Assembly: GCA_050187295.1 (NCBI GenBank)
Contig: JBFWXQ010000009.1
Location: forward strand, 16,785 to 80,784
Direction: 5' to 3'
Length of the DNA: 64,000 bases
Source of the DNA: Blastocatellales bacterium
GTDB lineage: Bacteria > Acidobacteriota > Blastocatellia > RBC074
Shown here: positions 1 through 64,000 of the stretch, piece by piece
Layout: every line of letters begins with the position of its first letter
Position numbering within the stretch: the first letter of the stretch is position 1
Notes under the pieces: generated by a model
The model's database searches: none
Told to the model about the DNA's origin: nothing
Seen by the model: only the letters and a program-made list of their open reading frames with translations
Made by a program: the position numbers and the translations under genes

Positions 1-1
1 A

Positions 2-1477
2 GTTGAAAACACCGAAGCAAACATTTCACTTTCACTGCTGCCACGAAACTTCACTTCCACAAACCCAACCGCCATTTCAATCAAAACGGTTGAGCCGTTA
101 TCAGCCGCAAGTTCGCATCATCGTTTTGTGCTGCGCGTTGAAAAGCCTGAGCTGTGGTGGACCTGGGATCACGGCAAACCGAATCTTTACACGCTGGATG
201 TTCGCGTCAAATCTGGCAGCGAATTGTCGGATCAAACTTCGATGGCCGTCGGCATTCGAGAGATAGAGCATGTTGACTGGAAGTTTTATCTGAACGGGCG
301 ACGGATGTTCATTCGCGGGACGAACTTTTATTACAACCTGTTTCAATCCGAAGTCAGTCGCGCGGATTACGAGCGCGATTTCAAACTGATGCTGGGGATG
401 AACATAAATATGATCCGGTTGCATTGCAATTTCAGCAATCCGGAATTTTACGATCTGGCTGACGAATCGGGCATGCTGGTCTTTCAGGATTTTCTGGAGG
501 CCTGGTATCCCGAAGACCGGGCGTTCAGTTTGAAAGCCGCGCGGCTTTACGATCCGTTGATTCGTTACGTTCGCAATCATCCGTCGGTGGCATTGTGGGC
601 GACCAGCGACGAAGAGTCTTTGGAAAATTACCGCGACCTGACCAAACATCTTGAACCGCGACTTTACGCGCTTGATCCTCAACGGCGAATGGTTCAACGC
701 TCAACCGGGCGTTATGGCGATGCTCACGTTTACGAAGGCTGGTATGGCGGGACGATCTGGGCTTATGCTCAGACAAACGAAAAATTCATTTCCGAACTCG
801 GCGCGACGGCCTTGCCAAATTACGAAAGCGTCATCAGGTTTCTGCCCAACCATTGGCCGATCAAAGATCACCCGGACGAATGGATTTTTCACAAACTGCA
901 AATCCCCGAAGCGATGCGCGCCTGGGGTTCGCCCGAAGGAATGAGCTTGCGTGAATACATTCCGCAAACTCAGGATTACGTCGCGCGATTGTTCCAACTG
1001 GCGATAGAGCGAATGCGACGCATCAAATATCAACCGTCGGGCGGCATTCTGCATTTTCACGCAATTGATCTGTGGCCTTCGGTGACGATGGCGGCGATAG
1101 ATTTTTACCGGCAACCGACAAAAGCTTACTTCACCGTGCAACGGTCATTTCAAATGGTTCTGCCTTCTTTCGCCTATGACCGCGACACCTGGCAAAGCGG
1201 CGATACGGTGAAAACCGAACTGTGGCTGATCAACGATCATTGGTTTCAAATTCCAAATGCAACGGCCAGTTGGCGAGTGGAAGACGACGCAAAGAAGATT
1301 GTCGCTTCTATCAACTCGCCGCAGAAAGTTACGCTTGCTGCCGATTCTTCGCGAAAGCTGATGGATGTCAGTTTCAAAGCTGGCACGCCCGGCAAATACA
1401 TTCTGTGGGCGAAAATCGTTGATGAACAGGGTAAAACAATTTCAGAAAACAACTATGAATTCACTGTAAGTCAATAA
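2..1477 (+). CDS. Glycoside hydrolase family 2 (beta-mannosidase-like), 5'-truncated by window edge
   Basis: Frame is open from position 2. [55 protein letters not shown] and RNHPSVALW are GH2 motifs. Confidence 0.85.
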
Positions 1478-1496
1478 TCGCTTTGACCAACCGGCC

Positions 1497-4349
1497 ATGC
1501 CTGATCACTCCCACAATCTCAGTCACTTCAAAGCAGAAGTTCCCGCACTTCTGGCCATCATTGCCGTTTTCGCGCTTTTCTTCTGGCCCGCGACTTTCAA
1601 TGGACAGCTTCTGATTTTCAGCGATTCACTGGTTTATTCGTATCCGCTGAGAGCTGTGGCCTTTGACATGCTTCGTCACGGAACATTGCCGTTGTGGACT
1701 CCGGCTGTACTTTCGGGCTATCCGCTGCTTTCAATGGCGCAACTGGGATTGGGTTATCCGCTGACCTGGTTTTATCTGCCGTTGCCGGGTTATTGGGCCG
1801 AACAGATTTATGTGCTTGCGCCTTATCTGCTATCGCCGATTTTCAATTACTTCTATCTTCGTCAGATTGATTGCAGCCGCGCCGCCAGCCTGCTTGGCGG
1901 ATTGAGCTTCACTTACGGCGGAATGATGGCTGGCGGATTGGCTCACAATGGAATGTTCACGAATGCAGTCATGTGGTTGCCGTTGATGCTGATTGCGATT
2001 GAACGCTCGCGTACTGGCAGATTCGGGCTTTGCCTGATCGGCGTCGCTTCGGCGTATTCAATGTCTGTGCTGACAGGCATTGGTCAGGCGTTTTTGTACG
2101 TCGGATTGATTGCGATTGCCTACTCGATTTTCGCCGGCTTTGTCTTATCGAATGGCAGAAGGTGGAAACCAGTGCTGGCCTGTTTCGGCGGTATGACATT
2201 AGCGGCAGGCGTCGCGGCTTTTCAGATTCTGGAAACAATGCGCGCGCAACGCCGCAGCATTCGCAGTGAGTTGAGCTACGAGGTTTTCAGCGGCGGAGGT
2301 TTCACCTTCACTCAATCGCTGAAAGCATTGATCGCGCCTTACTACCATCTGAATTGGGAAGCGACTCCATACATTGCTTTGCTCAGCGGAATTCTGGCGT
2401 TCGCGGCGATGATTGCAGCTTTTCGTTCTCCGACGAAACATCCCAGGACTTTCTTCTGGCTGTTGATTGCTGTGTTCGGGTGGTTGTTGATGATGGGTGA
2501 TCACACGCCCTTGTACCGGCTGGCTTTTCACATTCCGCTGTTCAATCGTTTTCGGTTGCCGTGGCGGCACACTTTCGAATGGTCGTTGGCCGTCGGAATG
2601 CTCGCCGCGTTCGGATTCGACATTGTGCGAAATTTGTTTGCCGTCAAAACAAAGACCCTGAAGCAACAGCGCTGGCAGTTGTGGGCCGGATTGATTCTGT
2701 TGATCGGTTTGATCTGGCTGGCAATTGTCTGGTGGCAGGTTTCCGGTTTGCGATTGGCCGCCGGCGAAGCATTGATGAAAGATGGCGAATCCACTCAATA
2801 CATCACGGAGTCGCAAACAAGCTGGATAATTTTCAAACTGGCATTCACTGCGCTGGCTTGTCTGACACTTGCCTGGCTCTGGCGTTTGAAAGATTCCAGG
2901 TGGCGAAACGCGATGTTGGCGATGACTGTCGCACTGGCCTGTTGCCTGGAAGCGTTCATGCTGGTTTCCGTCTGGTGGTTTCCTTACGCCAGACCGTCAA
3001 ATTATTTCCGAACGGATTCGGCAATCTCACAGTTTTTGAAACAGCGGCTTAACGGCAATGAGCGCATTTACACCTCAGCCGCCGATTATTCTGCGCTGAA
3101 TAAATCGCTGGCCGGAATTCATAATCTGTCGGCGTTGGATGGATTTCAAAACTCCGCCGGATACGAACCGTTGATGCTGGAACGATACAATCAGGCGTTT
3201 GAAAATCGCTGGTCATTTTTCACGCCCTGGTTCGCAGCGCCAACCGACGCGCAATTGCTGTCCCCGCAATGGCGAGTGCTGGATATTTTGAACGCGCGTT
3301 TTCTGATCGAATATTCGGCCTCGGTCGGGAAGACCATTGAAAGAGACGGCTTCATTTTCTCTTCGCGCGACATCGCGCTGACAATTTCGCCGAAAAGCAC
3401 AGTGATTTTAAGTGGGGCTTCAGGCATTTCCGACTCGCTTTCGATAGTCAGCAATCTGGCGAATTCAGCCGATCTGGTTCAAGGTTCAACCGTCGGCAGA
3501 ATCAAATTTCATTTGACTGACGGTCGTATCATCGAACGCGAACTGAAAGCCGGAATTGACACTGCTGAATGGGCGCACGAACGCCCGGATGTCAAAGCGA
3601 CGATCAAACACGGGCTCCCAACGGTTTTTGAAAGGCTTCCGGGCGATGATCAAAACAGCTTCCCTGCCAATCGTTATCGCGCGCGAATTGAATTGGGAGA
3701 ATCAGCAACTGTTGATCGAATTGAAATTGAGAACGTGGCTGAAAGAGCCTCATTGGCTATTAACAAAGCGGCATTGGTTGATTCGGCTGATCACAGAGCG
3801 TCAGGGCTGACTCAGCGATTGCCGGATCATTGGCGGAAAATTTATGAGCACGATGGAGTTTTGATTTTTGAAAACCAGCGGGTTATGCCTCGTGTCTGGT
3901 TGAACGCTTCGGCCGAAGCCGTCAGCCAAGACGAGGCCTTGCGGCGGATTCGCGGACAAAGCGAGAAATCATTCGATCCCAAACAGTTTGCGTTGCTGGA
4001 AGCGCCGACTGATGAATTGAGCGGATTAACCGGCGGCGAACTCGGCCAAAACGACGAGGCGAAGATTATTAACTATGAGCCGAACCGATTGCTCATCGAA
4101 ACGAGAACCACAAAACCAGTTGTGCTGGTCGTCAGCGAAATCAATTATCCCGGATGGGAAGCTACAGTAGACGGCGAGCAAGCCACAGTTTACGCAGCGG
4201 ATTATTTGCTGCGAGGAGTTATTCTGCCTGCTGGCAATCATAAAGTTGAGATGCGGTACACCGCTCCGGCAGCGCGGTCTGGGGCGATGATTTCAATATT
4301 GAGCCTGATATTGATTGCTGGTTTGTGGATCAAATCTGCGAGAGCTTAA
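1497..4349 (+). CDS. YfhO-family polytopic membrane protein (GT-C-type glycosyltransferase-like)
   Basis: Many TM segments; N-terminal [12 protein letters not shown] and C-terminal [14 protein letters not shown]...GNHKVEMRY motifs typical of YfhO. Confidence 0.8.
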
Positions 4350-5893
4350 TCAATCCTTTTGATGCGGCCTTCAACCTTAGGAGCGACCTCACCGACAGCC
4401 TTGATGAAGTTGGCCAGAATCGTGCTGTCAATTTCAGCCGATTCTTCATTGATCAGGAATTTCGCCCCCTTGAACATTGTGTAACCGTCGCCACCGCCAA
4501 TCAGATAAGCATTGGATGACAGGGAGTAGGTTTTCTTTTCATCCAGCGGCTGGCCATTGACCGTGACTTTTACCACCCGCGAACCGGTTGGTTTGCGGCC
4601 ATCATATTCAAATGCCAGACCTGACACCTGCGGAAAACGCCCGTTTTCTGATTCTTCGACAACCCGGCTGACTCCGTTTTCCAGCGCGGCTTTGATCTGA
4701 GCGCCAGTCGCTTCAACTTTCACCACTGGATTTTGAAACGGCAGGATCGAAATCACATCGCGTTTGGTCAGCGCGCCGATGGCAAAAGTCGTATTGGCGC
4801 GAATCGAACCACCGTTGAAAATCACCACATCAGAGTTCGTTCCCTGCCTCAATGAATCTGCAATCAGATTGCCGAGGTTCGTTTCGCGATTGCGAACGTT
4901 CGCGTTCAGCGCGTCCAAAGTGACCGCAGTCCGACCAATCGGTTTATCCATTTCGGCTGACAGCTTGTTTTCGTAATCATTGATGATGGCAGCGGCGGCG
5001 GGATCATCAGGAGTTGCGTCTGTCACAGGAATGCCCGCCCAATCAATGCTTTCAATCGTGTGAGTTGTGGCATTGACGTTCAGATCAATTCGGCCAAGTG
5101 TTCTGGCGTCCGACCCCCATTTGAAAATCGGAGTGCGTCCGGCCTGTGATTGCAGCAGTTCATGTTCATGTCCGCCCAGAATCACATCTATCAATCCGGT
5201 GCGCGCCAAATTCTTGTCCTCACTCATTGCCAGGTGTGTAACCGCAATGATGATCCTTGCGCCTGCGGCTCGCATTTGCGGAACCAGTCTTCTGGCGGTG
5301 GCAATTGGATCAATGAAACGCACGTTATCTCCGGGGCTGGAGCTGGTTTTTGTGTCAGTCGTCAGCAAGCCAATGATCCCGATTTTGACACCATCGAAGT
5401 TGCGAATGACGTAAGGAGGCATTCCGTTGAATGTTTTTCCCGTGTCGCGGTCAATGACGTTTGATCCCAGCCAGACGAATTTCGATTCTTTCATACGCTG
5501 AATGAGTACGTCGTTGCCGAAATCAAATTCGTGATTGCCCAGCGCGGCGTAATCCAAACCGATGGCATTCCAGACAGCGATCACCTGCTCGCCTTTGAAA
5601 ACTGTGGATGCGACTGACGGAGAGATTGTATCGCCAGCGAGGAAAAACAATGTGTTGGGCGATTCCGCCAATATATTTTTTCTCAATGTAGCGACGCGCG
5701 CGAGTCCGGCGTTTTTGCCTTTGTCAACCGGCGATATTTGGTAAACGTCGTTTAGTTGCAAGAGCGTAATTCGCAACGTTCGATCAGGTTCCGGCTTGGT
5801 ACTTGTTTGCGCCTGGACGGAAACGGCAAGCAGAGCCAGTGAAGCCAGTAGAGATAAAGCAATTCGCCGCAATACACGAAGGGGGGAGTCCAT
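4346..5893 (-). CDS. Bifunctional UDP-sugar hydrolase/5'-nucleotidase (UshA family), exported
   Basis: Signal peptide; metallophosphatase motifs [24 protein letters not shown]; C-terminal [17 protein letters not shown] and FPQVSG. Confidence 0.92.
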
Positions 5894-5987
5894 ATCGTTA
5901 ATCCTCCAGAAAGGTTTTGACAGAGTTGTTGTATAGCGCGGATGAAACTAACACAGGCCGGGTTTCAGATGAAATTGTCAGGAAGGC

Positions 5988-6019
5988 AAAAAAAATGAGG
6001 AGGCTAACAACGCCTCCTC
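5988..6019 (-). terminator. Intrinsic terminator after PDZ gene
   Basis: GAGGAGGC-taacaac-GCCTCCTC stem with an adjacent A-tract on + (U-tract on -). Confidence 0.65.
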
Positions 6020-6083
6020 GTAATTCGGGTCCGAAAACGTTCGGACACCTCACCCTGAACACCAAACACACACTCGAAAAACT

Positions 6084-7130
6084 CTATCGCTGACCGAACT
6101 GGACTTTGATGATTTGCTCTTCGCGATCCCGGACGATGCCGATTGCTACTTCATTCGCATCCTTTTCATCTTTATCAGTTCGATCCACCAGGCGGTTCAA
6201 ATCTGCCAGCGAATTTACCTTTTCGCCGTTGACGGCAATTATGCAATCTCCAGCTTTAATACCTGCGATCTCAGCGGCGGCGCCTGCTCTAACCTCGTTG
6301 ACCAGAACTCCATGGGTTACGTTGAAAAATTTTGCCAGTTGTTCATTCAACTGCGTAACGCGCACTCCTAACTGATAACGAGCGGCAGTAATGTTGTAAC
6401 TCAGACGCCGGGCATTTGGATTAATTTGTACCTTGCCTTCGCGTAATTCTTTTTCAGCCCAAGCCCTACGTTCTTCAGACGATTTGCGGAAAACCTTTTC
6501 TTCTTCCATTAAACGCGCAGCTTCTTTTTCATCGCCGCGCTTTCTTGCTTCTTCAGCCTGCCGCAACCGATCTTCAGCCGCATCCAAATCGGCATCGGCA
6601 TCGGCGAAAAGCTTCTGCTGATCGTCGCGTTGTGACGCCCGACGCTGTCCCAAACTGACGGCAATCTGTTTAACAATCCCCTGACGACTGACGCCCAACA
6701 TCACATTGTTACCTGGACCAGAATTGCTCAACAACTTATATAACTGTATCGGATTGTAGATTTGTTGATCGTTGAATGCGAGAATGACATCATTTTCTCT
6801 CAGCCCCGCTTTTGCAGCCGGACTGTCATCTTCCACCTTTCCAATAACCGCGCCGCGCGCTTCTGAGAGCCTTAATTCTCTTGCGCGATCTTCATTGATG
6901 TCACCTAGATAGACACCCAGAAATCCCCCGCCGCTTCTGTTACGAGCAATAGTAAAACCAGGTGTTTTGGAATCTTGAGTTACGTGCGGGATGCTCGTAT
7001 CACTCGACTGTGACAAAGCGTTGATGGATACAGCAGCAATCAGCAATAAAAACATCATCAACCTGACTAATTCAGTTCGCGAAGAACCGCGAACTGTTTT
7101 TCTAAACAGAGTCGAAATTTGATGACGCAT
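6084..7130 (-). CDS. Exported tandem PDZ-domain protein (DegP-like PDZs, no protease domain)
   Basis: Signal/TM segment; two PDZ domains (GFLGV...DSPAAKAGLRENDVI; QLGV...AAEIAGIKAGDCII) separated by a coiled coil. Confidence 0.8.
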   Translation of the reverse strand: MRHQISTLFRKTVRGSSRTELVRLMMFLLLIAAVSINALSQSSDTSIPHVTQDSKTPGFTIARNRSGGGFLGVYLGDINEDRARELRLSEARGAVIGKVEDDSPAAKAGLRENDVILAFNDQQIYNPIQLYKLLSNSGPGNNVMLGVSRQGIVKQIAVSLGQRRASQRDDQQKLFADADADLDAAEDRLRQAEEARKRGDEKEAARLMEEEKVFRKSSEERRAWAEKELREGKVQINPNARRLSYNITAARYQLGVRVTQLNEQLAKFFNVTHGVLVNEVRAGAAAEIAGIKAGDCIIAVNGEKVNSLADLNRLVDRTDKDEKDANEVAIGIVRDREEQIIKVQFGQR

Positions 7131-7193
7131 ACTTCGTGAAGATGATTACTACTTTGGCGTGTCCGATGCCGATCTCGCTTACACAGAGGGTTC

Positions 7194-7218
7194 AACGCCG
7201 CATCTCTGTCAAAGTTCC
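7194..7218 (-). promoter_or_regulatory. ECF (sigmaE-like) promoter upstream of PDZ gene
   Basis: Minus strand GGAAC-N16-CGTT, 64 nt upstream of the ATG. Confidence 0.5.
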
Positions 7219-7297
7219 ACAAAAAATTTAAATGCTCACATATATGGAAACAGCTGCGATCCAATGTCGCTGACACTTGAAGCCTGATAATGAATTG

Positions 7298-7864
7298 CTA
7301 CCCTTTGCTCAATTCGCGGTGGAGCCAGGCCTTCGCCAGTCCCCAATCCCGCATGACTGTGATCGGTGAAACCTTCAGCACCTCGGCAGTCTCATCAACA
7401 CTCAACCCTCCGAAATATCGCATTTCGACAACCTTGCTTTTGCGCAGATCAATTTTCGCAAGTTCGTTTAGCGCATCGTCAAGCGCGACAAGTTCAGCAA
7501 CAGGGTGATCGGACACAATCAACGCCTCATCGAGCGATACCTGCAGATTTCCTCCACCGCGCTTGTCAGCCTTTCTGGACAATGCGTAATTCACCAGAAT
7601 ATGGCGCATCGCCTGTGCCGCCACAGCGAAAAAGTGCGAGCGGTTTTGAAAATGTTTTTCTGACTGACCGAATATCTTGATAAACGCTTCGTGGATCAGC
7701 GCAGTGGTTTGCAAAGTGTGCCCGGGTTTCTGACGCGACATATGCTGTCTGGCCATCTGGTGTAGATCGTCGTAAATCAGCGGCATCAATTCATTCAGCG
7801 CCTCTTGATCTCCGTCTTTCCACTTGATCAGCAAATGAGTTATCTCATGAGTTGAAGACGACAT
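7298..7864 (-). CDS. ECF RNA polymerase sigma factor, kinase-associated type (TIGR02999-like)
   Basis: Likely start [12 protein letters not shown] at 7864 with GAAGGGA RBS; [68 protein letters not shown]. Confidence 0.92.
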
Positions 7865-7974
7865 AAGCGTTCCCTTCTTTCGACCAGGATAACTACGCAA
7901 TTTCCAGGAAAATATTAACATCAGCATCTTCGCCTGACTAAGCCAACCCGAAGAATGATTTTTTTTCGCCGGTA

Positions 7975-8017
7975 ATGATAGTTCCAACCGAGGAATTCTG
8001 TTTATTAAAGTGAGAGC
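7975..8017 (+). promoter_or_regulatory. Conserved 43-bp promoter-like motif, copy A (divergent from ECF gene)
   Basis: ATGATAGTT-ccaaccgaggaat-TCTGTTTAT-ta-AAGTGAGAGC; same layout as copies B and C. Confidence 0.7.
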
Positions 8018-8185
8018 GAAAAAAACCGGGCTTCGAGCAGCGGGGGGCGGCAACGAAGGCTTCCCAGACCGACAACAATGACGAAAAGGAAAGGAAACGT
8101 GGCGATCAACTTCTGAACCACCAAAACATTTATTACGAAGCGTCTGGAAATTGCCATTAGGGAATATCGTGGTGCCACGATGCCT

Positions 8186-8230
8186 AAAAAACAACCGGGG
8201 TGAAAACACTGTCACCCCGATTGTTTTTTT
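8186..8230. terminator. Probably bidirectional intrinsic terminator
   Basis: AAAAAACAAcCGGGGTGA-aaacactg-TCACCCCGaTTGTTTTTTT. Confidence 0.75.
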
Positions 8231-8322
8231 GGCTGTTTTTGAAAGCAGCTTTTGAAATTCCCCCCGGCCAGGCCAATCGCAAATGGATTGGATAACGAAG
8301 AACAAAATCCTCAAAATTGGAC

Positions 8323-11300
8323 TTATGATTTACTTCGGTCTTGGCTGCCTGCACCTGGTTTCGATAAAAGCAGTTCTTTTATTTTTACCTGGGCTTTGTA
8401 ACTGTCCCCATCAGATTCCAATGCATGTAGAAGCATGATTATGTTTACTGATGATGCTGCGATTGTTTTCCCATCCGGCGAAATGGCCAGCCTGTGAATC
8501 AGGTTTTTATGCCTGACAGACAGCAACTCCAGACCGGTACCGACATCCCATATTTTGACAGTTCCATCAAAAGATCCTGTTGCAACACGGTTTCCATCTG
8601 GGAAAAAAACGACGTTTATTACTGCTGCATGATGACCTACGAGGATAATATTAATTTTGCTTGTCGCTATATCCCATAAACGGATCGTGCCGTCTGATGT
8701 TGCAACTGCCAGCGTCTTACCGTCCGGTGAATATGAAACCATCGCAACGCTTGCGGGTTGAGCTAAAATCTTAAACTCACCCATTGTTGCCAAATCCCAA
8801 ATTTTTACAGTTTTTTCGCCTGCAGTTGCCAGGTACTTACCATCAGGAGAAAAAGCCACCGAGGCTATTTCATCAGTGTGACCTCTAATGGCTTTGATTT
8901 CCCTGCCAGTATCAAAATCCCATATTCTGACCGTATGATCAGAGCTTCCAGTAGCCAGAAGCTTACCATCAGGAGATATTGATATAGTGATTATTCTTTC
9001 GGAGTGACCACGCATGGTATTAAGCAGTTTGCCCGTGGATGCATCCCAAACTGTTGCGCCACCATCGTTGTTAGCCGTTGCAATTCTTTTTCCATCAGGT
9101 GAAATACTTAATGCAATGACACCCGAACCACTGTCTCCAAATATTTTTGTAACAGTCATTGTGCTGAGATCCCAGATTTTGACCTCTCCAAGCCATCTTG
9201 AAGTGATCAATGATCGGTTGTCAGGTGAAAAGGCCATTGAAAAAACAGCGTTTGACTCGGGGTGCGATATGACGAATTGTTCCTGCTTTGTTGCAGTGTC
9301 CCATAACTTGATGACGCCATCCTTTCCGCTGGAGGCGAGAATCCTGCCATTGTTCGAGAAGGCCACTGAATCTATGCCTATTCCATGTCCCTTGAATTCA
9401 TTCAGCAGTTCCAGGGTCGGCGCCGAGTAGATTCTGACAATACGGTCAGAACCGCCAACAGCCAAAGAAGCTCCATCCGGAGAAAATGCAAGCGTTAATA
9501 CTGCCCCGGGAGTTCTAATAACTTTTCGCGGTAGGAGTGTAAGGGTTGCAGTTCGATGAAGCCTCTCAAGATTAATCGAGGCCAGGTCCCAAAGACAGAC
9601 TGTGGTGTTTCCGGCTCCTGTAGCCAGATACTTACCGTCGGGAGAGAAAACCATACTGAAAATCGGATCGAGCTGTCCTTTAAGAGACAGGAGTTCTCTT
9701 CCGGTTTCAGGATCCCATAGCCTCGTCAGGTAATCTACAGATCCTGTTGCGAGCAATTTGCCGTCAGGAGAAAAGGCAACAGACACCACCCATTCGGGAT
9801 GTGGTAATGTCAAAAGATTCTTCCCCGATCTGACGTCCCAGATCCTGACGCTCTTGTCTTTGCTGGCTGTGGCAATCGTCTTTCCATCCGGGGAAAAAGT
9901 GACTGCATAAACGGAAGACAAATGTCCCGTCAATGTAACCGTTTCTGCCCCATTGGTTGCATCCCAAACTTTTACAAAATTATCTTCCCCTGAAGAGGCA
10001 AGAGTTCGACCATCAGGCGAAATGGCGATGGACCAAACATTTCCCTGATGACCACTCAAAGTCATAATTCTTTTTCCGGTCAGGATATCCCATATTTTGA
10101 CCATCGAATCGAACCCGCAGGTTGCCAGTCTTGAGTTATCAGGAAAGAAAGCGACAGAGGATTCAACAAAATCCGATGTTGAGGCCGCGTCGTCCGAATT
10201 ACTAATGGATTTCAATTCACTGTTGGCCAGCCCCCAAAGGTAATTCCATTCAAAACCTCGCAGATCGCGCTCGCCGGGCTTTGGAATATGATTCTTCAGT
10301 AAATCAATCATCCTCGATACGCCAGCGTCTTCCCACGCTTTCATCGCCAGGTTCATTTGAGCGGCGTAGAGTTGTTGCCGATTTGTTTCTTCCCTTGATC
10401 TGGCAAGGTTTCGCTGCTGAATAGCAAGGATGGCCAGAATAGAAATGATCACCAGAATCACCGCAGCAATCGCTGCAGTTCGAATGATACCTCGCCTGTA
10501 GGCGGCTCGTTGGCGGCGAAGCTCTGCGTCTGGCATGTGCTCCTTAATCCACTCTCGGTCAAAGACGCGTTCGTAAATCCGATTTCTGACTTTCAGATAT
10601 CCATCCTGACGACGGGTGATACCTGACAAATGCAGCGCCGTGACCAGCAGATTTGTTTCGTCATCGGCCACACGTTTCCCACTGTGAACCTCGTCGTAAA
10701 GCGTCAGCAAACCGGCGACTTCGACATCGCTGCGGAGCAGACGTTCGCGAACAAAGATCAGGTTGTCGTCGCCATCCTGTGCCCGGCGCGTGAAAAATAT
10801 CTCCTCACACAAACGGTCTATGCTGTGGCCATCATTCGCTTTTCCATCTTGAGAGATTGCCAAACAGAGCCGCTGTGTCAGATACGGATGACCACCAGTC
10901 CAATAAAAAACCCTGTTCAACAATTCAATGCCTATCTGCTTATCCCGACCCAGCCCCTGGGCCAGTGGCGCGGCTTCCTCTTTAGTAAAGTCGCGGAGTT
11001 CGATTCGCTGGCCAATGTTGAATGGCGTCATCCGCGTATCGCGTATCAGGTCTGAGGGGGAGGCTACGCCAAGCAGGCAGAAGGTCAGTCGCTCCAGTTC
11101 GCTTTCGGATGTTCGACGATTGTAGAACTCACGGATTCCGGCGAAGAATTCATCGGTCGAAAACGGCAGACTGCGGACTGTGTCAATCTCGTCAATGAAG
11201 ATCACCAGTCGTCCCGGGTAACGCGGCAGCACGACTTCATCAATGGCGCTCATCCATCGCTGCAACAGGCCGAGCCTGGGATGGTTGAACCAGAATTCTT

Positions 11301-11637
11301 CCAGTTCATCTTCCAGTTGTAGCTGGCGGCCAATCCGGCTGAGCAATCCGTCATACCACTGCTCTGCCGTCAGGTTCTGGCCGATGGCCGTCAGGTCAAG
11401 CACAGCTACACCAATCCCGGCTTCGCGCAAACGCGCTGCCGTTCTGATCATCAGGCTGGATTTACCCATCTGGCGCGAAGTGAGCACGTAGCAAAACTGG
11501 CCTTGTTTGAGATTATCAAACAGGTATTGATCGGCCTGGCGATGGACATAACAGGCGGCGTCGCTGCGAAGAGTCCCGCCGGTAATGTAAAATTTGGATG
11601 TGATGGACTGCCCCATCGAAGTCTCACGGTCAATCAT
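8323..11637 (-). CDS. AAA_35 NTPase - TM - WD40 repeat protein, paralog 1
   Basis: Walker [10 protein letters not shown], Walker [25 protein letters not shown]; TM segment [19 protein letters not shown]; roughly 13-14 GH...WD repeats. Confidence 0.9.
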
Positions 11638-11787
11638 GGCTGTCTCTTCTCGTAATTCAGGCAGTGATACCTACATTCATTCAATTAGTACACGTAACTA
11701 GTGATATACAATCTTCGTATAAACCGATGTCATAACCTACCAGATGCAGTCTTTATTAAAATGAAAATGAAGCTTTCTGATTGAAAT

Positions 11788-14700
11788 TCATTGAATACCA
11801 TCTATCAATTTAGCCAGTCTTACCTTTTTTAATTTCATTGATTCTGCAGGGTCTACTGCCTGCCTTAAATAAATGAATTTTCCCTCTGAGGAGGCAAGAA
11901 CCCTGCCATTGTTAGATATGGCCATACCTAGAATATTCGTATCATGCTTGATTGAAAGAAGTTCCTGTCCGGTCTCAATGCTCCATATCTTGACAAAGCC
12001 ATCTCCCCCTCCTGTCGCAATACGTTTCCCGTCCGGAAAAAAACAAATGTGCGTGATTTCTCCAACATGCCCTTTGAAAGTTACGATCTCTTTTTGAGTC
12101 TCTAAATCATACAACACGCCGATCCCATTCATACCACCATAAGCTAACTTTTTACCATCATCTGAATACCTTATTGCATAAATAGAGTTCGAACAACTGA
12201 GCAATAATAGCTGCTTCTTCGTCACAGTATCCCAAACTCTTATCGTACCATCATCGTTAGCGGTAGCAAGTTCATGACCATCAGGTGAAAATACAATAGA
12301 ATAAACATTTAAACCCTGATTATTGTTGAACGAATGAATTTCTCTCCCAGTGTTAACATCCCATATTTTAGCTGTACCGTCTAAGCTACATGAGGCGATT
12401 GAACGGTCGTCAGGTGAGAAAATAACACCATTCACAAAGGACTCATGACCAAACAAAGTTTTTAATTCTTGCCCTGTCGAAACATCCCAGATTTTAATTG
12501 TCTTGTCTTGACTTGCTGATGCCAACATTTTCCCATCGTGAGATACGGCTATACCCCAAACAACATCCTTATTCCCCTTGAAAGATCTTACCAATTGCTG
12601 GGTCTTTGTATCCCATAGGTGTACATCAGATCTCCCTCCTGTGAATAAATATCTTTCATCCTTTGAAAAGGCCAGTTTAAAATTTGAATCAACATTGTAC
12701 TCTCCATCTTTTAGAATCTTCTCCTGACTCTCTGAAAGATCCCATATCTTCGCGAAACCGTCTCGCCCATACGTTGCAAGCAATTTACTGTTTCCTGAAA
12801 ACTCTACAGCATCAACGGACATACCATGTCCTTTATATGTATTAACAAGTGCCAGATTGTCTGTAGAATAAATCCTCGCTTTTCTATCGTAACCCGCTAT
12901 TGCCAGCAATTTACCATCCGGGGAATAAGCGATTGATATAACGTGACTGCCGGAAATTTGTTTTTGACTCGAGTTATTATTCGCCTCGCTTCCATTATTT
13001 AAAATCGGCGTCCCTCGAACGGGGTCCCAAAACCGTGCCGACAGATCTCCTCCTCCTGTAACAAGGGTTTTACCATCCGGTGAATATCTCAATGAGGTCA
13101 CGTAAGCACTGTGCCCTTTTAATACTTTGTCTATACTACCCGTACTAAGATTCCAAATTCTTGCTATCCAGTCAAAACATCCAGTAGCAAGCATTTTGCC
13201 ATCGGGAGAGAAGTCTAAGCAGGTGACCTCTGCTGGATGCTGGAGTATTAATAATTTTCGACCTGTTTTTACATCCCACAATATAGCTTTTCCATCAAAA
13301 CTTGCTGTTGCAATTCTAGAACCGTCAGGTGAGAAACGAATTGAAACAATCAGATTTTGGTGTCCCTTTAATGTTACTAACTCATTCCCAGAACCCAGAT
13401 CCCAGATCTTTGCAGTTTTGTCCGCGCTAGCAGATGCAAGGTAATGACCATCAGGAGATACAGCGATCGATTGGATTCCGCTGGAGTGTCCCTTTAAAGT
13501 CATTATTTTTTTACCGCTGGCTATATCCCAAATAACAATTAAATTGTCATCGCTGCCAATAGCGAGTCGTTTGTTATCCCTTAAAAAAACCATTGAACCG
13601 TTCGAATTTCCCTGTTTTACTGTCCAAAGATCGCTGTTAGCCAGTCCCCATAGATAAGACCATTCAAAGCCACGCAAGTCTTTTTGACCGGGTTTAGGAA
13701 TCTGGTTATTCAGTAAATCTTCCATTATAGGAATTCCTGCATCTTCCCAGGCTCGCATTGCCAGATTCATCTGAGCGGCATAGAGCTGTCGGCGATTGGT
13801 TTCTTCTCTTGTTTGTGCCAGGTTGCGCTGTTGATAAGCGATAATAGCTAGCGTAGTAATCACCGCTACGATGACAGCCGCGATGGCAGAGGTTCGAATA
13901 ATACCGCGCCTATAGGCCATCCGCTGTCGCCGCAACTCCGCATCCGGCATGTGCTCCTTAATCCAGTCTCGGTCAAAGACGCGTTCGTAAATCCGATTTC
14001 TGACCTTCAGATATCCATCGTGATGACGGGTGATGCCAGACAGGTGCAGCGCCGTGACCAGTGAATTGGTTTCGTCATCGGCCACACGTTTCCCACTGTG
14101 AACCTTATCGTAAAGCGTCAGCAATCCGGCGACTTCGACCTCGCTGCGAAGCAGACGTTCGCGAACAAAGATCAGGTTGTCGTCGCCATCCTGTGCCCGG
14201 CGATTGAAAAATAACTCTTCGCATTTGTGATCTACACCTTTGCCATCGGTCACGACTTTATCTTCAGCGATTGCGCGGCAAAGCCTCTGCGTCAGGTAAG
14301 GATGCCCACCCGTCCAATAAAGCACGCGACTGATCAATTCGGTTTCCGACCTTTCATTGCCCCCAAGTCCTTCCGCCAGCGGTCGGGCTTCACCTTCCGT
14401 GAAGTCGCGAAGTTCGATTCGCTGGCCGATGTTAAATGGCGTCATTCGCGTATCGCGAATCAGGTCAGATGGGGAGGCTACGCCAAGCAGGCAGAAGGTC
14501 AGTCGCTCAAGGTCGCTTTCAGAGGTTCGGCGATTGTAAAACTCGCGGATTCCGGCAAAGAATTCATCGGTCGAAAACGGCAGACTTCGAACCGTGTCAA
14601 TCTCGTCAATGAAGATCACCAGTCGTCCCGGGTAACGCGGCAGCACGACTTCATCAATGGCGCTCATCCATCGCTGCAACGGGCCGAGCCTGGGATGGTT

Positions 14701-15051
14701 GAACCAGAATTCTTCCAGTTCATCTTCCAGTTGTAGCTGGCGGCCAATTCGACTGAGCAATCCGTCATACCACTGTTCAGCGGTCAGGTTCTGGCCGATG
14801 GCCGTCAGGTCAAGCACAGCTACACCAACTCCAGCTTCGCGCAAACGCGCCGCCGTCCTGACCATCAGGCTGGACTTACCCATCTGGCGCGAAGTCAGCA
14901 CATAACAGAACTGGCCTTGTTTGAGATTATCAAAGAGTGATTGATCGGCCTGGCGATGGACGTAACAGGCGGCGTCTCCGCGCAAAGTCCCGCCGGTAAT
15001 ATAAAAATTGGAGGATGAATTCTGCTGAATATCCGTCGAGTCTTTGAGCAT
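11788..15051 (-). CDS. AAA_35 NTPase - TM - WD40 repeat protein, paralog 2
   Basis: Same architecture; likely start [10 protein letters not shown] at 15051 (GAGG RBS; aligns with paralog starts). Confidence 0.9.
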
Positions 15052-15422
15052 GGCTTGCCTCGATTTATGACATTGGTCGAAAGGAGCAGGACACGTCAGT
15101 GAAATTCCTGCCAGCAATAAATCAAGTGCGAACTGCTGTTTTCCCAACTCCGCCGGGATCACTCAATGCATCAATAGCCAGGGGCATAGCTCCGGGCGGA
15201 GTGACTGTTTAATCTTGTGCAAGATAATACGCCAATTCACCAGCCGGTCAAAATAAAGTTGGTTGATAAGTTATCAACCCATGATTTGGACGATGAAAAA
15301 TATGAATCAGACTGTTTACAGGAAGAAAAGGTAAGAAATCCGTATGATTGCCGCGTCGGATCATCGGGAATAACGAGTGGTGAACGCTGCGAGTTAATTG
15401 AAGCATGCGCATATATCAGATT

Positions 15423-15536
15423 GGCGAAGCCTTTGGAGCGCTGCGGCTTGACGCAGCTTTGGCAGTCTTTCGGTTGGAGCACGCTCGGCTGGATTACCAA
15501 AGCGGTTCCAGGCAACCGCAGTCCAAAAGCTTCGCC
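15423..15536. repeat. REP/REPIN-like palindromic element, copy 1
   Basis: GGCGAAGCcTTTGGA...GCTTTGG...CCAAAGC...TCCAAAAGCTTCGCC nested inverted repeats; related to 24101-24191. Confidence 0.65.
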
Positions 15537-15567
15537 GATTCCATTTACGCACAGGCTTCAAATAAGT

Positions 15568-15641
15568 GTACGGTAGTCTGTTCCGACTGCAGAGGTTTTC
15601 CAACAGGGTATAACATCAACAGACCGGACAGACTACCGTAC
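15568..15641. repeat. 14-bp perfect inverted repeat (hairpin or REP-like) downstream of TPR gene
   Basis: GTACGGTAGTCTGT (15568-15581) ... ACAGACTACCGTAC (15628-15641). Confidence 0.55.
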
Positions 15642-15673
15642 GTTCAAATGAAAACCGAATTACACTCACCACG

Positions 15674-16546
15674 TTACTCTGAATCGTCGTCTAATCGTAA
15701 GTTTCTGTAATTGCGGCGGCAGGCAACAAGTTTGGGATGATCCGGATTAAGCGTCTGCTGGAAGATCGCCAATGCACGTCGCAACAATACTTCTGCTTCG
15801 TCATAACGCTGCTGTTTTTTCAACAACATCGCCAGATTGTTTTGTGTCAGGGCCAGGTCCGGATGGCCTGGCCCAAGCAGCTTTTCTTTCATCGCCAGGG
15901 AACGACGGTAAAGCTGCTCTGCTTCGGCGGTCTCTCCCTGCGCATTTTTTAGCGCGGCCAGGTTGTTCAGATTGACCGCGATTTCGTAATGCTCCGCACC
16001 GTATTCGCGTTCAAAGATGGCCAGCGCCCGGCGATAGAGCGATTCCGCTTCGTCGAAATTTTTCTGCCCATCCAGAATTGCCGCCAGCGCCGCCAGATCA
16101 GCGGCTACCTCGACGTGCTCCGGCCCTAAGGCTTTCTCTCTGATTTCTACAGACCGTCGCGCGAAGGGTTCACCTTTTGCAAAATTCCCCCGCGCGTGTT
16201 CCAACCCGCCCAGGTTGTGATACAGCGTGGCCATTTCAGTATGATCTTCGCCCAGATGCCGGAGCCCCAACTCGATTGCGCGTTGATAAAGCATTTCAGC
16301 CTGGTCGAATTGCCCGGAGTATTTGTAAAGAACCGCGTGATTATTGAGCACTGCTATCAGTTTCGGCGAATCTTTTCCCCACACCTGTTCAGCCAATGAC
16401 AATGCCTGTTGGAACAGTTTTTCGGATTGGACGTATTGACCTTGTTCACGCAACTGGTCGGCGCGATGCACCAAATTCCAAATCCGTCTTTGCGATTCCG
16501 CCTGAGTTGACTCTGTTGCAGTGCTCATTTTCATCGCCCCCAGCAT
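15674..16546 (-). CDS. Stand-alone TPR protein (TPR_10/TPR_12, 42-aa kinesin-light-chain-type repeats)
   Basis: About six repeats of the LNNLAxLY...AEQLYRRSLAMKEKLLGPxHP type; no signal peptide, HTH or CHAT domain. Start could also be MSTATES at 16528. Confidence 0.88.
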   Translation of the reverse strand: MLGAMKMSTATESTQAESQRRIWNLVHRADQLREQGQYVQSEKLFQQALSLAEQVWGKDSPKLIAVLNNHAVLYKYSGQFDQAEMLYQRAIELGLRHLGEDHTEMATLYHNLGGLEHARGNFAKGEPFARRSVEIREKALGPEHVEVAADLAALAAILDGQKNFDEAESLYRRALAIFEREYGAEHYEIAVNLNNLAALKNAQGETAEAEQLYRRSLAMKEKLLGPGHPDLALTQNNLAMLLKKQQRYDEAEVLLRRALAIFQQTLNPDHPKLVACRRNYRNLRLDDDSE

Positions 16547-16670
16547 CAATCCACTTCCAGCGTCTCCTTGTGATTCAGGGTATGGCGATCCCCTTCGGAG
16601 CGATCACCTCTTCCATTTCTCCGACGTCCAGTTCGATTTCTTCAACACAATTTGTATTTTCGTTTTTCAT
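16546..16670 (-). other. Unannotated small acidic peptide gene, apparently frameshifted
   Basis: RBS AGAAAGGAAG then ATG 16670: MKNENTNCVEEIELDVGEMEEVIAPKGIAIP* (stop 16575-16577). The -1 frame continues LNHKETLEVD*, and its TGA overlaps the TPR ATG (TGATG). Confidence 0.6.
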
Positions 16671-16751
16671 GGCGCTTCCTTTCTGTTTTCGATTCCGTTG
16701 TTGTTTCAAGAAACTATGCTGCTGTTTCCCGCTGTCTGAGAGCTTTTTTCC

Positions 16752-16794
16752 GCTCTCACTTACATAAACAGGATCGGCGCGGATAAACTATCAT
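16752..16794 (-). promoter_or_regulatory. Conserved 43-bp promoter-like motif, copy B (upstream of peptide-TPR)
   Basis: ATGATAGTT-tatccgcgccgat-CCTGTTTAT-gt-AAGTGAGAGC. Confidence 0.72.
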
Positions 16795-16927
16795 CGGCTA
16801 CAAAAAATTATCATTCTGTGAATATTTCGGTGATGAGCCTAAAGCGCACGGCAAGCACCACAGTCGTAACCTTGAGCACTCAAATATTTACTGCTACAAA
16901 AATTCTCAGCGCATACATCAAAAATAT

Positions 16928-16964
16928 TGGGCGGAGCCTCAAGCGTGTGCCTGAGTTTCCGCCC
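16928..16964 (-). terminator. Hairpin after TonB-like receptor gene
   Basis: TGGGCGGA...TCCGCCCA stem next to an A-rich tract on +. Confidence 0.5.
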
Positions 16965-17043
16965 ATTGATCTGCTGCTTTTGCGGGATACGGATGGCTCT
17001 CACCGCTTATCTCTGAATCAATTCCGCCTCACTCCTTATCACC

Positions 17044-20000
17044 CTAAAAATCCAGCCTAATCCCGAGTCTCAATCTTGCCGGGGTGTGATAGGACAAGGG
17101 CTTCAGGAAATCTTCGTTGTCCAGTCCAACTGCAATCTGCCGGTTCTGATCCGGCAGCCGCAACGCACGATTGTTGGTTACGTTGAAAATGTCAGCGACG
17201 AAGCTCAATCGCATGTGTTCGTTCAACCGGAAGACACGGTCGGCGTGCAGATCAAGTTGCGCGAAGAAAGGTGTTCGCCCCAGTTTGCCACGCCCGCCTG
17301 CAGGAACTTCACCGGGGTTAATGTAAGCCGGGTGAGCGAGCAGTTCGCTAATCGGCACGCCTGATTCCATGTGCAAGCCCGCGCCGAGATTCAACCCTTT
17401 CAAGCGACGGGCTAATCCCTGTCCGCCGAAAGCGTAGCTTCCATAAATGTTCGCAATGTGGCGGCGTTCGGTGTTGAGCGGGCCGTCCTTGAATTGATCT
17501 CCGAGCAGATTGAAATCGCCCGCAGTGAAATCAAACAGCGAACTGATGGCGGGATCGGTCTGGCCGTTGTCGTTGCGCAAATGACCTTCAAAGTTGCCTC
17601 TGAGCGAGGCAATCCGCCAGTTGGTCAGCAATTGCCAGTTGTTGGAAAATCGTTTGTTCAATTCAATCTCAACTGCGCGGTATTTGTGTAGCGGATCTGG
17701 GAAGCCGTCAGGGACGCCATCTGCGCCGGATTCACCCGCAGGCTTGCCGTTCTTGCCCAGTGCCTCGAAACAGACAGCGCCGACAACATCGCCCGCGCTG
17801 TTGGTGACAGCCGGATTGAAAAGATTCGGATCACACTGGGATGGCAGGTTGGTTGCCAGCCCCGTTATCGGGTCGTAATTTGGCACGAATCCGGCAGGCA
17901 ACACGTGAGAGATGGGATTGACCGCCGCATCCAGCTTCGAGTTGATATTGCCGACGAAGTAGGTCTGGCCAAAAAATGCTACGGCTTCCGGCGAAACTAC
18001 TGCGGCGTCTTCGACAATCCGCTTCAGCCTCCGATCAATGTAGCGCACGGACAAAAATAAGTTGTGCGGCAGTTGCTGCTCGAAGCCGATCAGGTGCTCC
18101 TGCGCGAAGCCCAGTTTTGTGCCCGGCAGGATTGGGTTAACACGATCCTGCGCTGACACTACAAATCCTCCGTCAATGCCGCCAGCGGTTCCACTGATGA
18201 AATGCGCCTGATCCACGACGGGAATAACAGAGCCGAATTGGTTGAGCTTGGCGCGTGGAACTCCATTAATCTCGGTGAATTCCGGGATAAACAGTGAACC
18301 AAGAATTGCCTGCTCGACCGAGAGCGAACGCTCGGCCAGGTCAAGCGGGATGTATTCATGGAAACGGCCAAAATTGTAATAGGCTTTCGTCTTGCCACGT
18401 CCGAATGGATCCACCGTCACGCCAAAGCGCGGCGACCATTGCCCCGTAAAGCTATAGGCCAGTTGTTTACCGCTTTGTTGTGCGTTGGGTGTGCCGAGGA
18501 TGCGCTCCTGTTCCCAGCGATAACCGGCGAGCGCGGTGACGAAACGATTGATGCGCCAAGTGTCTTGCGCGTATACGGCATGGTAATTCGATCGCGTGTC
18601 GAAATCTACATCCCCAAAGATCCCGTACAGAGTCTGTAAATAAATTCTGGTATCGCCCACGCCGGGTATATCCACCAGAGGGCAGAGCGGGCAGGTGTCA
18701 TCTGCAGGGAACAATCCAAAGATGGCTGTCATTGGTTGCCCGGCGGCTTTGGAATCAACCTGAACACTACCATCTGCGTTGGTGTTTGGAATGGTGAAAA
18801 TGGGGCCGCTAAAGTTGCGGGTACCTGCATAAAACGCGCGCTGATAAACATAGCCCAGACCCAGTGTATGCTCACCCCAAAGTGATACTCGTTTGGCAGT
18901 GTCTCCCGTCCAGCGATAAGTTGTCCCATTTGTCGGCTCATTAAATCCCAGCCCCTGGGCGGTGAACATGCCACGATCCGGTTGGGTGAAATCCAGGATG
19001 ATCGAAAGATTATCGAATCCCGTTTCGTTGAAGTTGTTCGTTCCCTGGCTGAATGCTGCGCTCACTGTCCAGGTTGAACTGAGCGTGCCATTGTAGCGCG
19101 CTGAGATATTGCGCGTTCCATATTCGAGCTGGCTGTTGGCCGTAGTGTTGTCAATGTTCAGTATTCGCATCGGCGCGACATTGGTCGTTGTCGGATCCCC
19201 AAAAATCGAGAAATTGAATTGGTGAGCCGGACTGAGGTTGTAGTCCAGTTTGAATGCGTAGTTTTTCGTAAAACTGCGACGGTGCGTTTGCTTGCCGTAA
19301 AGTTGGAGCAATCCTGATCCGGCAGCAGGTTGCACAATCGTGCGTCCAATGGTTGGATTGAACGAGCCGAAGAAAAACAGCTTGTCGCGCAAACCGGGAA
19401 CCGGACCACCAAGATCAGCACCACCCTCATAGCCCTCCGGGTGAATCACTTTGCCGGTTTTATTGATTCTGGCATCGTCGGGTTGAAGTCGCGTCGCTTC
19501 AAAGGACTGCGGCTGCGCATAACCATAGAAGCTGCCGTGATATTCATTGCTGCCGGATTTGGTAATGATGTTGACGATGCCGCCTTGCGCCTGGCCGTAT
19601 TGTGGCTCGAAGCCGCCGGTCTTGATCTGTACTTCCTTTATGTAGGACGTATTGATACCGACGCCAAGATTGCCATAGACACGTGAAAAGATACCAAGAC
19701 CGCCAAAAGCCGAATCCGTGACATTAACACCGTCTACCACGTACAAATTATCGAGAGCTGATCCACCTGAGATTGACGGGTTTGCCGCCCCGCCACCAAG
19801 GCTGTCCGCCACGCCTGGCGCTAGATAGAATACGCTCTGGACATTACGTCCGAGTGGCAGGTCGCGATAAAGTTGATCGTTCAAATTCGCCCCGACGGCG
19901 GTGCTAGATGTATCAACTCTGGCCGCACCTGCTACTACCTCAACCACTTCATTGATGTCTCCAGCTTGAAGCTCCAATTTCAGCACCAAAGTTTTACCGA

Positions 20001-20316
20001 CAAAGACAGGTGCGTCAGATATCGTCAGGGTTTTGAAGCCAGGCTGTTCAGCTTTTACCTGATAGCTGCCGGGGATCAGGTTTTGGAATTCGAACTCGCC
20101 TGATGAATTCGTCGTTAAAGCGCGTTCGCCAGTTGGTCCGGTGAGGGTTACTTTGGCATTTAGGATAACTGCGCCGGTGATATCTACAACCTTGCCGCTG
20201 ACATCCCCCTTCGTCACCAGATCCTGCCCCAGAGCGCCATTGGCAGCGAGCAGGGTGAGCAGACATACGCCAAACGCAAACTTCGCATAGATTTTCATGA
20301 GTGTTTTGTTTTTCAT
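17044..20316 (-). CDS. TonB-dependent receptor-like outer-membrane protein (Oar family, carboxypeptidase-regulatory N-domain)
   Basis: Signal peptide; GKVVDITGAVILNAKVTL; plug-like NLYVVDGVN and GGIVNIITKSGSNEYHGS; YAQDTWRI; C-terminal aromatic residue in RLGIRLDF. Confidence 0.9.
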   Translation of the reverse strand: MKNKTLMKIYAKFAFGVCLLTLLAANGALGQDLVTKGDVSGKVVDITGAVILNAKVTLTGPTGERALTTNSSGEFEFQNLIPGSYQVKAEQPGFKTLTISDAPVFVGKTLVLKLELQAGDINEVVEVVAGAARVDTSSTAVGANLNDQLYRDLPLGRNVQSVFYLAPGVADSLGGGAANPSISGGSALDNLYVVDGVNVTDSAFGGLGIFSRVYGNLGVGINTSYIKEVQIKTGGFEPQYGQAQGGIVNIITKSGSNEYHGSFYGYAQPQSFEATRLQPDDARINKTGKVIHPEGYEGGADLGGPVPGLRDKLFFFGSFNPTIGRTIVQPAAGSGLLQLYGKQTHRRSFTKNYAFKLDYNLSPAHQFNFSIFGDPTTTNVAPMRILNIDNTTANSQLEYGTRNISARYNGTLSSTWTVSAAFSQGTNNFNETGFDNLSIILDFTQPDRGMFTAQGLGFNEPTNGTTYRWTGDTAKRVSLWGEHTLGLGYVYQRAFYAGTRNFSGPIFTIPNTNADGSVQVDSKAAGQPMTAIFGLFPADDTCPLCPLVDIPGVGDTRIYLQTLYGIFGDVDFDTRSNYHAVYAQDTWRINRFVTALAGYRWEQERILGTPNAQQSGKQLAYSFTGQWSPRFGVTVDPFGRGKTKAYYNFGRFHEYIPLDLAERSLSVEQAILGSLFIPEFTEINGVPRAKLNQFGSVIPVVDQAHFISGTAGGIDGGFVVSAQDRVNPILPGTKLGFAQEHLIGFEQQLPHNLFLSVRYIDRRLKRIVEDAAVVSPEAVAFFGQTYFVGNINSKLDAAVNPISHVLPAGFVPNYDPITGLATNLPSQCDPNLFNPAVTNSAGDVVGAVCFEALGKNGKPAGESGADGVPDGFPDPLHKYRAVEIELNKRFSNNWQLLTNWRIASLRGNFEGHLRNDNGQTDPAISSLFDFTAGDFNLLGDQFKDGPLNTERRHIANIYGSYAFGGQGLARRLKGLNLGAGLHMESGVPISELLAHPAYINPGEVPAGGRGKLGRTPFFAQLDLHADRVFRLNEHMRLSFVADIFNVTNNRALRLPDQNRQIAVGLDNEDFLKPLSYHTPARLRLGIRLDF

Positions 20317-20460
20317 CTTTTCCTCCTGTTGGATAGGCCGTGTCGCGTGAACAAGCTGTTCTGGCAGAGGGAAGCAGAGGATCAGACAGGTCGCACCAGT
20401 TGGTTATTTGAAACTGGTTGCGAAATTTCCTGTTTCCTGTTGCTTAAGAGCCTGTTTTTT

Positions 20461-20503
20461 GCTCTCACTTGTATAAACAGGATTTCTGCAGAAAAACTCT
20501 CAT
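20461..20503 (-). promoter_or_regulatory. Conserved 43-bp promoter-like motif, copy C (upstream of TonB-like receptor)
   Basis: ATGAGAGTT-tttctgcagaaat-CCTGTTTAT-ac-AAGTGAGAGC. Confidence 0.72.
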
Positions 20504-20534
20504 TCAAAAAAAAATTTATTGTCTCTGTATCAGC

Positions 20535-20574
20535 AAAAAATAAGGCCGCCCAATAGCTGGACGACCTTATTTTT
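20535..20574 (-). terminator. Intrinsic terminator after WD40 paralog 3
   Basis: AAAAATAAGGccgccca-atagc-tggacgaCCTTATTTTT; the internal mismatches become G-U pairs on the minus-strand RNA. Confidence 0.6.
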
Positions 20575-20604
20575 AGTGAATCAAATTGTGGAGACTGAAG
20601 AAAG

Positions 20605-23600
20605 CTATCTTTTTCCCTGCGTTCTGACTCGCACCTCGGCTTCAGTGGCGGCGGGCCAAAATTTCAAAGTGCCGTCGCGCCCGCCCGAAATCAAATTTTT
20701 GCCATCTGGCGAGAATATTACTGACAAGACTCCATTCGTGCTTGCTTTAAGGGTGATCATCTCCTGCCCTGTGGTTAGGTCCCAAAGTTTAACGGTATCG
20801 TCATTACCTCCAGTCGCTAATCTTGAGCCATCAGGGGAAAATGCTATGCAATTAAGCCAACTATTATGTCCTTTAAAAGTCATAAGTTCTCGCCCTGTGA
20901 TTACGTCCCACAATTTCGCGACACCGTCACTACTGGTACTGGCTAATTTCTTTCCGTCAGATGAAAACGCCACGACTTGGATCCCACCCAAATGTCCTTT
21001 GAGATTGATAACTTCTTGCCAGGTAGCGGTGTCCCACAACTTGATTGTGGCATCCGTGCCTGCTGTAGCCAGCCTTGTTCCATCAGGCGAAAACGAGACA
21101 GTCCATACATAGCCGGTGTGGCTCTTGAGTGTGGTTATTTCTCGCCCCGTCGCCGCGTCCCAGATCTTCACCATTTTATTCAAGCTCCCGGTAGCTACAG
21201 TCTTGCCATCTGGTGAAAGCGCTACGGTCGAAACATTACCTTCTGGCATTGTGAAGGTCATTATCTCCTGTCTTGTAGCCACATCCCACAGTTTTGCGGT
21301 GCGATCACCGCTCCCGGTTGCCAGCCTCTTTCCATCTGACGAAAAGCCAGAAGATTGGACAACCCCTTTATGCCCAACGAAGGCACCAATCTCTCGACCT
21401 GTAGTCATATCCCATAGCTTTGCGGCGCGGTCACCTGCGGTGGCCAACCTTCTTCCATCTGGCGAGAATGCAATTGAATAAACTCTGCTCGAATGCGCCT
21501 TGAGAGAAGTTGATTTCTGTATTGTTGCTAAATCCCAAAGTTTGATGGTGCTGTCCCTTCCCGCGGTGACCAAAGTCTTTCCATCTGGTAATAAATTCAC
21601 CGTCCATACTACATCTACATGTTTCTTAATCGTGGCCAGTTCTTGACCGGCAGTTACACTCCACAAACTTACTGTGCCGTCCATACTTCCCGTAGCAAGG
21701 GTTTCACCATCAGGTGAGAATGCTAATGACGAAACCATACTTGAATGCCCATTCAAGGTTGTTATTTTCTGTCCTGCTAGAAAATGCCAAAGTTTAATGG
21801 TGCCGTCATTATTTCCAATTGCCAGTGTATTACCATCTGGTGAAAATGCCATTGGTGAGCCGATGGACAACCTCACATTTGCTTGTCCATTGAGCGTCCC
21901 CAGTTCCTGACCAGTAGTGACGTCCCACAGCTTGACTTTTTTGTCGCCGCTGCTCATGGCTAATCTCTTACTATCCGCCGAAAACGCTAAAGAGATGACT
22001 ATCCCAATATTTCCTTTTAATCGCTTTATTTCTTCACCTTTGGCCACATCCAAAAGCTTCACATCGCCTTTGTAATCACCGCTGCCGATGGCGAGTATTT
22101 TGCCATCCGGCGAAAGTCGCATTCTTGATAATGAGTTGCTGCTTACGTCTAATTGCAGGGTGGATATTTCCTTGCCAGTAGCCGAATCCCATATTTTCCT
22201 TGAACCCTCAAGATTTACAGCGATCAACGATTTGCCATCAGCCGAGAACGCGACTGATGGAAATAGGCGCGTAGGGCTCTTAAGTGTAAGAATTTCTCTG
22301 CCTGTTTCCGTATCCCAAAGTTTCACAATAGGGAATACGTCGCTGACAGCCGCTAAGGTTTTTCCATTGGGAGAAACAGCAATTGAGGTAATGGCACCTG
22401 GTTGCTGAATCGTGCGTAAGCCGTTGTGACAAAGCCGCCAGAGGTAATACCATTCGAAGCCACGCAAGTCCTTCTGGCCAGGTTTGGGAATCTGGTTTTC
22501 CAGCAATTCTTCCATTCTTGGAATCCCCGCTTCATTCCAGGCCTGCATAGCCAGGTTCATTTGCGCGGAATAAAGTTGATAGCGATTAGCTTCTTCCTGG
22601 TTTTCAGCGCGAAATCGCTGTTGGTCAGCCAGTTTACTGTTCTCTTCTGCAATCCCTTGTTGAATGATTGCCATTCGACGCTGTTCTTCAGCGTTGGCGA
22701 GAGCGTTACGCGCTTGTTCATCGCTCAGGCTGGCTTGCCTGAAATTCTGATCCGCTCGGTCAGCTTCGGCCTTGGCAATATTCCTTTGCTGGTATGCAAG
22801 GAACGCAAGAGTCGTTATTACAACCAGAATCGCCCCCGCCACTGCTGTTGCTCTCAGAAGACCTTTTCGGAATGCGGCCTGCTGGCGACGCAGTTCAGCC
22901 CCTGGCATGTGTTCCTTAACCCACTCCCTGTCAAACACTTTGTCGTAAATCCGATTTCTAACCTTGAGGCTCCCCTCTTGAACTCGTGAAATGCCGGATA
23001 GTTTTAATGCCGTCACAAACGCGCTTGACTCGTCGTCTTTGACAGGCTTCCCACGATGCACCCGATCATAAAGCGTCAACAGTCCCGCCAGTTCCACTTC
23101 GCCGCGTAAAATCCGTTCACGAACAAAAAGCAGATTTTCGTCCACTTCCTGCGCCCGCCGATTGAAGAACAACTCTTCGCATTTGAGATCAACACTTTTG
23201 CCATCAATCACGCGATCATCTTCGGCAATAGCGCGGCAAAGCCTTTGTGTCAGGTAAGGATGCCCGCCGGTCCAGTGCATGACTCGATTGAGCAACTCAC
23301 TTCCAGTTTGTCCAGATCGCCCCAAACCTTCAGCCAGTTGGCCAGCTTCCTCTTCAGTGAAGTCATGCAGTTCGATTCTCGTCCCAATATTGAATGGAGT
23401 CATTCGCGTATCGCGGATCAGGTCTGACGGCGATGCTACGCCCAGTAAACAGAACGCCAGGCGTTCAAATTCCGATTCCGCTGTTCGACGATTGTAAAAT
23501 TCCCGAATCCCGGCAAAGAATTCATCTGTCGAAAACGGCAGGCTGCGAACCGTATCAATCTCGTCAATGAAGATCACCAGACGATCCGTATAACTCGGCA

Positions 23601-24009
23601 AAACCACTTCTTCAATCGCGCTCATCCAGCGCTGCATTGGTCCCAATCTCGGATTAGCTAACCAGAATTCTTCCAGCTCATCTTCAAGCTGGAGCTGACG
23701 GCCAATTCGGCTGAGCAATCCGTCATACCATTGTTCTGCGGTCAGATTCTGGCCGATGGCTGTCAGATCCAGCATCGCGACACCGATCCCAGTTTCGCGC
23801 AATCGCGCAGCCGTCCGGATCATCAAGCTGGATTTGCCCATTTGGCGAGAGGTCAGCACATAACAGAATTGGCCCTGGCAAAGATGTTCGTAAAGTTGGT
23901 GATCGGCGCGACGAGTCACGTAACATCCGGCATCCTGTTTCAGGGTGCCTCCAGTAACATAAAATGAATTTGGCTGATGAATATCTTGTCGCTGTATCGG
24001 GGTGGCCAT
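20605..24009 (-). CDS. AAA_35 NTPase - TM - coiled coil - WD40 repeat protein, paralog 3
   Basis: GGAGGT RBS; same AAA_35 motifs; TM VAGAILVVITTLAFLAY; about 60 aa extra coiled coil; about 14 WD40 repeats. Confidence 0.92.
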   Translation of the reverse strand: MATPIQRQDIHQPNSFYVTGGTLKQDAGCYVTRRADHQLYEHLCQGQFCYVLTSRQMGKSSLMIRTAARLRETGIGVAMLDLTAIGQNLTAEQWYDGLLSRIGRQLQLEDELEEFWLANPRLGPMQRWMSAIEEVVLPSYTDRLVIFIDEIDTVRSLPFSTDEFFAGIREFYNRRTAESEFERLAFCLLGVASPSDLIRDTRMTPFNIGTRIELHDFTEEEAGQLAEGLGRSGQTGSELLNRVMHWTGGHPYLTQRLCRAIAEDDRVIDGKSVDLKCEELFFNRRAQEVDENLLFVRERILRGEVELAGLLTLYDRVHRGKPVKDDESSAFVTALKLSGISRVQEGSLKVRNRIYDKVFDREWVKEHMPGAELRRQQAAFRKGLLRATAVAGAILVVITTLAFLAYQQRNIAKAEADRADQNFRQASLSDEQARNALANAEEQRRMAIIQQGIAEENSKLADQQRFRAENQEEANRYQLYSAQMNLAMQAWNEAGIPRMEELLENQIPKPGQKDLRGFEWYYLWRLCHNGLRTIQQPGAITSIAVSPNGKTLAAVSDVFPIVKLWDTETGREILTLKSPTRLFPSVAFSADGKSLIAVNLEGSRKIWDSATGKEISTLQLDVSSNSLSRMRLSPDGKILAIGSGDYKGDVKLLDVAKGEEIKRLKGNIGIVISLAFSADSKRLAMSSGDKKVKLWDVTTGQELGTLNGQANVRLSIGSPMAFSPDGNTLAIGNNDGTIKLWHFLAGQKITTLNGHSSMVSSLAFSPDGETLATGSMDGTVSLWSVTAGQELATIKKHVDVVWTVNLLPDGKTLVTAGRDSTIKLWDLATIQKSTSLKAHSSRVYSIAFSPDGRRLATAGDRAAKLWDMTTGREIGAFVGHKGVVQSSGFSSDGKRLATGSGDRTAKLWDVATRQEIMTFTMPEGNVSTVALSPDGKTVATGSLNKMVKIWDAATGREITTLKSHTGYVWTVSFSPDGTRLATAGTDATIKLWDTATWQEVINLKGHLGGIQVVAFSSDGKKLASTSSDGVAKLWDVITGRELMTFKGHNSWLNCIAFSPDGSRLATGGNDDTVKLWDLTTGQEMITLKASTNGVLSVIFSPDGKNLISGGRDGTLKFWPAATEAEVRVRTQGKR

Positions 24010-24100
24010 GGTTTACCTCCGTTTGGCTTTCTGTCTTATTTTGAAGCATGGGCGAAGTAAATCGAAAGCGTTCAGTCAGATAAAAATCGAGCGACCTCTT

Positions 24101-24191
24101 GTGCCGCAGGTTCGCACAGCTTTGGTAATCCTTTGAATCGAACGGACTACCAAAGCTGCGTCAATCCGCAGCACTCCACAGGCTTCGCCAA
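24101..24191. repeat. REP/REPIN-like palindromic element, copy 2 (inverted relative to copy 1)
   Basis: Reverse complement TTGGCGAAGCCTGTGGAGTGCTGCGGATTGACGCAGCTTTGG closely matches 15421-15462; internal GCTTTGGTA...TACCAAAGC stem. Confidence 0.65.
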
Positions 24192-24306
24192 GCTGACTTG
24201 CACACAGCCCTCTTTTATCTGTCTTGATTCTGAATTAAGCTTTCTGAGATTCACAAATGATTAGGCGGAGATTACTGGTAAATGCATTCGCAACCGGGGC
24301 TTCGAA

Positions 24307-26523
24307 CTACAGTAAGTGCTGTTCCAAATAATTAGCGTACAAAAGACAACGCGGTCTGGCGTTACGTGGAGAATCACCGGTCATCAAACCTGCGCTGCGC
24401 AGGCGGTAAAAACTTTCCTGATCAGGACAGGGCTGCCCCAACAACACCTGTCTAACAATTTCGCTGAGCGCCGCATCCTGGGACAAAGACATCAACAGAC
24501 GGCGCAGATGATCACCAAAAGGACCTTCGTCGTGTGCCGCAACCGATTCCAATGCAGGAATATTCATTTTGTGAGTGACCATCTCGTGCAGTCCACAACG
24601 CACCAGATAAGGATGACCGCTCACCAGACGATAGTACCGCATGACCTCGGCAAGACTTCCAAGCGGCGAGCCATACCTGCGGTTGAGTTCAGCAACCTGG
24701 TCAGAGGTGAAATCACCTATTTCCAGGCGCGTGCCGACATTGAATGGTGATTGGTTCATGTCTGTAATGAATAGATGTGCTTCGGTGGCGTAGGCCATTG
24801 CCAGTGTCAATTGCTGCCAGGGACCGGTTGGATCAAGAGCACGTTCGTTATGCCAGGAACGGAATAAGCCAAATACTTCGCTGCCGAACGGGCAGGTGAA
24901 GAGCCGGTCAACTTCATCAATTCCCCAAACAACTGGAGTCGCGATCTTACGCAGGACTTCACGTCGCAAGTATCGTTCAAAATTGATGGTTGGCCCGCGA
25001 TGTGGATTCCAGGCTTCATCCGGCATCAAATCAAGATCAAGCTGGTCGGCTATGATTTCAGCCAGCGCCAGATAGAAGGATTCGACGTTGGCCATCTGTT
25101 CAAAACTGAGTTTCTGTAAATCGGTCAGAATGACCTGCGCCCCGGATTCCCGAGCCTGTTGCAACCCTCTGGCTAACAGTGAAGTTTTCCCGACTTGCCG
25201 GGCTCCTTTAATCAATACATTACTGTCATGACGTTTGATCGCCGCGCGAAACTCTTCGTCAACAGGACGAACAACATAATATTTCGAGCCCAGGGGAACT
25301 GCACCGCCTACAGGTTCCAACTGTTCATATGAATCTGGAGTCGATAAAGTCTGAGGCTCAACTTCCTGATATGAATCAAACTCGTTCGGTTTTGGCGGAG
25401 CTGTTTCCGGTTCCACCCTCGGTTTCCATATTGGCTCCCGTTTCAGACGAACCTGGAACTGTAATTCCAACTCAAGATTCTTCAGATCAATCAACAGGTC
25501 GCGAACCGTCTGGTAACGCCGATCACGATCCTTTGCCAGCGCTTTGCTGACAATGCGCTGCAATTCAGCAGGGACGTCATCAGCATACCTTGCCAATGGC
25601 TGTGGTTCTCGATCCAGAATTGCGGCGATGACTTCAGCCGCAGTTGCGCCATTAAATGGCAATCGTTCTGCAATCATTTCGTAGAGCAGAATCCCAAGAC
25701 TGAAAATATCTGCCCGACTATCCACACTAAGACCTGATATCTGCTCGGGCGACATATAACTCGGAGTTCCCATCATCTGTCCCGGATCAGTATTGAATTT
25801 CTTCTGGGTTGTGGCTTGAGTGTCCACAGGTAGACGTTCTGTCAATTTGGCCAGGCCGAAATCCAACACCTTGACGAAACCGTCCCGGCGCAACATGACG
25901 TTTTCAGGCTTGATGTCCCGATGAACAATCCCGACAGATTCGGCTTCTGCCAGGGCTGAAGAAACCTGGATTGCTATGTTGACAACTTTGGCAATATTCA
26001 ATGAATCATCTACGATCATTTGTCGTAAAGTTACCCCGTCAATATATTCCGTGGCGATGTAATGGACGCCATCCAGTTCAGCTATATCAAATAGAGTGAC
26101 GATATTCGGATGGTTGAGCCGGGAAGCTGCGCGCGCTTCCTGTTTGAATCGCCTGACACGCTCTTCATCCTGTGTGAAATAGGAGGGTAGTAACTTCAAT
26201 GCGACAAGGCGCTCCAGCCTGGTGTCTCGCGCCAGATAGACTTCCCCCATTCCCCCCATGCCAATCAATGAAAGAATTCGATATTGATTAAGTTTTTTTC
26301 CGAGCAAGGATTGAGATGGATCATCTGACATGCTTTTAGATAATAAGGACAAGGCAGAAACATCAAGGACACCTTCTTTTTCGTTCACTGCCAGCAGTGA
26401 TACCACTTCCTGCCGTAATTCCTCATCTCCAGCACAAACTTCCGCCAGAAACGCCTCCCGATCGTCAGCTTCGAGAGCGGCGAAATACAGTTCATTTATC
26501 TTTTGCCATCGTTCAGGCTTCAT
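24307..26523 (-). CDS. Hanks-type Ser/Thr kinase fused to C-terminal AAA_35 domain, no TM segment
   Basis: N-terminal [18 protein letters not shown]...[15 protein letters not shown]; [33 protein letters not shown]; then [29 protein letters not shown]. Confidence 0.93.
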
Positions 26524-26736
26524 GTTCGCTCCTGGCTAGACTAAGGGTTGAGGCTGGATAGTGGTGAAAGCAATTGCTTACCAACCTCAATTTGCCGCAA
26601 GCAGTCTGGATTAGTCAAGCTTGACGAATTGATGGATTATTTTCGAACGGGGAAAGCCGAAATAATGCCAGCTGTCTTATGCTTACAAACTTTGCTTGTA
26701 AATCAACGAGTGGGATTCAGTCGATGAAGGAAATTT

Positions 26737-26779
26737 TCCGGGCCAGCAGTTGGGATGTAACCCCAATTGCTGGCCCGGA
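26737..26779 (-). terminator. Strong hairpin after nuclease gene
   Basis: TCCGGGCCAGCAGTTGGG-atgtaac-CCCAATTGCTGGCCCGGA. Confidence 0.65.
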
Positions 26780-26807
26780 GAGATAAATGACCAGTATGAA
26801 CAGCAGA

Positions 26808-29800
26808 CTAACAGTTCGGAGGAAAGACTGGAATGATGTAACTGGCCGCTGTTGTGTTGGTCAGCACATGCAGATTATGGCCCTGATTGAAAGCTCCAGC
26901 CGAAGCGGCTGAATTGGCGTTGAAGTTGATCATAGAACCAGTCATTCCGATGTCACTTTGAGAGAACAATCGAATCCAGCCCGAACGTCCAGCCGGAACA
27001 AACTGTTCAAATCGCGGAGCCGTTCGCGGGAAGTTGTTGGAGATCGAACTCCGCAACTGACAACCTCCGGTGAACGAAAAGCTCAGCGCATTTTCCGCAT
27101 CGTCGTACAAGAGGCCGAAAATGCTTCCCAGACTTGAAGCCCCCAGTCCTAGATTGCCTCCGATTCGATTCAAGATCAGCAAGGTGTCGTTACCGTCGGC
27201 TCTGGAGCCGATGTTTGACAGTGCCAGTGTGCGTGGAACGACATTGTAACTGACACCGTCAAAATTGATCTGTGCGGTGACGGAGTTTGTATCACAACGC
27301 GGCAACCCGCCTGCAATCGCCGAAATCGCTTCAGCCGCCAGATTCGCCTCGTGACCGGAGGTGAATTTTACGTATTCATCGCCGATCAAATAATTGAAAT
27401 TGATCGGACATCCGTTGATATCGGTCGCCACGGCCACAATGTAACCGCTGGTTCCCGGATCAAGATCGGACGTCAGGAAGCTGGCTGTCTGATTCGGCGT
27501 CAGGCACAGATAGCTGTCTGCAACCGAACAACCATCTGCCACAAAGAACAGATGCACATAGGCTATCAGTTGAGTGTTGGTATTGGTGATGGCGATGCGA
27601 GTGTTTTGCGTGTTGCCTCCGGTCGCGGACGAAGTGTAGACGTTATAAATCAACACGCTGCCCGCTTTTTGGTCGCTGACCGGAGAATTGGTTTGCGGCA
27701 AAGCGCCAGGCCCAATTGCAGGGCAATTGACCGTGCCGCAGGCTGTCACACTGGCTGGCACACTGTCGCCAACCGTCGCCGTCGAAGTTACGCAAACCTG
27801 AGCGCCGACTGGAACGCCATCGTTGACCTGCGCCAAATAATTGATCGTCACCGTCTGACCTGAGGCCAGTGTCCCTGACCAGTTGACAGTTGAAGCATTG
27901 ACCACATTGCAAGAGCCAACATTCGCCGTGCAGGTTCCAGGCAAAGCCTTCAATGAAGGCTGCAAGCTGGCAGTGAAATTCGACGATTGTGAACTGGCCG
28001 AATTGTTGGTGACAGTGGCGGTGACTGAAACGGTATTGCCCGGCCCAGTGCAAACCAGAGGATCAGCTATTTTCGCAGTCACTGGCGGCGGTGTGGACGC
28101 TATCGTCAGCGTGTAACTGACCGTTCCCATGCAATTGTTACTGTCGGTCGCTTTGACCGTGATTGGGAAAACGCCAGATTGAGTCGGTGTTCCACCAAGC
28201 ACGCCTGCCGGTGACAGTGTGATGCCGTTTGGCAATGCGCTGACCGTGCTGAAAGTCGTCAGGCCAATCCCTCCTGACTGCATAAAGGTCTGGCTGAACG
28301 CCTGGCCAACGACGCCGGAATTAATTCCCGGAGCCATCACATTGATCGTCTGGCAATTGATCTGCAATGCGACTGTCACCTCGCCAAAACAGTTGTTGGA
28401 ATCGGTCGCGCGGACAGTGATATTGACCGCGACCGGAAAATTCACCATTCCGCTCAGCACGCCAGTCATTGGATTCAAGCTCAGTCCCGAGGGCAGGTTA
28501 TTGCTGCTGACGCTCCAGCTGATGGATCCGCTGCCGCCTGATTGCATAAACTGCACCGGGCCGTATGCCGCGCCAGCCGTGCCCGCAGGAATGTTCGCCG
28601 GAGTAACTCCGATCGTCGGGCAAGGAGGCAAGGTGATATAAGTCACCGGCGCATCGTGATCCGACAATCGTTCCGGCCTGTTCGCATCATTGCGGAATGT
28701 TTCAGGAAAATCAGCATCAATTCGTCCTGTGCGGAATGAGGCGACAGACGAGAAAAGAACAGCATTGGCCAGGTGATGATCTAAAACCTGGGCATTGCCG
28801 TCGAAAACATAACTGTATTTTTCAGCAGCGGACGCCAGATCAACCAGATTGGTCAGATCTGGATTGACCAGGTCGGCACCGTCTCCGGCAACTGCGGTCT
28901 GATTATCGGGCGAAGGCGTTCCTTTGATCGTATTGATCACATCGGCCAAACCGTCATTAACCTGGAAGGCATTGAAATCTCCGACCGCTAGAATTCGCTC
29001 GGTTGGATCGTTCACTTGACGCGTCTGAATCAGATTGGCCAGAAAAACAGCCTGAGCCTGCCGTTTGGCGCGAACGCGCGCTCCGGTAGTCGGCCAGCCA
29101 TTTTGACCCGCAGCGTCGTTATTTACATCGTTGAGCGAGCGCAGGTGATTGACAATCACAGTGATCGGAAAGCCTGGACCAACAGCGCGATTGACAACCG
29201 CCATTAATCGTAATGGCGGACGGTCATTGAGCAATTCCGTTGAATTGTCGGGATTGGTGAACAGCGCCCCAGCGCCCTCCTGAACCACTGCGTTGACTGT
29301 CACACGCGGAATTGAGCCGGTGACGAAGGCAGTCTTGACCAGAAAGCCCACGTCAATTCCACCAACATCGTTCCCTTCCACCAAATAAGCCACATAGTTC
29401 GGATTCGGCTCGCTGTTGGTGACGGCGTCGCTGTTGATCTTGGTAGCCAGTGATTGCAACGTTGTCAGGTTTTCAACTTCGATGACCCCCAAAATATCCG
29501 GCGTTCTCAAAATGTTGCGAATTGCCAGCGAAGCTTTGTTCAAACGGTTGTTAAATGCTGTTGCCGTCAACACCGGCTCGCCTATGCCGGGATCATTCAC
29601 AGTGTCAAAGAATCGCTCCAGATTATACGAAGCAACGGTGAACTCATTTGCTGCCGGGGCCGGCAAAGGCACAGCACCGATGGTTCCGCTCACCATCGGC
29701 GGACTGGCCGGATCGGGCAAAATTGTGTAAGTGCGGAAAGCATAATCCAATGGACCAACCAGATTGCTGACAACCTGACCTGTTCCGACGTTGATCGCGG

Positions 29801-31277
29801 CCGCGCCGGGTTGAGCGTCGCTGTCCACGCGAATTCTTTCGGGATTGCCATCAAAACGCGGAACCGGCGGAATCGTCACTCCGCTGCCGGCTGGCACAGG
29901 ATCGTTTGCGGGAATTCCAGCTTCGCGGAACGGACGCGCAACTCCCGTAATCACTCCGTAAAAGACACCGTTGGAATTTGATGTGGCATTGACTTCACTG
30001 ACGCTGCCTTCAGTCGCATGAACCACTGTCAGCGAATTCACCTGGACTCGCATGCCTTCATACTTTTCCAGATTTTCGATGTTGCCTGAATTCAGACCGC
30101 CGGTTCCGGTATCGGCTGTCGTCAAAACAATCGGCGTCGGCAATGCATTGCCGGTCGAAAGCTGAACCACTGTCGGGCTGGAAAGCTCTGTCAGCGGCGG
30201 TTGAAACGGATCAGCGGAAGGGACGAATTCGACAACCGTCGCCGTCACTTGCACCAGAGCGCCGATCGCCGCCGCTGCCGGTGGCGCAGAACTGGTGAAA
30301 ACCAATATGCCTTCGGAAGTGTTCGGATCGGCATCAACGTTGGCGTCCGGTTCCTGAATGAAAAATCCATTGCTCCTCAAACCTGTGACAATGCCTGTTG
30401 TGGTTACGCTCTGGCCAACCAGCGGCGATGAACTGCCGGGTCCCTGAATCTGATTGATCTTGGTCAGAACAACAGGCGTTGGAGTCGGCGTTGGGGTTGG
30501 AGTCGGCGTGGCGGTCGGAGTCGGCGTCGGCGAACCACTGCATGGATTGAGTGAAGATCCAGTATTACGCGGGTTTGGCGTACCTGTGGAAAAGTCTGCG
30601 CTGTTTGAATCGGTATCCGTGCATCCGTTGGAAGCGCGGAAAGCGGCAGAGGTCGCGCTCAGACCGGGAGTTTGTGTGCCGCCTTCACCAGTGAATGATC
30701 CAGTCTGAGATCCATAAGCCACCGCATCAACAATCAGCGCAAGCTGAGATGAACTGCAGACGGTTGCTCCCCCGCAGTTGAGCGCTGATGTTGAATTAAC
30801 CAACGCAACCTTGCCCGCGCCAGCAGCCATGGAAAAGCCAGATTGCGATCCATCCGGCGTCGGCAACGGACTGCCATTTGCTCCGCCGGAGTTGCCGGCA
30901 AAAAGAAAATATTGCCCGGGCTGAAGCGTGACGTTCGGCAGTACGAAAAGATTTGGGCCTGAACTTGCGAAATTGCCGCTGCTCGAACCGTATTGCAGCG
31001 ACAGGCCGTTGAGCGATTGCGGACTTGAACTGAGATTGAACAATTCAACGTAATCATTCGACAATGTCGCGCCACTGTTGCCGCCTGCGCCATACACCTG
31101 ACTGATTACGATTGACGTGGAGGCGGTGGCCTCACCCGTCGGCATCACGCGGTAGTAAGTCGCCAACACTGACGCCGATAAAAGAAAAATTGCCAGCAAT
31201 GAAAAACTGATGCTACGCGTTAAGCGCAAGTTTAAGGTTTGGATTATCTGCTTGAAAACGGCGATAGAGTCACGCAT
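26808..31277 (-). CDS. Large secreted protein: lamin-tail domain + ExeM/NucH-like EEP endonuclease + putative Ig repeats + C-terminal domain
   Basis: Start MRDSIAV at 31277 (GAGG RBS); [13 protein letters not shown]...DYVELFN; PT linker; INQIQG...GFFIQ; [33 protein letters not shown]. Confidence 0.85.
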
Positions 31278-31649
31278 TGGCTTTTCCTCGTGTGTGTAAT
31301 TTGGAAGTTCGCAACCTTCCTCAGGCAAATACAGCTCGCGTAAATCAAGATGCCCGGAAAGCATATCGGCAAGCCTTGAAAGCAAATTCCGTTTCCAGAT
31401 TTTGTTGGTTACCGCACGTTGCCGGATCTATCTGATAACTAATGACGTCTTGAAGTTTCGATTTCGCGAATTTTCTAGGTTTTGTTTCAGTGAGGGAAAA
31501 TCCGCCAGCGCAGTGTACGCAAAATGCTTTCGCGCGTCCAGATGTCAGCCGGGTTTGCAAAAAGCTTTACCGGGATTTCATATGCTCCGAGGCGAACTGT
31601 GGATCATCGCTGTGATCAATTTTGATGGTCATCTCACTTGAACAATCCA

Positions 31650-31679
31650 TTGACACTCGTTCAAACCCTGTAGTAGCTT
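31650..31679 (+). promoter_or_regulatory. Sigma70-like promoter of phoH operon
   Basis: TTGACA-N18-TAGCTT. Confidence 0.45.
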
Positions 31680-31761
31680 TCGGTTCTCTTATTTATATCT
31701 ACAAATCGGTTTTTCAACCCTACAGGGAGAAACAACAACTCTGAGAAGTCTGAAAATCACA

Positions 31762-32703
31762 TTGCCGGAACGCGGGCTCGAAGCTTTGTTCGGCCCTTAC
31801 GATCAGAATATCAAATATCTGGAATCGCTCCTGAGTGTGCGCGTTGGCGGACGCGGCGCAGAGCTGATAGTCGAAGGTGACGAAGCCGACGTCGCCATCG
31901 TCGAACGAATCCTGAAAGATTACAGCCAGCTTTTCAACGAAGGCCGCACGCCGTCGGCCAACGAATTACGCAACGCATTCAAACTGATCGCAGATGACCG
32001 GACTTCCAGCTTGCGCGAATTGTTGATCGGACAGAAACGCATCAATCCCGGAGGCCGCAAACAGGTCACAGCCAAAGGTCCAAACCAGAAACGTTATCTG
32101 GAAGCAATCGAAGAAAACGACATAGTTTTCGGAATCGGCCCGGCGGGAACCGGCAAAACCTATTTGGCGGTGGCAATGGCAGTCCAATATCTGGTTTCCA
32201 AGCAGGTTAATCGAATCGTGCTGGCACGTCCGGCGGTTGAAGCCGGAGAAAAGCTGGGTTTTCTGCCCGGAGATTTACAGGACAAGGTTGATCCGTACCT
32301 GCGGCCATTGTATGACGCATTATTTGATTTGATGGATTACGAACGTGTGACCAAGTTTCTGGAAAAACGCGTAATCGAAGTCGCGCCGCTGGCTTTTATG
32401 AGAGGGCGCACCTTATCCGATGCCTTCATTATTCTGGACGAAGCTCAAAACACGACTTCAGAGCAGATGAAAATGTTTCTGACCCGCATTGGTTTCGGTT
32501 CAAAGGCGGTCATTACCGGTGACGTGACACAGATTGACTTGCCGTCAGGACGTAAATCCGGCCTGGTTGAAGCCCAGCGTGTTGTCAGCAACATCGACGG
32601 CATCGCCTTCATTCAATTCGATGAGCGCGACGTGGTTCGTCATCAACTGGTGCAGATGATCATCAAGGCTTACGATGAACACACGAGAAAAATCAGCCTC
32701 TGA
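31762..32703 (+). CDS. phoH: PhoH-like ATPase
   Basis: [53 protein letters not shown]. True start may be CTG at 31741. Confidence 0.95.
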
Positions 32704-33172
32704 CAAACCCAAAACCAACAAGGCTGAATGGCTCGTCCCGGTTGAAGTTTTAAATCGGCAGAGATTGTTTACGATTGATCGAATTGCCGCGGCCAAATTG
32801 TCCCGTGCGGCGCTTGATAGAATCGGACGCAATCACGAAACTTTGACAATTACTTTTATCCGCGACCGCGAGATGCGAAGGCTGAACCGCGATTATCGCG
32901 GGATTGATAAACCGACCGATGTGCTTTCATTCGCTTACCGCGAAACCGGCGATGATTTTGTGCCAGAAGATGAATCCGGTCATCTGGGTGACCTGGTAAT
33001 TTCAGTTGAAACCGCTGACCGTTACCGGAAAGAGCTTGGATTGACATTCGAACGCGAAATCGAATACCTGATCATTCACGGCACATTACACCTGGCCGGA
33101 TACGATCACGAAACCGACAATGGCGAGATGAATCGCCTTGAAATGAAATTGAGGAAAGAACTGCTTCGTTAA
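32675..33172 (+). CDS. ybeY: rRNA maturation endoribonuclease YbeY
   Basis: [34 protein letters not shown]. Confidence 0.95.
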
Positions 33173-33250
33173 TCGTCAATCGTGTAGTTGTCTATCGCTG
33201 TTGGCAGTAATCAATGGCTGAGAACTGCACTGCTTGACCACAGACCACCT

Positions 33251-34591
33251 ATGGAATCTGAAATAGCCGTGACCGGCATCTTTATTGCGATGCTGGTCGT
33301 CACCGCCACCGCCAAAAGCGCCCTTGATGAACTGAGCGATGTCAGCCTGCGCGTGCTCGCCGGCGATACCGAGAACACGCCTCACGCCAAATTCTGGCGC
33401 TCGATTCTGGAGCATTATCATCAACTGAGTTTCACTCTTACCTTCGGCATACATGTTTCGATTGCGTCTATCGCAATTCTGATCAGTTCAATTGCCAATC
33501 GCATTTACCCGGAGCATTTTCTGATTACCGCCTTCGGCGGGATGATTCTGACGGTCATCATCTTTCGTCAGATAGTGCCATTCGTCATTACACAGAACGA
33601 TCCCCAACGTACATTGCTTCGATTGCGCCTGCCGCTGAGTCTGCTCTGGCCTTTGCTGGGGGCAATTGCTCATCCGCTCTATCGTGGATTGCGCGCTCTG
33701 CAACGCGATCCGGAACCACTGGATCAGACTCAAAACGACGCTGCTGATTTTCACAATGGCGACGACGAACAGCTTCAAGCCTTTCTGGACGTTGGAGAAG
33801 AAGAAGGCATCATTGAAGAAAAAGAAGGCGAGATGATTCAAACCATCATCCGTTTCAGCGACCGAACCGTCGCAGAAGTGATGACTCCGCGTCCGAAAAT
33901 TGTCGCGGTCAGAGCTGACGCAACCATTGAAGAAATTCGCAACCTGATGATGGAATCGAAATATTCCAGACTGCCGGTTTACCGCGAGCAGATTGACAAT
34001 ATCGAAGGCGTTCTGTACGTCCGCGACCTGCTCAAATTCTGGGCCAAAGGTGAAACAAGCAGAAAAGCGATTGAAATTGCCCGCCGCCATCCTTACGAAG
34101 TTCCCGAATCGAAACCGATTGATGAGCTGCTGCGCGAGATGCAGAAAGCCAAAGTTCAGATGGCAATCGTCATTGATGAATATGGCGGATTGGCGGGACT
34201 TGTCACGCTGGAAGACCTGATAGAAGAAATCGTCGGTGAAATTGAAGACGAAGACGAGCCTGATCCGCTGGCTACCGAGGTCGAAATACACAAGGAATCA
34301 GAGGACGTTTGCCTAGTGCGCGGCGATGTCGAAATCGGCAAAATCGAACGGGAATTTGATGCCGAACTGGCCGATGACGATTTCACTACGGTCGCGGGAC
34401 TGGTTATAAATCAGTTGGGGCATCTTCCGGGAGTCGGCGAAAGCATAGATTTTGGAGGCCTGCGGTTTGAAGTCCTCGAAGCAAACGAACGGCAGGTTTC
34501 TCGATTAAGAATCCAAAAACTTCCACAGGAAGACGAAGTTCAGGCCAAACAGTTGGAGGCAGTCACCAAACCTGCGGGCAACAGCCACTGA
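33251..34591 (+). CDS. HlyC/CorC family (DUF21-CBS-CorC) transporter-associated protein
   Basis: N-terminal TMs; EVMTPR, YSRLPVY, VIDEYGGLAGLVTLEDLIEEIVGEI, FTTVAGLV. Confidence 0.9.
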   Translation: MESEIAVTGIFIAMLVVTATAKSALDELSDVSLRVLAGDTENTPHAKFWRSILEHYHQLSFTLTFGIHVSIASIAILISSIANRIYPEHFLITAFGGMILTVIIFRQIVPFVITQNDPQRTLLRLRLPLSLLWPLLGAIAHPLYRGLRALQRDPEPLDQTQNDAADFHNGDDEQLQAFLDVGEEEGIIEEKEGEMIQTIIRFSDRTVAEVMTPRPKIVAVRADATIEEIRNLMMESKYSRLPVYREQIDNIEGVLYVRDLLKFWAKGETSRKAIEIARRHPYEVPESKPIDELLREMQKAKVQMAIVIDEYGGLAGLVTLEDLIEEIVGEIEDEDEPDPLATEVEIHKESEDVCLVRGDVEIGKIEREFDAELADDDFTTVAGLVINQLGHLPGVGESIDFGGLRFEVLEANERQVSRLRIQKLPQEDEVQAKQLEAVTKPAGNSH

Positions 34592-34648
34592 AAACCGGAA
34601 GCCTTGCATTACAATGATCCGGCAAAATCATCGCGGAGGTCAGGCCCT

Positions 34649-34876
34649 ATGCAAATCACTGTTCCATCTCACGTTGGCGAAGATGGAATTCTGCGGTTAC
34701 AGATTCCAGTGGGAATCAGAGATGCCGATTTGGAAGTTACCATCAATTTTCGTGCGCCAAGCTCAAACGGCGGCTGGCCATCCGGTTACCTGGAAAAAGT
34801 TATTGGAAGTTGGCAAGGTGAGTTCCCCGTCATTGGAGATGAGGGCAAATTCGAAGCGCGGGAAGAATTGCCATGA
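34649..34876 (+). CDS. Putative antitoxin (VapB-like)
   Basis: 75 aa; GGAGGT RBS; HVGEDGILRLQIP...WPSGYLEKVIGSW; ATGA overlap with the PIN gene. Confidence 0.7.
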   Translation: MQITVPSHVGEDGILRLQIPVGIRDADLEVTINFRAPSSNGGWPSGYLEKVIGSWQGEFPVIGDEGKFEAREELP

Positions 34877-35283
34877 CTTACTTACTCGATACTAATGTCT
34901 GCATTCGTATTCTGACAAACAGCCATCATCTAGTTACCCTGGTTACCCAAAAGTTTTCGTCGCTCGGTGCTGCCAGGATTGCTATTTGTTCAGTTGTGAA
35001 AGCTGAATTGTATTACGGAGCACGTAAGAGTCCGCGACAGGGCGCAAACCATTTGGCAATCAATAAGTTCTGCAATCCGCTGCTCAGCCTTCCATTCGAC
35101 GATTCAGCGGCTCACTGCTACGGCCAGATACGCGCCCAACTTGAATCCGTCGGCTCACCAATCGGACCAAATGACTTGTTCATTGCATCAATTACCATTT
35201 TCAATGGTTTGATCCTGGCTAAGAACGACACGCGCGAATTCAGCCGAGTCGCCGGTTTACAAATTGAAGATGGGGAGATTTAA
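34873..35283 (+). CDS. vapC: VapC-family PIN-domain toxin
   Basis: YLLDTNVCI, VVKAELYYGA, LPFDDSAA, GSPIGPNDLFIA, REFSRVAGL. Confidence 0.88.
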   Translation: MTYLLDTNVCIRILTNSHHLVTLVTQKFSSLGAARIAICSVVKAELYYGARKSPRQGANHLAINKFCNPLLSLPFDDSAAHCYGQIRAQLESVGSPIGPNDLFIASITIFNGLILAKNDTREFSRVAGLQIEDGEI

Positions 35284-35285
35284 GT

Positions 35286-36185
35286 TTGACTGAAAATCGC
35301 AAATCAGGTCTGGTCGCTCTGGTCGGTCGCCCCAATGCTGGCAAATCAACTTTGCTAAACGCGCTGGTCGGCGAACACATTGCCGCCGTGTCGGCCAAAC
35401 CGCAAACCACGCGGACTCGCATTCAGGGCATCATCACACGTCCCGAAGGTCAGATCGTTTTCGTTGACACTCCCGGCATACACAAACCGGGTTACGCTCT
35501 GAACCGGCGAATGATGCAATATGTCGCCGATGCTCTGATGCAGGTTGACATAGTTGTCTTGATGCGAGACGTCACCACCAGCTTCGGTTCCGGCGATAAA
35601 TTCGCGATTGATCTGATCAAACAGGCGGGCAAAAAAACCTTTCTGCTGCTCAACAAGATTGACAAGCTGAAGGATAAATCCTTGCTGCTGCCGCTGATTG
35701 CGCAATATAGTCAGGAATACGATTTTGCTGAAGTCATACCGCTTTCGGCATTGAAGGGCGACAATCACGAATTGTTTGTCAGCAAACTGCTTGAGCATCT
35801 GCCCGAAGGCGAACCGCTTTACCAGGACCCGGACGTTTTCACGGATCAGATCGAAAGAAATATTGTCGCCGAACTGGTTCGCGAAAAGATTCTGGAACGA
35901 ACACAGCAGGAACTTCCATACACGACCGCCGTGAGAACCGAAATGTGGAATGAAACCGGCGACACGACGGAAATTCATTGCGTGATTTATGTTGAACGCG
36001 ATTCGCAAAAACCGATCATCATCGGCCGCGGCGGCCAGATGCTGAAAGAAATTGGCACTCAGGCTCGTCTGGACATTGAAAAACTTCTGGGCCGTCACGT
36101 TCGGCTGAACCTGTTTGTCCGTGTCCAAGGCGATTGGCGCAACGATCCGCGCACACTGGATGAACTCGGCATCAATGAAAGCTGA
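35286..36185 (+). CDS. era: GTPase Era
   Basis: [28 protein letters not shown]-like LSAL, KH domain IIIGRGG; TTG start. Confidence 0.97.
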   Translation: MTENRKSGLVALVGRPNAGKSTLLNALVGEHIAAVSAKPQTTRTRIQGIITRPEGQIVFVDTPGIHKPGYALNRRMMQYVADALMQVDIVVLMRDVTTSFGSGDKFAIDLIKQAGKKTFLLLNKIDKLKDKSLLLPLIAQYSQEYDFAEVIPLSALKGDNHELFVSKLLEHLPEGEPLYQDPDVFTDQIERNIVAELVREKILERTQQELPYTTAVRTEMWNETGDTTEIHCVIYVERDSQKPIIIGRGGQMLKEIGTQARLDIEKLLGRHVRLNLFVRVQGDWRNDPRTLDELGINES

Positions 36186-36415
36186 AAATGAGTCTGACAC
36201 GCTGCCAGCTTGTCAGACCTGTTCTCATCGTTTAACAGCCTCGCGCTGGACAAACCCATTTGATTAAATTTTTTGCGGGTTAAATGTGGGGGGCGTGTTG
36301 TTTACTCGCGATTCGTGACTGGGGGGCGGGGGCGTTTAACCAACTCGCGCCACATCTCATTACTTCTGCTTGGGAGCTTATCAAACTCACAGGACAACCG
36401 CAGAGACCTTGAATT

Positions 36416-36536
36416 AACGCAAAGACGCCAAGTGGCAAAGTCGCAAAACAACTTTGCCTTTTACATCTTCTGGCAACTCAAATCGTTTTTTCACTAAAAC
36501 CAACCTTGTGCCTCTCAGTCGTTGCGCCTTTGCGTT
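36416..36536. repeat. Degenerate CGCAAAG...CTTTGCG-type palindromic intergenic repeat
   Basis: AACGCAAAGaCGC...GCGcCTTTGCGTT inverted arms. Confidence 0.45.
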
Positions 36537-36578
36537 GCAATTTTTTGTTTTTGCGGAGGTCCTGATTTCATCAACTCC

Positions 36579-37457
36579 ATGACCAACAAAATCTGGCACG
36601 CCGTCGAAGTCGAAATTGCGCGAGTGGCCGAAACCGCCGCGACCACTCAACTTTGGACGATGAACACAACCGGCGTAGAAGTTTCCGAAGACGCTTCGGA
36701 CTTCGTCACGCTTCGCGCTTATTTCGACGCCGCACCCGACATCGAAAAACTGAGAGAACAAATCCTCAGTCATCTGAAGCTGATTGATCTGCCGGATTTC
36801 GCCCTGCGCCGAATCGAATCAATGACCATCGCCGATCAGGACTGGTTGTCCGAATGGAAAAAGGGCTGGGAGCCGATGCCAATCGGACAACGCCTGATGA
36901 TCTGTCCTTCGTGGAAACTTGATCAGGTTGCCGAAACCGACCGCATCATCATTCAGATTGATCCGGGAATGGCTTTCGGAACCGGCACTCACGAAACCAC
37001 GCGAGGCTGTCTGGAAATGCTGGAAAAACATTGGCAAGGCGGCTCGCTGCTTGATGTCGGAACCGGCACTGGGATTCTGGCCATTGCGGCAATCAAGCTG
37101 CATCCTGACGCCAGAGTGACAGCCTTCGACATTGACCCCGAAGCCATCGAAGTCGCCCGCGAGAACGCCGCAATCAATCGGGTCGCAGACGACATCGAAA
37201 TCGAAGTCAACAAGCTCAGCAGTTACGCCGGTCAGGAATTCGACCTTGTCGTAGCCAATCTGACCGCCGACGTGATCATTCCGCTCGCCGCCGACTTCCC
37301 CGCCGCCATGAAACCGCAAGGCGTCTTGATCGTTTCCGGCATCCTGCGCGAACAAGGTGAAGACGTAAGATCCGCACTTACGGCTCAAGGCTTCAATTTG
37401 ATCGAAGAAAAACCCGACGGCGAATGGGTGACGATGGCTTTTATCCGACAGGCTTGA
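36579..37457 (+). CDS. prmA: Ribosomal protein L11 methyltransferase
   Basis: DWLSEWK, DPGMAFGTGTHETT, LDVGTGTGILAIAA, VVANL, SGIL. Confidence 0.95.
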   Translation: MTNKIWHAVEVEIARVAETAATTQLWTMNTTGVEVSEDASDFVTLRAYFDAAPDIEKLREQILSHLKLIDLPDFALRRIESMTIADQDWLSEWKKGWEPMPIGQRLMICPSWKLDQVAETDRIIIQIDPGMAFGTGTHETTRGCLEMLEKHWQGGSLLDVGTGTGILAIAAIKLHPDARVTAFDIDPEAIEVARENAAINRVADDIEIEVNKLSSYAGQEFDLVVANLTADVIIPLAADFPAAMKPQGVLIVSGILREQGEDVRSALTAQGFNLIEEKPDGEWVTMAFIRQA

Positions 37458-37592
37458 GCCTTACCCTCTCCAATCTGCTTATTGAGCGACTTTCACAGAA
37501 GGTCAAAATCTGTTCCCCCCAAAGACGAAGCCCCGAACGATCAGTGATGATCGTTCGGGGCTTTTTCGGTTTTCTTATGGGTGTTGCCCGGC

Positions 37593-37958
37593 TTACTCTT
37601 CCTCGTCGAGCAGACCTTTTTCGGCCAGTTCCTGGCAGGATATGCAGTAACGAACCCACGGCAGAGCTTCAAGGCGTTTGGGAAGGATTTCCTTGCCGCA
37701 GTTGGTGCAGACTCCGTATTCTTCGTCTTCAATGCGCTCGAGAGCTTCTTCGATCTGCGTCAGAATCAGCCGGTCATTGGTTGACTGGCTGAAGAGCAAT
37801 TCTTTGGTGTACGAATTCGAAGCCTTGTCGGCAGGGTCCTGCGTGGCTTCTGTGTCGGCTTCGCGACCATAATCTTCGGTGCGTCCGACCACTCCGAGCA
37901 GCGCGTTGCGCTCGGCAATCAGGCGGTCTTGATAAGTTTTCAGTTTCTTCTTGTCCAT
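37593..37958 (-). CDS. TraR/DksA family C4 zinc-finger regulator
   Basis: DPADKAS tip motif; [11 protein letters not shown]...[16 protein letters not shown]. Confidence 0.9.
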
Positions 37959-38056
37959 CCACTCTTCTCCTAAAAAAACAGAAACGGTGGTTTTATTGCC
38001 GGGCCACTCTTATCCGAAAAAACGGAAATGGTGGTTTTGAAGTCGGGGATTAGACT

Positions 38057-38521
38057 TCAGAATTTGTGATAAGGCAAGCCCCCCAGCAAAGTAAATGCAC
38101 GATAAATTTGCTCGGTTAAAACCGCTCTTGCCAGCTCGTGCGGAAAAGTCATTTGCGACAATGATAATTGCAAGTTTGCCCGCCGTCTGACTTCATCACT
38201 GACTCCGGCAAATCCACCTACGACAAATGCCAGACGCTTCGTGGCGGCCTGTTGTCTGGCGGCAACGAATTCCGCCAGTTCCGGCGAGGTCATTTCGCGA
38301 CCACGTTCATCCAATAGAACTATGAAATCATCTTTTTCAAGCGCATCCAGCAATTTGACGCTTTCGGCGGCAATGACGCGTTTTTCGTCTCCGCTGCCCT
38401 GCTCTTTCAACTCGCTGACTTCGCAAGAGGCGAAGCGTTTGATTCGATCAAGGTAATCGGCGATCAGCGCGGCGCAATGCCGGTCTTTGGTTTTGCCGAT
38501 CCAGACAAAATGCAGCTTCAA
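38057..38521 (-). CDS. rlmH: 23S rRNA pseudouridine-1915 methyltransferase
   Basis: [36 protein letters not shown]. Confidence 0.95.
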
Positions 38522-38958
38522 ATCTCAACCCGCTCAGCGTCGCGCCATAATCGTTCCAGGTCATAAAACTGGCGCGATTGTTCGGTGAAGACGTGAACCA
38601 CGAAAATTCCGTAATCAATCAGAATCCATTCGCCGTTGTTGTAACCTTCAGTGTGCAATGGGCGAACTTTCAGCTTTTTCAACTGATCGGTGATTTCGTC
38701 GGCGATGGATTGAGTCTGACGGGTTGAGCTGCCCGAGCAAATGACGAAATAGTCAGTGAACTCGGTGATGGCCGATAATTTCAATACCAAAATGTCTTGA
38801 GCTTTTTTGCTATCGGCGTAAAACGCTGCCAGCTTCACCTGCTCAAAAATAGCCTGATCCTCCGCCGTCATCGCTTCGGGAGCTTTGGCCTCCAGATCTT
38901 TGGCTGAATCTGCGGGCTGCTGCTGTTCAATTTTTTCTTCTGTTACGACTGTGGTCAT
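38518..38958 (-). CDS. rsfS: Ribosome silencing factor
   Basis: [33 protein letters not shown]. Confidence 0.95.
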
Positions 38959-39635
38959 TAGGCCTTTCTGTAAAGTTGATATTTTTTGATGTAGGTCGCG
39001 ACCGGCGGAGGAACCATATCGTCTATCGTTCGGCCTTCTTCAACCGCATCACGAATGCCCGTCGCGGATACATCCACTGACACAAAATCTGTCAGGTAAA
39101 TATGCGGCTCGTCCAATTGCTCATCCGTTGGAAGTCGCCCGCCGCGCAAATCAACACATCGCGATTGCAGTTTCGGCGCAAGGTGCGCAGCAATGTTTCC
39201 GCTGGCGCCATATCCTGGACGCGTGGCAACGATGATGTCGTATTCGGTCAAAAGCCTTTCGTGTTCCCGCCACATTCCCACGTCACGAAACGAATCTTCC
39301 CCCATCACAAAGAACAATCTGGCATCGGGAAATTCAAGCTGTAATCTGCCAAGCGTCTCAATTGTGTATGGCCGCTGCGGAGATTCCAGTTCGATGGTCG
39401 AAACGAGCATCAATGGTTGATTGGCAGTCGCCAGCGTCAGCAAAGCCAGACGGTTGAACGGTGACGAAATCTGCCAGCCACGTTTATGCGGCGGAACAAA
39501 GGCAGGAACGAAAAGTAATCGATCCAATGCAAAAGCTTTCAGAATGGCCTCGGCCACTTGCAGATGGCCATTGTGAATCGGATCGAAAGTGCCGCCGTAA
39601 ACTGCTATACGCTGCCGCAATCGCTTCACATTCAA
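38958..39635 (-). CDS. nadD: Nicotinate-nucleotide adenylyltransferase
   Basis: [32 protein letters not shown]. Confidence 0.95.
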
Positions 39636-40678
39636 CCTTGACTGGCTGACAATGCGGATTGAGCCGCTTCTTCTTCAGCCTGTTTGAATTCATCCAACCG
39701 CCGCTCAACTGCTCTCAACAGTTCCTTTAAACCTTTGCCGGAGGCCGCCGAAATTGAATGGAATTCCAGACCCTGATCGCGGCAGAATCGTTCGAACTCC
39801 TTCAATCTGCCTTCATCGTCCAAGGCGTCCAGTTTCGTCGCCACAACAATTTTCGGTTTGGCCGCAACCTGACGGCTATAGGCTTCAAGCTCACGCGTGA
39901 CCGTTTGATACTCGCTGATCGGATCCTCCGCCATTCCTGAAACATCAACCAGATGAAGCAGCAACTTTGTGCGCTCGACATGACGCAGGAAACGGTCGCC
40001 AAGACCGGCTCCGGTGTGCGCGCCCTCGATCAATCCTGGGATGTCAGCAACAACGAAGGTTTTGAAATCGCCCAAATCAACGACGCCAAGGTTGGGTTCA
40101 AGTGTCGTGAACGGATAATCAGCGATCTTTGGACGTGCGGCTGAAATGCGTGAAATCAGAGTGGATTTTCCGGCATTCGGCAACCCAACCAGGCCGACAT
40201 CGGCAATAAGCTTCAGTTCCAGAACCAGCCATCGCTCTTCACCCGGCTTGCCGTCTTCCTGGTAACGAGGGGCACGATTTGTGGGAGTTGCGAACTGTGC
40301 ATTCCCTCGCCCACCTCGTCCCCCTGAAGCCACCAAAACACGCTCACCCGGCTCGGTAAAATCATGAACGACTTCACCAGTCAGCTCATCTGTGATCAGA
40401 GTGCCGACTGGAACCTTGATGACGATGTCCTTGCCGTCGGCGCCGTACCGCTTGCTTCCTTCTCCGTGCCGTCCCCTGCCAGCAGTGTGTTCGGGGTTGT
40501 AACGAAAATGGAGCAGCGTATTCATTCCTTCGGTTGATTCAATGAATACTGAACCACCGCGACCACCATCACCGCCAGAAGGCCCACCACGAGGAACAAA
40601 TTTTTCGCGCCGAAAAGCCGTGACGCCGTTACCGCCGTCTCCGCCTCGCACGTGAATTCTCGCGCGGTCAATGAACAT
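39632..40678 (-). CDS. obgE: GTPase ObgE
   Basis: [49 protein letters not shown]. Confidence 0.97.
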
Positions 40679-40755
40679 CTTTTTAGGTTGTTAATTCCCT
40701 GCTTCCTGATTCCTGCCGCGAACAGCAATGAATTTCAGGAAGCAGAATCTGACGG

Positions 40756-41013
40756 CTATTCTGCCGGATAAACGCTGACGAAACGGCCTTTACGCCCCTT
40801 GTCCTCAAACTTGACGATTCCCGAAACGCAGGCGTACAGCGTGTCGTCGCTGCCAATGCCAACGTTGGTTCCGGGCTTGAATTTGGTTCCACGCTGTCGA
40901 ACCAGAATAGAGCCACCGGGAACCAGTTGACCGCCGAAACGTTTGACGCCCAGACGCTGAGCGTTCGAATCGCGACCATTGCGTGAGCTGCCTACACCTT
41001 TTTTATGTGCCAT
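40756..41013 (-). CDS. rpmA: 50S ribosomal protein L27
   Basis: [16 protein letters not shown]...RQRGT. Confidence 0.98.
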
Positions 41014-41052
41014 TTTTCAAAACTCCATTTAGCTGAGCTTTCAGCTTCTGTT

Positions 41053-41364
41053 TTATGATACCGATTCAATTTTGACTTCGGTAAATCCCTGGCGATGTCC
41101 TTTGGTCTTCTTGAACCCTTTACGGCGTTTGAATTTGAAGACAATGATTTTCGGACTGCGTCCATGTTTGACGATTGTGCCGGCAACGCTTGCGCCTTCC
41201 ACTGTGGGATTGCCTATACGCACGCCATTATCGTCGCCTGCAGTCAGCACTTCAAATTCGACCGAATCCCCAGCATTCTTGTCGGCAATTGACGGGACTC
41301 GCACGACATCGCCCGGACTCACACGGAACTGTTTTCCGCCTGTGCGGATGATTGCATATGCCAC
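41053..41364 (-). CDS. rplU: 50S ribosomal protein L21
   Basis: GTG start after GGAGGAG; [13 protein letters not shown]...[11 protein letters not shown]...GHRQ. Confidence 0.96.
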
Positions 41365-41406
41365 TGTAATAACTCCTCCGATTTTTCGTCTGGTAGAAAG
41401 CCGCAG

Positions 41407-41435
41407 ATTATAGAAGCCGATCTGAAAAAGTTCAA
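41407..41435 (-). promoter_or_regulatory. Sigma70 promoter of rplU operon
   Basis: TTGAAC-N17-TATAAT on the minus strand. Confidence 0.75.
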
Positions 41436-41612
41436 CCGCAACAACCTTTTCACAACAAACCAGAGAAAAGATATTCAAACTGAAGATTTTTTGCGACACC
41501 GGAATATTTTATTGTCAAAGGGCGATACACAGGTTGAAAAGTTACGTTTGCTGGCGGTAATTGCAATTTGATTGCTTAGCACAAAACTTATATATCAAAG
41601 AAGATCAATGGT

Positions 41613-42158
41613 TTGATCCGAGACGGCGCGCAAAACACACGAATGATGATGGAAGCTTTCGAGACGGAAGCGCTTGGTTTTACAAACCAGCTTTACCGCG
41701 TCGCGGTACGGCTTTGCCGTGATCAGGCCAAAGCTGAAGATTTGGTTCAGGAAACCTATCTGCAGGCTTGGCGGTCATTTCATAGATTTGAATTAGGCAC
41801 AAATCTTCGAGCCTGGCTCTATAAAATCATGTTCAATGTTTATTACAGCGGGCAGCGAAAGGAAAAACTGAAATTTCTCTCGGTCGAAGAGACGATTGCT
41901 GAAACGATTGCCTATGATCCGCCAACGCCGCAAAAGCTGAAGGATGAAGAAGTATTAGGCGCTCTGGAAAGAATTCCGCGAGATTTTCAGATTCCAATCG
42001 TGCTGGCTGATGTTGAGGAACTCTCTTATCGCGAAATCGCCGACGCTATGGAAATCCCAATTGGAACGGTCATGTCCAGATTACACAGGGGACGCAAGAT
42101 GCTGCGAACAGAGTTGGTGAATTATGCGCGAGAGGCCGGTTATAAAGTTTCTAGTTAA
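41613..42158 (+). CDS. ECF sigma factor (SigR/SigH-like)
   Basis: [42 protein letters not shown]. Start may be ATG 41643 or later. Confidence 0.92.
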
Positions 42159-42261
42159 CGGAGAAGACGAGGGAGAAGTCTTTTTTCAGATTTGAACCAA
42201 AGAATGAGGAGCAGTGAGGAAAACTCATTGAGTTTGAATCTCACAAAAGTCGGGTAGTTAT

Positions 42262-43239
42262 ATGGATTGCCGTAATTTCAAAGACCTGCTTGATTCGTAT
42301 CTATGTGAAGAACTGGCGGTCGAAACAAATCACAGAATGCTCAGTCACGCAGAGCATTGCCCGCCTTGCCGGTCTGAAATGGCTTCAAGGCGCAACCTGC
42401 GCGAATCCTTGCGGCGAGCTTGTTCAAAAGATCGGATGAGCGAAGCAGCTTGCGAACGTCTGCGCTTGCGGCTGCAATCAGAGGCGGCAAGCGACTCTTT
42501 CCAGAATGCAGTTGGATCATCTGGCTGGCGCAAACGTCTGGCCAATTTTTTCAACTTTCGTTTTTTGATCCCAGCCACCGCCCTTGCCCTGCTTGTTTTC
42601 GGAGCGGTCGGATTTTTGATTTATCTCAAAAATCAGGGAACACAAGTTAATGTGGCTGGTTTGACGAATCCAGCATCTGATTTCCCACAGCTCAGTGACG
42701 CTCTGATGATCCAGGCCGCAGATGACCATCGCAAATGCTCACCGCATTTCATTCCTTCAGTTGGGCCAATGGAAATGCCTGAATCTGTGAAAGAAGTAGA
42801 TAAGGCTTATTTTGGTTTAGAAAAAATAGCCGCCCTGGGCGCTAAAGACCTGCAATTGCACTCAGCGCATCTGTGCCGTTCCGGTGGAAGGCGCTTTGCG
42901 CATCTGGTGTACACACGCGACAAAACTACGATCTCGCTTTTGGTCACTGGGCGGGATGAGCTTGCGCTGGAGGCCGAAGCCAACTCTCGGATTGATGCTG
43001 ATCACGCGGAAATGCAGGAGGCCATTAAAAAAGAGTTCTCTCTTGGGGCCTATCAATCGGCCAGGCACGTGGTGGTGGTGGTATCAGATTTACCAAAAAC
43101 CGAGAATGAAAAACTGGCTCGGACGCTGGCGTTACCGGTAGTGGAATATTTACGCCGTTTTGACAATCAATCCGCATTTTATTTGCCTGAAAACCACATA
43201 CAGGATTTGTTCGCAAGCAAAAGAGGAGGGAGATTTTAA
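42262..43239 (+). CDS. Zinc-binding (zf-HC2) membrane anti-sigma factor
   Basis: MDC...HAEHCPPC motif, TM helix and extracytoplasmic domain; directly downstream of the ECF gene. Confidence 0.85.
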
Positions 43240-43958
43240 TGATGGCAACCGCGACAAACTTGGCGGCGAATCTGAAACAAGTTGATCATGCGTGGCAACC
43301 GAGTGTTCCTAATTTGCTCAACCTGCCACATATTGAGAAAACTTTCTGGCGTGGTATGACTATTTACTCTTTGGAGGACTCGGCCTCGCACCTTTATGTT
43401 GTACTCAAAGGCAGGGTAAAAATTCTGCGAAGTTCTCCGGAAGGCCAGCAAAAAATTCTCTCGATTCGTTACCGTGGCGACATTTTCGGTGAACTCGCCT
43501 TGGCCGGAGGCGGGATTGAATCTCGTCGAAGCGATGAAGCCGTCGCATTAGATACCACGCGCGTGGCGATGGTTCGTGTCCTGGATTTCTGGAATGCAAC
43601 ACGGCGGGATTCCGCGCTGATGCAAACCGCCATGCAATACGTGACCAGGCAACTGGCTGATGCTCATCGCCAGATTGAATCCCTGGTTTTCGACAACAAT
43701 CATCGTCGTCTTGCGCGCGCCTTACTTGATCTGGCCGATGCAGCTGCACGTTCTGGCGAGTCGAGTGTGAGGCTAACACACGAAGAACTCGCTGAATTGA
43801 TCGGTTCGACTCGCGAAGTGGTCACCGGAATGATGATTGAATTTCGCCAGCATGGATTGATCGAATACAAACGCGGCGATATTCGGACCAACCTGCCGCA
43901 ACTGGCGAAATTTACGGATGAAAGCAACAATGGATGGCGCTTCTCGGAAAGCTCCTGA
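43239..43958 (+). CDS. Crp/Fnr family transcriptional regulator
   Basis: [41 protein letters not shown]. Confidence 0.92.
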
Positions 43959-44495
43959 GAATTCAATTCATTAACCGGACGGTGGTGTTAAACCGCCGTC
44001 TGTGAGGCCCATAAATCTAGACCTGGCATTTTAGCCTGTTTAAGTGATGGATTTTGGGGACCACTACACAGGCTATCGCCGTCCGGTGAAAATTCTCTCT
44101 CTATAACCTCTACCATTTGTGGCTGACTTTTGTCCTTGCCTCACTATACCTCTCGCGATACAATCCGACTCCGGTTCGCGGGCTGTTAGCCTGCATCCTC
44201 TAAAGAACCTTAAAGATAAAAGCTATTGATCAATTATTCGTCAGTTCAGAATTGGTTCTTTAAGATATCTTTATCTGGTCTTAATTGACGCGTACTTAGT
44301 TTTGAGCAACCCCGTGAATTATCTGGCGTCTTTAATGACAACAACAAAAATCCGGCCAACCTCCCAGTGCTCAACAGCAGAAAAACGTGAGCCCCCCTCG
44401 TTTACTACGCAAGCTGAAAAGAGAATCGTCAGGCAGAGCACCGATCTTTTGGCCGTAACGATTTGTGCCCTCAAAAAAAACGTGGGAGTCGTGAT

Positions 44496-45680
44496 ATGAA
44501 GCTTATCTGCCCGAAATGCCAATACGAAAACCAAGCCGATTCTGCTCGAATAGTTTGCGCGCGCTGCGCAACCCTGATTGAGGTGAAACAGGATCAAAAT
44601 GCCGGTCTTGACAGTAATGGAAGGCGGCAAACCGCCAGATTGCCATTTGTGGGCAATGTCTCCAACAGCCAACCGTTAAGCGGTCCTCCGTCAAATCCAA
44701 ATCCAGATGTTTACGCGACTCGGATCGGAGATGATTTTGATGACGTTCTGGATATTCCTCGCCAATCAGAACAAACTTCCCCATCAGGCAATGAACAAGC
44801 GACCGCTTTCGAAGATGTTTTTGCTATGCCGAGTTATGACGCTCAAACCAGTTACGATTTTCCGCCGCAGGAACGAAAACCGACTGCTCCGATCGAAGGC
44901 TTTCCGACCGGGCAAGGGCGTCAACGCGAAACTCAGGATTACGCCTCCGCTCCAGAACCGGAGTTCATGGGCTGGCCGGTCCTGCCTGAAAATGCTGATT
45001 ATGAGCAGGAACAAGCCGGAAATTTCTCAGCCAACCGCAAGACTATGCTGGCTCGAGTGGCCTTGGTCATTGTTGTTTTTGGCATGCTTAGTTTCCTGGC
45101 CTATTACTTTTTTGGAGACAAGCTTGCCCGGCGCCAGAGTGAAGGCGACAACATCGCCGCCAATGCAAGCGCGGCTGGCAATCAGGCTGGTTCAACAACA
45201 ACTTATCCACCAGCAACTGTGCCTAGCATAGAGACAAAGTCTGCGGCAGTTGAAATGTCAAAACCGTCCGACAACTCTTCAACGGCGAAAAATTTGCCTC
45301 AACCTTCAACCGCTACAAAAGACAACGCCAAACCGGTTTCAATTGAACCTGTTCCTGAAGGCAAGGTTGGACAAATAACCAAATCTCCGGCGGTAACAAC
45401 ACAGCAATCTGCGGCAGTTGCGCCATTACCCAAAAGCGGCAATCTGACTATCCAGATTGCCTCATTTTCTGATCAGGCTCAGGCTAATGATCGAGTCTCC
45501 AGATTGCGAGCGCAAAACATTGACGCCCGAGTGGTAAAGGCGGAAATTCAGGGGAAAGGCACCTGGTATAGAGTTCAGGTAGGCGGATTCAAATCTCGTG
45601 AGGAAGCCTTAGGCTACGCCAATCAGCTTAAATCCAGAGGAATTTTGCAGGATTTCATCGTTACGACCATTGGCAAGTAA
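44496..45680 (+). CDS. Zinc-ribbon / TM / SPOR-domain protein (FtsN-like)
   Basis: CPKC...CARC, long disordered region, one TM, C-terminal IQIASF...GTWYRVQVGGFKSREEA. Confidence 0.85.
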   Translation: MKLICPKCQYENQADSARIVCARCATLIEVKQDQNAGLDSNGRRQTARLPFVGNVSNSQPLSGPPSNPNPDVYATRIGDDFDDVLDIPRQSEQTSPSGNEQATAFEDVFAMPSYDAQTSYDFPPQERKPTAPIEGFPTGQGRQRETQDYASAPEPEFMGWPVLPENADYEQEQAGNFSANRKTMLARVALVIVVFGMLSFLAYYFFGDKLARRQSEGDNIAANASAAGNQAGSTTTYPPATVPSIETKSAAVEMSKPSDNSSTAKNLPQPSTATKDNAKPVSIEPVPEGKVGQITKSPAVTTQQSAAVAPLPKSGNLTIQIASFSDQAQANDRVSRLRAQNIDARVVKAEIQGKGTWYRVQVGGFKSREEALGYANQLKSRGILQDFIVTTIGK

Positions 45681-45776
45681 ATGCTTTATGACGCGCCGGG
45701 CAGCGGTAAATAAAGAACCAAATAATTTGGCGAAATTTTTCGCCTTCATTAATTCTGCAGCGGGAAGAGTCGTGCA

Positions 45777-47345
45777 TTGAAGACAGATGTCATAGGCTTG
45801 CACAATCAGCGACCTACTCACGAACGCCGTGACGACCCGGTCAAAAAGCATGAAGCCGGTCACAAAAAGGGCGTGGATCCGGCAAAGCTTTACTCAAAAA
45901 TCGTCGAACGATATGCTGTTCTCTTCGAAAACCCAGTTGCCCGACTTCGCTTTCTCAACAACACACTAGCCAAGCAAAAAGAACGACAAGAACAATTAAA
46001 GAACTCCCTCCGCCATTTAACCATTCTGGAAAAGACGCCTTTTTACGATTGGATACTGGAAGCGCGTTTATACAACTCGATTTTGGAAGAGTTACACGCG
46101 GCTATGCCGATGCTTCCTCACACCAGCCAACGAGCAATCGAAAACTTGGAGCTTCCGTTTTCTGCCCGGATTTATGGCTTCGTTCATCAGACCCGTCATG
46201 CTTTCTACGCGCTGGGTATAGTTTCAATTGCAGTGGTGATTTTCGGAATGTATTCGTTGGTCAGTTGGTCGGCACGCGGTGTCAATACCTATCTAGCACA
46301 AAAATATAAAACTGGAAAAGCTCCGATTTATGTGACTCCAGCCGGGCAAAGCACTCCCAATGATGCAGTGGCCGCCAGCGCAAAGTTTCTACCGGACTAT
46401 CAGCCTGAAAAAGTATGGCTTGTAGAGCGTTCCAGTGATATGGAACGCTATAGCAATGGTTGCCGCATACTGACCAAATATGAAATGGAAAACCACCCGC
46501 GTAGCTATTATCTGATTCCGCGCGGTTCTGAAACAGAAGGGACGGAATTGCGCCATAATCCGATTGGCATTGTTTATCATACTTCTGAAAGTGACATTGT
46601 CCCATTCACCCCCGATAACAATGATACGATCCAACGCCGTTCCCAAGGATTGCTTGATTGGATTCGGAAGGATCGCTCATACAATTATCTGATTGACCGA
46701 TATGGCGAAATTTACCGGATTGTTCGTGATGATCACGCGGCGCATCATGCTGGCCATTCGATCTGGGCTGACAGCAAGTACGATTATGTCGGTCTCAACG
46801 AAAGTTTCCTGGGGATTTGTTTTGAATCAACCGTTACTGCCGGTTCCCTGTTTGAAACTCTGACTGAGGCCCAGATCAGCGCCGGCAGGGTCTTAACCAA
46901 TGTCTTGCGCAGCAAGTACAACATTGACGACGCCAACTGCACCACGCACGGTTTGGTTTCAGTCAACCCTGACAAGATGCTGATTGCCTTTCATCACGAT
47001 TGGGTCCGAAACTTCCCCTTCGAAGCAATGGGGCTTTCAAACAAGTACAAAATGTCTCCGCCTAACATGGCTGACTATGGATTCACTTACGATGACGAGA
47101 TACTGGACAAACTGGGACGCACTCTTTGGGAAGGAGCAATTACAGCGGAAGACGAATTCAACAAACTGGCCGAAAAGAACCGCATAAATGTGGAGGTTTT
47201 GCGCCGTAAATTGCGAGATCGTTATCTTGCCCAAATGGAAAAAGCGCGCAAGCTCCGAATTGAACAACCTGGTAATGGCCAATCCGTCGTAGCCTCGAAA
47301 TCGCCAAACCTGAGCGAGTCCGCCGAAACCGGCGCTAATCGTTGA
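45777..47345 (+). CDS. Membrane-anchored N-acetylmuramoyl-L-alanine amidase (Amidase_2)
   Basis: [41 protein letters not shown]; TM near aa 145-165; start uncertain. Confidence 0.8.
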
Positions 47346-47536
47346 AAAGTTTCTTACCTGAGTTTAGGCTATCCTAGCCCTGCTGAGGTTATTCCACTCT
47401 GAGACCACCGATCCAACCGAATGACCTGAAGTAAACCTGATTGTGGTTCGTGTTAATTCGTGGTCTAGCTGTCAAGAGGCCTTGTATGGCCGCTTCTGGC
47501 AATAAACAAAAAGAAAAACTCAAAACCGGAGGAAAG

Positions 47537-48565
47537 ATGTCTGAAGAGAACAAAGCAAATGCTGCTGAAGTTGCCGACGGCGATGTCGGCGCGCTGGGAT
47601 TGGACGTAGGCACAAGCCGCATTGTAATAGCGGGTGGCGCAAGCGGTCATAAAGCTCAGACTCAACTCAACGCCTTTGTCGGCGTGCCGTATTCGAAAAT
47701 GACCGAAGCCATTTTGCAGCAAAACAACATGGTTTATCACCGCAATGGCAAAGAGCTTTATGTCTTCGGCAGCGATTCGGAAAGATTCGCCAGCTTCTTC
47801 AATGCCGTCCCGCGACGCCCGATGCAATATGGCGTGCTCAATCCGCAGGAACCGATGGGACAGCAAATCATACAGGCGATCATTGAATCAATGGTTCCGC
47901 GCGCCAAGAAAAACGAACTGCTCTGTTTCAGCGTGCCGGGCAAAGGCGAAGGCGCCGACACCAATCTGGTCTATCACGAAGCGATTTTGAAAAACTTCCT
48001 GCAATCGCTCGGTTACGAAGCCAAAGCCGTCAACGAAGGTCTGGCCGTTGTCTTCGCCGAATTGCAGAACGAAAACTTCACCGGCATTGGCATCAGTTGC
48101 GGCGGTGGGATGTGTAATGTCTGCGTCGCGTTTTTGTCGGTGCCGATGCTGACGTTCAGCATTCCCATCGCCGGCGATTACATTGACAGCAGCGTCGCAT
48201 CAGTGGTTGACGAGACTGTCACTCGAGTTCGGTTGACCAAAGAAGAATCCCTTGACCTGTCGCGTCAACCCAAGGACAAAATCACCAGCGCCTTGCACAT
48301 CTATTATGAAGAAGTGATCAACACTCTGGTCAGCAAACTGCGCGAAGAGTTCGAAACTTCGAAGCAGTTGCCGAAACTCGACCGTCCGATGCCGATTGTG
48401 CTTTCCGGCGGAACGGCTCGCCCACGGGGTTTCCTGCAAAAATTTGAAGCAGCGGTCAAAAATGGAGGATTCCCTGTCCAGATTTCTGACGTGAGAATGG
48501 CCAGCGATCCCCTGACCGCAACCGCTCGCGGCTGTTACATCGCCGCAATGTCTGAAATTCGATAA
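47537..48565 (+). CDS. Actin-fold ATPase, volactin-like
   Basis: GGAGG RBS; phosphate-1 GLDVGTS, connect-1 NEGLAV, phosphate-2 ISCGGGMCN, AGDYID, adenosine VLSGGT, DPLTATARG. Confidence 0.82.
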   Translation: MSEENKANAAEVADGDVGALGLDVGTSRIVIAGGASGHKAQTQLNAFVGVPYSKMTEAILQQNNMVYHRNGKELYVFGSDSERFASFFNAVPRRPMQYGVLNPQEPMGQQIIQAIIESMVPRAKKNELLCFSVPGKGEGADTNLVYHEAILKNFLQSLGYEAKAVNEGLAVVFAELQNENFTGIGISCGGGMCNVCVAFLSVPMLTFSIPIAGDYIDSSVASVVDETVTRVRLTKEESLDLSRQPKDKITSALHIYYEEVINTLVSKLREEFETSKQLPKLDRPMPIVLSGGTARPRGFLQKFEAAVKNGGFPVQISDVRMASDPLTATARGCYIAAMSEIR

Positions 48566-48586
48566 TTAACGAATCGGTTACACATC

Positions 48587-48624
48587 AAAAGGGCAAAGTT
48601 AGTCAGGCTGGCTTTGTCCTTTTT
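48587..48624 (+). terminator. Intrinsic terminator after actin-like gene
   Basis: AAAAGGGCAAAGTTAG...CTGGCTTTGTCCTTTTT. Confidence 0.6.
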
Positions 48625-48643
48625 CTCATTCAACGGTTCCCAA

Positions 48644-50293
48644 ATGAATCCACCGCCCATGCCTTTCCGAGATGTCACCGTCGGCGCGCTGTTGACGCGA
48701 CTGGCTGAATCCATTCCCGGCAACGAAGCGCTGGTTTATGCCGACCGCAATCTGCGGTTGACGTTTGCTGAACTGGAAGCCGAGGCTCGCTTGATCGCTC
48801 GCGGATTGATGGCTTGCGGCGTCGGGCGAGGCGAGCGGGTTGCGTTGTGGGCGACGAACGTGCCGGAATGGGTCGTGCTGCAATTCGCCCTGGCCAAAAT
48901 TGGCGCGATTCTGGTGACGGTCAATACCAGTCTTCGCGCTCACGAAATGGATTACCTGCTGCGGCAGAGCGAATCAGCCACAGTCATCACTATTAGCGGA
49001 TTCAAGGACGTTGATTACGTCGGCGTGCTGCGTGAAATTGGAGCAATCAACGAAAAGGGCACCGGCGGCGAATTGCCGGAATTGAAGCGAGCCATCTTCA
49101 TCCCTCGCGGCGATGAAAGTTGCCCCGAAGGTTTGATGCCCTACGAAACCTTGCGTGAAAAAGCCGCCGCTATCAGCGAAGCCGAACTCGACGCGCGCGA
49201 AAACGAAGTCGGCCTGGACGACGTCATCAACATGCAATACACATCCGGCACGACGGGCTTTCCGAAAGGCGTCATGCTCAGCAGCCGCAATATCGTCAAC
49301 AACGCTTACTGGATGGCGCGGGGTTTGGGTTACTCGCCGCAGGATCGTTTGTGTTTGTGCGTCCCGCTGTTTCACTGTTTTGGCTGCGTGATCGGCGTGC
49401 TTGGAGCTTACACGCACGGAGCCTGCCTTTGCCCGATTGAATTTTTCGACTCGCGCAAAGTGCTGGAAACCGTCGAGCGCGAACGCTGCACTTCGCTTTA
49501 CGGAGTGCCGACTATGTTTCTGGCCGAAATGGAAGACCCGGAATTTTCGCGCTTCAATCTTTCATCGTTGCGAACAGGAGTGATGGCGGGTGCGCTTTGC
49601 CCCGAGGCTCTGATGAAAAGAGCCATCGCCGAAATGAACCTGCGCGAAATCACGATCATTTACGGTTTGACCGAAGCCTCGCCCGGCATCACTCAGACCC
49701 GTCGTGACGACACGCTGGAACATCGCACTCAAACCGTCGGCGAAGTCCTGCCGGAAATGGAAGTGAAGATAGTTGACCCGGCGACGCGCGAAACTCTTGA
49801 AGCCGGTCAACACGGCGAGCTTTGCGTGCGCGGTTACAACGTCATGCGCGGTTATTACAACAACCCTGAAGCCTCGCGCGCGGCGATTGACGACGAAGGC
49901 TGGCTGAGAACCGGTGATCAGGCGACGATGGATGACGAAGGTTATGTGCGAATCACCGGCCGCATCAAAGACATCATCATTCGCGGCGGCGAAAACATCT
50001 CGCCGAAGGAAATCGAAGACCTGCTGCGCCAGCATCCGGTGGTTTCGGATGTTTACATTTACGCAATCAAAAGCGAATTTTTCGGCGAAGAAGTCGCAGC
50101 GGCAGTGCGGTTAAAACCCGACGAATCAGCGACCGAAGATGAATTGAAGGCTTTCTGTCAGGGCAAACTGGCAAGATTCAAAATTCCGCGCTACTGGCGA
50201 TTCGTCGGCGATTTCCCTATGACGGCTTCAGGCAAGATTCAAAAGTTCAAGCTGCGTGAAGCTCACGAACAGGAGCTTGGAACGGAGCGATGA
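48644..50293 (+). CDS. AMP-binding acyl-CoA synthetase
   Basis: [53 protein letters not shown]. Confidence 0.93.
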
Positions 50294-50979
50294 GGGGGAA
50301 ATTTAGAACATATCTACCGCAGGGCTATTTCATTCGCTTCGGCAAAAAGCACGGAGAGACAAACTTCAAGCATTACTTTTGTGGCAGGCACAATATCAAA
50401 AGCGCCACATGCCCAAATTGCCAGAAACCTCTTTTGAGATTCGTCAAATTCGATTTAAGCGACGAGCGGTTGCATTTACAAAACAGCTCTCTTGGGGAAT
50501 TGTCGTTGTTTTTTTGTTGGACGTGCCAATTGTCCCAAGGAAATTTCTTTTACCGCTGTCTGGATAAGGGTGAAATCGAGATTTTGGAATATGAGAAAGG
50601 CGATGGTTGGGATGACTTTCCCTATGAAAACTACCCCGATTGGTTTCCAGGAAGCTCTGTAGAACTTGTAGAACTATCTCCACTCGAACAAGAAATCCTG
50701 ATAGGACTAAACGCGGAAAGATTGAGCGCATGGACAACGGAGCAACTCAAGCCAGAACTGGATGAACCTAGCCATCAACTTGGCGGGGAGCCTTATCTTG
50801 TTCAAAAAGAGCTTCGACCATTGGATTGTCCTCAATGCCGCAAGGCTATGCTGTTTTTTGCAACAGTCTGTGATAAAGCCTTACGAAACCTGAGCTTCGT
50901 TAAAAACGATTACGTTCAAGTCATTTTTTACATTTGCAGCAAATGCCAAATTATAGGCGCAATTCATGAGGTGGACTAA
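50290..50979 (+). CDS. Hypothetical Cys-rich protein (four CxxC pairs; YwqG/DUF1963-like C-terminus)
   Basis: CPNC, CWTC, CPQC, CSKC; [11 protein letters not shown]; visibly more AT-rich than its neighbours. Confidence 0.6.
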
Positions 50980-50986
50980 TTCACGT

Positions 50987-51418
50987 ATGCCAGACCAACC
51001 CATCATCCGCGATCAGTTTCGTTACTGGAAAACCATAGAAGTTCGTTGGGGAGATATGGACGCGCAAGGCCACGTCAACAACGCAATGTATTTCACCTAC
51101 TGCGAATCGGCGCGGGTCGAGATGTTTCGGGAAACAGGTTTCAGAGGCAAGCAGGCGGGAAGCGCGGTCGGGCCGACTCTGGTTCACGCTTCCTGCGATT
51201 TCAAACGACAGGTGGTTTATCCGGCCAAACTGGATGTCGGCATTCGAGTGGAAAGAATCAGCCAGCGCAGCGTTAAATTGGTTTACGGAATCTTTTTCCA
51301 CGGCACGGATGAACTTTCAGCCGTGGCCACCAGCGTCAACGCCTGGGTTGATTACGCGGCAAATCGCGCGGTCGAGATTCCTGAAGAGATTCGCTCTGCG
51401 CTGGCCGTTTATCAGTAG
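50987..51418 (+). CDS. Acyl-CoA thioesterase (4HBT/YbgC family)
   Basis: VRWGDMDAQGHVNNAMYFTYCESAR. Confidence 0.9.
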   Translation: MPDQPIIRDQFRYWKTIEVRWGDMDAQGHVNNAMYFTYCESARVEMFRETGFRGKQAGSAVGPTLVHASCDFKRQVVYPAKLDVGIRVERISQRSVKLVYGIFFHGTDELSAVATSVNAWVDYAANRAVEIPEEIRSALAVYQ

Positions 51419-51425
51419 TTTTTTA

Positions 51426-52325
51426 TCAGGCACGCCGGACGACTTCGACTGAGCAATCTGCGCGAGCAGCGATGGCGGACGAAACGCTGCCGAGCATCAA
51501 CCGTTCGACCTTGCCCATACCGCTGGCACCGACAAAGATGCAGTCGGCTTTCCAGTTTTCGGCCTCTTCCAGCAAAACCTGCTTCGCCTCTCCTTCCTTG
51601 ATGACCATTTCTGTTTTCAATCCGGCATCCTTCATTTTGTTTTCTGCGTTGCCAATAATCGAACCGATTCTACTTTTTTCATCAGCCAGCCATTGGGATA
51701 TAGGTTGTAAAGTGGTGTTGGAAAGCGCCGGAGAATAGGCCCAGGAAGCGTTGATCAATCGAACCTCACTGCCTTCTGGCCACTGTCGCAAGATAATTTC
51801 GCGCGCAGCCTCTTCCGAATCTGGAGAACCGTCGATACCAACGATCAACCTAACCCCCGAACCTTGGCGTTCAGCTCTGGGACGGGCAACGCGCACCGAT
51901 GCTGTGGCATTATGCACCAGCTTCTGAGACACGCTTCCAATGATCATTCTGCCCAAAGCCGATCTACCGTGCGACCCGACAACTATCAAATCTGGTTTCC
52001 ATTCTTCTGCTTTTTTCAGAATGAAACTGGCGGGCGACCCAAACCCGACATCCGTCGTCACAACCCATTCCGGAAACTTCGTCTGTATTTTCTTCGCTCC
52101 CTGCTTCACGTGCGATAAAGCGCCCCCGCTCCCGCCGATAATGTTATCGGTGAAATCGGTCTCGACCATTCCGTAGCTGGCTGGAATTGGCATTAACTGT
52201 TCTGCAACCGAAACCACCAGAGCTTCCGCCTTAGCTGGTAATCCGGCATTGAGCAAATCATCCACTGCGTTATCAGCACATTCCGACCCGTCATATCCAA
52301 TGATTATCTTCATTAGCTGTGTCAT
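51426..52325 (-). CDS. Tandem universal stress protein
   Basis: Two USP domains: IIGYDGS...LIVVGSHGRS...GSVS and IVGIDGS...GSVS. Confidence 0.92.
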   Translation of the reverse strand: MTQLMKIIIGYDGSECADNAVDDLLNAGLPAKAEALVVSVAEQLMPIPASYGMVETDFTDNIIGGSGGALSHVKQGAKKIQTKFPEWVVTTDVGFGSPASFILKKAEEWKPDLIVVGSHGRSALGRMIIGSVSQKLVHNATASVRVARPRAERQGSGVRLIVGIDGSPDSEEAAREIILRQWPEGSEVRLINASWAYSPALSNTTLQPISQWLADEKSRIGSIIGNAENKMKDAGLKTEMVIKEGEAKQVLLEEAENWKADCIFVGASGMGKVERLMLGSVSSAIAARADCSVEVVRRA

Positions 52326-52538
52326 GGTTCTGTCCTCCTTTGAGTTTATCCCTCGCTCAGTTTCCTACTGCAACCATTGTGCCGTTAAACTCAATTGCAG
52401 GAAGACTGCAATGGAAGTATTCGCTGACAGATAGAGTGTGGGCAGAAACCGCTGAGAAGCCCGCACGCGCGATTTCACTCAAACGATGGGGATTTTTCCT
52501 TAAATGGGGGCAAGTAGGACTCTATGGACAGAACGCCG

Positions 52539-54473
52539 CTAACTTGCGTATTCAGCCAACTCAGCCCAACGCTCAAGGTCTTTTTCCAGAGCCTGACTGA
52601 GCGTTTGCAGTTCTTCATAGAGCTTCGCGACCAGAACGTGATCGCTGCCGTTGGCGGCAAGTTCGGCTTCGGCCTTTGCCTTACGGGCTTCGGCAGACGC
52701 AATACGGGCTTCAAGTTCATCAAGTTCGCGTTTTTCCTTGAACGAGAGTTTGCGTTTAACTGAAGTCTCAGCGATTGGCATTGAAATGGATTGTTTCTGT
52801 TCGCGGACCTTTTCTTCGGCTCTGACGGCGGTAGCTTCAGCGCGTTCGCGTTCACGAATTTCCAGAAAGCCACTGTAATCGCCCGGATATTGGCGAATTC
52901 TGCCTTCTCCCTCAAACCGAAAGATGTAATCAATCGTGCGATCAAGAAAGTAACGGTCGTGGCTGACAACGACCAGACAACCGGCAAAACTTTCCAGATA
53001 TTCTTCCAGAGCAACCAGCGTTGGAATATCCAGATCGTTGGTGATCTCGTCCAGCAAAAGCAGGTTCGGCGCGCTCATCAGCATTCGCAGCAAATATAGC
53101 CTGCGCCGTTCGCCGCCCGACAATGTGGCAATCGGTTGATACTGCATTGCGGGCGGAAACAGAAAACGGTCGAGCATCTGATCGGCAGTGATCCAATCGC
53201 CTTCGACGGTTTCTATTCGCTCTGCCACTTGCTTGATGTAATCAATCAAACGTTGCGATTCATCGAATTCGCGATTTTCCTGATCATAATAACCTATGAC
53301 GACCGTTTCGCCTTTTTCGATCTGGCCTGCGTCTGGTTGCAAACGCCCGGCAATGATTTCCAGCAAAGTCGTCTTCCCTGCTCCGTTTGCGCCAATGATG
53401 CCGATCTTGTCGCCGCGTTTGAACTGGTAGCTGAAATCGCTGACGACAGTTTTATCGCCGAAGCTTTTGCTGATTCCGGTCAAACCCAAAATCTTTTTGC
53501 CCAGCCGATTGGATTCAAAGGCAATGTCAAGCGAACGTTTTTCAGCGATTTCGCCGGCGGCCTGGCGGGATTGCTGAATCAATTCGTTGGCGCGATCAAT
53601 TCGAGCTTTGGCTTTCGTCGTTCTGGCTTTCGGGCCACGCCGCAACCATTCCAATTCGCGCCGAGCCATCTGCTTCAGCTTTTGCGCTTCAACTGCCTGA
53701 CGCTCTTCCTGTTCTTGCCGCTTTTCCAGGTAAGTCGCGTAATTGCCTGTGAAGGTTTGAACCCGTCCACGATCAATCTCGATGATCCGATTGGTGACCC
53801 GGTCGAGAAAGTAACGGTCGTGAGTGACGATCAACAGAGCGCCTTTGAATTCCTTCAGCCACTGCTCGAGCCATTCGACGGTTTCGGCGTCCAGATGATT
53901 CGTCGGTTCGTCCAGAATCAGCAGATCGGGTTTGATGAACAAGCTGTGAGCCAGCGCCACGCGTTTTCGCTGCCCGCCGGAAAGTGTTCGCATCTTTGCG
54001 CTCAATTCAATGATGCCCAATTCCGTCAGGATTGCCTTCGCTTCAATTTCCAGTTGCCAGGCGCCGCTGGTTTCCAAATCGTGAGCCAGATCAGCTACGC
54101 GCGCCAGCAATTTTTCGTCTGTTCCTCCCTGGTCTGCCAATTGATGGCAAACGGTTTCATACTGCCGCAGCAAGTCCAGCTTTTGGCGCAAAGCTTCGTT
54201 GTTGCCGCTGAACACCGCTTCGTTCACTGTTTGTTCAGGATCAAATTGAGGATTTTGCGACAGATAAGTAACGATTTTGCCGTTGGCAACAACCACCCGG
54301 CCTGTGTCGGCCTGCTCTTCACCGGCAATGACTTTCAGCAATGTGGATTTGCCGGAGCCATTCGCGCCGATTACACCGATTTTGTCGCTTTCTTCCAGGC
54401 CAAATGAAACCGCTGAAAACAGCGGTTTGATACCGAAAGTCTTGCTGACATTTTCAAGTGAGAGAATGTTCAA
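52539..54473 (-). CDS. ABC-F family ATPase (Uup-like)
   Basis: Two ABC cassettes (GANGSGKS, LSGGQ, DEPTNHLD; GANGAGKT, LSGGE), WLRRGPKARTTK linker and C-terminal KLSFKEKREL coiled coil. Confidence 0.93.
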   Translation of the reverse strand: MNILSLENVSKTFGIKPLFSAVSFGLEESDKIGVIGANGSGKSTLLKVIAGEEQADTGRVVVANGKIVTYLSQNPQFDPEQTVNEAVFSGNNEALRQKLDLLRQYETVCHQLADQGGTDEKLLARVADLAHDLETSGAWQLEIEAKAILTELGIIELSAKMRTLSGGQRKRVALAHSLFIKPDLLILDEPTNHLDAETVEWLEQWLKEFKGALLIVTHDRYFLDRVTNRIIEIDRGRVQTFTGNYATYLEKRQEQEERQAVEAQKLKQMARRELEWLRRGPKARTTKAKARIDRANELIQQSRQAAGEIAEKRSLDIAFESNRLGKKILGLTGISKSFGDKTVVSDFSYQFKRGDKIGIIGANGAGKTTLLEIIAGRLQPDAGQIEKGETVVIGYYDQENREFDESQRLIDYIKQVAERIETVEGDWITADQMLDRFLFPPAMQYQPIATLSGGERRRLYLLRMLMSAPNLLLLDEITNDLDIPTLVALEEYLESFAGCLVVVSHDRYFLDRTIDYIFRFEGEGRIRQYPGDYSGFLEIRERERAEATAVRAEEKVREQKQSISMPIAETSVKRKLSFKEKRELDELEARIASAEARKAKAEAELAANGSDHVLVAKLYEELQTLSQALEKDLERWAELAEYAS

Positions 54474-54488
54474 AGCTCAATTTGCCTT

Positions 54489-55013
54489 TCAGAAACTGCC
54501 GCTGTTAATTCGGATCAATTCAATTTCAAAAGTCAGAGTGGAATTGGCTGGAATGGTTCCATATGGTTCGGAACCGTATCCAAGTTGCGGAGGGATTATG
54601 ATTTTGCGCATCCCGCCGACGCGCATAGGTTCTATGCCTTCTTTCGAATTGCCACCTATTCCCCAATCCCACCCCTTCAGCATCTTGTCTTTGCCCAGGG
54701 CAAAATCAATCAAGCCCTTGTCAAACACATGGCCGTCCTCGAATTTACCGACATAGGAAATTTTCAGGCTTTGCATCATCAGCGGGCGCGGACCTCTGCC
54801 AACACGTAAATCCTGATACTTCAATCCTGAAGGCGAAGTTTTCATCTCACCCGGAGTCGGCGAAGCTGTGGCTGCAACGCCCGGCGTCGGTTCTGTGGTT
54901 GCAGTCGGTGTTGGTTTGGAAGTAGCGACGTTTGAAGAGGACGGCTGGCAAGCTGTAAGCACAGACAAGCAGGCGCACGCGACACAGATTGATCTTAAGC
55001 GAGATGATCGCAT
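54489..55013 (-). CDS. FKBP-type peptidyl-prolyl isomerase, probable lipoprotein
   Basis: Lipobox LTAC; SGLKYQDL, GWDWGI, MRVGG, IPPQLGYG, IPANSTLTFEIEL. Confidence 0.9.
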   Translation of the reverse strand: MRSSRLRSICVACACLSVLTACQPSSSNVATSKPTPTATTEPTPGVAATASPTPGEMKTSPSGLKYQDLRVGRGPRPLMMQSLKISYVGKFEDGHVFDKGLIDFALGKDKMLKGWDWGIGGNSKEGIEPMRVGGMRKIIIPPQLGYGSEPYGTIPANSTLTFEIELIRINSGSF

Positions 55014-55127
55014 TAGTATTTTTCTCCCGTAACATTGAATTGAAATCGCCTTTGAGCGGGTGGGCTGTATAATAGCGATCGCTTCTGTCGTGGTCAAAAT
55101 TCAATGAGAAGGAGTCATCGCTGTGCA

Positions 55128-56204
55128 ATGAAAGTATCATCAATTCGCTCGGACAAATCTGGTCAACCTCTAAAGAAACAATTAAGCCTCGGGGTGGAGT
55201 TCGATCAAAAAATCATCTCTGCTGCATTGATTGACGATCAAGCCAACGTCATGGTCATTCGACAATCAGAAACTCCTCAACGCACGATTCGCTCAGCGGT
55301 GACCGCAATGGCCAAAATGATAATTGACCTGGCTGCCTCAAAAGAGCGAGAGGCCGACTCAATAGTTGCCATAGGCGTGGCTGCCCCAGGTTTGGTTGAT
55401 CCATCAACCGGGCGAGTTTCGGTCACTGAGATGCGTGGATGGGCGCGTGTGCCGTTGGCTCAATTGCTGGAAGAAAATCTGGACGCCTCCGGCCACGATA
55501 TACGCACGCACAAAAGTGACAGCCAGGCTCGCGCTCATCACGTCGAATCGGCCCATCCCTTGATAACTGTCAATTCGCGGGCGGCGGCTTTTGCCGCTGC
55601 TGAGAGCTGGGTCGGCGCAGCTCGCGGGAAAAAGAACGTGGTTTATCTTTCAATTGATTCTGAGATCGAAGCAGGAATTCTCACCGATGGAAGGGTTTTG
55701 ACCGGCTTTGGCGGAATGGCGGGCGCGGCTGGTTGGTTGGCAATCACAGAGGAGTTCAAATCGGAATATCAATCAGCCGGTTGTCTGTCAGCTGAAGCGG
55801 CGATGAATGCCATCACCCGTCGCGCAATTGACGAATGGGGCGGACACGGCAATTCAATGCTTAGTGGTTTGATCAAATCGCACAGTTCCCAGCTTGACGC
55901 GGCGACGATCATTCGCACTGCGCGTGGCGGTGACAAGTTGGCGGTAAGAGTGATAGATGAAACCTGCCGCTGGTTGGGACGAGGCGCTGCCAATCTGATC
56001 TCCATCCTCAATCCTGAAGCGATCGTTTTTGGCGGTGAGATTGGTCTGGCTTTGAAAAAATCTCTCGATGAGATTCGCGCGGAAGCTTTGCGCTGGACCA
56101 TGCCGGAAGCGGGAAAACGATGCCGGTTCGTCTGTGCGACAGTTGGCAAAGACGCGTCAAAGATCGGAACAGCCCGCCTGGCTTGGCTGCAAACCGGCAG
56201 GTGA
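55128..56204 (+). CDS. ROK family protein (sugar kinase/regulator-like, degenerate motifs)
   Basis: IGVAAPGLVD, AESWVGAARG, AANLISILNPEAIVFGG. Confidence 0.82.
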   Translation: MKVSSIRSDKSGQPLKKQLSLGVEFDQKIISAALIDDQANVMVIRQSETPQRTIRSAVTAMAKMIIDLAASKEREADSIVAIGVAAPGLVDPSTGRVSVTEMRGWARVPLAQLLEENLDASGHDIRTHKSDSQARAHHVESAHPLITVNSRAAAFAAAESWVGAARGKKNVVYLSIDSEIEAGILTDGRVLTGFGGMAGAAGWLAITEEFKSEYQSAGCLSAEAAMNAITRRAIDEWGGHGNSMLSGLIKSHSSQLDAATIIRTARGGDKLAVRVIDETCRWLGRGAANLISILNPEAIVFGGEIGLALKKSLDEIRAEALRWTMPEAGKRCRFVCATVGKDASKIGTARLAWLQTGR

Positions 56205-56223
56205 CAACCTTTTGAAGCTTACA

Positions 56224-56269
56224 AAAAACGAGGCGGCGAATTCGAACCATCGAAATTCACCGCCTCGTT
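56224..56269. terminator. Terminator between convergent ROK and M48 genes
   Basis: AAAAAACGAGGCGG...CCGCCTCGTT. Confidence 0.65.
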
Positions 56270-56296
56270 GCTATTTCGGCAACCGTCTTTGCTGAC

Positions 56297-57664
56297 TCAG
56301 TCGTTGTTATCGGGTTTGCTCGATGGTTTGGATGTTTGGCCGCTCGTCGAACTCCCGGTTGAACTTGAACTGCCTGAATCAGTGTTGCGCTTCAGAACCG
56401 GACGGTTGGAATTATCACCGGTTGGCGAATCAGGCTTCGTTGAAGCCTCCTGCTTCGAAGCGGCTGGCTGTTCGGTTGCCGCTGAACCATCGCTGCGCTT
56501 CAAAACCGGTCGCCCGGTTTCATTCGATGAAGAATTGCTGCTGCTGCTTTCCGGTTGTGAAGAAGCATCACTGCGTTTTAGGGTCGGGCGCCCAGATTCT
56601 TCAGCTGCTGTAGCGGGGTTTCCCGGCTCAGTGTCGTCAGAAGAATCACGACGTTTTAACACCGGACGGTTTGACCCATCGGAATCATCACGATCAATGT
56701 TGGTGTCATCTGCCTCAGTCTGCGGACGACGTTTGAGCGTCGGTCGCCCATCGTCGCGCGAACCGATCGGCTGGCTGGACGCGCTGAACGAAGACAAGCG
56801 CGATTTCACATCAAGAAATTCCGAAGTGCTGATCTGATATTCGCTTCTTTCAGGAAAGCGTACTATCAGTTCGCGAACTTCTTTGATGCGATCTCCAGTC
56901 ATCGGATGCGTGCTGAAGACTTTCTCCAGGGTTCCAGGCTTGCGTTTTTCCTGTCCTTGTAATTTCTCAAAGAATGTAATCAGGGCGTTAGGATCGTAAC
57001 CTGAAGCCCACATATATTGCGCTCCGAGCCTGTCCGCTTCTTTTTCCGCTCCACGGGAAAATTTCAGGAACGTCAGCGGAAGTGCGATTCCGGCAACTTG
57101 TTGAATAATGAATCCGCCCACGCCGCCGAGAAAAATCAGCGGCAGGGATCCCCATTGCAGCAATTGTCCCTTTGAAGCCTGCTCGATTCCGTGCCGCGCG
57201 GTGACGTGGGCGATTTCGTGAGCCATCACGCCTGCGACCTCCGCTTCGTTATCGGCAGCTTCCAATAATCCGCGATTGACATACAGAAATCCGCCCGGCA
57301 ATGCGAACGCATTCACTTCGTTGGCGTCAATGACCTTGATCGTGAATGGAACTTTGGCATCGGAATGAAGCACAATGTTTTGCGCGATGCGGTTGACGTA
57401 TTCATTGACGATGGGATCGGTAATCAATTTCGAATTGCGATCAACTTCAGCCGCCAATTGCCGTCCGAGCGCGACTTCACGGTCAAGCGAGTAGAACGAA
57501 ATACTCCCTTTGTTGATGTCGCGCTTGCCGATCAATGTCGGGTCATTCTTTGTATCCAGCGGTTTCTTTTTTGATTTTGAACTCGTCTGTGCAAGAACCG
57601 GTGTCGCCACGAGCGCCGTGGTAAGAACTAGCGCCATGGCTTTGCGGAAAAACATTTGTTTCAT
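56297..57664 (-). CDS. M48 family zinc metalloprotease (BepA-like) with low-complexity repeat tail
   Basis: Signal peptide; NAFALPGG, HEIAH, EKEAD, STHP. Confidence 0.92.
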   Translation of the reverse strand: MKQMFFRKAMALVLTTALVATPVLAQTSSKSKKKPLDTKNDPTLIGKRDINKGSISFYSLDREVALGRQLAAEVDRNSKLITDPIVNEYVNRIAQNIVLHSDAKVPFTIKVIDANEVNAFALPGGFLYVNRGLLEAADNEAEVAGVMAHEIAHVTARHGIEQASKGQLLQWGSLPLIFLGGVGGFIIQQVAGIALPLTFLKFSRGAEKEADRLGAQYMWASGYDPNALITFFEKLQGQEKRKPGTLEKVFSTHPMTGDRIKEVRELIVRFPERSEYQISTSEFLDVKSRLSSFSASSQPIGSRDDGRPTLKRRPQTEADDTNIDRDDSDGSNRPVLKRRDSSDDTEPGNPATAAEESGRPTLKRSDASSQPESSSSNSSSNETGRPVLKRSDGSAATEQPAASKQEASTKPDSPTGDNSNRPVLKRNTDSGSSSSTGSSTSGQTSKPSSKPDNND

Positions 57665-57875
57665 CAATTCCCCCTTCCCAATAAATGAACCTTGTTCGTG
57701 GCGGACTTTCGGTTGGGCAATTTAATTATAGACCATTATCCGGCTTTTGGACGTGTTGGAGGATACAGGGGTTGGCAAAAGTTTCGTTAAATCACCTTCA
57801 TCATAAATGCCGTTAAATCACAGACGCCGATGGCTGCGGGAAAAAATCGCCTTGAATTACCGTGAAATTATCGAT

Positions 57876-59912
57876 TCAGCGTAGGTAATGAAACGCGCGC
57901 CAAAAGACCAGTCGCATGGCCAGTGATGGAAACAGCTTGTTCGGAGCAATCAATTTGCGACGCTCTGCTTCCGCCAGGGCGTCTTCCGGTTTCAACCGCA
58001 AAGCGTTTTCCCAACTCAGCGAAACAAGCGCATCCTGCTTGCGAGCGATGTCTAATTGTGATTGCGCTTCGCTTGTCTTGCCTTCTTTGCGAAGCATTTC
58101 CGCATATACCGTGCGTGCGAAAACCGACTGCGGGTAAGATTCCAGACAATCGTGCATGACCTGTGATGCCTGAAATAAATCTCCGGCCCACTCGTGGGCA
58201 AAGGCCAGTGCCACATATCCATAGGGCCGGTTATATCCGTGTTTGAGTCCGAAGGTCAGATGCGGGATTGCCTCAGCAGGACGCTTCATCTGAAAGAGCA
58301 ACAAACCATAACCCAGATGCGCTCCGGTATTATCCGAATCCATATCTAAAACCTGTTTGTAGCGGCGTTCCAATCTTTCGCTGTCGGCAGGACGGTCAGG
58401 ATAATAATTGAAATCCAGCGCTTCGGTCCTGAGCGTTTGACGGCCTTGCAGTCTCTGGCTGGCGTATACGTTGTAATTGCGAGCCGTGAAACCAAGGCAG
58501 ACGATCAGACTGATACCAATGGCAGCAATTCCGGCAATTTTCGGCAGTTTTATTGTGGGATCTTCCGATTCAACATGATTTTCTTTTTCCGCTGCCTTGC
58601 CGCTGCTTCTGGTAAAAGCGAAGCCGATGCTCAGCAGGCAGGCGACCATGAAAGCACCCGGAGTAAAGCGAAGAGAGAAGGAACTAAAAATTGAACTGAT
58701 GGCGAAAGCCGTTAATCCCAATAATGCTCCAACCACCCAATATGAATTTCCTTCGCTGGCGTTTCTTCCTTTCCACAACCACCCAACCAGCAAAAACAAG
58801 AATGCCGCAAAGAGCGCTAAGCCAACGATTCCCAGTTCAACGAAGATTTGCAGATATTCGTTATGAACCAGTGGACTGCGAATTTCGTCCGATTCTTCAG
58901 TAGTGGAAGCTTTAACGACATCGCTGTAAGCCGGATTAGCGGCAAAATAGCGCCGATATTCTCCGTACAGACTCGGATAACCGCCATTGCCAACGCCAAT
59001 CAAGACGTTGCGTTTCCCCATCTCCCAGGCAGTGATCCATCCCCGCAAACGCGAAGTTAATCCGCCTTCGGCTGAATTCAATTGGGTTGCGCCCTGAATT
59101 CTGAACGCTATGGCTTCGCGATAACGAACTCCGACAAAAGTGGCTGCAACTATCAACACGGCGGCGACTGTTATCAATCGCTGTTTGCTGGCCAGTTTGA
59201 TTTGCTTCAGGGCAAGTAAGACGCCAAGAACGATCAGCACAAACACTGTCCCCAGAATCGCGCCGCGCCTCAATCCGGCCAGCAATGCCAGCACACTCAA
59301 ACCGGAGACCAGCAACGAAGCCACCATCAAAGACTGCTTGCGACTGCAGAGATAATTGACCAATTGCAATGGCAGCAAAGTCGCCATCAATTCGGATGTG
59401 ATGCCGTGATTGAAGAAAATGCCCAACATCACCTCGCCAAACTTCGCCCGTTCATATAGCAATGAAACTGCCAAAATCGCGCAGATGACCGTCATCACAT
59501 AATGCAATCTGACAGCGCCTTGCTGGCTCAGACAAGTCATCCCCGCAAACAAAAAAACCGCAAATCCAAACCAGATGCCGACAACACGGATGCCGTCGGC
59601 GAATGACGGCGCCCAGGTCAATGAAATCGCCTGCCAGATGATAAAAGCCACCAACAATGCAAAAAGTATTGTTCGTCGACGGCTGAGTTTGAGCAGACCG
59701 CCGGGCATTCGAACAAGTTCGATTAAACCAATCAAGGCGAAGATCGATGACATGAGGGAAAATACAAATTCCTGAGTTGCCAATCCCGGAAAGGTGAGAT
59801 CGGGAATGATAAAGAAATTCGGTACCAGAGCCAGGAAGGGCAATGCAAGAAATGCGACTTCCAACAGGTTGAACCTGCTGGATTGAGGTTTGGGAGTATT
59901 TTTGGATTTCAT
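57876..59912 (-). CDS. O-antigen ligase (Wzy_C) family membrane protein with C-terminal TPR-like region
   Basis: Multiple TMs; RLRGW...GVGNGGY; HNEYLQIFVELGIVG. Confidence 0.82.
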   Translation of the reverse strand: MKSKNTPKPQSSRFNLLEVAFLALPFLALVPNFFIIPDLTFPGLATQEFVFSLMSSIFALIGLIELVRMPGGLLKLSRRRTILFALLVAFIIWQAISLTWAPSFADGIRVVGIWFGFAVFLFAGMTCLSQQGAVRLHYVMTVICAILAVSLLYERAKFGEVMLGIFFNHGITSELMATLLPLQLVNYLCSRKQSLMVASLLVSGLSVLALLAGLRRGAILGTVFVLIVLGVLLALKQIKLASKQRLITVAAVLIVAATFVGVRYREAIAFRIQGATQLNSAEGGLTSRLRGWITAWEMGKRNVLIGVGNGGYPSLYGEYRRYFAANPAYSDVVKASTTEESDEIRSPLVHNEYLQIFVELGIVGLALFAAFLFLLVGWLWKGRNASEGNSYWVVGALLGLTAFAISSIFSSFSLRFTPGAFMVACLLSIGFAFTRSSGKAAEKENHVESEDPTIKLPKIAGIAAIGISLIVCLGFTARNYNVYASQRLQGRQTLRTEALDFNYYPDRPADSERLERRYKQVLDMDSDNTGAHLGYGLLLFQMKRPAEAIPHLTFGLKHGYNRPYGYVALAFAHEWAGDLFQASQVMHDCLESYPQSVFARTVYAEMLRKEGKTSEAQSQLDIARKQDALVSLSWENALRLKPEDALAEAERRKLIAPNKLFPSLAMRLVFWRAFHYLR

Positions 59913-59967
59913 AGAAAAGGCGGGTCAGAATATTTACGGCAAAGCAATTCAATGAAGATCAGCAATT

Positions 59968-60252
59968 TTAGCGATTGCTCTGTTTCGAATCGTCGGCCTT
60001 CTTAGTTTGAGATTTGGAATCCGCCGGCGAGGCTTTTTGTTTGCCATCTTCTTTGGCAGGGCGGCGTTTGCGAACAAAACTCATTGCTTTGGCTGGGACA
60101 ATATCCAAAGCTCCATCGCAGGAAACGGTCGCTCCTCCGGTTTTCTTTTCGGGAGGCGCGGCCTTCTTCTGCGCCATCACTGGCAAGGCAGCAAGAGCAA
60201 ATATCAACACTAGTGGCAAGGTTCGGCTCACTCTCAAAAACAGCTTGAACAT
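59968..60252 (-). CDS. Small exported hypothetical protein
   Basis: Signal peptide (LPVMA|Q), Lys-rich; same strand as the downstream gene. Confidence 0.6.
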   Translation of the reverse strand: MFKLFLRVSRTLPLVLIFALAALPVMAQKKAAPPEKKTGGATVSCDGALDIVPAKAMSFVRKRRPAKEDGKQKASPADSKSQTKKADDSKQSNR

Positions 60253-60557
60253 ATCTACACCCTTAATAGTTTGATTGGAAATTCACAGATACCGGCGTAT
60301 CAACACCTGGGATTGTACAACCCTGAAAAAACAAAAGGCAAAAGCGCAGAAGAAATCCAGATTCCCGGATTGGCATTTTTGGCTCTCGGCGATCATCGAA
60401 AAAATATATCTTCCCTGTCTGCAACAGAAAGCAATTTTCAAGGGTTTGAGTTCTTGAAAGAGCGGCAACTCGTCCATATAATCCGCCACTCTTTTTTCAA
60501 TGCCTGAGGGTAAACAACGACCAGTTAGAGCATCAATAATAAAATCGGAGCGTTTTT

Positions 60558-61352
60558 ATGATGACCTCGGAATTGCGCAAACGACAGGAAAGCAACTGCG
60601 AATTTTGCAGCGGGACAGGATGGGAGGTTTTCGTCGGCGAAGGGGCGCGGCCCTGTCGTTGCCAGGTAAAAGAACGTAAAGAACAACTGCTGACCCGAGC
60701 CAGAATACCAAATCGTTATGAAGGCTGCACTCTGCTGAATTACATTCCGCAAGGTGACAACATCAAATTCGACGAGATCTTCCAATCACAATCATATGCG
60801 CTGAATGATGCTCAAACTCTGGTTCGTGAACATCCTTTACTGGAAATGGGTTTGTTGTTTATGGGGCCGTGCGGCGTTGGCAAGACCCATCTGGCAGTGG
60901 CAACGCTCAAAGCTTTGATTGAAAAGGGCATCCCCTGTCTGTTTTATGATTTTCGCGATTTGCTCAAAGAGATTCAGGACAGCTACAACCCTGTTTCAAA
61001 AACATCCGAGTTACAAGTATTGGCTCCTGTTTATGAAGCTGAGGTATTGGTGTTGGACGAACTAGGCGCATCAAAACCGACTGACTGGGTGCGGGACACC
61101 ATGACTCAAATCATCAACACTCGCTACAACGACCGCAAAGTCACCATCTTCACTTCAAATTACCTGGACGAACCAGCCACTCCCAACGAAGAATCGCTCT
61201 CCGAACGCGTTGGCATCCGTTTGCGTTCACGGCTTTACGAGATGTGCAAAACAGTGATCGTAAAAGGCGCTGATTACAGAATTGAGATGGGGCGCAAACG
61301 TGGACAGGTTGAACGGCGGGTTCAACCCATCACGTCGCGCAAAAAAAAATAA
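60558..61352 (+). CDS. DnaC/IstB-family AAA+ ATPase (probable helicase loader)
   Basis: CEFCSGTGW...PCRC; [11 protein letters not shown]; LVLDELG; RYN; TSN; SRLYEMC. Confidence 0.85.
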
Positions 61353-61381
61353 CTCATACTTTTTCCAACTCTGCAAATGAC

Positions 61382-64000
61382 TTAATCACCTGCCTCCGAA
61401 TGGGCGGTTCTGGCCTGTGCCACTTCACCCGAATCCGGAAGTTTGTCTGGGGAAGCAGGGGGCATGTTTTGCGGCTCTGCCTGGACAGCCGCCCTATTAT
61501 TCGATTTCACACGACGTTTTATCCATTCACCCAAATCATCAAAGATTGAGTAAGCAACCGGTGTCATCAGCAGTGTCAGCAGCAATGACAAACTTTGACC
61601 GCCGATCACCACAATGGCAATTGAGCGGCGTTCTTCTGCACCGGGGCCGGTTCCCAGAGCCAGAGGCATCATCCCCGCAACCAGTGTCAGCGTAGTCATC
61701 AGGATTGGACGCAATCTATCCCGATTGGCTTGAATTATCGCGTCATAACGCGACATTCCCTTCGCTCGCAACCCGTTCATGTGATCAATCTGCAAAATCG
61801 AATTCTTTTTAACCACGCCGAATAACACCAGGATTCCAAGGGCCGAATAGAGGTTCAGCGTCTCGTTCAACGCCCATAGCGACAACAGGGCAAAGGGCAC
61901 AGCCAGCGGCAGACTGAGCAAAATGGTGACGGGGTGAATCGTGCTTTCGAATTGCGAAGCCAAAATCATATACATGAATGCAATCGAAAGCAGAAAGGCG
62001 ATGATAAATTCAGTGAAGGTGCGCTCAAGTTCGCGCCCACGTCCGGACACTGCATTGCTGTAACCGGGAGGCAGATTCATTTTCGCGACCTCTTGACGTA
62101 ACACGGCTATACGATCGGCCAAGGCATAACCCGGTGCGATATTGGCACGCAGTGAAACCTGCCTCTGACGATCAAGTCGATCTATTCTGGACGAGGTGTT
62201 CGACATATCCAATTTGACCAGGTTTCCCAGGCTGACCAATCCACCGGTTGCGGACGGCACAAACAATCTGGAGATCGTTTCCGCATCATTTCGATCGCCT
62301 TCCTGCAGGCGCACCTGCACGTCGTAATCTTCATTCATCTGTTCATCGTGGAAGCGCGAAACACGTTCGTCTCCACCAACCATGATCCGCAGCGCTGTTG
62401 CGATGTCCGTCGAATCCACTTTCAGGTCGGCGGCGCGCGCGCGGTCGATGTTGACGCGCAATTCGGGCTTGTCGATCTTGAGCGTCACGTCGGCATCAAG
62501 CAATCCAAGTTGCGGAGCGCGCTCACGCAATTGGTTGGCGTAATCAACCAGCACATTCAGATCGGGGCCACGCAACGAAAAATCCAGGTCACTGAAACCG
62601 CCGGGGCCCAGGTTGATTGACTGCGGGTTACGCACAGACGGACGAAGATGAGTAAATCTGCGCAATCGTTGACGCACTTTCTGCTGGACATCACGGGCTG
62701 AGTAATTCCCACGGAAAACCGCCAGCGGCTCGCCGTGCTTCAATCCTTTCCAGAACTTGGTCAGGTTCAGAGTACGCTCTTCGTGAGGAGGAATGCGCAG
62801 GAAAATTTCGGCATTGTTGACTGAACCGATGAACGAACTGCCAACTTGCCCCATGATGATCTGAATTTCCGGCATCTGTTTCAGCTCGGCCTCGACCTCA
62901 TTCAGGGCTTCGGTCATGGAAGTCAAACTGGTGCCTTCGGGCGCTGTGAGGTTAACAGTGAATTGAGCTTCGTCAATGTTACTGGGGATAAAATCCTGCT
63001 TTATGATTCCATAGAGCGGAATGGATGAAGCCATAACAAGCAAAGCCAATCCCCAGACGATGAAACGATGGCGCAGAACAAGCTCCAGAATCCAGGTGTA
63101 GGCGCGGTCAATATAGCCGTAAAATCCTCCGCGCGAGGCGGCCACACCTTCCTGGTGATTGGCGTCTGACAAGCCGATTAATCGCGCGCTCATCGTCGGA
63201 GTCAAAGTAAATGAAACCAGCAGCGAAACAAGAATGGCCACCGCCGCAGTGATGCCGAATTGATAAAGGAACCGGCCCGAAACCGAAGACATAAACGAAA
63301 TCGGCAGAAAGATGACAACCAGAGAAAGCGTCGTCGCCAATACAGCCAGTCCGATTTCCCTTGTCGCCTCTCTGGCTGCGTCCATTGGATGCATCTTCTT
63401 TTCTTCAACAAAGCGGAATATGTTTTCCAGAACGACAATGGCATCATCAATAACCACGCCGACCATCAACACCAGAGCCAGCATCGTCACACTGTTAAGT
63501 GTGAAATTCAGAGCTTTCATCATCCCGAAGGTCGAGATAACCGAAACCGGAATCGCCACCCCCGCAATGACAGTCGCCTGCCATGAGCGCATAAACAGCA
63601 TCACCACCAGACAAGCCAGAATACTGCCCAGTACCAAATGGACATTGATTTCGCTCAGCGCATTTTTGATGTAGAGCGACTGGTCATTGATGATCTCCAG
63701 CTTCACATCAGGAGGCAGTTGCGCGCGCACGATGTCCAGATTTTTCTTTACATCCTCAATGACCGCCATCGTGTTGGCCCCGGTTTGGCGTCGAACTTCG
63801 ATGGTCACGGCCGGAACGGGTTGAACCTGAGCGCGGGCTTTCGGATCTTCGCCAGCGGCTGTCAAATCAGTGATGCGCGACATCGAACGCTGTTCCTTGG
63901 TCCCGTCTTCGGCATAACCAATGTCACTGACGCGAACCGGAGAACCATCAATGGTTGCGATTACCAGATTATTGAAGTCCTGCGGATCAACCACGCGCCC
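61382..64000 (-). CDS. RND efflux transporter permease (AcrB/AcrD/AcrF family), 5'-truncated by window edge
   Basis: VGVVIDDAIVVLENI, SFTLTP, GVVKKNSIL, RLRPILMTT; frame open to the window end. Confidence 0.93.
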   Translation of the reverse strand, partial: GRVVDPQDFNNLVIATIDGSPVRVSDIGYAEDGTKEQRSMSRITDLTAAGEDPKARAQVQPVPAVTIEVRRQTGANTMAVIEDVKKNLDIVRAQLPPDVKLEIINDQSLYIKNALSEINVHLVLGSILACLVVMLFMRSWQATVIAGVAIPVSVISTFGMMKALNFTLNSVTMLALVLMVGVVIDDAIVVLENIFRFVEEKKMHPMDAAREATREIGLAVLATTLSLVVIFLPISFMSSVSGRFLYQFGITAAVAILVSLLVSFTLTPTMSARLIGLSDANHQEGVAASRGGFYGYIDRAYTWILELVLRHRFIVWGLALLVMASSIPLYGIIKQDFIPSNIDEAQFTVNLTAPEGTSLTSMTEALNEVEAELKQMPEIQIIMGQVGSSFIGSVNNAEIFLRIPPHEERTLNLTKFWKGLKHGEPLAVFRGNYSARDVQQKVRQRLRRFTHLRPSVRNPQSINLGPGGFSDLDFSLRGPDLNVLVDYANQLRERAPQLGLLDADVTLKIDKPELRVNIDRARAADLKVDSTDIATALRIMVGGDERVSRFHDEQMNEDYDVQVRLQEGDRNDAETISRLFVPSATGGLVSLGNLVKLDMSNTSSRIDRLDRQRQVSLRANIAPGYALADRIAVLRQEVAKMNLPPGYSNAVSGRGRELERTFTEFIIAFLLSIAFMYMILASQFESTIHPVTILLSLPLAVPFALLSLWALNETLNLYSALGILVLFGVVKKNSILQIDHMNGLRAKGMSRYDAIIQANRDRLRPILMTTLTLVAGMMPLALGTGPGAEERRSIAIVVIGGQSLSLLLTLLMTPVAYSIFDDLGEWIKRRVKSNNRAAVQAEPQNMPPASPDKLPDSGEVAQARTAHSEAGD

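Follow-up and report, generated by a model that had tools for sequence, protein, structure and literature searches.

The 64-kb stretch of DNA analyzed here (hereafter, the window) carries three copies of an identically spaced 43-bp motif, ATGA(T/G)AGTT-N13-(T/C)CTGTTTAT-N2-AAGTGAGAGC, found without any mismatch at 7975-8017 on the forward strand (copy A) and at 16752-16794 and 20461-20503 on the reverse strand (copies B and C). No other match with up to three mismatches exists in the whole window, and none of 100 dinucleotide-preserving shuffles of it yielded any match, so that the motif, which had been described in a first-pass annotation, is real. In copy A its three boxes read ATGATAGTT (7975-7983), TCTGTTTAT (7997-8005) and AAGTGAGAGC (8008-8017), all on the forward strand. 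The finer traits listed by that annotation also held at all three copies: they are intergenic, every spacer ends in AT, a T-tract precedes and an A-run follows each copy, and a weaker similarity continues downstream (GCTCTC..CAGCGGGAAAC). It had missed that the similarity between copies A and B also reaches 5' of the T-run (AGAATGAT). This run, which looks like an UP element, lies at 7959-7966 on the forward strand for copy A, and its equivalents are at 16807-16802 for copy B and at 20514-20506 for copy C. GAGAGC of the motif can pair with GCTCTC as the 3' arm of a hairpin whose loop is the A-run; such a hairpin is predicted at copy B (16737-16758, reverse strand; -13.3 kcal/mol, z -2.6), where the 5' end of its transcript is predicted, and at copy C (20445-20467), and not at copy A.

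What genes do these copies face? Copy A lies 110 nt from the start of a gene for a 188-aa ECF sigma factor (7298-7864, reverse strand) and points away from it, divergent as had been annotated. The true start of this gene is 7864, and the 338-aa open reading frame at 7298-8314 is an artificial upstream extension, because the Pfam match covers its residues 156-336 only. The sigma gene is followed by a gene for a PDZ protein, with no kinase directly behind; the nearest kinase gene, encoding a Ser/Thr kinase with AAA_35 (24307-26523, reverse strand), is 16 kb off. AAA_35 proteins fill the window. Genes are faced by copies B and C, whereas in front of copy A there is nothing but about 300 nt of non-coding DNA ending in a terminator. 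This DNA includes an orphan leader (8018-8229, forward strand), which is homologous to the 5' leader of copy B up to the ribosome-binding site, has no peptide gene after that region, and ends in a terminator-like hairpin (8196-8219) with a T-run; its product is predicted to be an RNA of roughly 200 nt, or else the leader is a relic. Copy B is followed on its strand by a gene for a 31-aa peptide (MKNENTNCVEEIELDVGEMEEVIAPKGIAIP; 16575-16670) and a gene for a TPR_10/TPR_12 protein (15674-16549), and copy C by a gene for an outer-membrane protein like TonB-dependent receptors (17044-20316; CarboxypepD_reg and OMP_b-brl_4, with a weak Plug match), which starts 144 nt 3' of the copy.

The annotation had regarded the three copies as the regulon. 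This set turned out to be too narrow when the 7.49-Mb genome of the same organism was scanned with profiles and with a position weight matrix (PWM). Six strong sites, all intergenic, were obtained, namely the three in the window and those at C37:74160-74202, C12:37156-37198 and C39:951-993, with PWM scores of 37.6-45.1 against a maximum of 19.1 for the reversed-PWM control; the six also served to train the PWM. A gene starts 8-200 nt downstream at eight of the nine best sites, copy A being the exception. A fourth perfect copy, on another contig, adjoins the closest paralogue of the window sigma gene. On contig C37 the sigma gene is followed, with an overlap, by a kinase-TPR gene, and to this kinase the one at 24307-26523 of the window is 44% identical in its N-terminus and kinase domain. 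The C37 locus also has repeat peptides, of which the 31-aa peptide downstream of copy B is a single-unit relative, and a TPR gene after them, of which the TPR gene downstream of copy B is a paralogue.

Of 40 related genomes, 10 contain the motif (9 of 21 of the same genus, 1 of 3 of other genera of the family, none of 16 from six other families), the reversed-pattern control gave none in these 40, and at nine of the ten loci it lies between the orthologous sigma gene, with its kinase, and repeat-peptide genes. Scanning 185,579 species genomes for exact matches returned 11 loci, in records titled Blastocatellia or Acidobacteria MAGs or 'uncultured Heliomicrobium sp.', with sigma and kinase upstream at ten of them, and 21 metagenome contigs added 18 new sites. 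Pooled, these pattern scans gave 42 distinct sites, all in records titled Blastocatellia or Acidobacteria or related to them, and 37 had enough flanking DNA for their neighbors to be assessed. An orthologous PF07638/TIGR02999 sigma gene lies within 400 nt of 25 of these 37; all 25 motifs are directed away from it, and the distance to its start is 100-125 nt in 21 of them. Twelve of the 37 are not beside this sigma gene. In the orientation of the motif, an open frame starts within 300 nt at 22 of 23 sites, again except copy A, and on the other side at least seven sites lack a gene. The scan of the genome and its relatives that the annotation had proposed has thus found further gene-oriented sites, in relatives mostly adjacent to sigma genes.

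The three boxes keep to one register at all distinct sites compared, 23 at first and 42 in the end, and the sequence of the 13-nt spacer is free to vary; per position the boxes, which the search patterns partly fixed, carry about 1.6 bits and the spacer 0.47. The T-run, TT at positions 21-22, the 3' arm of the hairpin and a ribosome-binding site are conserved though they lie outside every search pattern, and at one site the hairpin shows a compensatory change (GAGAAC/GTTCTC). Box 1 reads (G)ATGATAG(Y)T at all sites, without AAC, and positions 25-27 are CG(T/C) at 39 of 42 sites and TGT in the three window copies, which have in common this T for C in the putative -10 box and AA for GG at the putative start. 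A housekeeping sigma-70 promoter (TTGACA-N16-18-TATAAT) has no match on the forward strand of the motif, nor is there a TAnnnT hexamer, position 34 being T in one of 23 sites. The register, the free spacer and the gene-facing orientation support, on comparative evidence, the earlier reading of the boxes as -35 and -10 elements with a start region.

Might the element instead belong to a structured leader of the RNA, or be a small repeat, dispersed or mobile? In the window copies the repeated unit is about 120 nt long, a conserved hairpin follows the motif, and among the assembled contigs of two RNA libraries there are some that cover the copy-B leader; the 31-aa peptide gene is covered exactly by contigs from an RNA library. 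One contig, X11 (16508-16825), extends upstream 31 nt past copy B, and the end of another, X10, falls within the putative -10 box; RNA ends are not defined by such contigs, which may also stem from DNA carried over, and if they are RNA, some transcription crosses the motif, which would also count against a promoter there. Rfam covariance models, however, have no match at gathering score in the whole window, and RNAalifold on 23 sites finds no consensus structure over boxes 1 and 2 (-1.8 kcal/mol). The boxes stay exact while the 13-nt spacer and flanks are randomized between copies, the genome has only about six strong sites in its 7.5 Mb, all intergenic and oriented to genes, and the syntenic position is kept across species. 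A dispersed repeat unrelated to gene starts, the case which the annotation had set against its own proposal, is therefore rejected, and a leader or repeat in place of a promoter seems highly improbable.

If the motif is a promoter, which factor reads it? The own genome has 34 PF07638 matches. Among 22 strong PF07638 sigma genes, only two have the motif within 600 nt, and these two are each other's closest paralogues, 66.9% identical. At the two sisters the motif scores 41.8 and 48.7, in both cases directed away from the gene, and at the other 20 it scores 5.1 or less in either orientation. Toward the sigma gene, the scores at the two motif-bearing genes are only -11.5 and -9.1; with no motif ahead of it in its own direction, the sigma gene does not regulate itself through this element, and what links the two is adjacency only. 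Still, the adjacency to the sister paralogues, together with the 25 of 37 sites above, favors on comparative grounds the assignment to the ECF sigma factor of the cluster that the annotation had made. Against it stand the 12 sites away from the sigma gene and one relative, G009 (80% complete), which has a site and no close sigma orthologue, its best match being 58% identical. In eight of 15 genus genomes the best match of the window sigma is the sigma of a motif locus (63-74% identity), and in the other seven the best matches reach at most 59% and no peptide locus carries the motif. Judging from these comparisons, the window sigma is a duplicate specific to its lineage, with a repeat-peptide operon as the ancestral target.

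It is also conceivable that the forward site is read by another alternative sigma factor, or by a DNA-binding activator or repressor, and that the sigma-kinase pair is merely a conserved neighbor. The number of PF07638 matches leaves room for another sigma factor, the -35-like box is without AAC, three boxes plus a hairpin exceed what a minimal ECF promoter needs, and 12 of the 37 assessable sites are away from the sigma gene, while a protein with a Trans_reg_C winged helix and AAA_35 is encoded 760 nt upstream of the C39 site and AAA_35 proteins occur throughout the window. We nevertheless regard such a reader as rather unlikely, since the motif accompanies just the two sister sigmas among 22, the divergent geometry and the narrow distance recur at the sites adjacent to sigma genes, the sigma orthologue and the motif co-occur across the 15 genus genomes compared, a hairpin loop of 8 to 15 nt does not fit a dimeric operator, and the loci share no other conserved regulator gene.

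Another possibility is that the opposite strand is functional, at least at the copies next to a sigma gene, where TAAAC(G/A)-N18-TATCAT would be a sigma-70-type promoter for the sigma-kinase operon, either as the main role of the element or with the same 31 bp serving both directions. Copies A and B carry on their reverse strand TAAACA-18-TATCAT, which matches 9 of 12 positions, including A2 and T6 of the -10 hexamer, and is aimed at the sigma gene. The constant distance to the sigma start speaks for this, and so does copy A, which keeps all boxes despite having no forward gene. All 25 sigma-adjacent sites have A at position 1, which corresponds to T6 of the reverse -10 hexamer, as against 7 of 12 non-adjacent sites (Fisher p 0.0018, uncorrected for shared ancestry); positions 34-35, however, separate the two sets equally strongly, and therefore the signal at position 1 may reflect orthology alone. 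Furthermore, a 9/12 match is no more than chance would give (1.8 expected per 1.3 kb), and in copy C the sequence ATGAGA destroys A2 of the reverse -10 hexamer, so that the scan gives no reverse match. No gene lies on the reverse side of copies B and C, of the C12 and C39 sites, or of the L015 and second L061 sites, all of which abut the 3' end of a gene on the same strand. A reverse sigma-70 promoter leaves the conserved G7, T9, box 3 and hairpin unexplained, and in eight of nine sigma-adjacent loci of relatives a separate TATAAT (the reverse complement of GATTATAG) lies nearer to the sigma gene. On balance, a functional reverse promoter is improbable, and less likely than another reader of the forward strand.

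The explanation which we find probable, with considerable room for doubt, is that the motif is an ECF-type promoter read by the neighboring, kinase-activated PF07638/TIGR02999 sigma factor. Sequence conservation, register, orientation and synteny are what the comparisons show; from them the -35 and -10 boxes, the start, the dependence on the sigma factor and the control by a kinase are inferred. The promoter would consist of a T-rich, UP-like run 5' of a -35-like box, (G)ATGATAG(Y)T (GATGATAGYT), and, after 17-18 bp, a -10-like box, YC(C/T)GTTTAT (YCYGTTTAT), whose CGTT or TGTT core resembles CGT(T) of other ECF promoters. Transcription may start near GGGTGAGAGC, about 7 nt past the -10 box and inside (G/A)(G/A)GTGAGAGC. 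At the extreme 5' end of the transcript this start box would pair as the 5' arm of a hairpin, which might stabilize the mRNA. GGAAC-N16-17-CGTT of EcfG is an example of the canonical ECF promoters, whose hallmark, according to the account in PMC8103513, is AAC in the -35 and CGT in the -10 element. Like these, the present motif has two parts at a constant distance of about 17-18 bp, has an A/T-rich run 5' of the -35 box, keeps CG(T/C) in the -10 box at nearly all sites (39/42), and serves a small and specialized regulon. Unlike them, it reads TGATAG, with no AAC, at its -35 box and TGTT for CGTT in the three window copies, at the start site it has one more conserved box, the third, together with the 5' hairpin, and it does not drive its sigma gene. 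It also counts against the ECF reading that copy A, right beside the window sigma, has no protein gene to drive.

The putative reader would be the divergently encoded sigma factor. Both the window and the C37 sigmas match PF07638 (Sigma70_ECF-type, with no regions other than sigma-2 and sigma-4; E 1e-53 and 3e-57) and TIGR02999 (215.6 and 235.5 bits; cut-off 126), and both contain HTLQTTAL in region 2.2, of which LQTTAL matches the QTTA site of ECF43. In ECF43 the acidic DAED patch of this region is described as replaced by an S/T-rich motif with the consensus QTTA (PMC13147305); QTTA, a phospho-threonine motif of ECF43-type sigmas, is dealt with in PMC8999054 as well. ECF43 members activated by a Ser/Thr kinase include EcfP with PknT in Vibrio parahaemolyticus and EcfK with PknS in Xanthomonas citri, as the passages concerned report (PMC13147305, PMC8999054, PMC8103513). 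Without DAED and with QTTA, the present sigma factor is therefore presumably inactive until it is phosphorylated by a Ser/Thr kinase. The likeness to ECF43, as far as the descriptions of that group go, thus covers the PF07638 match, the QTTA replacement, the kinase with TPR repeats directly behind the sigma gene at C37-type loci, an order of genes that PMC7826278 gives for ECF43, and the lack of an evident anti-sigma factor. On the other hand, the 2021 classification, in the part that deals with ECF43, lists it in Proteobacteria only, while the present records are titled phylum Acidobacteriota, class Blastocatellia, and the motif predicted there for proteobacterial ECF43, GTC in the -35 and CAG in the -10 element, does not match the present one (PMC7826278), which again weighs against the reading. 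The described ECF43 examples target a type VI secretion system or polymyxin resistance, and the present motif faces neither; its apparent targets are repeat peptides, a TPR protein, an HExxH-HlyD fusion and an outer-membrane receptor. The window duplicate also differs in having no adjacent kinase.

As to the function of the regulon, the genes usually found downstream are repeat peptides, a TPR gene and an HExxH-protease/HlyD fusion, and a Ser/Thr kinase usually follows the orthologous sigma in C37 and relatives. In the 908-aa product of the gene behind the C37 TPR gene, residues 19-401 match the daptide HExxH-metalloprotease model and residues 504-889 match HlyD models, and the gene is preceded by several small precursor-like genes with repeated units, an arrangement like that of daptide-type, RiPP-like export and maturation loci. 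Unlike in those loci, the protease match (196.6 bits) stays below the model cut-off of 300, no modifying enzyme was identified, and the peptides match no Pfam, NCBIfam or Atlas family. This likeness bears on what the regulon does, and not on the motif itself. The ancestral unit in this Blastocatellia lineage was probably kinase <- sigma, promoter -> repeat-peptide genes -> TPR protein -> HExxH-protease/HlyD fusion. The sigma gene has been duplicated in the window genome, and the duplicate at 7298-7864 sits with three variant copies of the putative promoter, of which A may produce the orphan leader of about 200 nt, B the 31-aa peptide and the TPR protein, and C the TonB-type outer-membrane protein. 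Taken in this way, the motif looks like a promoter of a group of soil Acidobacteria that usually switches on small repeat-peptide genes beside its sigma gene.

The pattern described in the first-pass annotation, ATGA(T/G)AGTT-N13-(T/C)CTGTTTAT-N2-AAGTGAGAGC with identical spacing over 43 bp, occurs exactly at 7975-8017(+), 16752-16794(-) and 20461-20503(-), hereafter copies A, B and C; no further match with up to three mismatches was found in the window, nor any in 100 shuffles of it. The upstream T-run, the downstream A-run and the weaker similarity further downstream are all present at the copies, and the A-run forms the loop between two hairpin arms, GAGAGC, belonging to the motif itself, and the following GCTCTC. 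This hairpin is predicted with -13.3 kcal/mol (z -2.6) at copy B and -7.6 at copy C; none is predicted at copy A, where the 3′ arm is degenerate. An Rfam search of the whole window gave no match. Copy A is indeed divergent from the ECF sigma gene (7298-7864(-), a PF07638 match), lying 110 nt from its start and pointing away. It is to be noted that the start of this gene is placed at 7864 by homologues and by Pfam, and that the longest ORF over it (7298-8314(-), 338 aa) is artificial, beginning 150 codons too far upstream and running through copy A.

What lies behind each copy? Copy A is followed by a non-coding leader of about 300 nt without a credible ORF, then by a terminator-like hairpin (8196-8219) and the 3′ end of a convergent AAA_35-WD40 gene. 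Between this leader and the convergent gene, the hairpin CGGGGTGA..TCACCCCG with T-runs on both strands (8196-8229) looks like a bidirectional terminator. Copy B is followed by an ORF for a 31-aa peptide (16575-16670(-)) and a TPR_10/12 gene (15674-16549(-)), and copy C by a TonB-receptor-like outer-membrane gene for 1090 aa (17044-20316(-)), which starts 144 nt from the motif. Upstream of copy C a terminator-like hairpin, recognized by eye and absent from the list of the scan, stands behind another AAA_35-WD40 gene. Three paralogues of about 1100 aa with AAA_35, a hydrophobic stretch and 9-12 WD40 repeats (8323-11637, 11788-15162 and 20605-24009, all (-)), together with a Ser/Thr kinase fused to AAA_35 (24307-26523(-)), are interleaved with the motif copies.

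In the whole genome (7.49 Mb in 75 contigs), a profile built from the three copies detected a fourth at 74145-74222 of contig C37 (E 7e-9) and weaker matches, and the genome-wide PWM scan that had been proposed as a check, run with a fixed register, yielded six strong sites. The following matches score 20-23, while the reversed PWM reaches 19.1 at most; therefore, matches of 14-23 at C25, C43, C20 and C37:76730 are regarded as borderline candidates only. Two candidates from a 19-nt sub-pattern with two mismatches were discarded: that on C13 lies inside a long coding frame without the first box, and that on C33 has a profile-search E of only 0.3. All six strong sites are intergenic, and at every one except copy A a gene starts 8-200 nt downstream. 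Besides the genes behind copies B and C, these are three small repeat-peptide genes followed by a TPR paralogue and an HExxH-protease/HlyD fusion (C37:74160-74202), a gene for a 2635-aa secreted Kelch-repeat protein (C12:37156-37198) and one for a 244-aa secreted protein (C39:951-993). The Kelch-repeat gene (757-8664(-) of locus L007, on C12) starts about 25 nt after its motif, is directly preceded by a TonB-type barrel gene, and encodes PKD and He_PIG domains as well. Near the C39 site there is a gene for a winged-helix (Trans_reg_C) protein with AAA_35 (1756-3000 of locus L008).

Of the 34 PF07638 matches in the genome 22 are strong, and the motif is found within 600 nt upstream of just two of these 22 sigma genes, that of the window and that on C37, pointing away from both. 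The motif scores there are 41.8 and 48.7, and all others are at most 5.1 in either orientation. These two sigmas are mutual closest paralogues (66.9% identity) and sisters in a FastTree tree, both exceed the cut-off of TIGR02999, and both carry HTLQTTAL in place of the acidic DAED patch of other sigmas. Passages of PMC13147305 and PMC8999054 give QTTA as the ECF43 consensus and its second threonine as the residue phosphorylated by the partner kinase. ECF43 as described in the relevant entry of the PMC7826278 supplement combines a Sigma70_ECF domain with a TPR-repeat kinase encoded at +1, and the C37 locus fits this: on the other side of its motif, in the opposite reading direction, there are the PF07638 sigma gene and an overlapping kinase-TPR gene. 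The predicted proteobacterial ECF43 motif in that entry, however, differs from the present one. Comparison of the region-4.2 recognition helices of the two sigmas with those of other paralogues gave no clear specificity signal, and a literature search on TIGR02999 found no paper.

The scan of relatives, another check proposed earlier, found the motif in 10 of 40 related genomes at up to three mismatches, with no hit for a reversed pattern in the same 40; it is present in 9 of 21 genomes of the genus, in one of three from other genera of the family, and in none of 16 from six other families. One of the ten (G023) corresponds to a locus of the public records (L056). At nine of the ten relative loci, the motif lies between the repeat-peptide genes and orthologous sigma and kinase genes, these sigmas being 78-87% identical to that on C37. 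The peptide gene occurs in 12 of the 40 relatives, and in nine of these the strict motif precedes it; the copy in G007 is diverged (PWM 37.6), that in G021 weak (19.8), and the G005 contig begins at the peptide genes, so that its motif region is uninformative. Eleven loci came from an exact scan of 185,579 species genomes; three of them were new, ten have sigma and kinase genes upstream, and the titles of all are Blastocatellia/Acidobacteria MAGs or 'uncultured Heliomicrobium sp.'. Scanning metagenomes yielded 21 contigs, of which 18 were new. Among the 42 distinct sites thus pooled, 25 have a divergent sigma gene starting within 400 nt, from which the motif points away in every case and at a distance of 100-125 nt in 21; twelve have no adjacent sigma gene despite at least 700 nt of upstream flank, and for five the flank is too short to judge. 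Downstream sequence of 400 nt or more is available for 35 sites, and 19 of these have a repeat-peptide gene within 400 nt. In three metagenome contigs (L089, L092 and L093) of a sub-clade whose sigmas are 71-74% identical to that on C37, the motif stands directly before the HExxH-HlyD gene, and no repeat-peptide gene was detected between them. The motif is thus real, non-random and conserved across dozens of related uncultured genomes, and its assignment to an ECF is supported by gene position, which ties it to one orthologous group of putatively kinase-coupled, ECF43-like sigma genes. In a full-text literature search, no account of a motif or regulon of this kind from Blastocatellia was found.

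In the aligned intergenic regions a T-run comes first, then (G)ATGATAG(Y)T and, after an unconserved 13-nt spacer that mostly ends in TT, C(C/G/T)CGTTTAT; two further unconserved positions separate this box from GGGTGAGAGC. The loop behind it is A-rich and 8-15 nt long and is closed by GCTCTC, after which come a leader that varies, AAGGAG and the ATG. The elements include TGATAG, CGTT or TGTT, GTGAGAGC and the hairpin arms; the search patterns partly determined the boxes but had no influence on the gene context, the T-run, the TT or the 3′ arm. At a second site of L061 (4471-4513(+)) the arms are GAGAAC/GTTCTC instead of GAGAGC/GCTCTC, a compensatory double change that retains pairing. RNAalifold on 23 sites gave no consensus fold across the boxes. 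A housekeeping -10 element in the forward direction is unlikely, since there is no TAnnnT hexamer in that orientation. Compared with ECF promoters as outlined in parts of PMC8103513, the CGTT and its spacing of 17-18 bp from TGATAG are alike, but the AAC of their -35 box is absent here. We are confident that the motif is some kind of promoter in the forward orientation. That the whole chain holds, with a kinase-activated sigma reading the first box as a -35-like and the second as a -10-like element, is the most likely mechanism and, in our judgment, somewhat better than an even bet.

Could the opposite strand instead be a housekeeping sigma-70-type promoter for the sigma gene, as its main role or alongside forward use? 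A consensus scan finds TAAACA-18-TATCAT (9/12) on the reverse strand of copies A and B, and at copy A this match faces the sigma gene. Position 1 is A in 25 of 25 sigma-adjacent sites but in 7 of 12 non-adjacent ones, as a second, reverse use of adjacent copies would have it. Positions 34-35, however, contrast the two groups equally, and therefore shared ancestry of the orthologous adjacent sites may fully explain the position-1 signal. Moreover, copies B and C, the C12 and C39 sites, the L015 site and the second L061 site have no gene on the reverse side, copy C breaks the reverse -10 hexamer, and conservation of G7, T9, the third box and the hairpin is left unexplained, so that this alternative seems quite improbable to us. 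In eight of nine sigma-adjacent relative loci a separate TATAAT lies nearer the sigma gene. It is seen as GATTATAG, with TATAAT on the sigma strand, at loci L011-L021, about 55-60 nt from the motif toward the sigma gene; the equivalent position of the window (7912-7917) reads TAATAT. This TATAAT is a candidate housekeeping -10 element of the sigma-kinase operon, and would suit constitutive expression of a sigma controlled by phosphorylation.

As for the motif as a putative forward, kinase-gated promoter, RNA libraries touch it at copy B. Two metatranscriptome runs of one study contain contigs identical to 16539-16770 and 16508-16825, which span the 31-aa gene and its leader; one of them stops within the -10 box, and the other continues for 31 nt beyond the motif. 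Such contigs cannot define RNA ends, and are compatible with DNA carry-over or with read-through at copy B; they leave copies A and C and the outer-membrane gene uncovered, being uninformative on these either way.

The three copies of the window differ from the other sites in a consistent manner. Of the 42 sites, only these three have T at position 25; AA in place of GG at positions 34-35 is shared with them by some other non-adjacent sites, and the combination occurs in all three window copies and in none of the 39 others. No match to this variant, with T in the -10 box and AAG at the start, turned up when metagenomes were scanned for it. Their spacers have nothing in common beyond the final AT, so the copies are supposed to be old, and since the variant stays intact beside randomized spacers, it appears to be maintained by selection. 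Variant and boxes are intact even in copy A, whose peptide gene is lost: its leader can be aligned with that of copy B until the ribosome-binding site is reached, and there the ATG is missing. This suggests selection on copy A itself, for a small RNA or for some role toward the sigma gene. The sigma of the window has its best match in a motif-locus sigma in 8 of 15 genus genomes (63-74% identity; at most 59% in the other seven), and as no closer orthologue was found, it is a lineage-specific duplicate among the genomes searched. A sigma from another family (G027), 64% identical to it, has no motif nearby (best PWM -2.2). The promoter variant may have co-evolved with the duplicated sigma. It might even be, although we hold this to be rather unlikely, that the window holds an orthogonalized duplicate of the sigma-promoter pair, in which the duplicate sigma reads TGTT-type and the ancestral sigma CGTT-type promoters. 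The targets of the former would then be the outer-membrane receptor, the one-unit peptide with its TPR protein, and an orphan RNA of about 200 nt, and this would be a natural example of a kinase-gated ECF circuit splitting into two insulated channels.

The repeat-peptide genes consist of tandem units of about 25 aa, VE(V/I)(D/E)L..EE.E.VIAP...NHNET, and on C37 occupy 7132-7398, 7855-8148 and 8307-8621 (+) of locus L006; the peptide of the window is cut down to one unit, with an out-of-frame remnant of the following one. They match no Pfam, NCBIfam or Atlas family, the first Protein Atlas match (0.75) being itself without a family. On C37 they are followed by a TPR_10/12 protein and a 908-aa fusion, whose N-terminal part matches the model of daptide-type HExxH intramembrane proteases below its cut-off and whose C-terminal part matches HlyD models; a weaker motif-like site (score 19.8) stands immediately before its gene. 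The locus may represent a multi-core peptide system of a secreted or RiPP-like type.

In Acidobacteria and Planctomycetes, ECF sigmas activated by kinases (ECF43 and relatives) are widespread, and to our knowledge hardly any target of the acidobacterial ones has been described. Those characterized in the sources used here, EcfP, EcfK and the ECF43 sigma of Hyphomonas neptunium, are proteobacterial. Because such sigmas are not autoregulated, their promoter cannot be read off the region upstream of their own gene. Here, there is a candidate promoter with defined orientation and spacing, conserved across dozens of uncultured Blastocatellia, and a target operon of repeat peptides, a TPR protein and a protease/exporter fusion, so that the pathway can be tested in a heterologous host and no culture of the organism is needed; and the same genome offers a natural paralogue pair for the study of promoter specificity.
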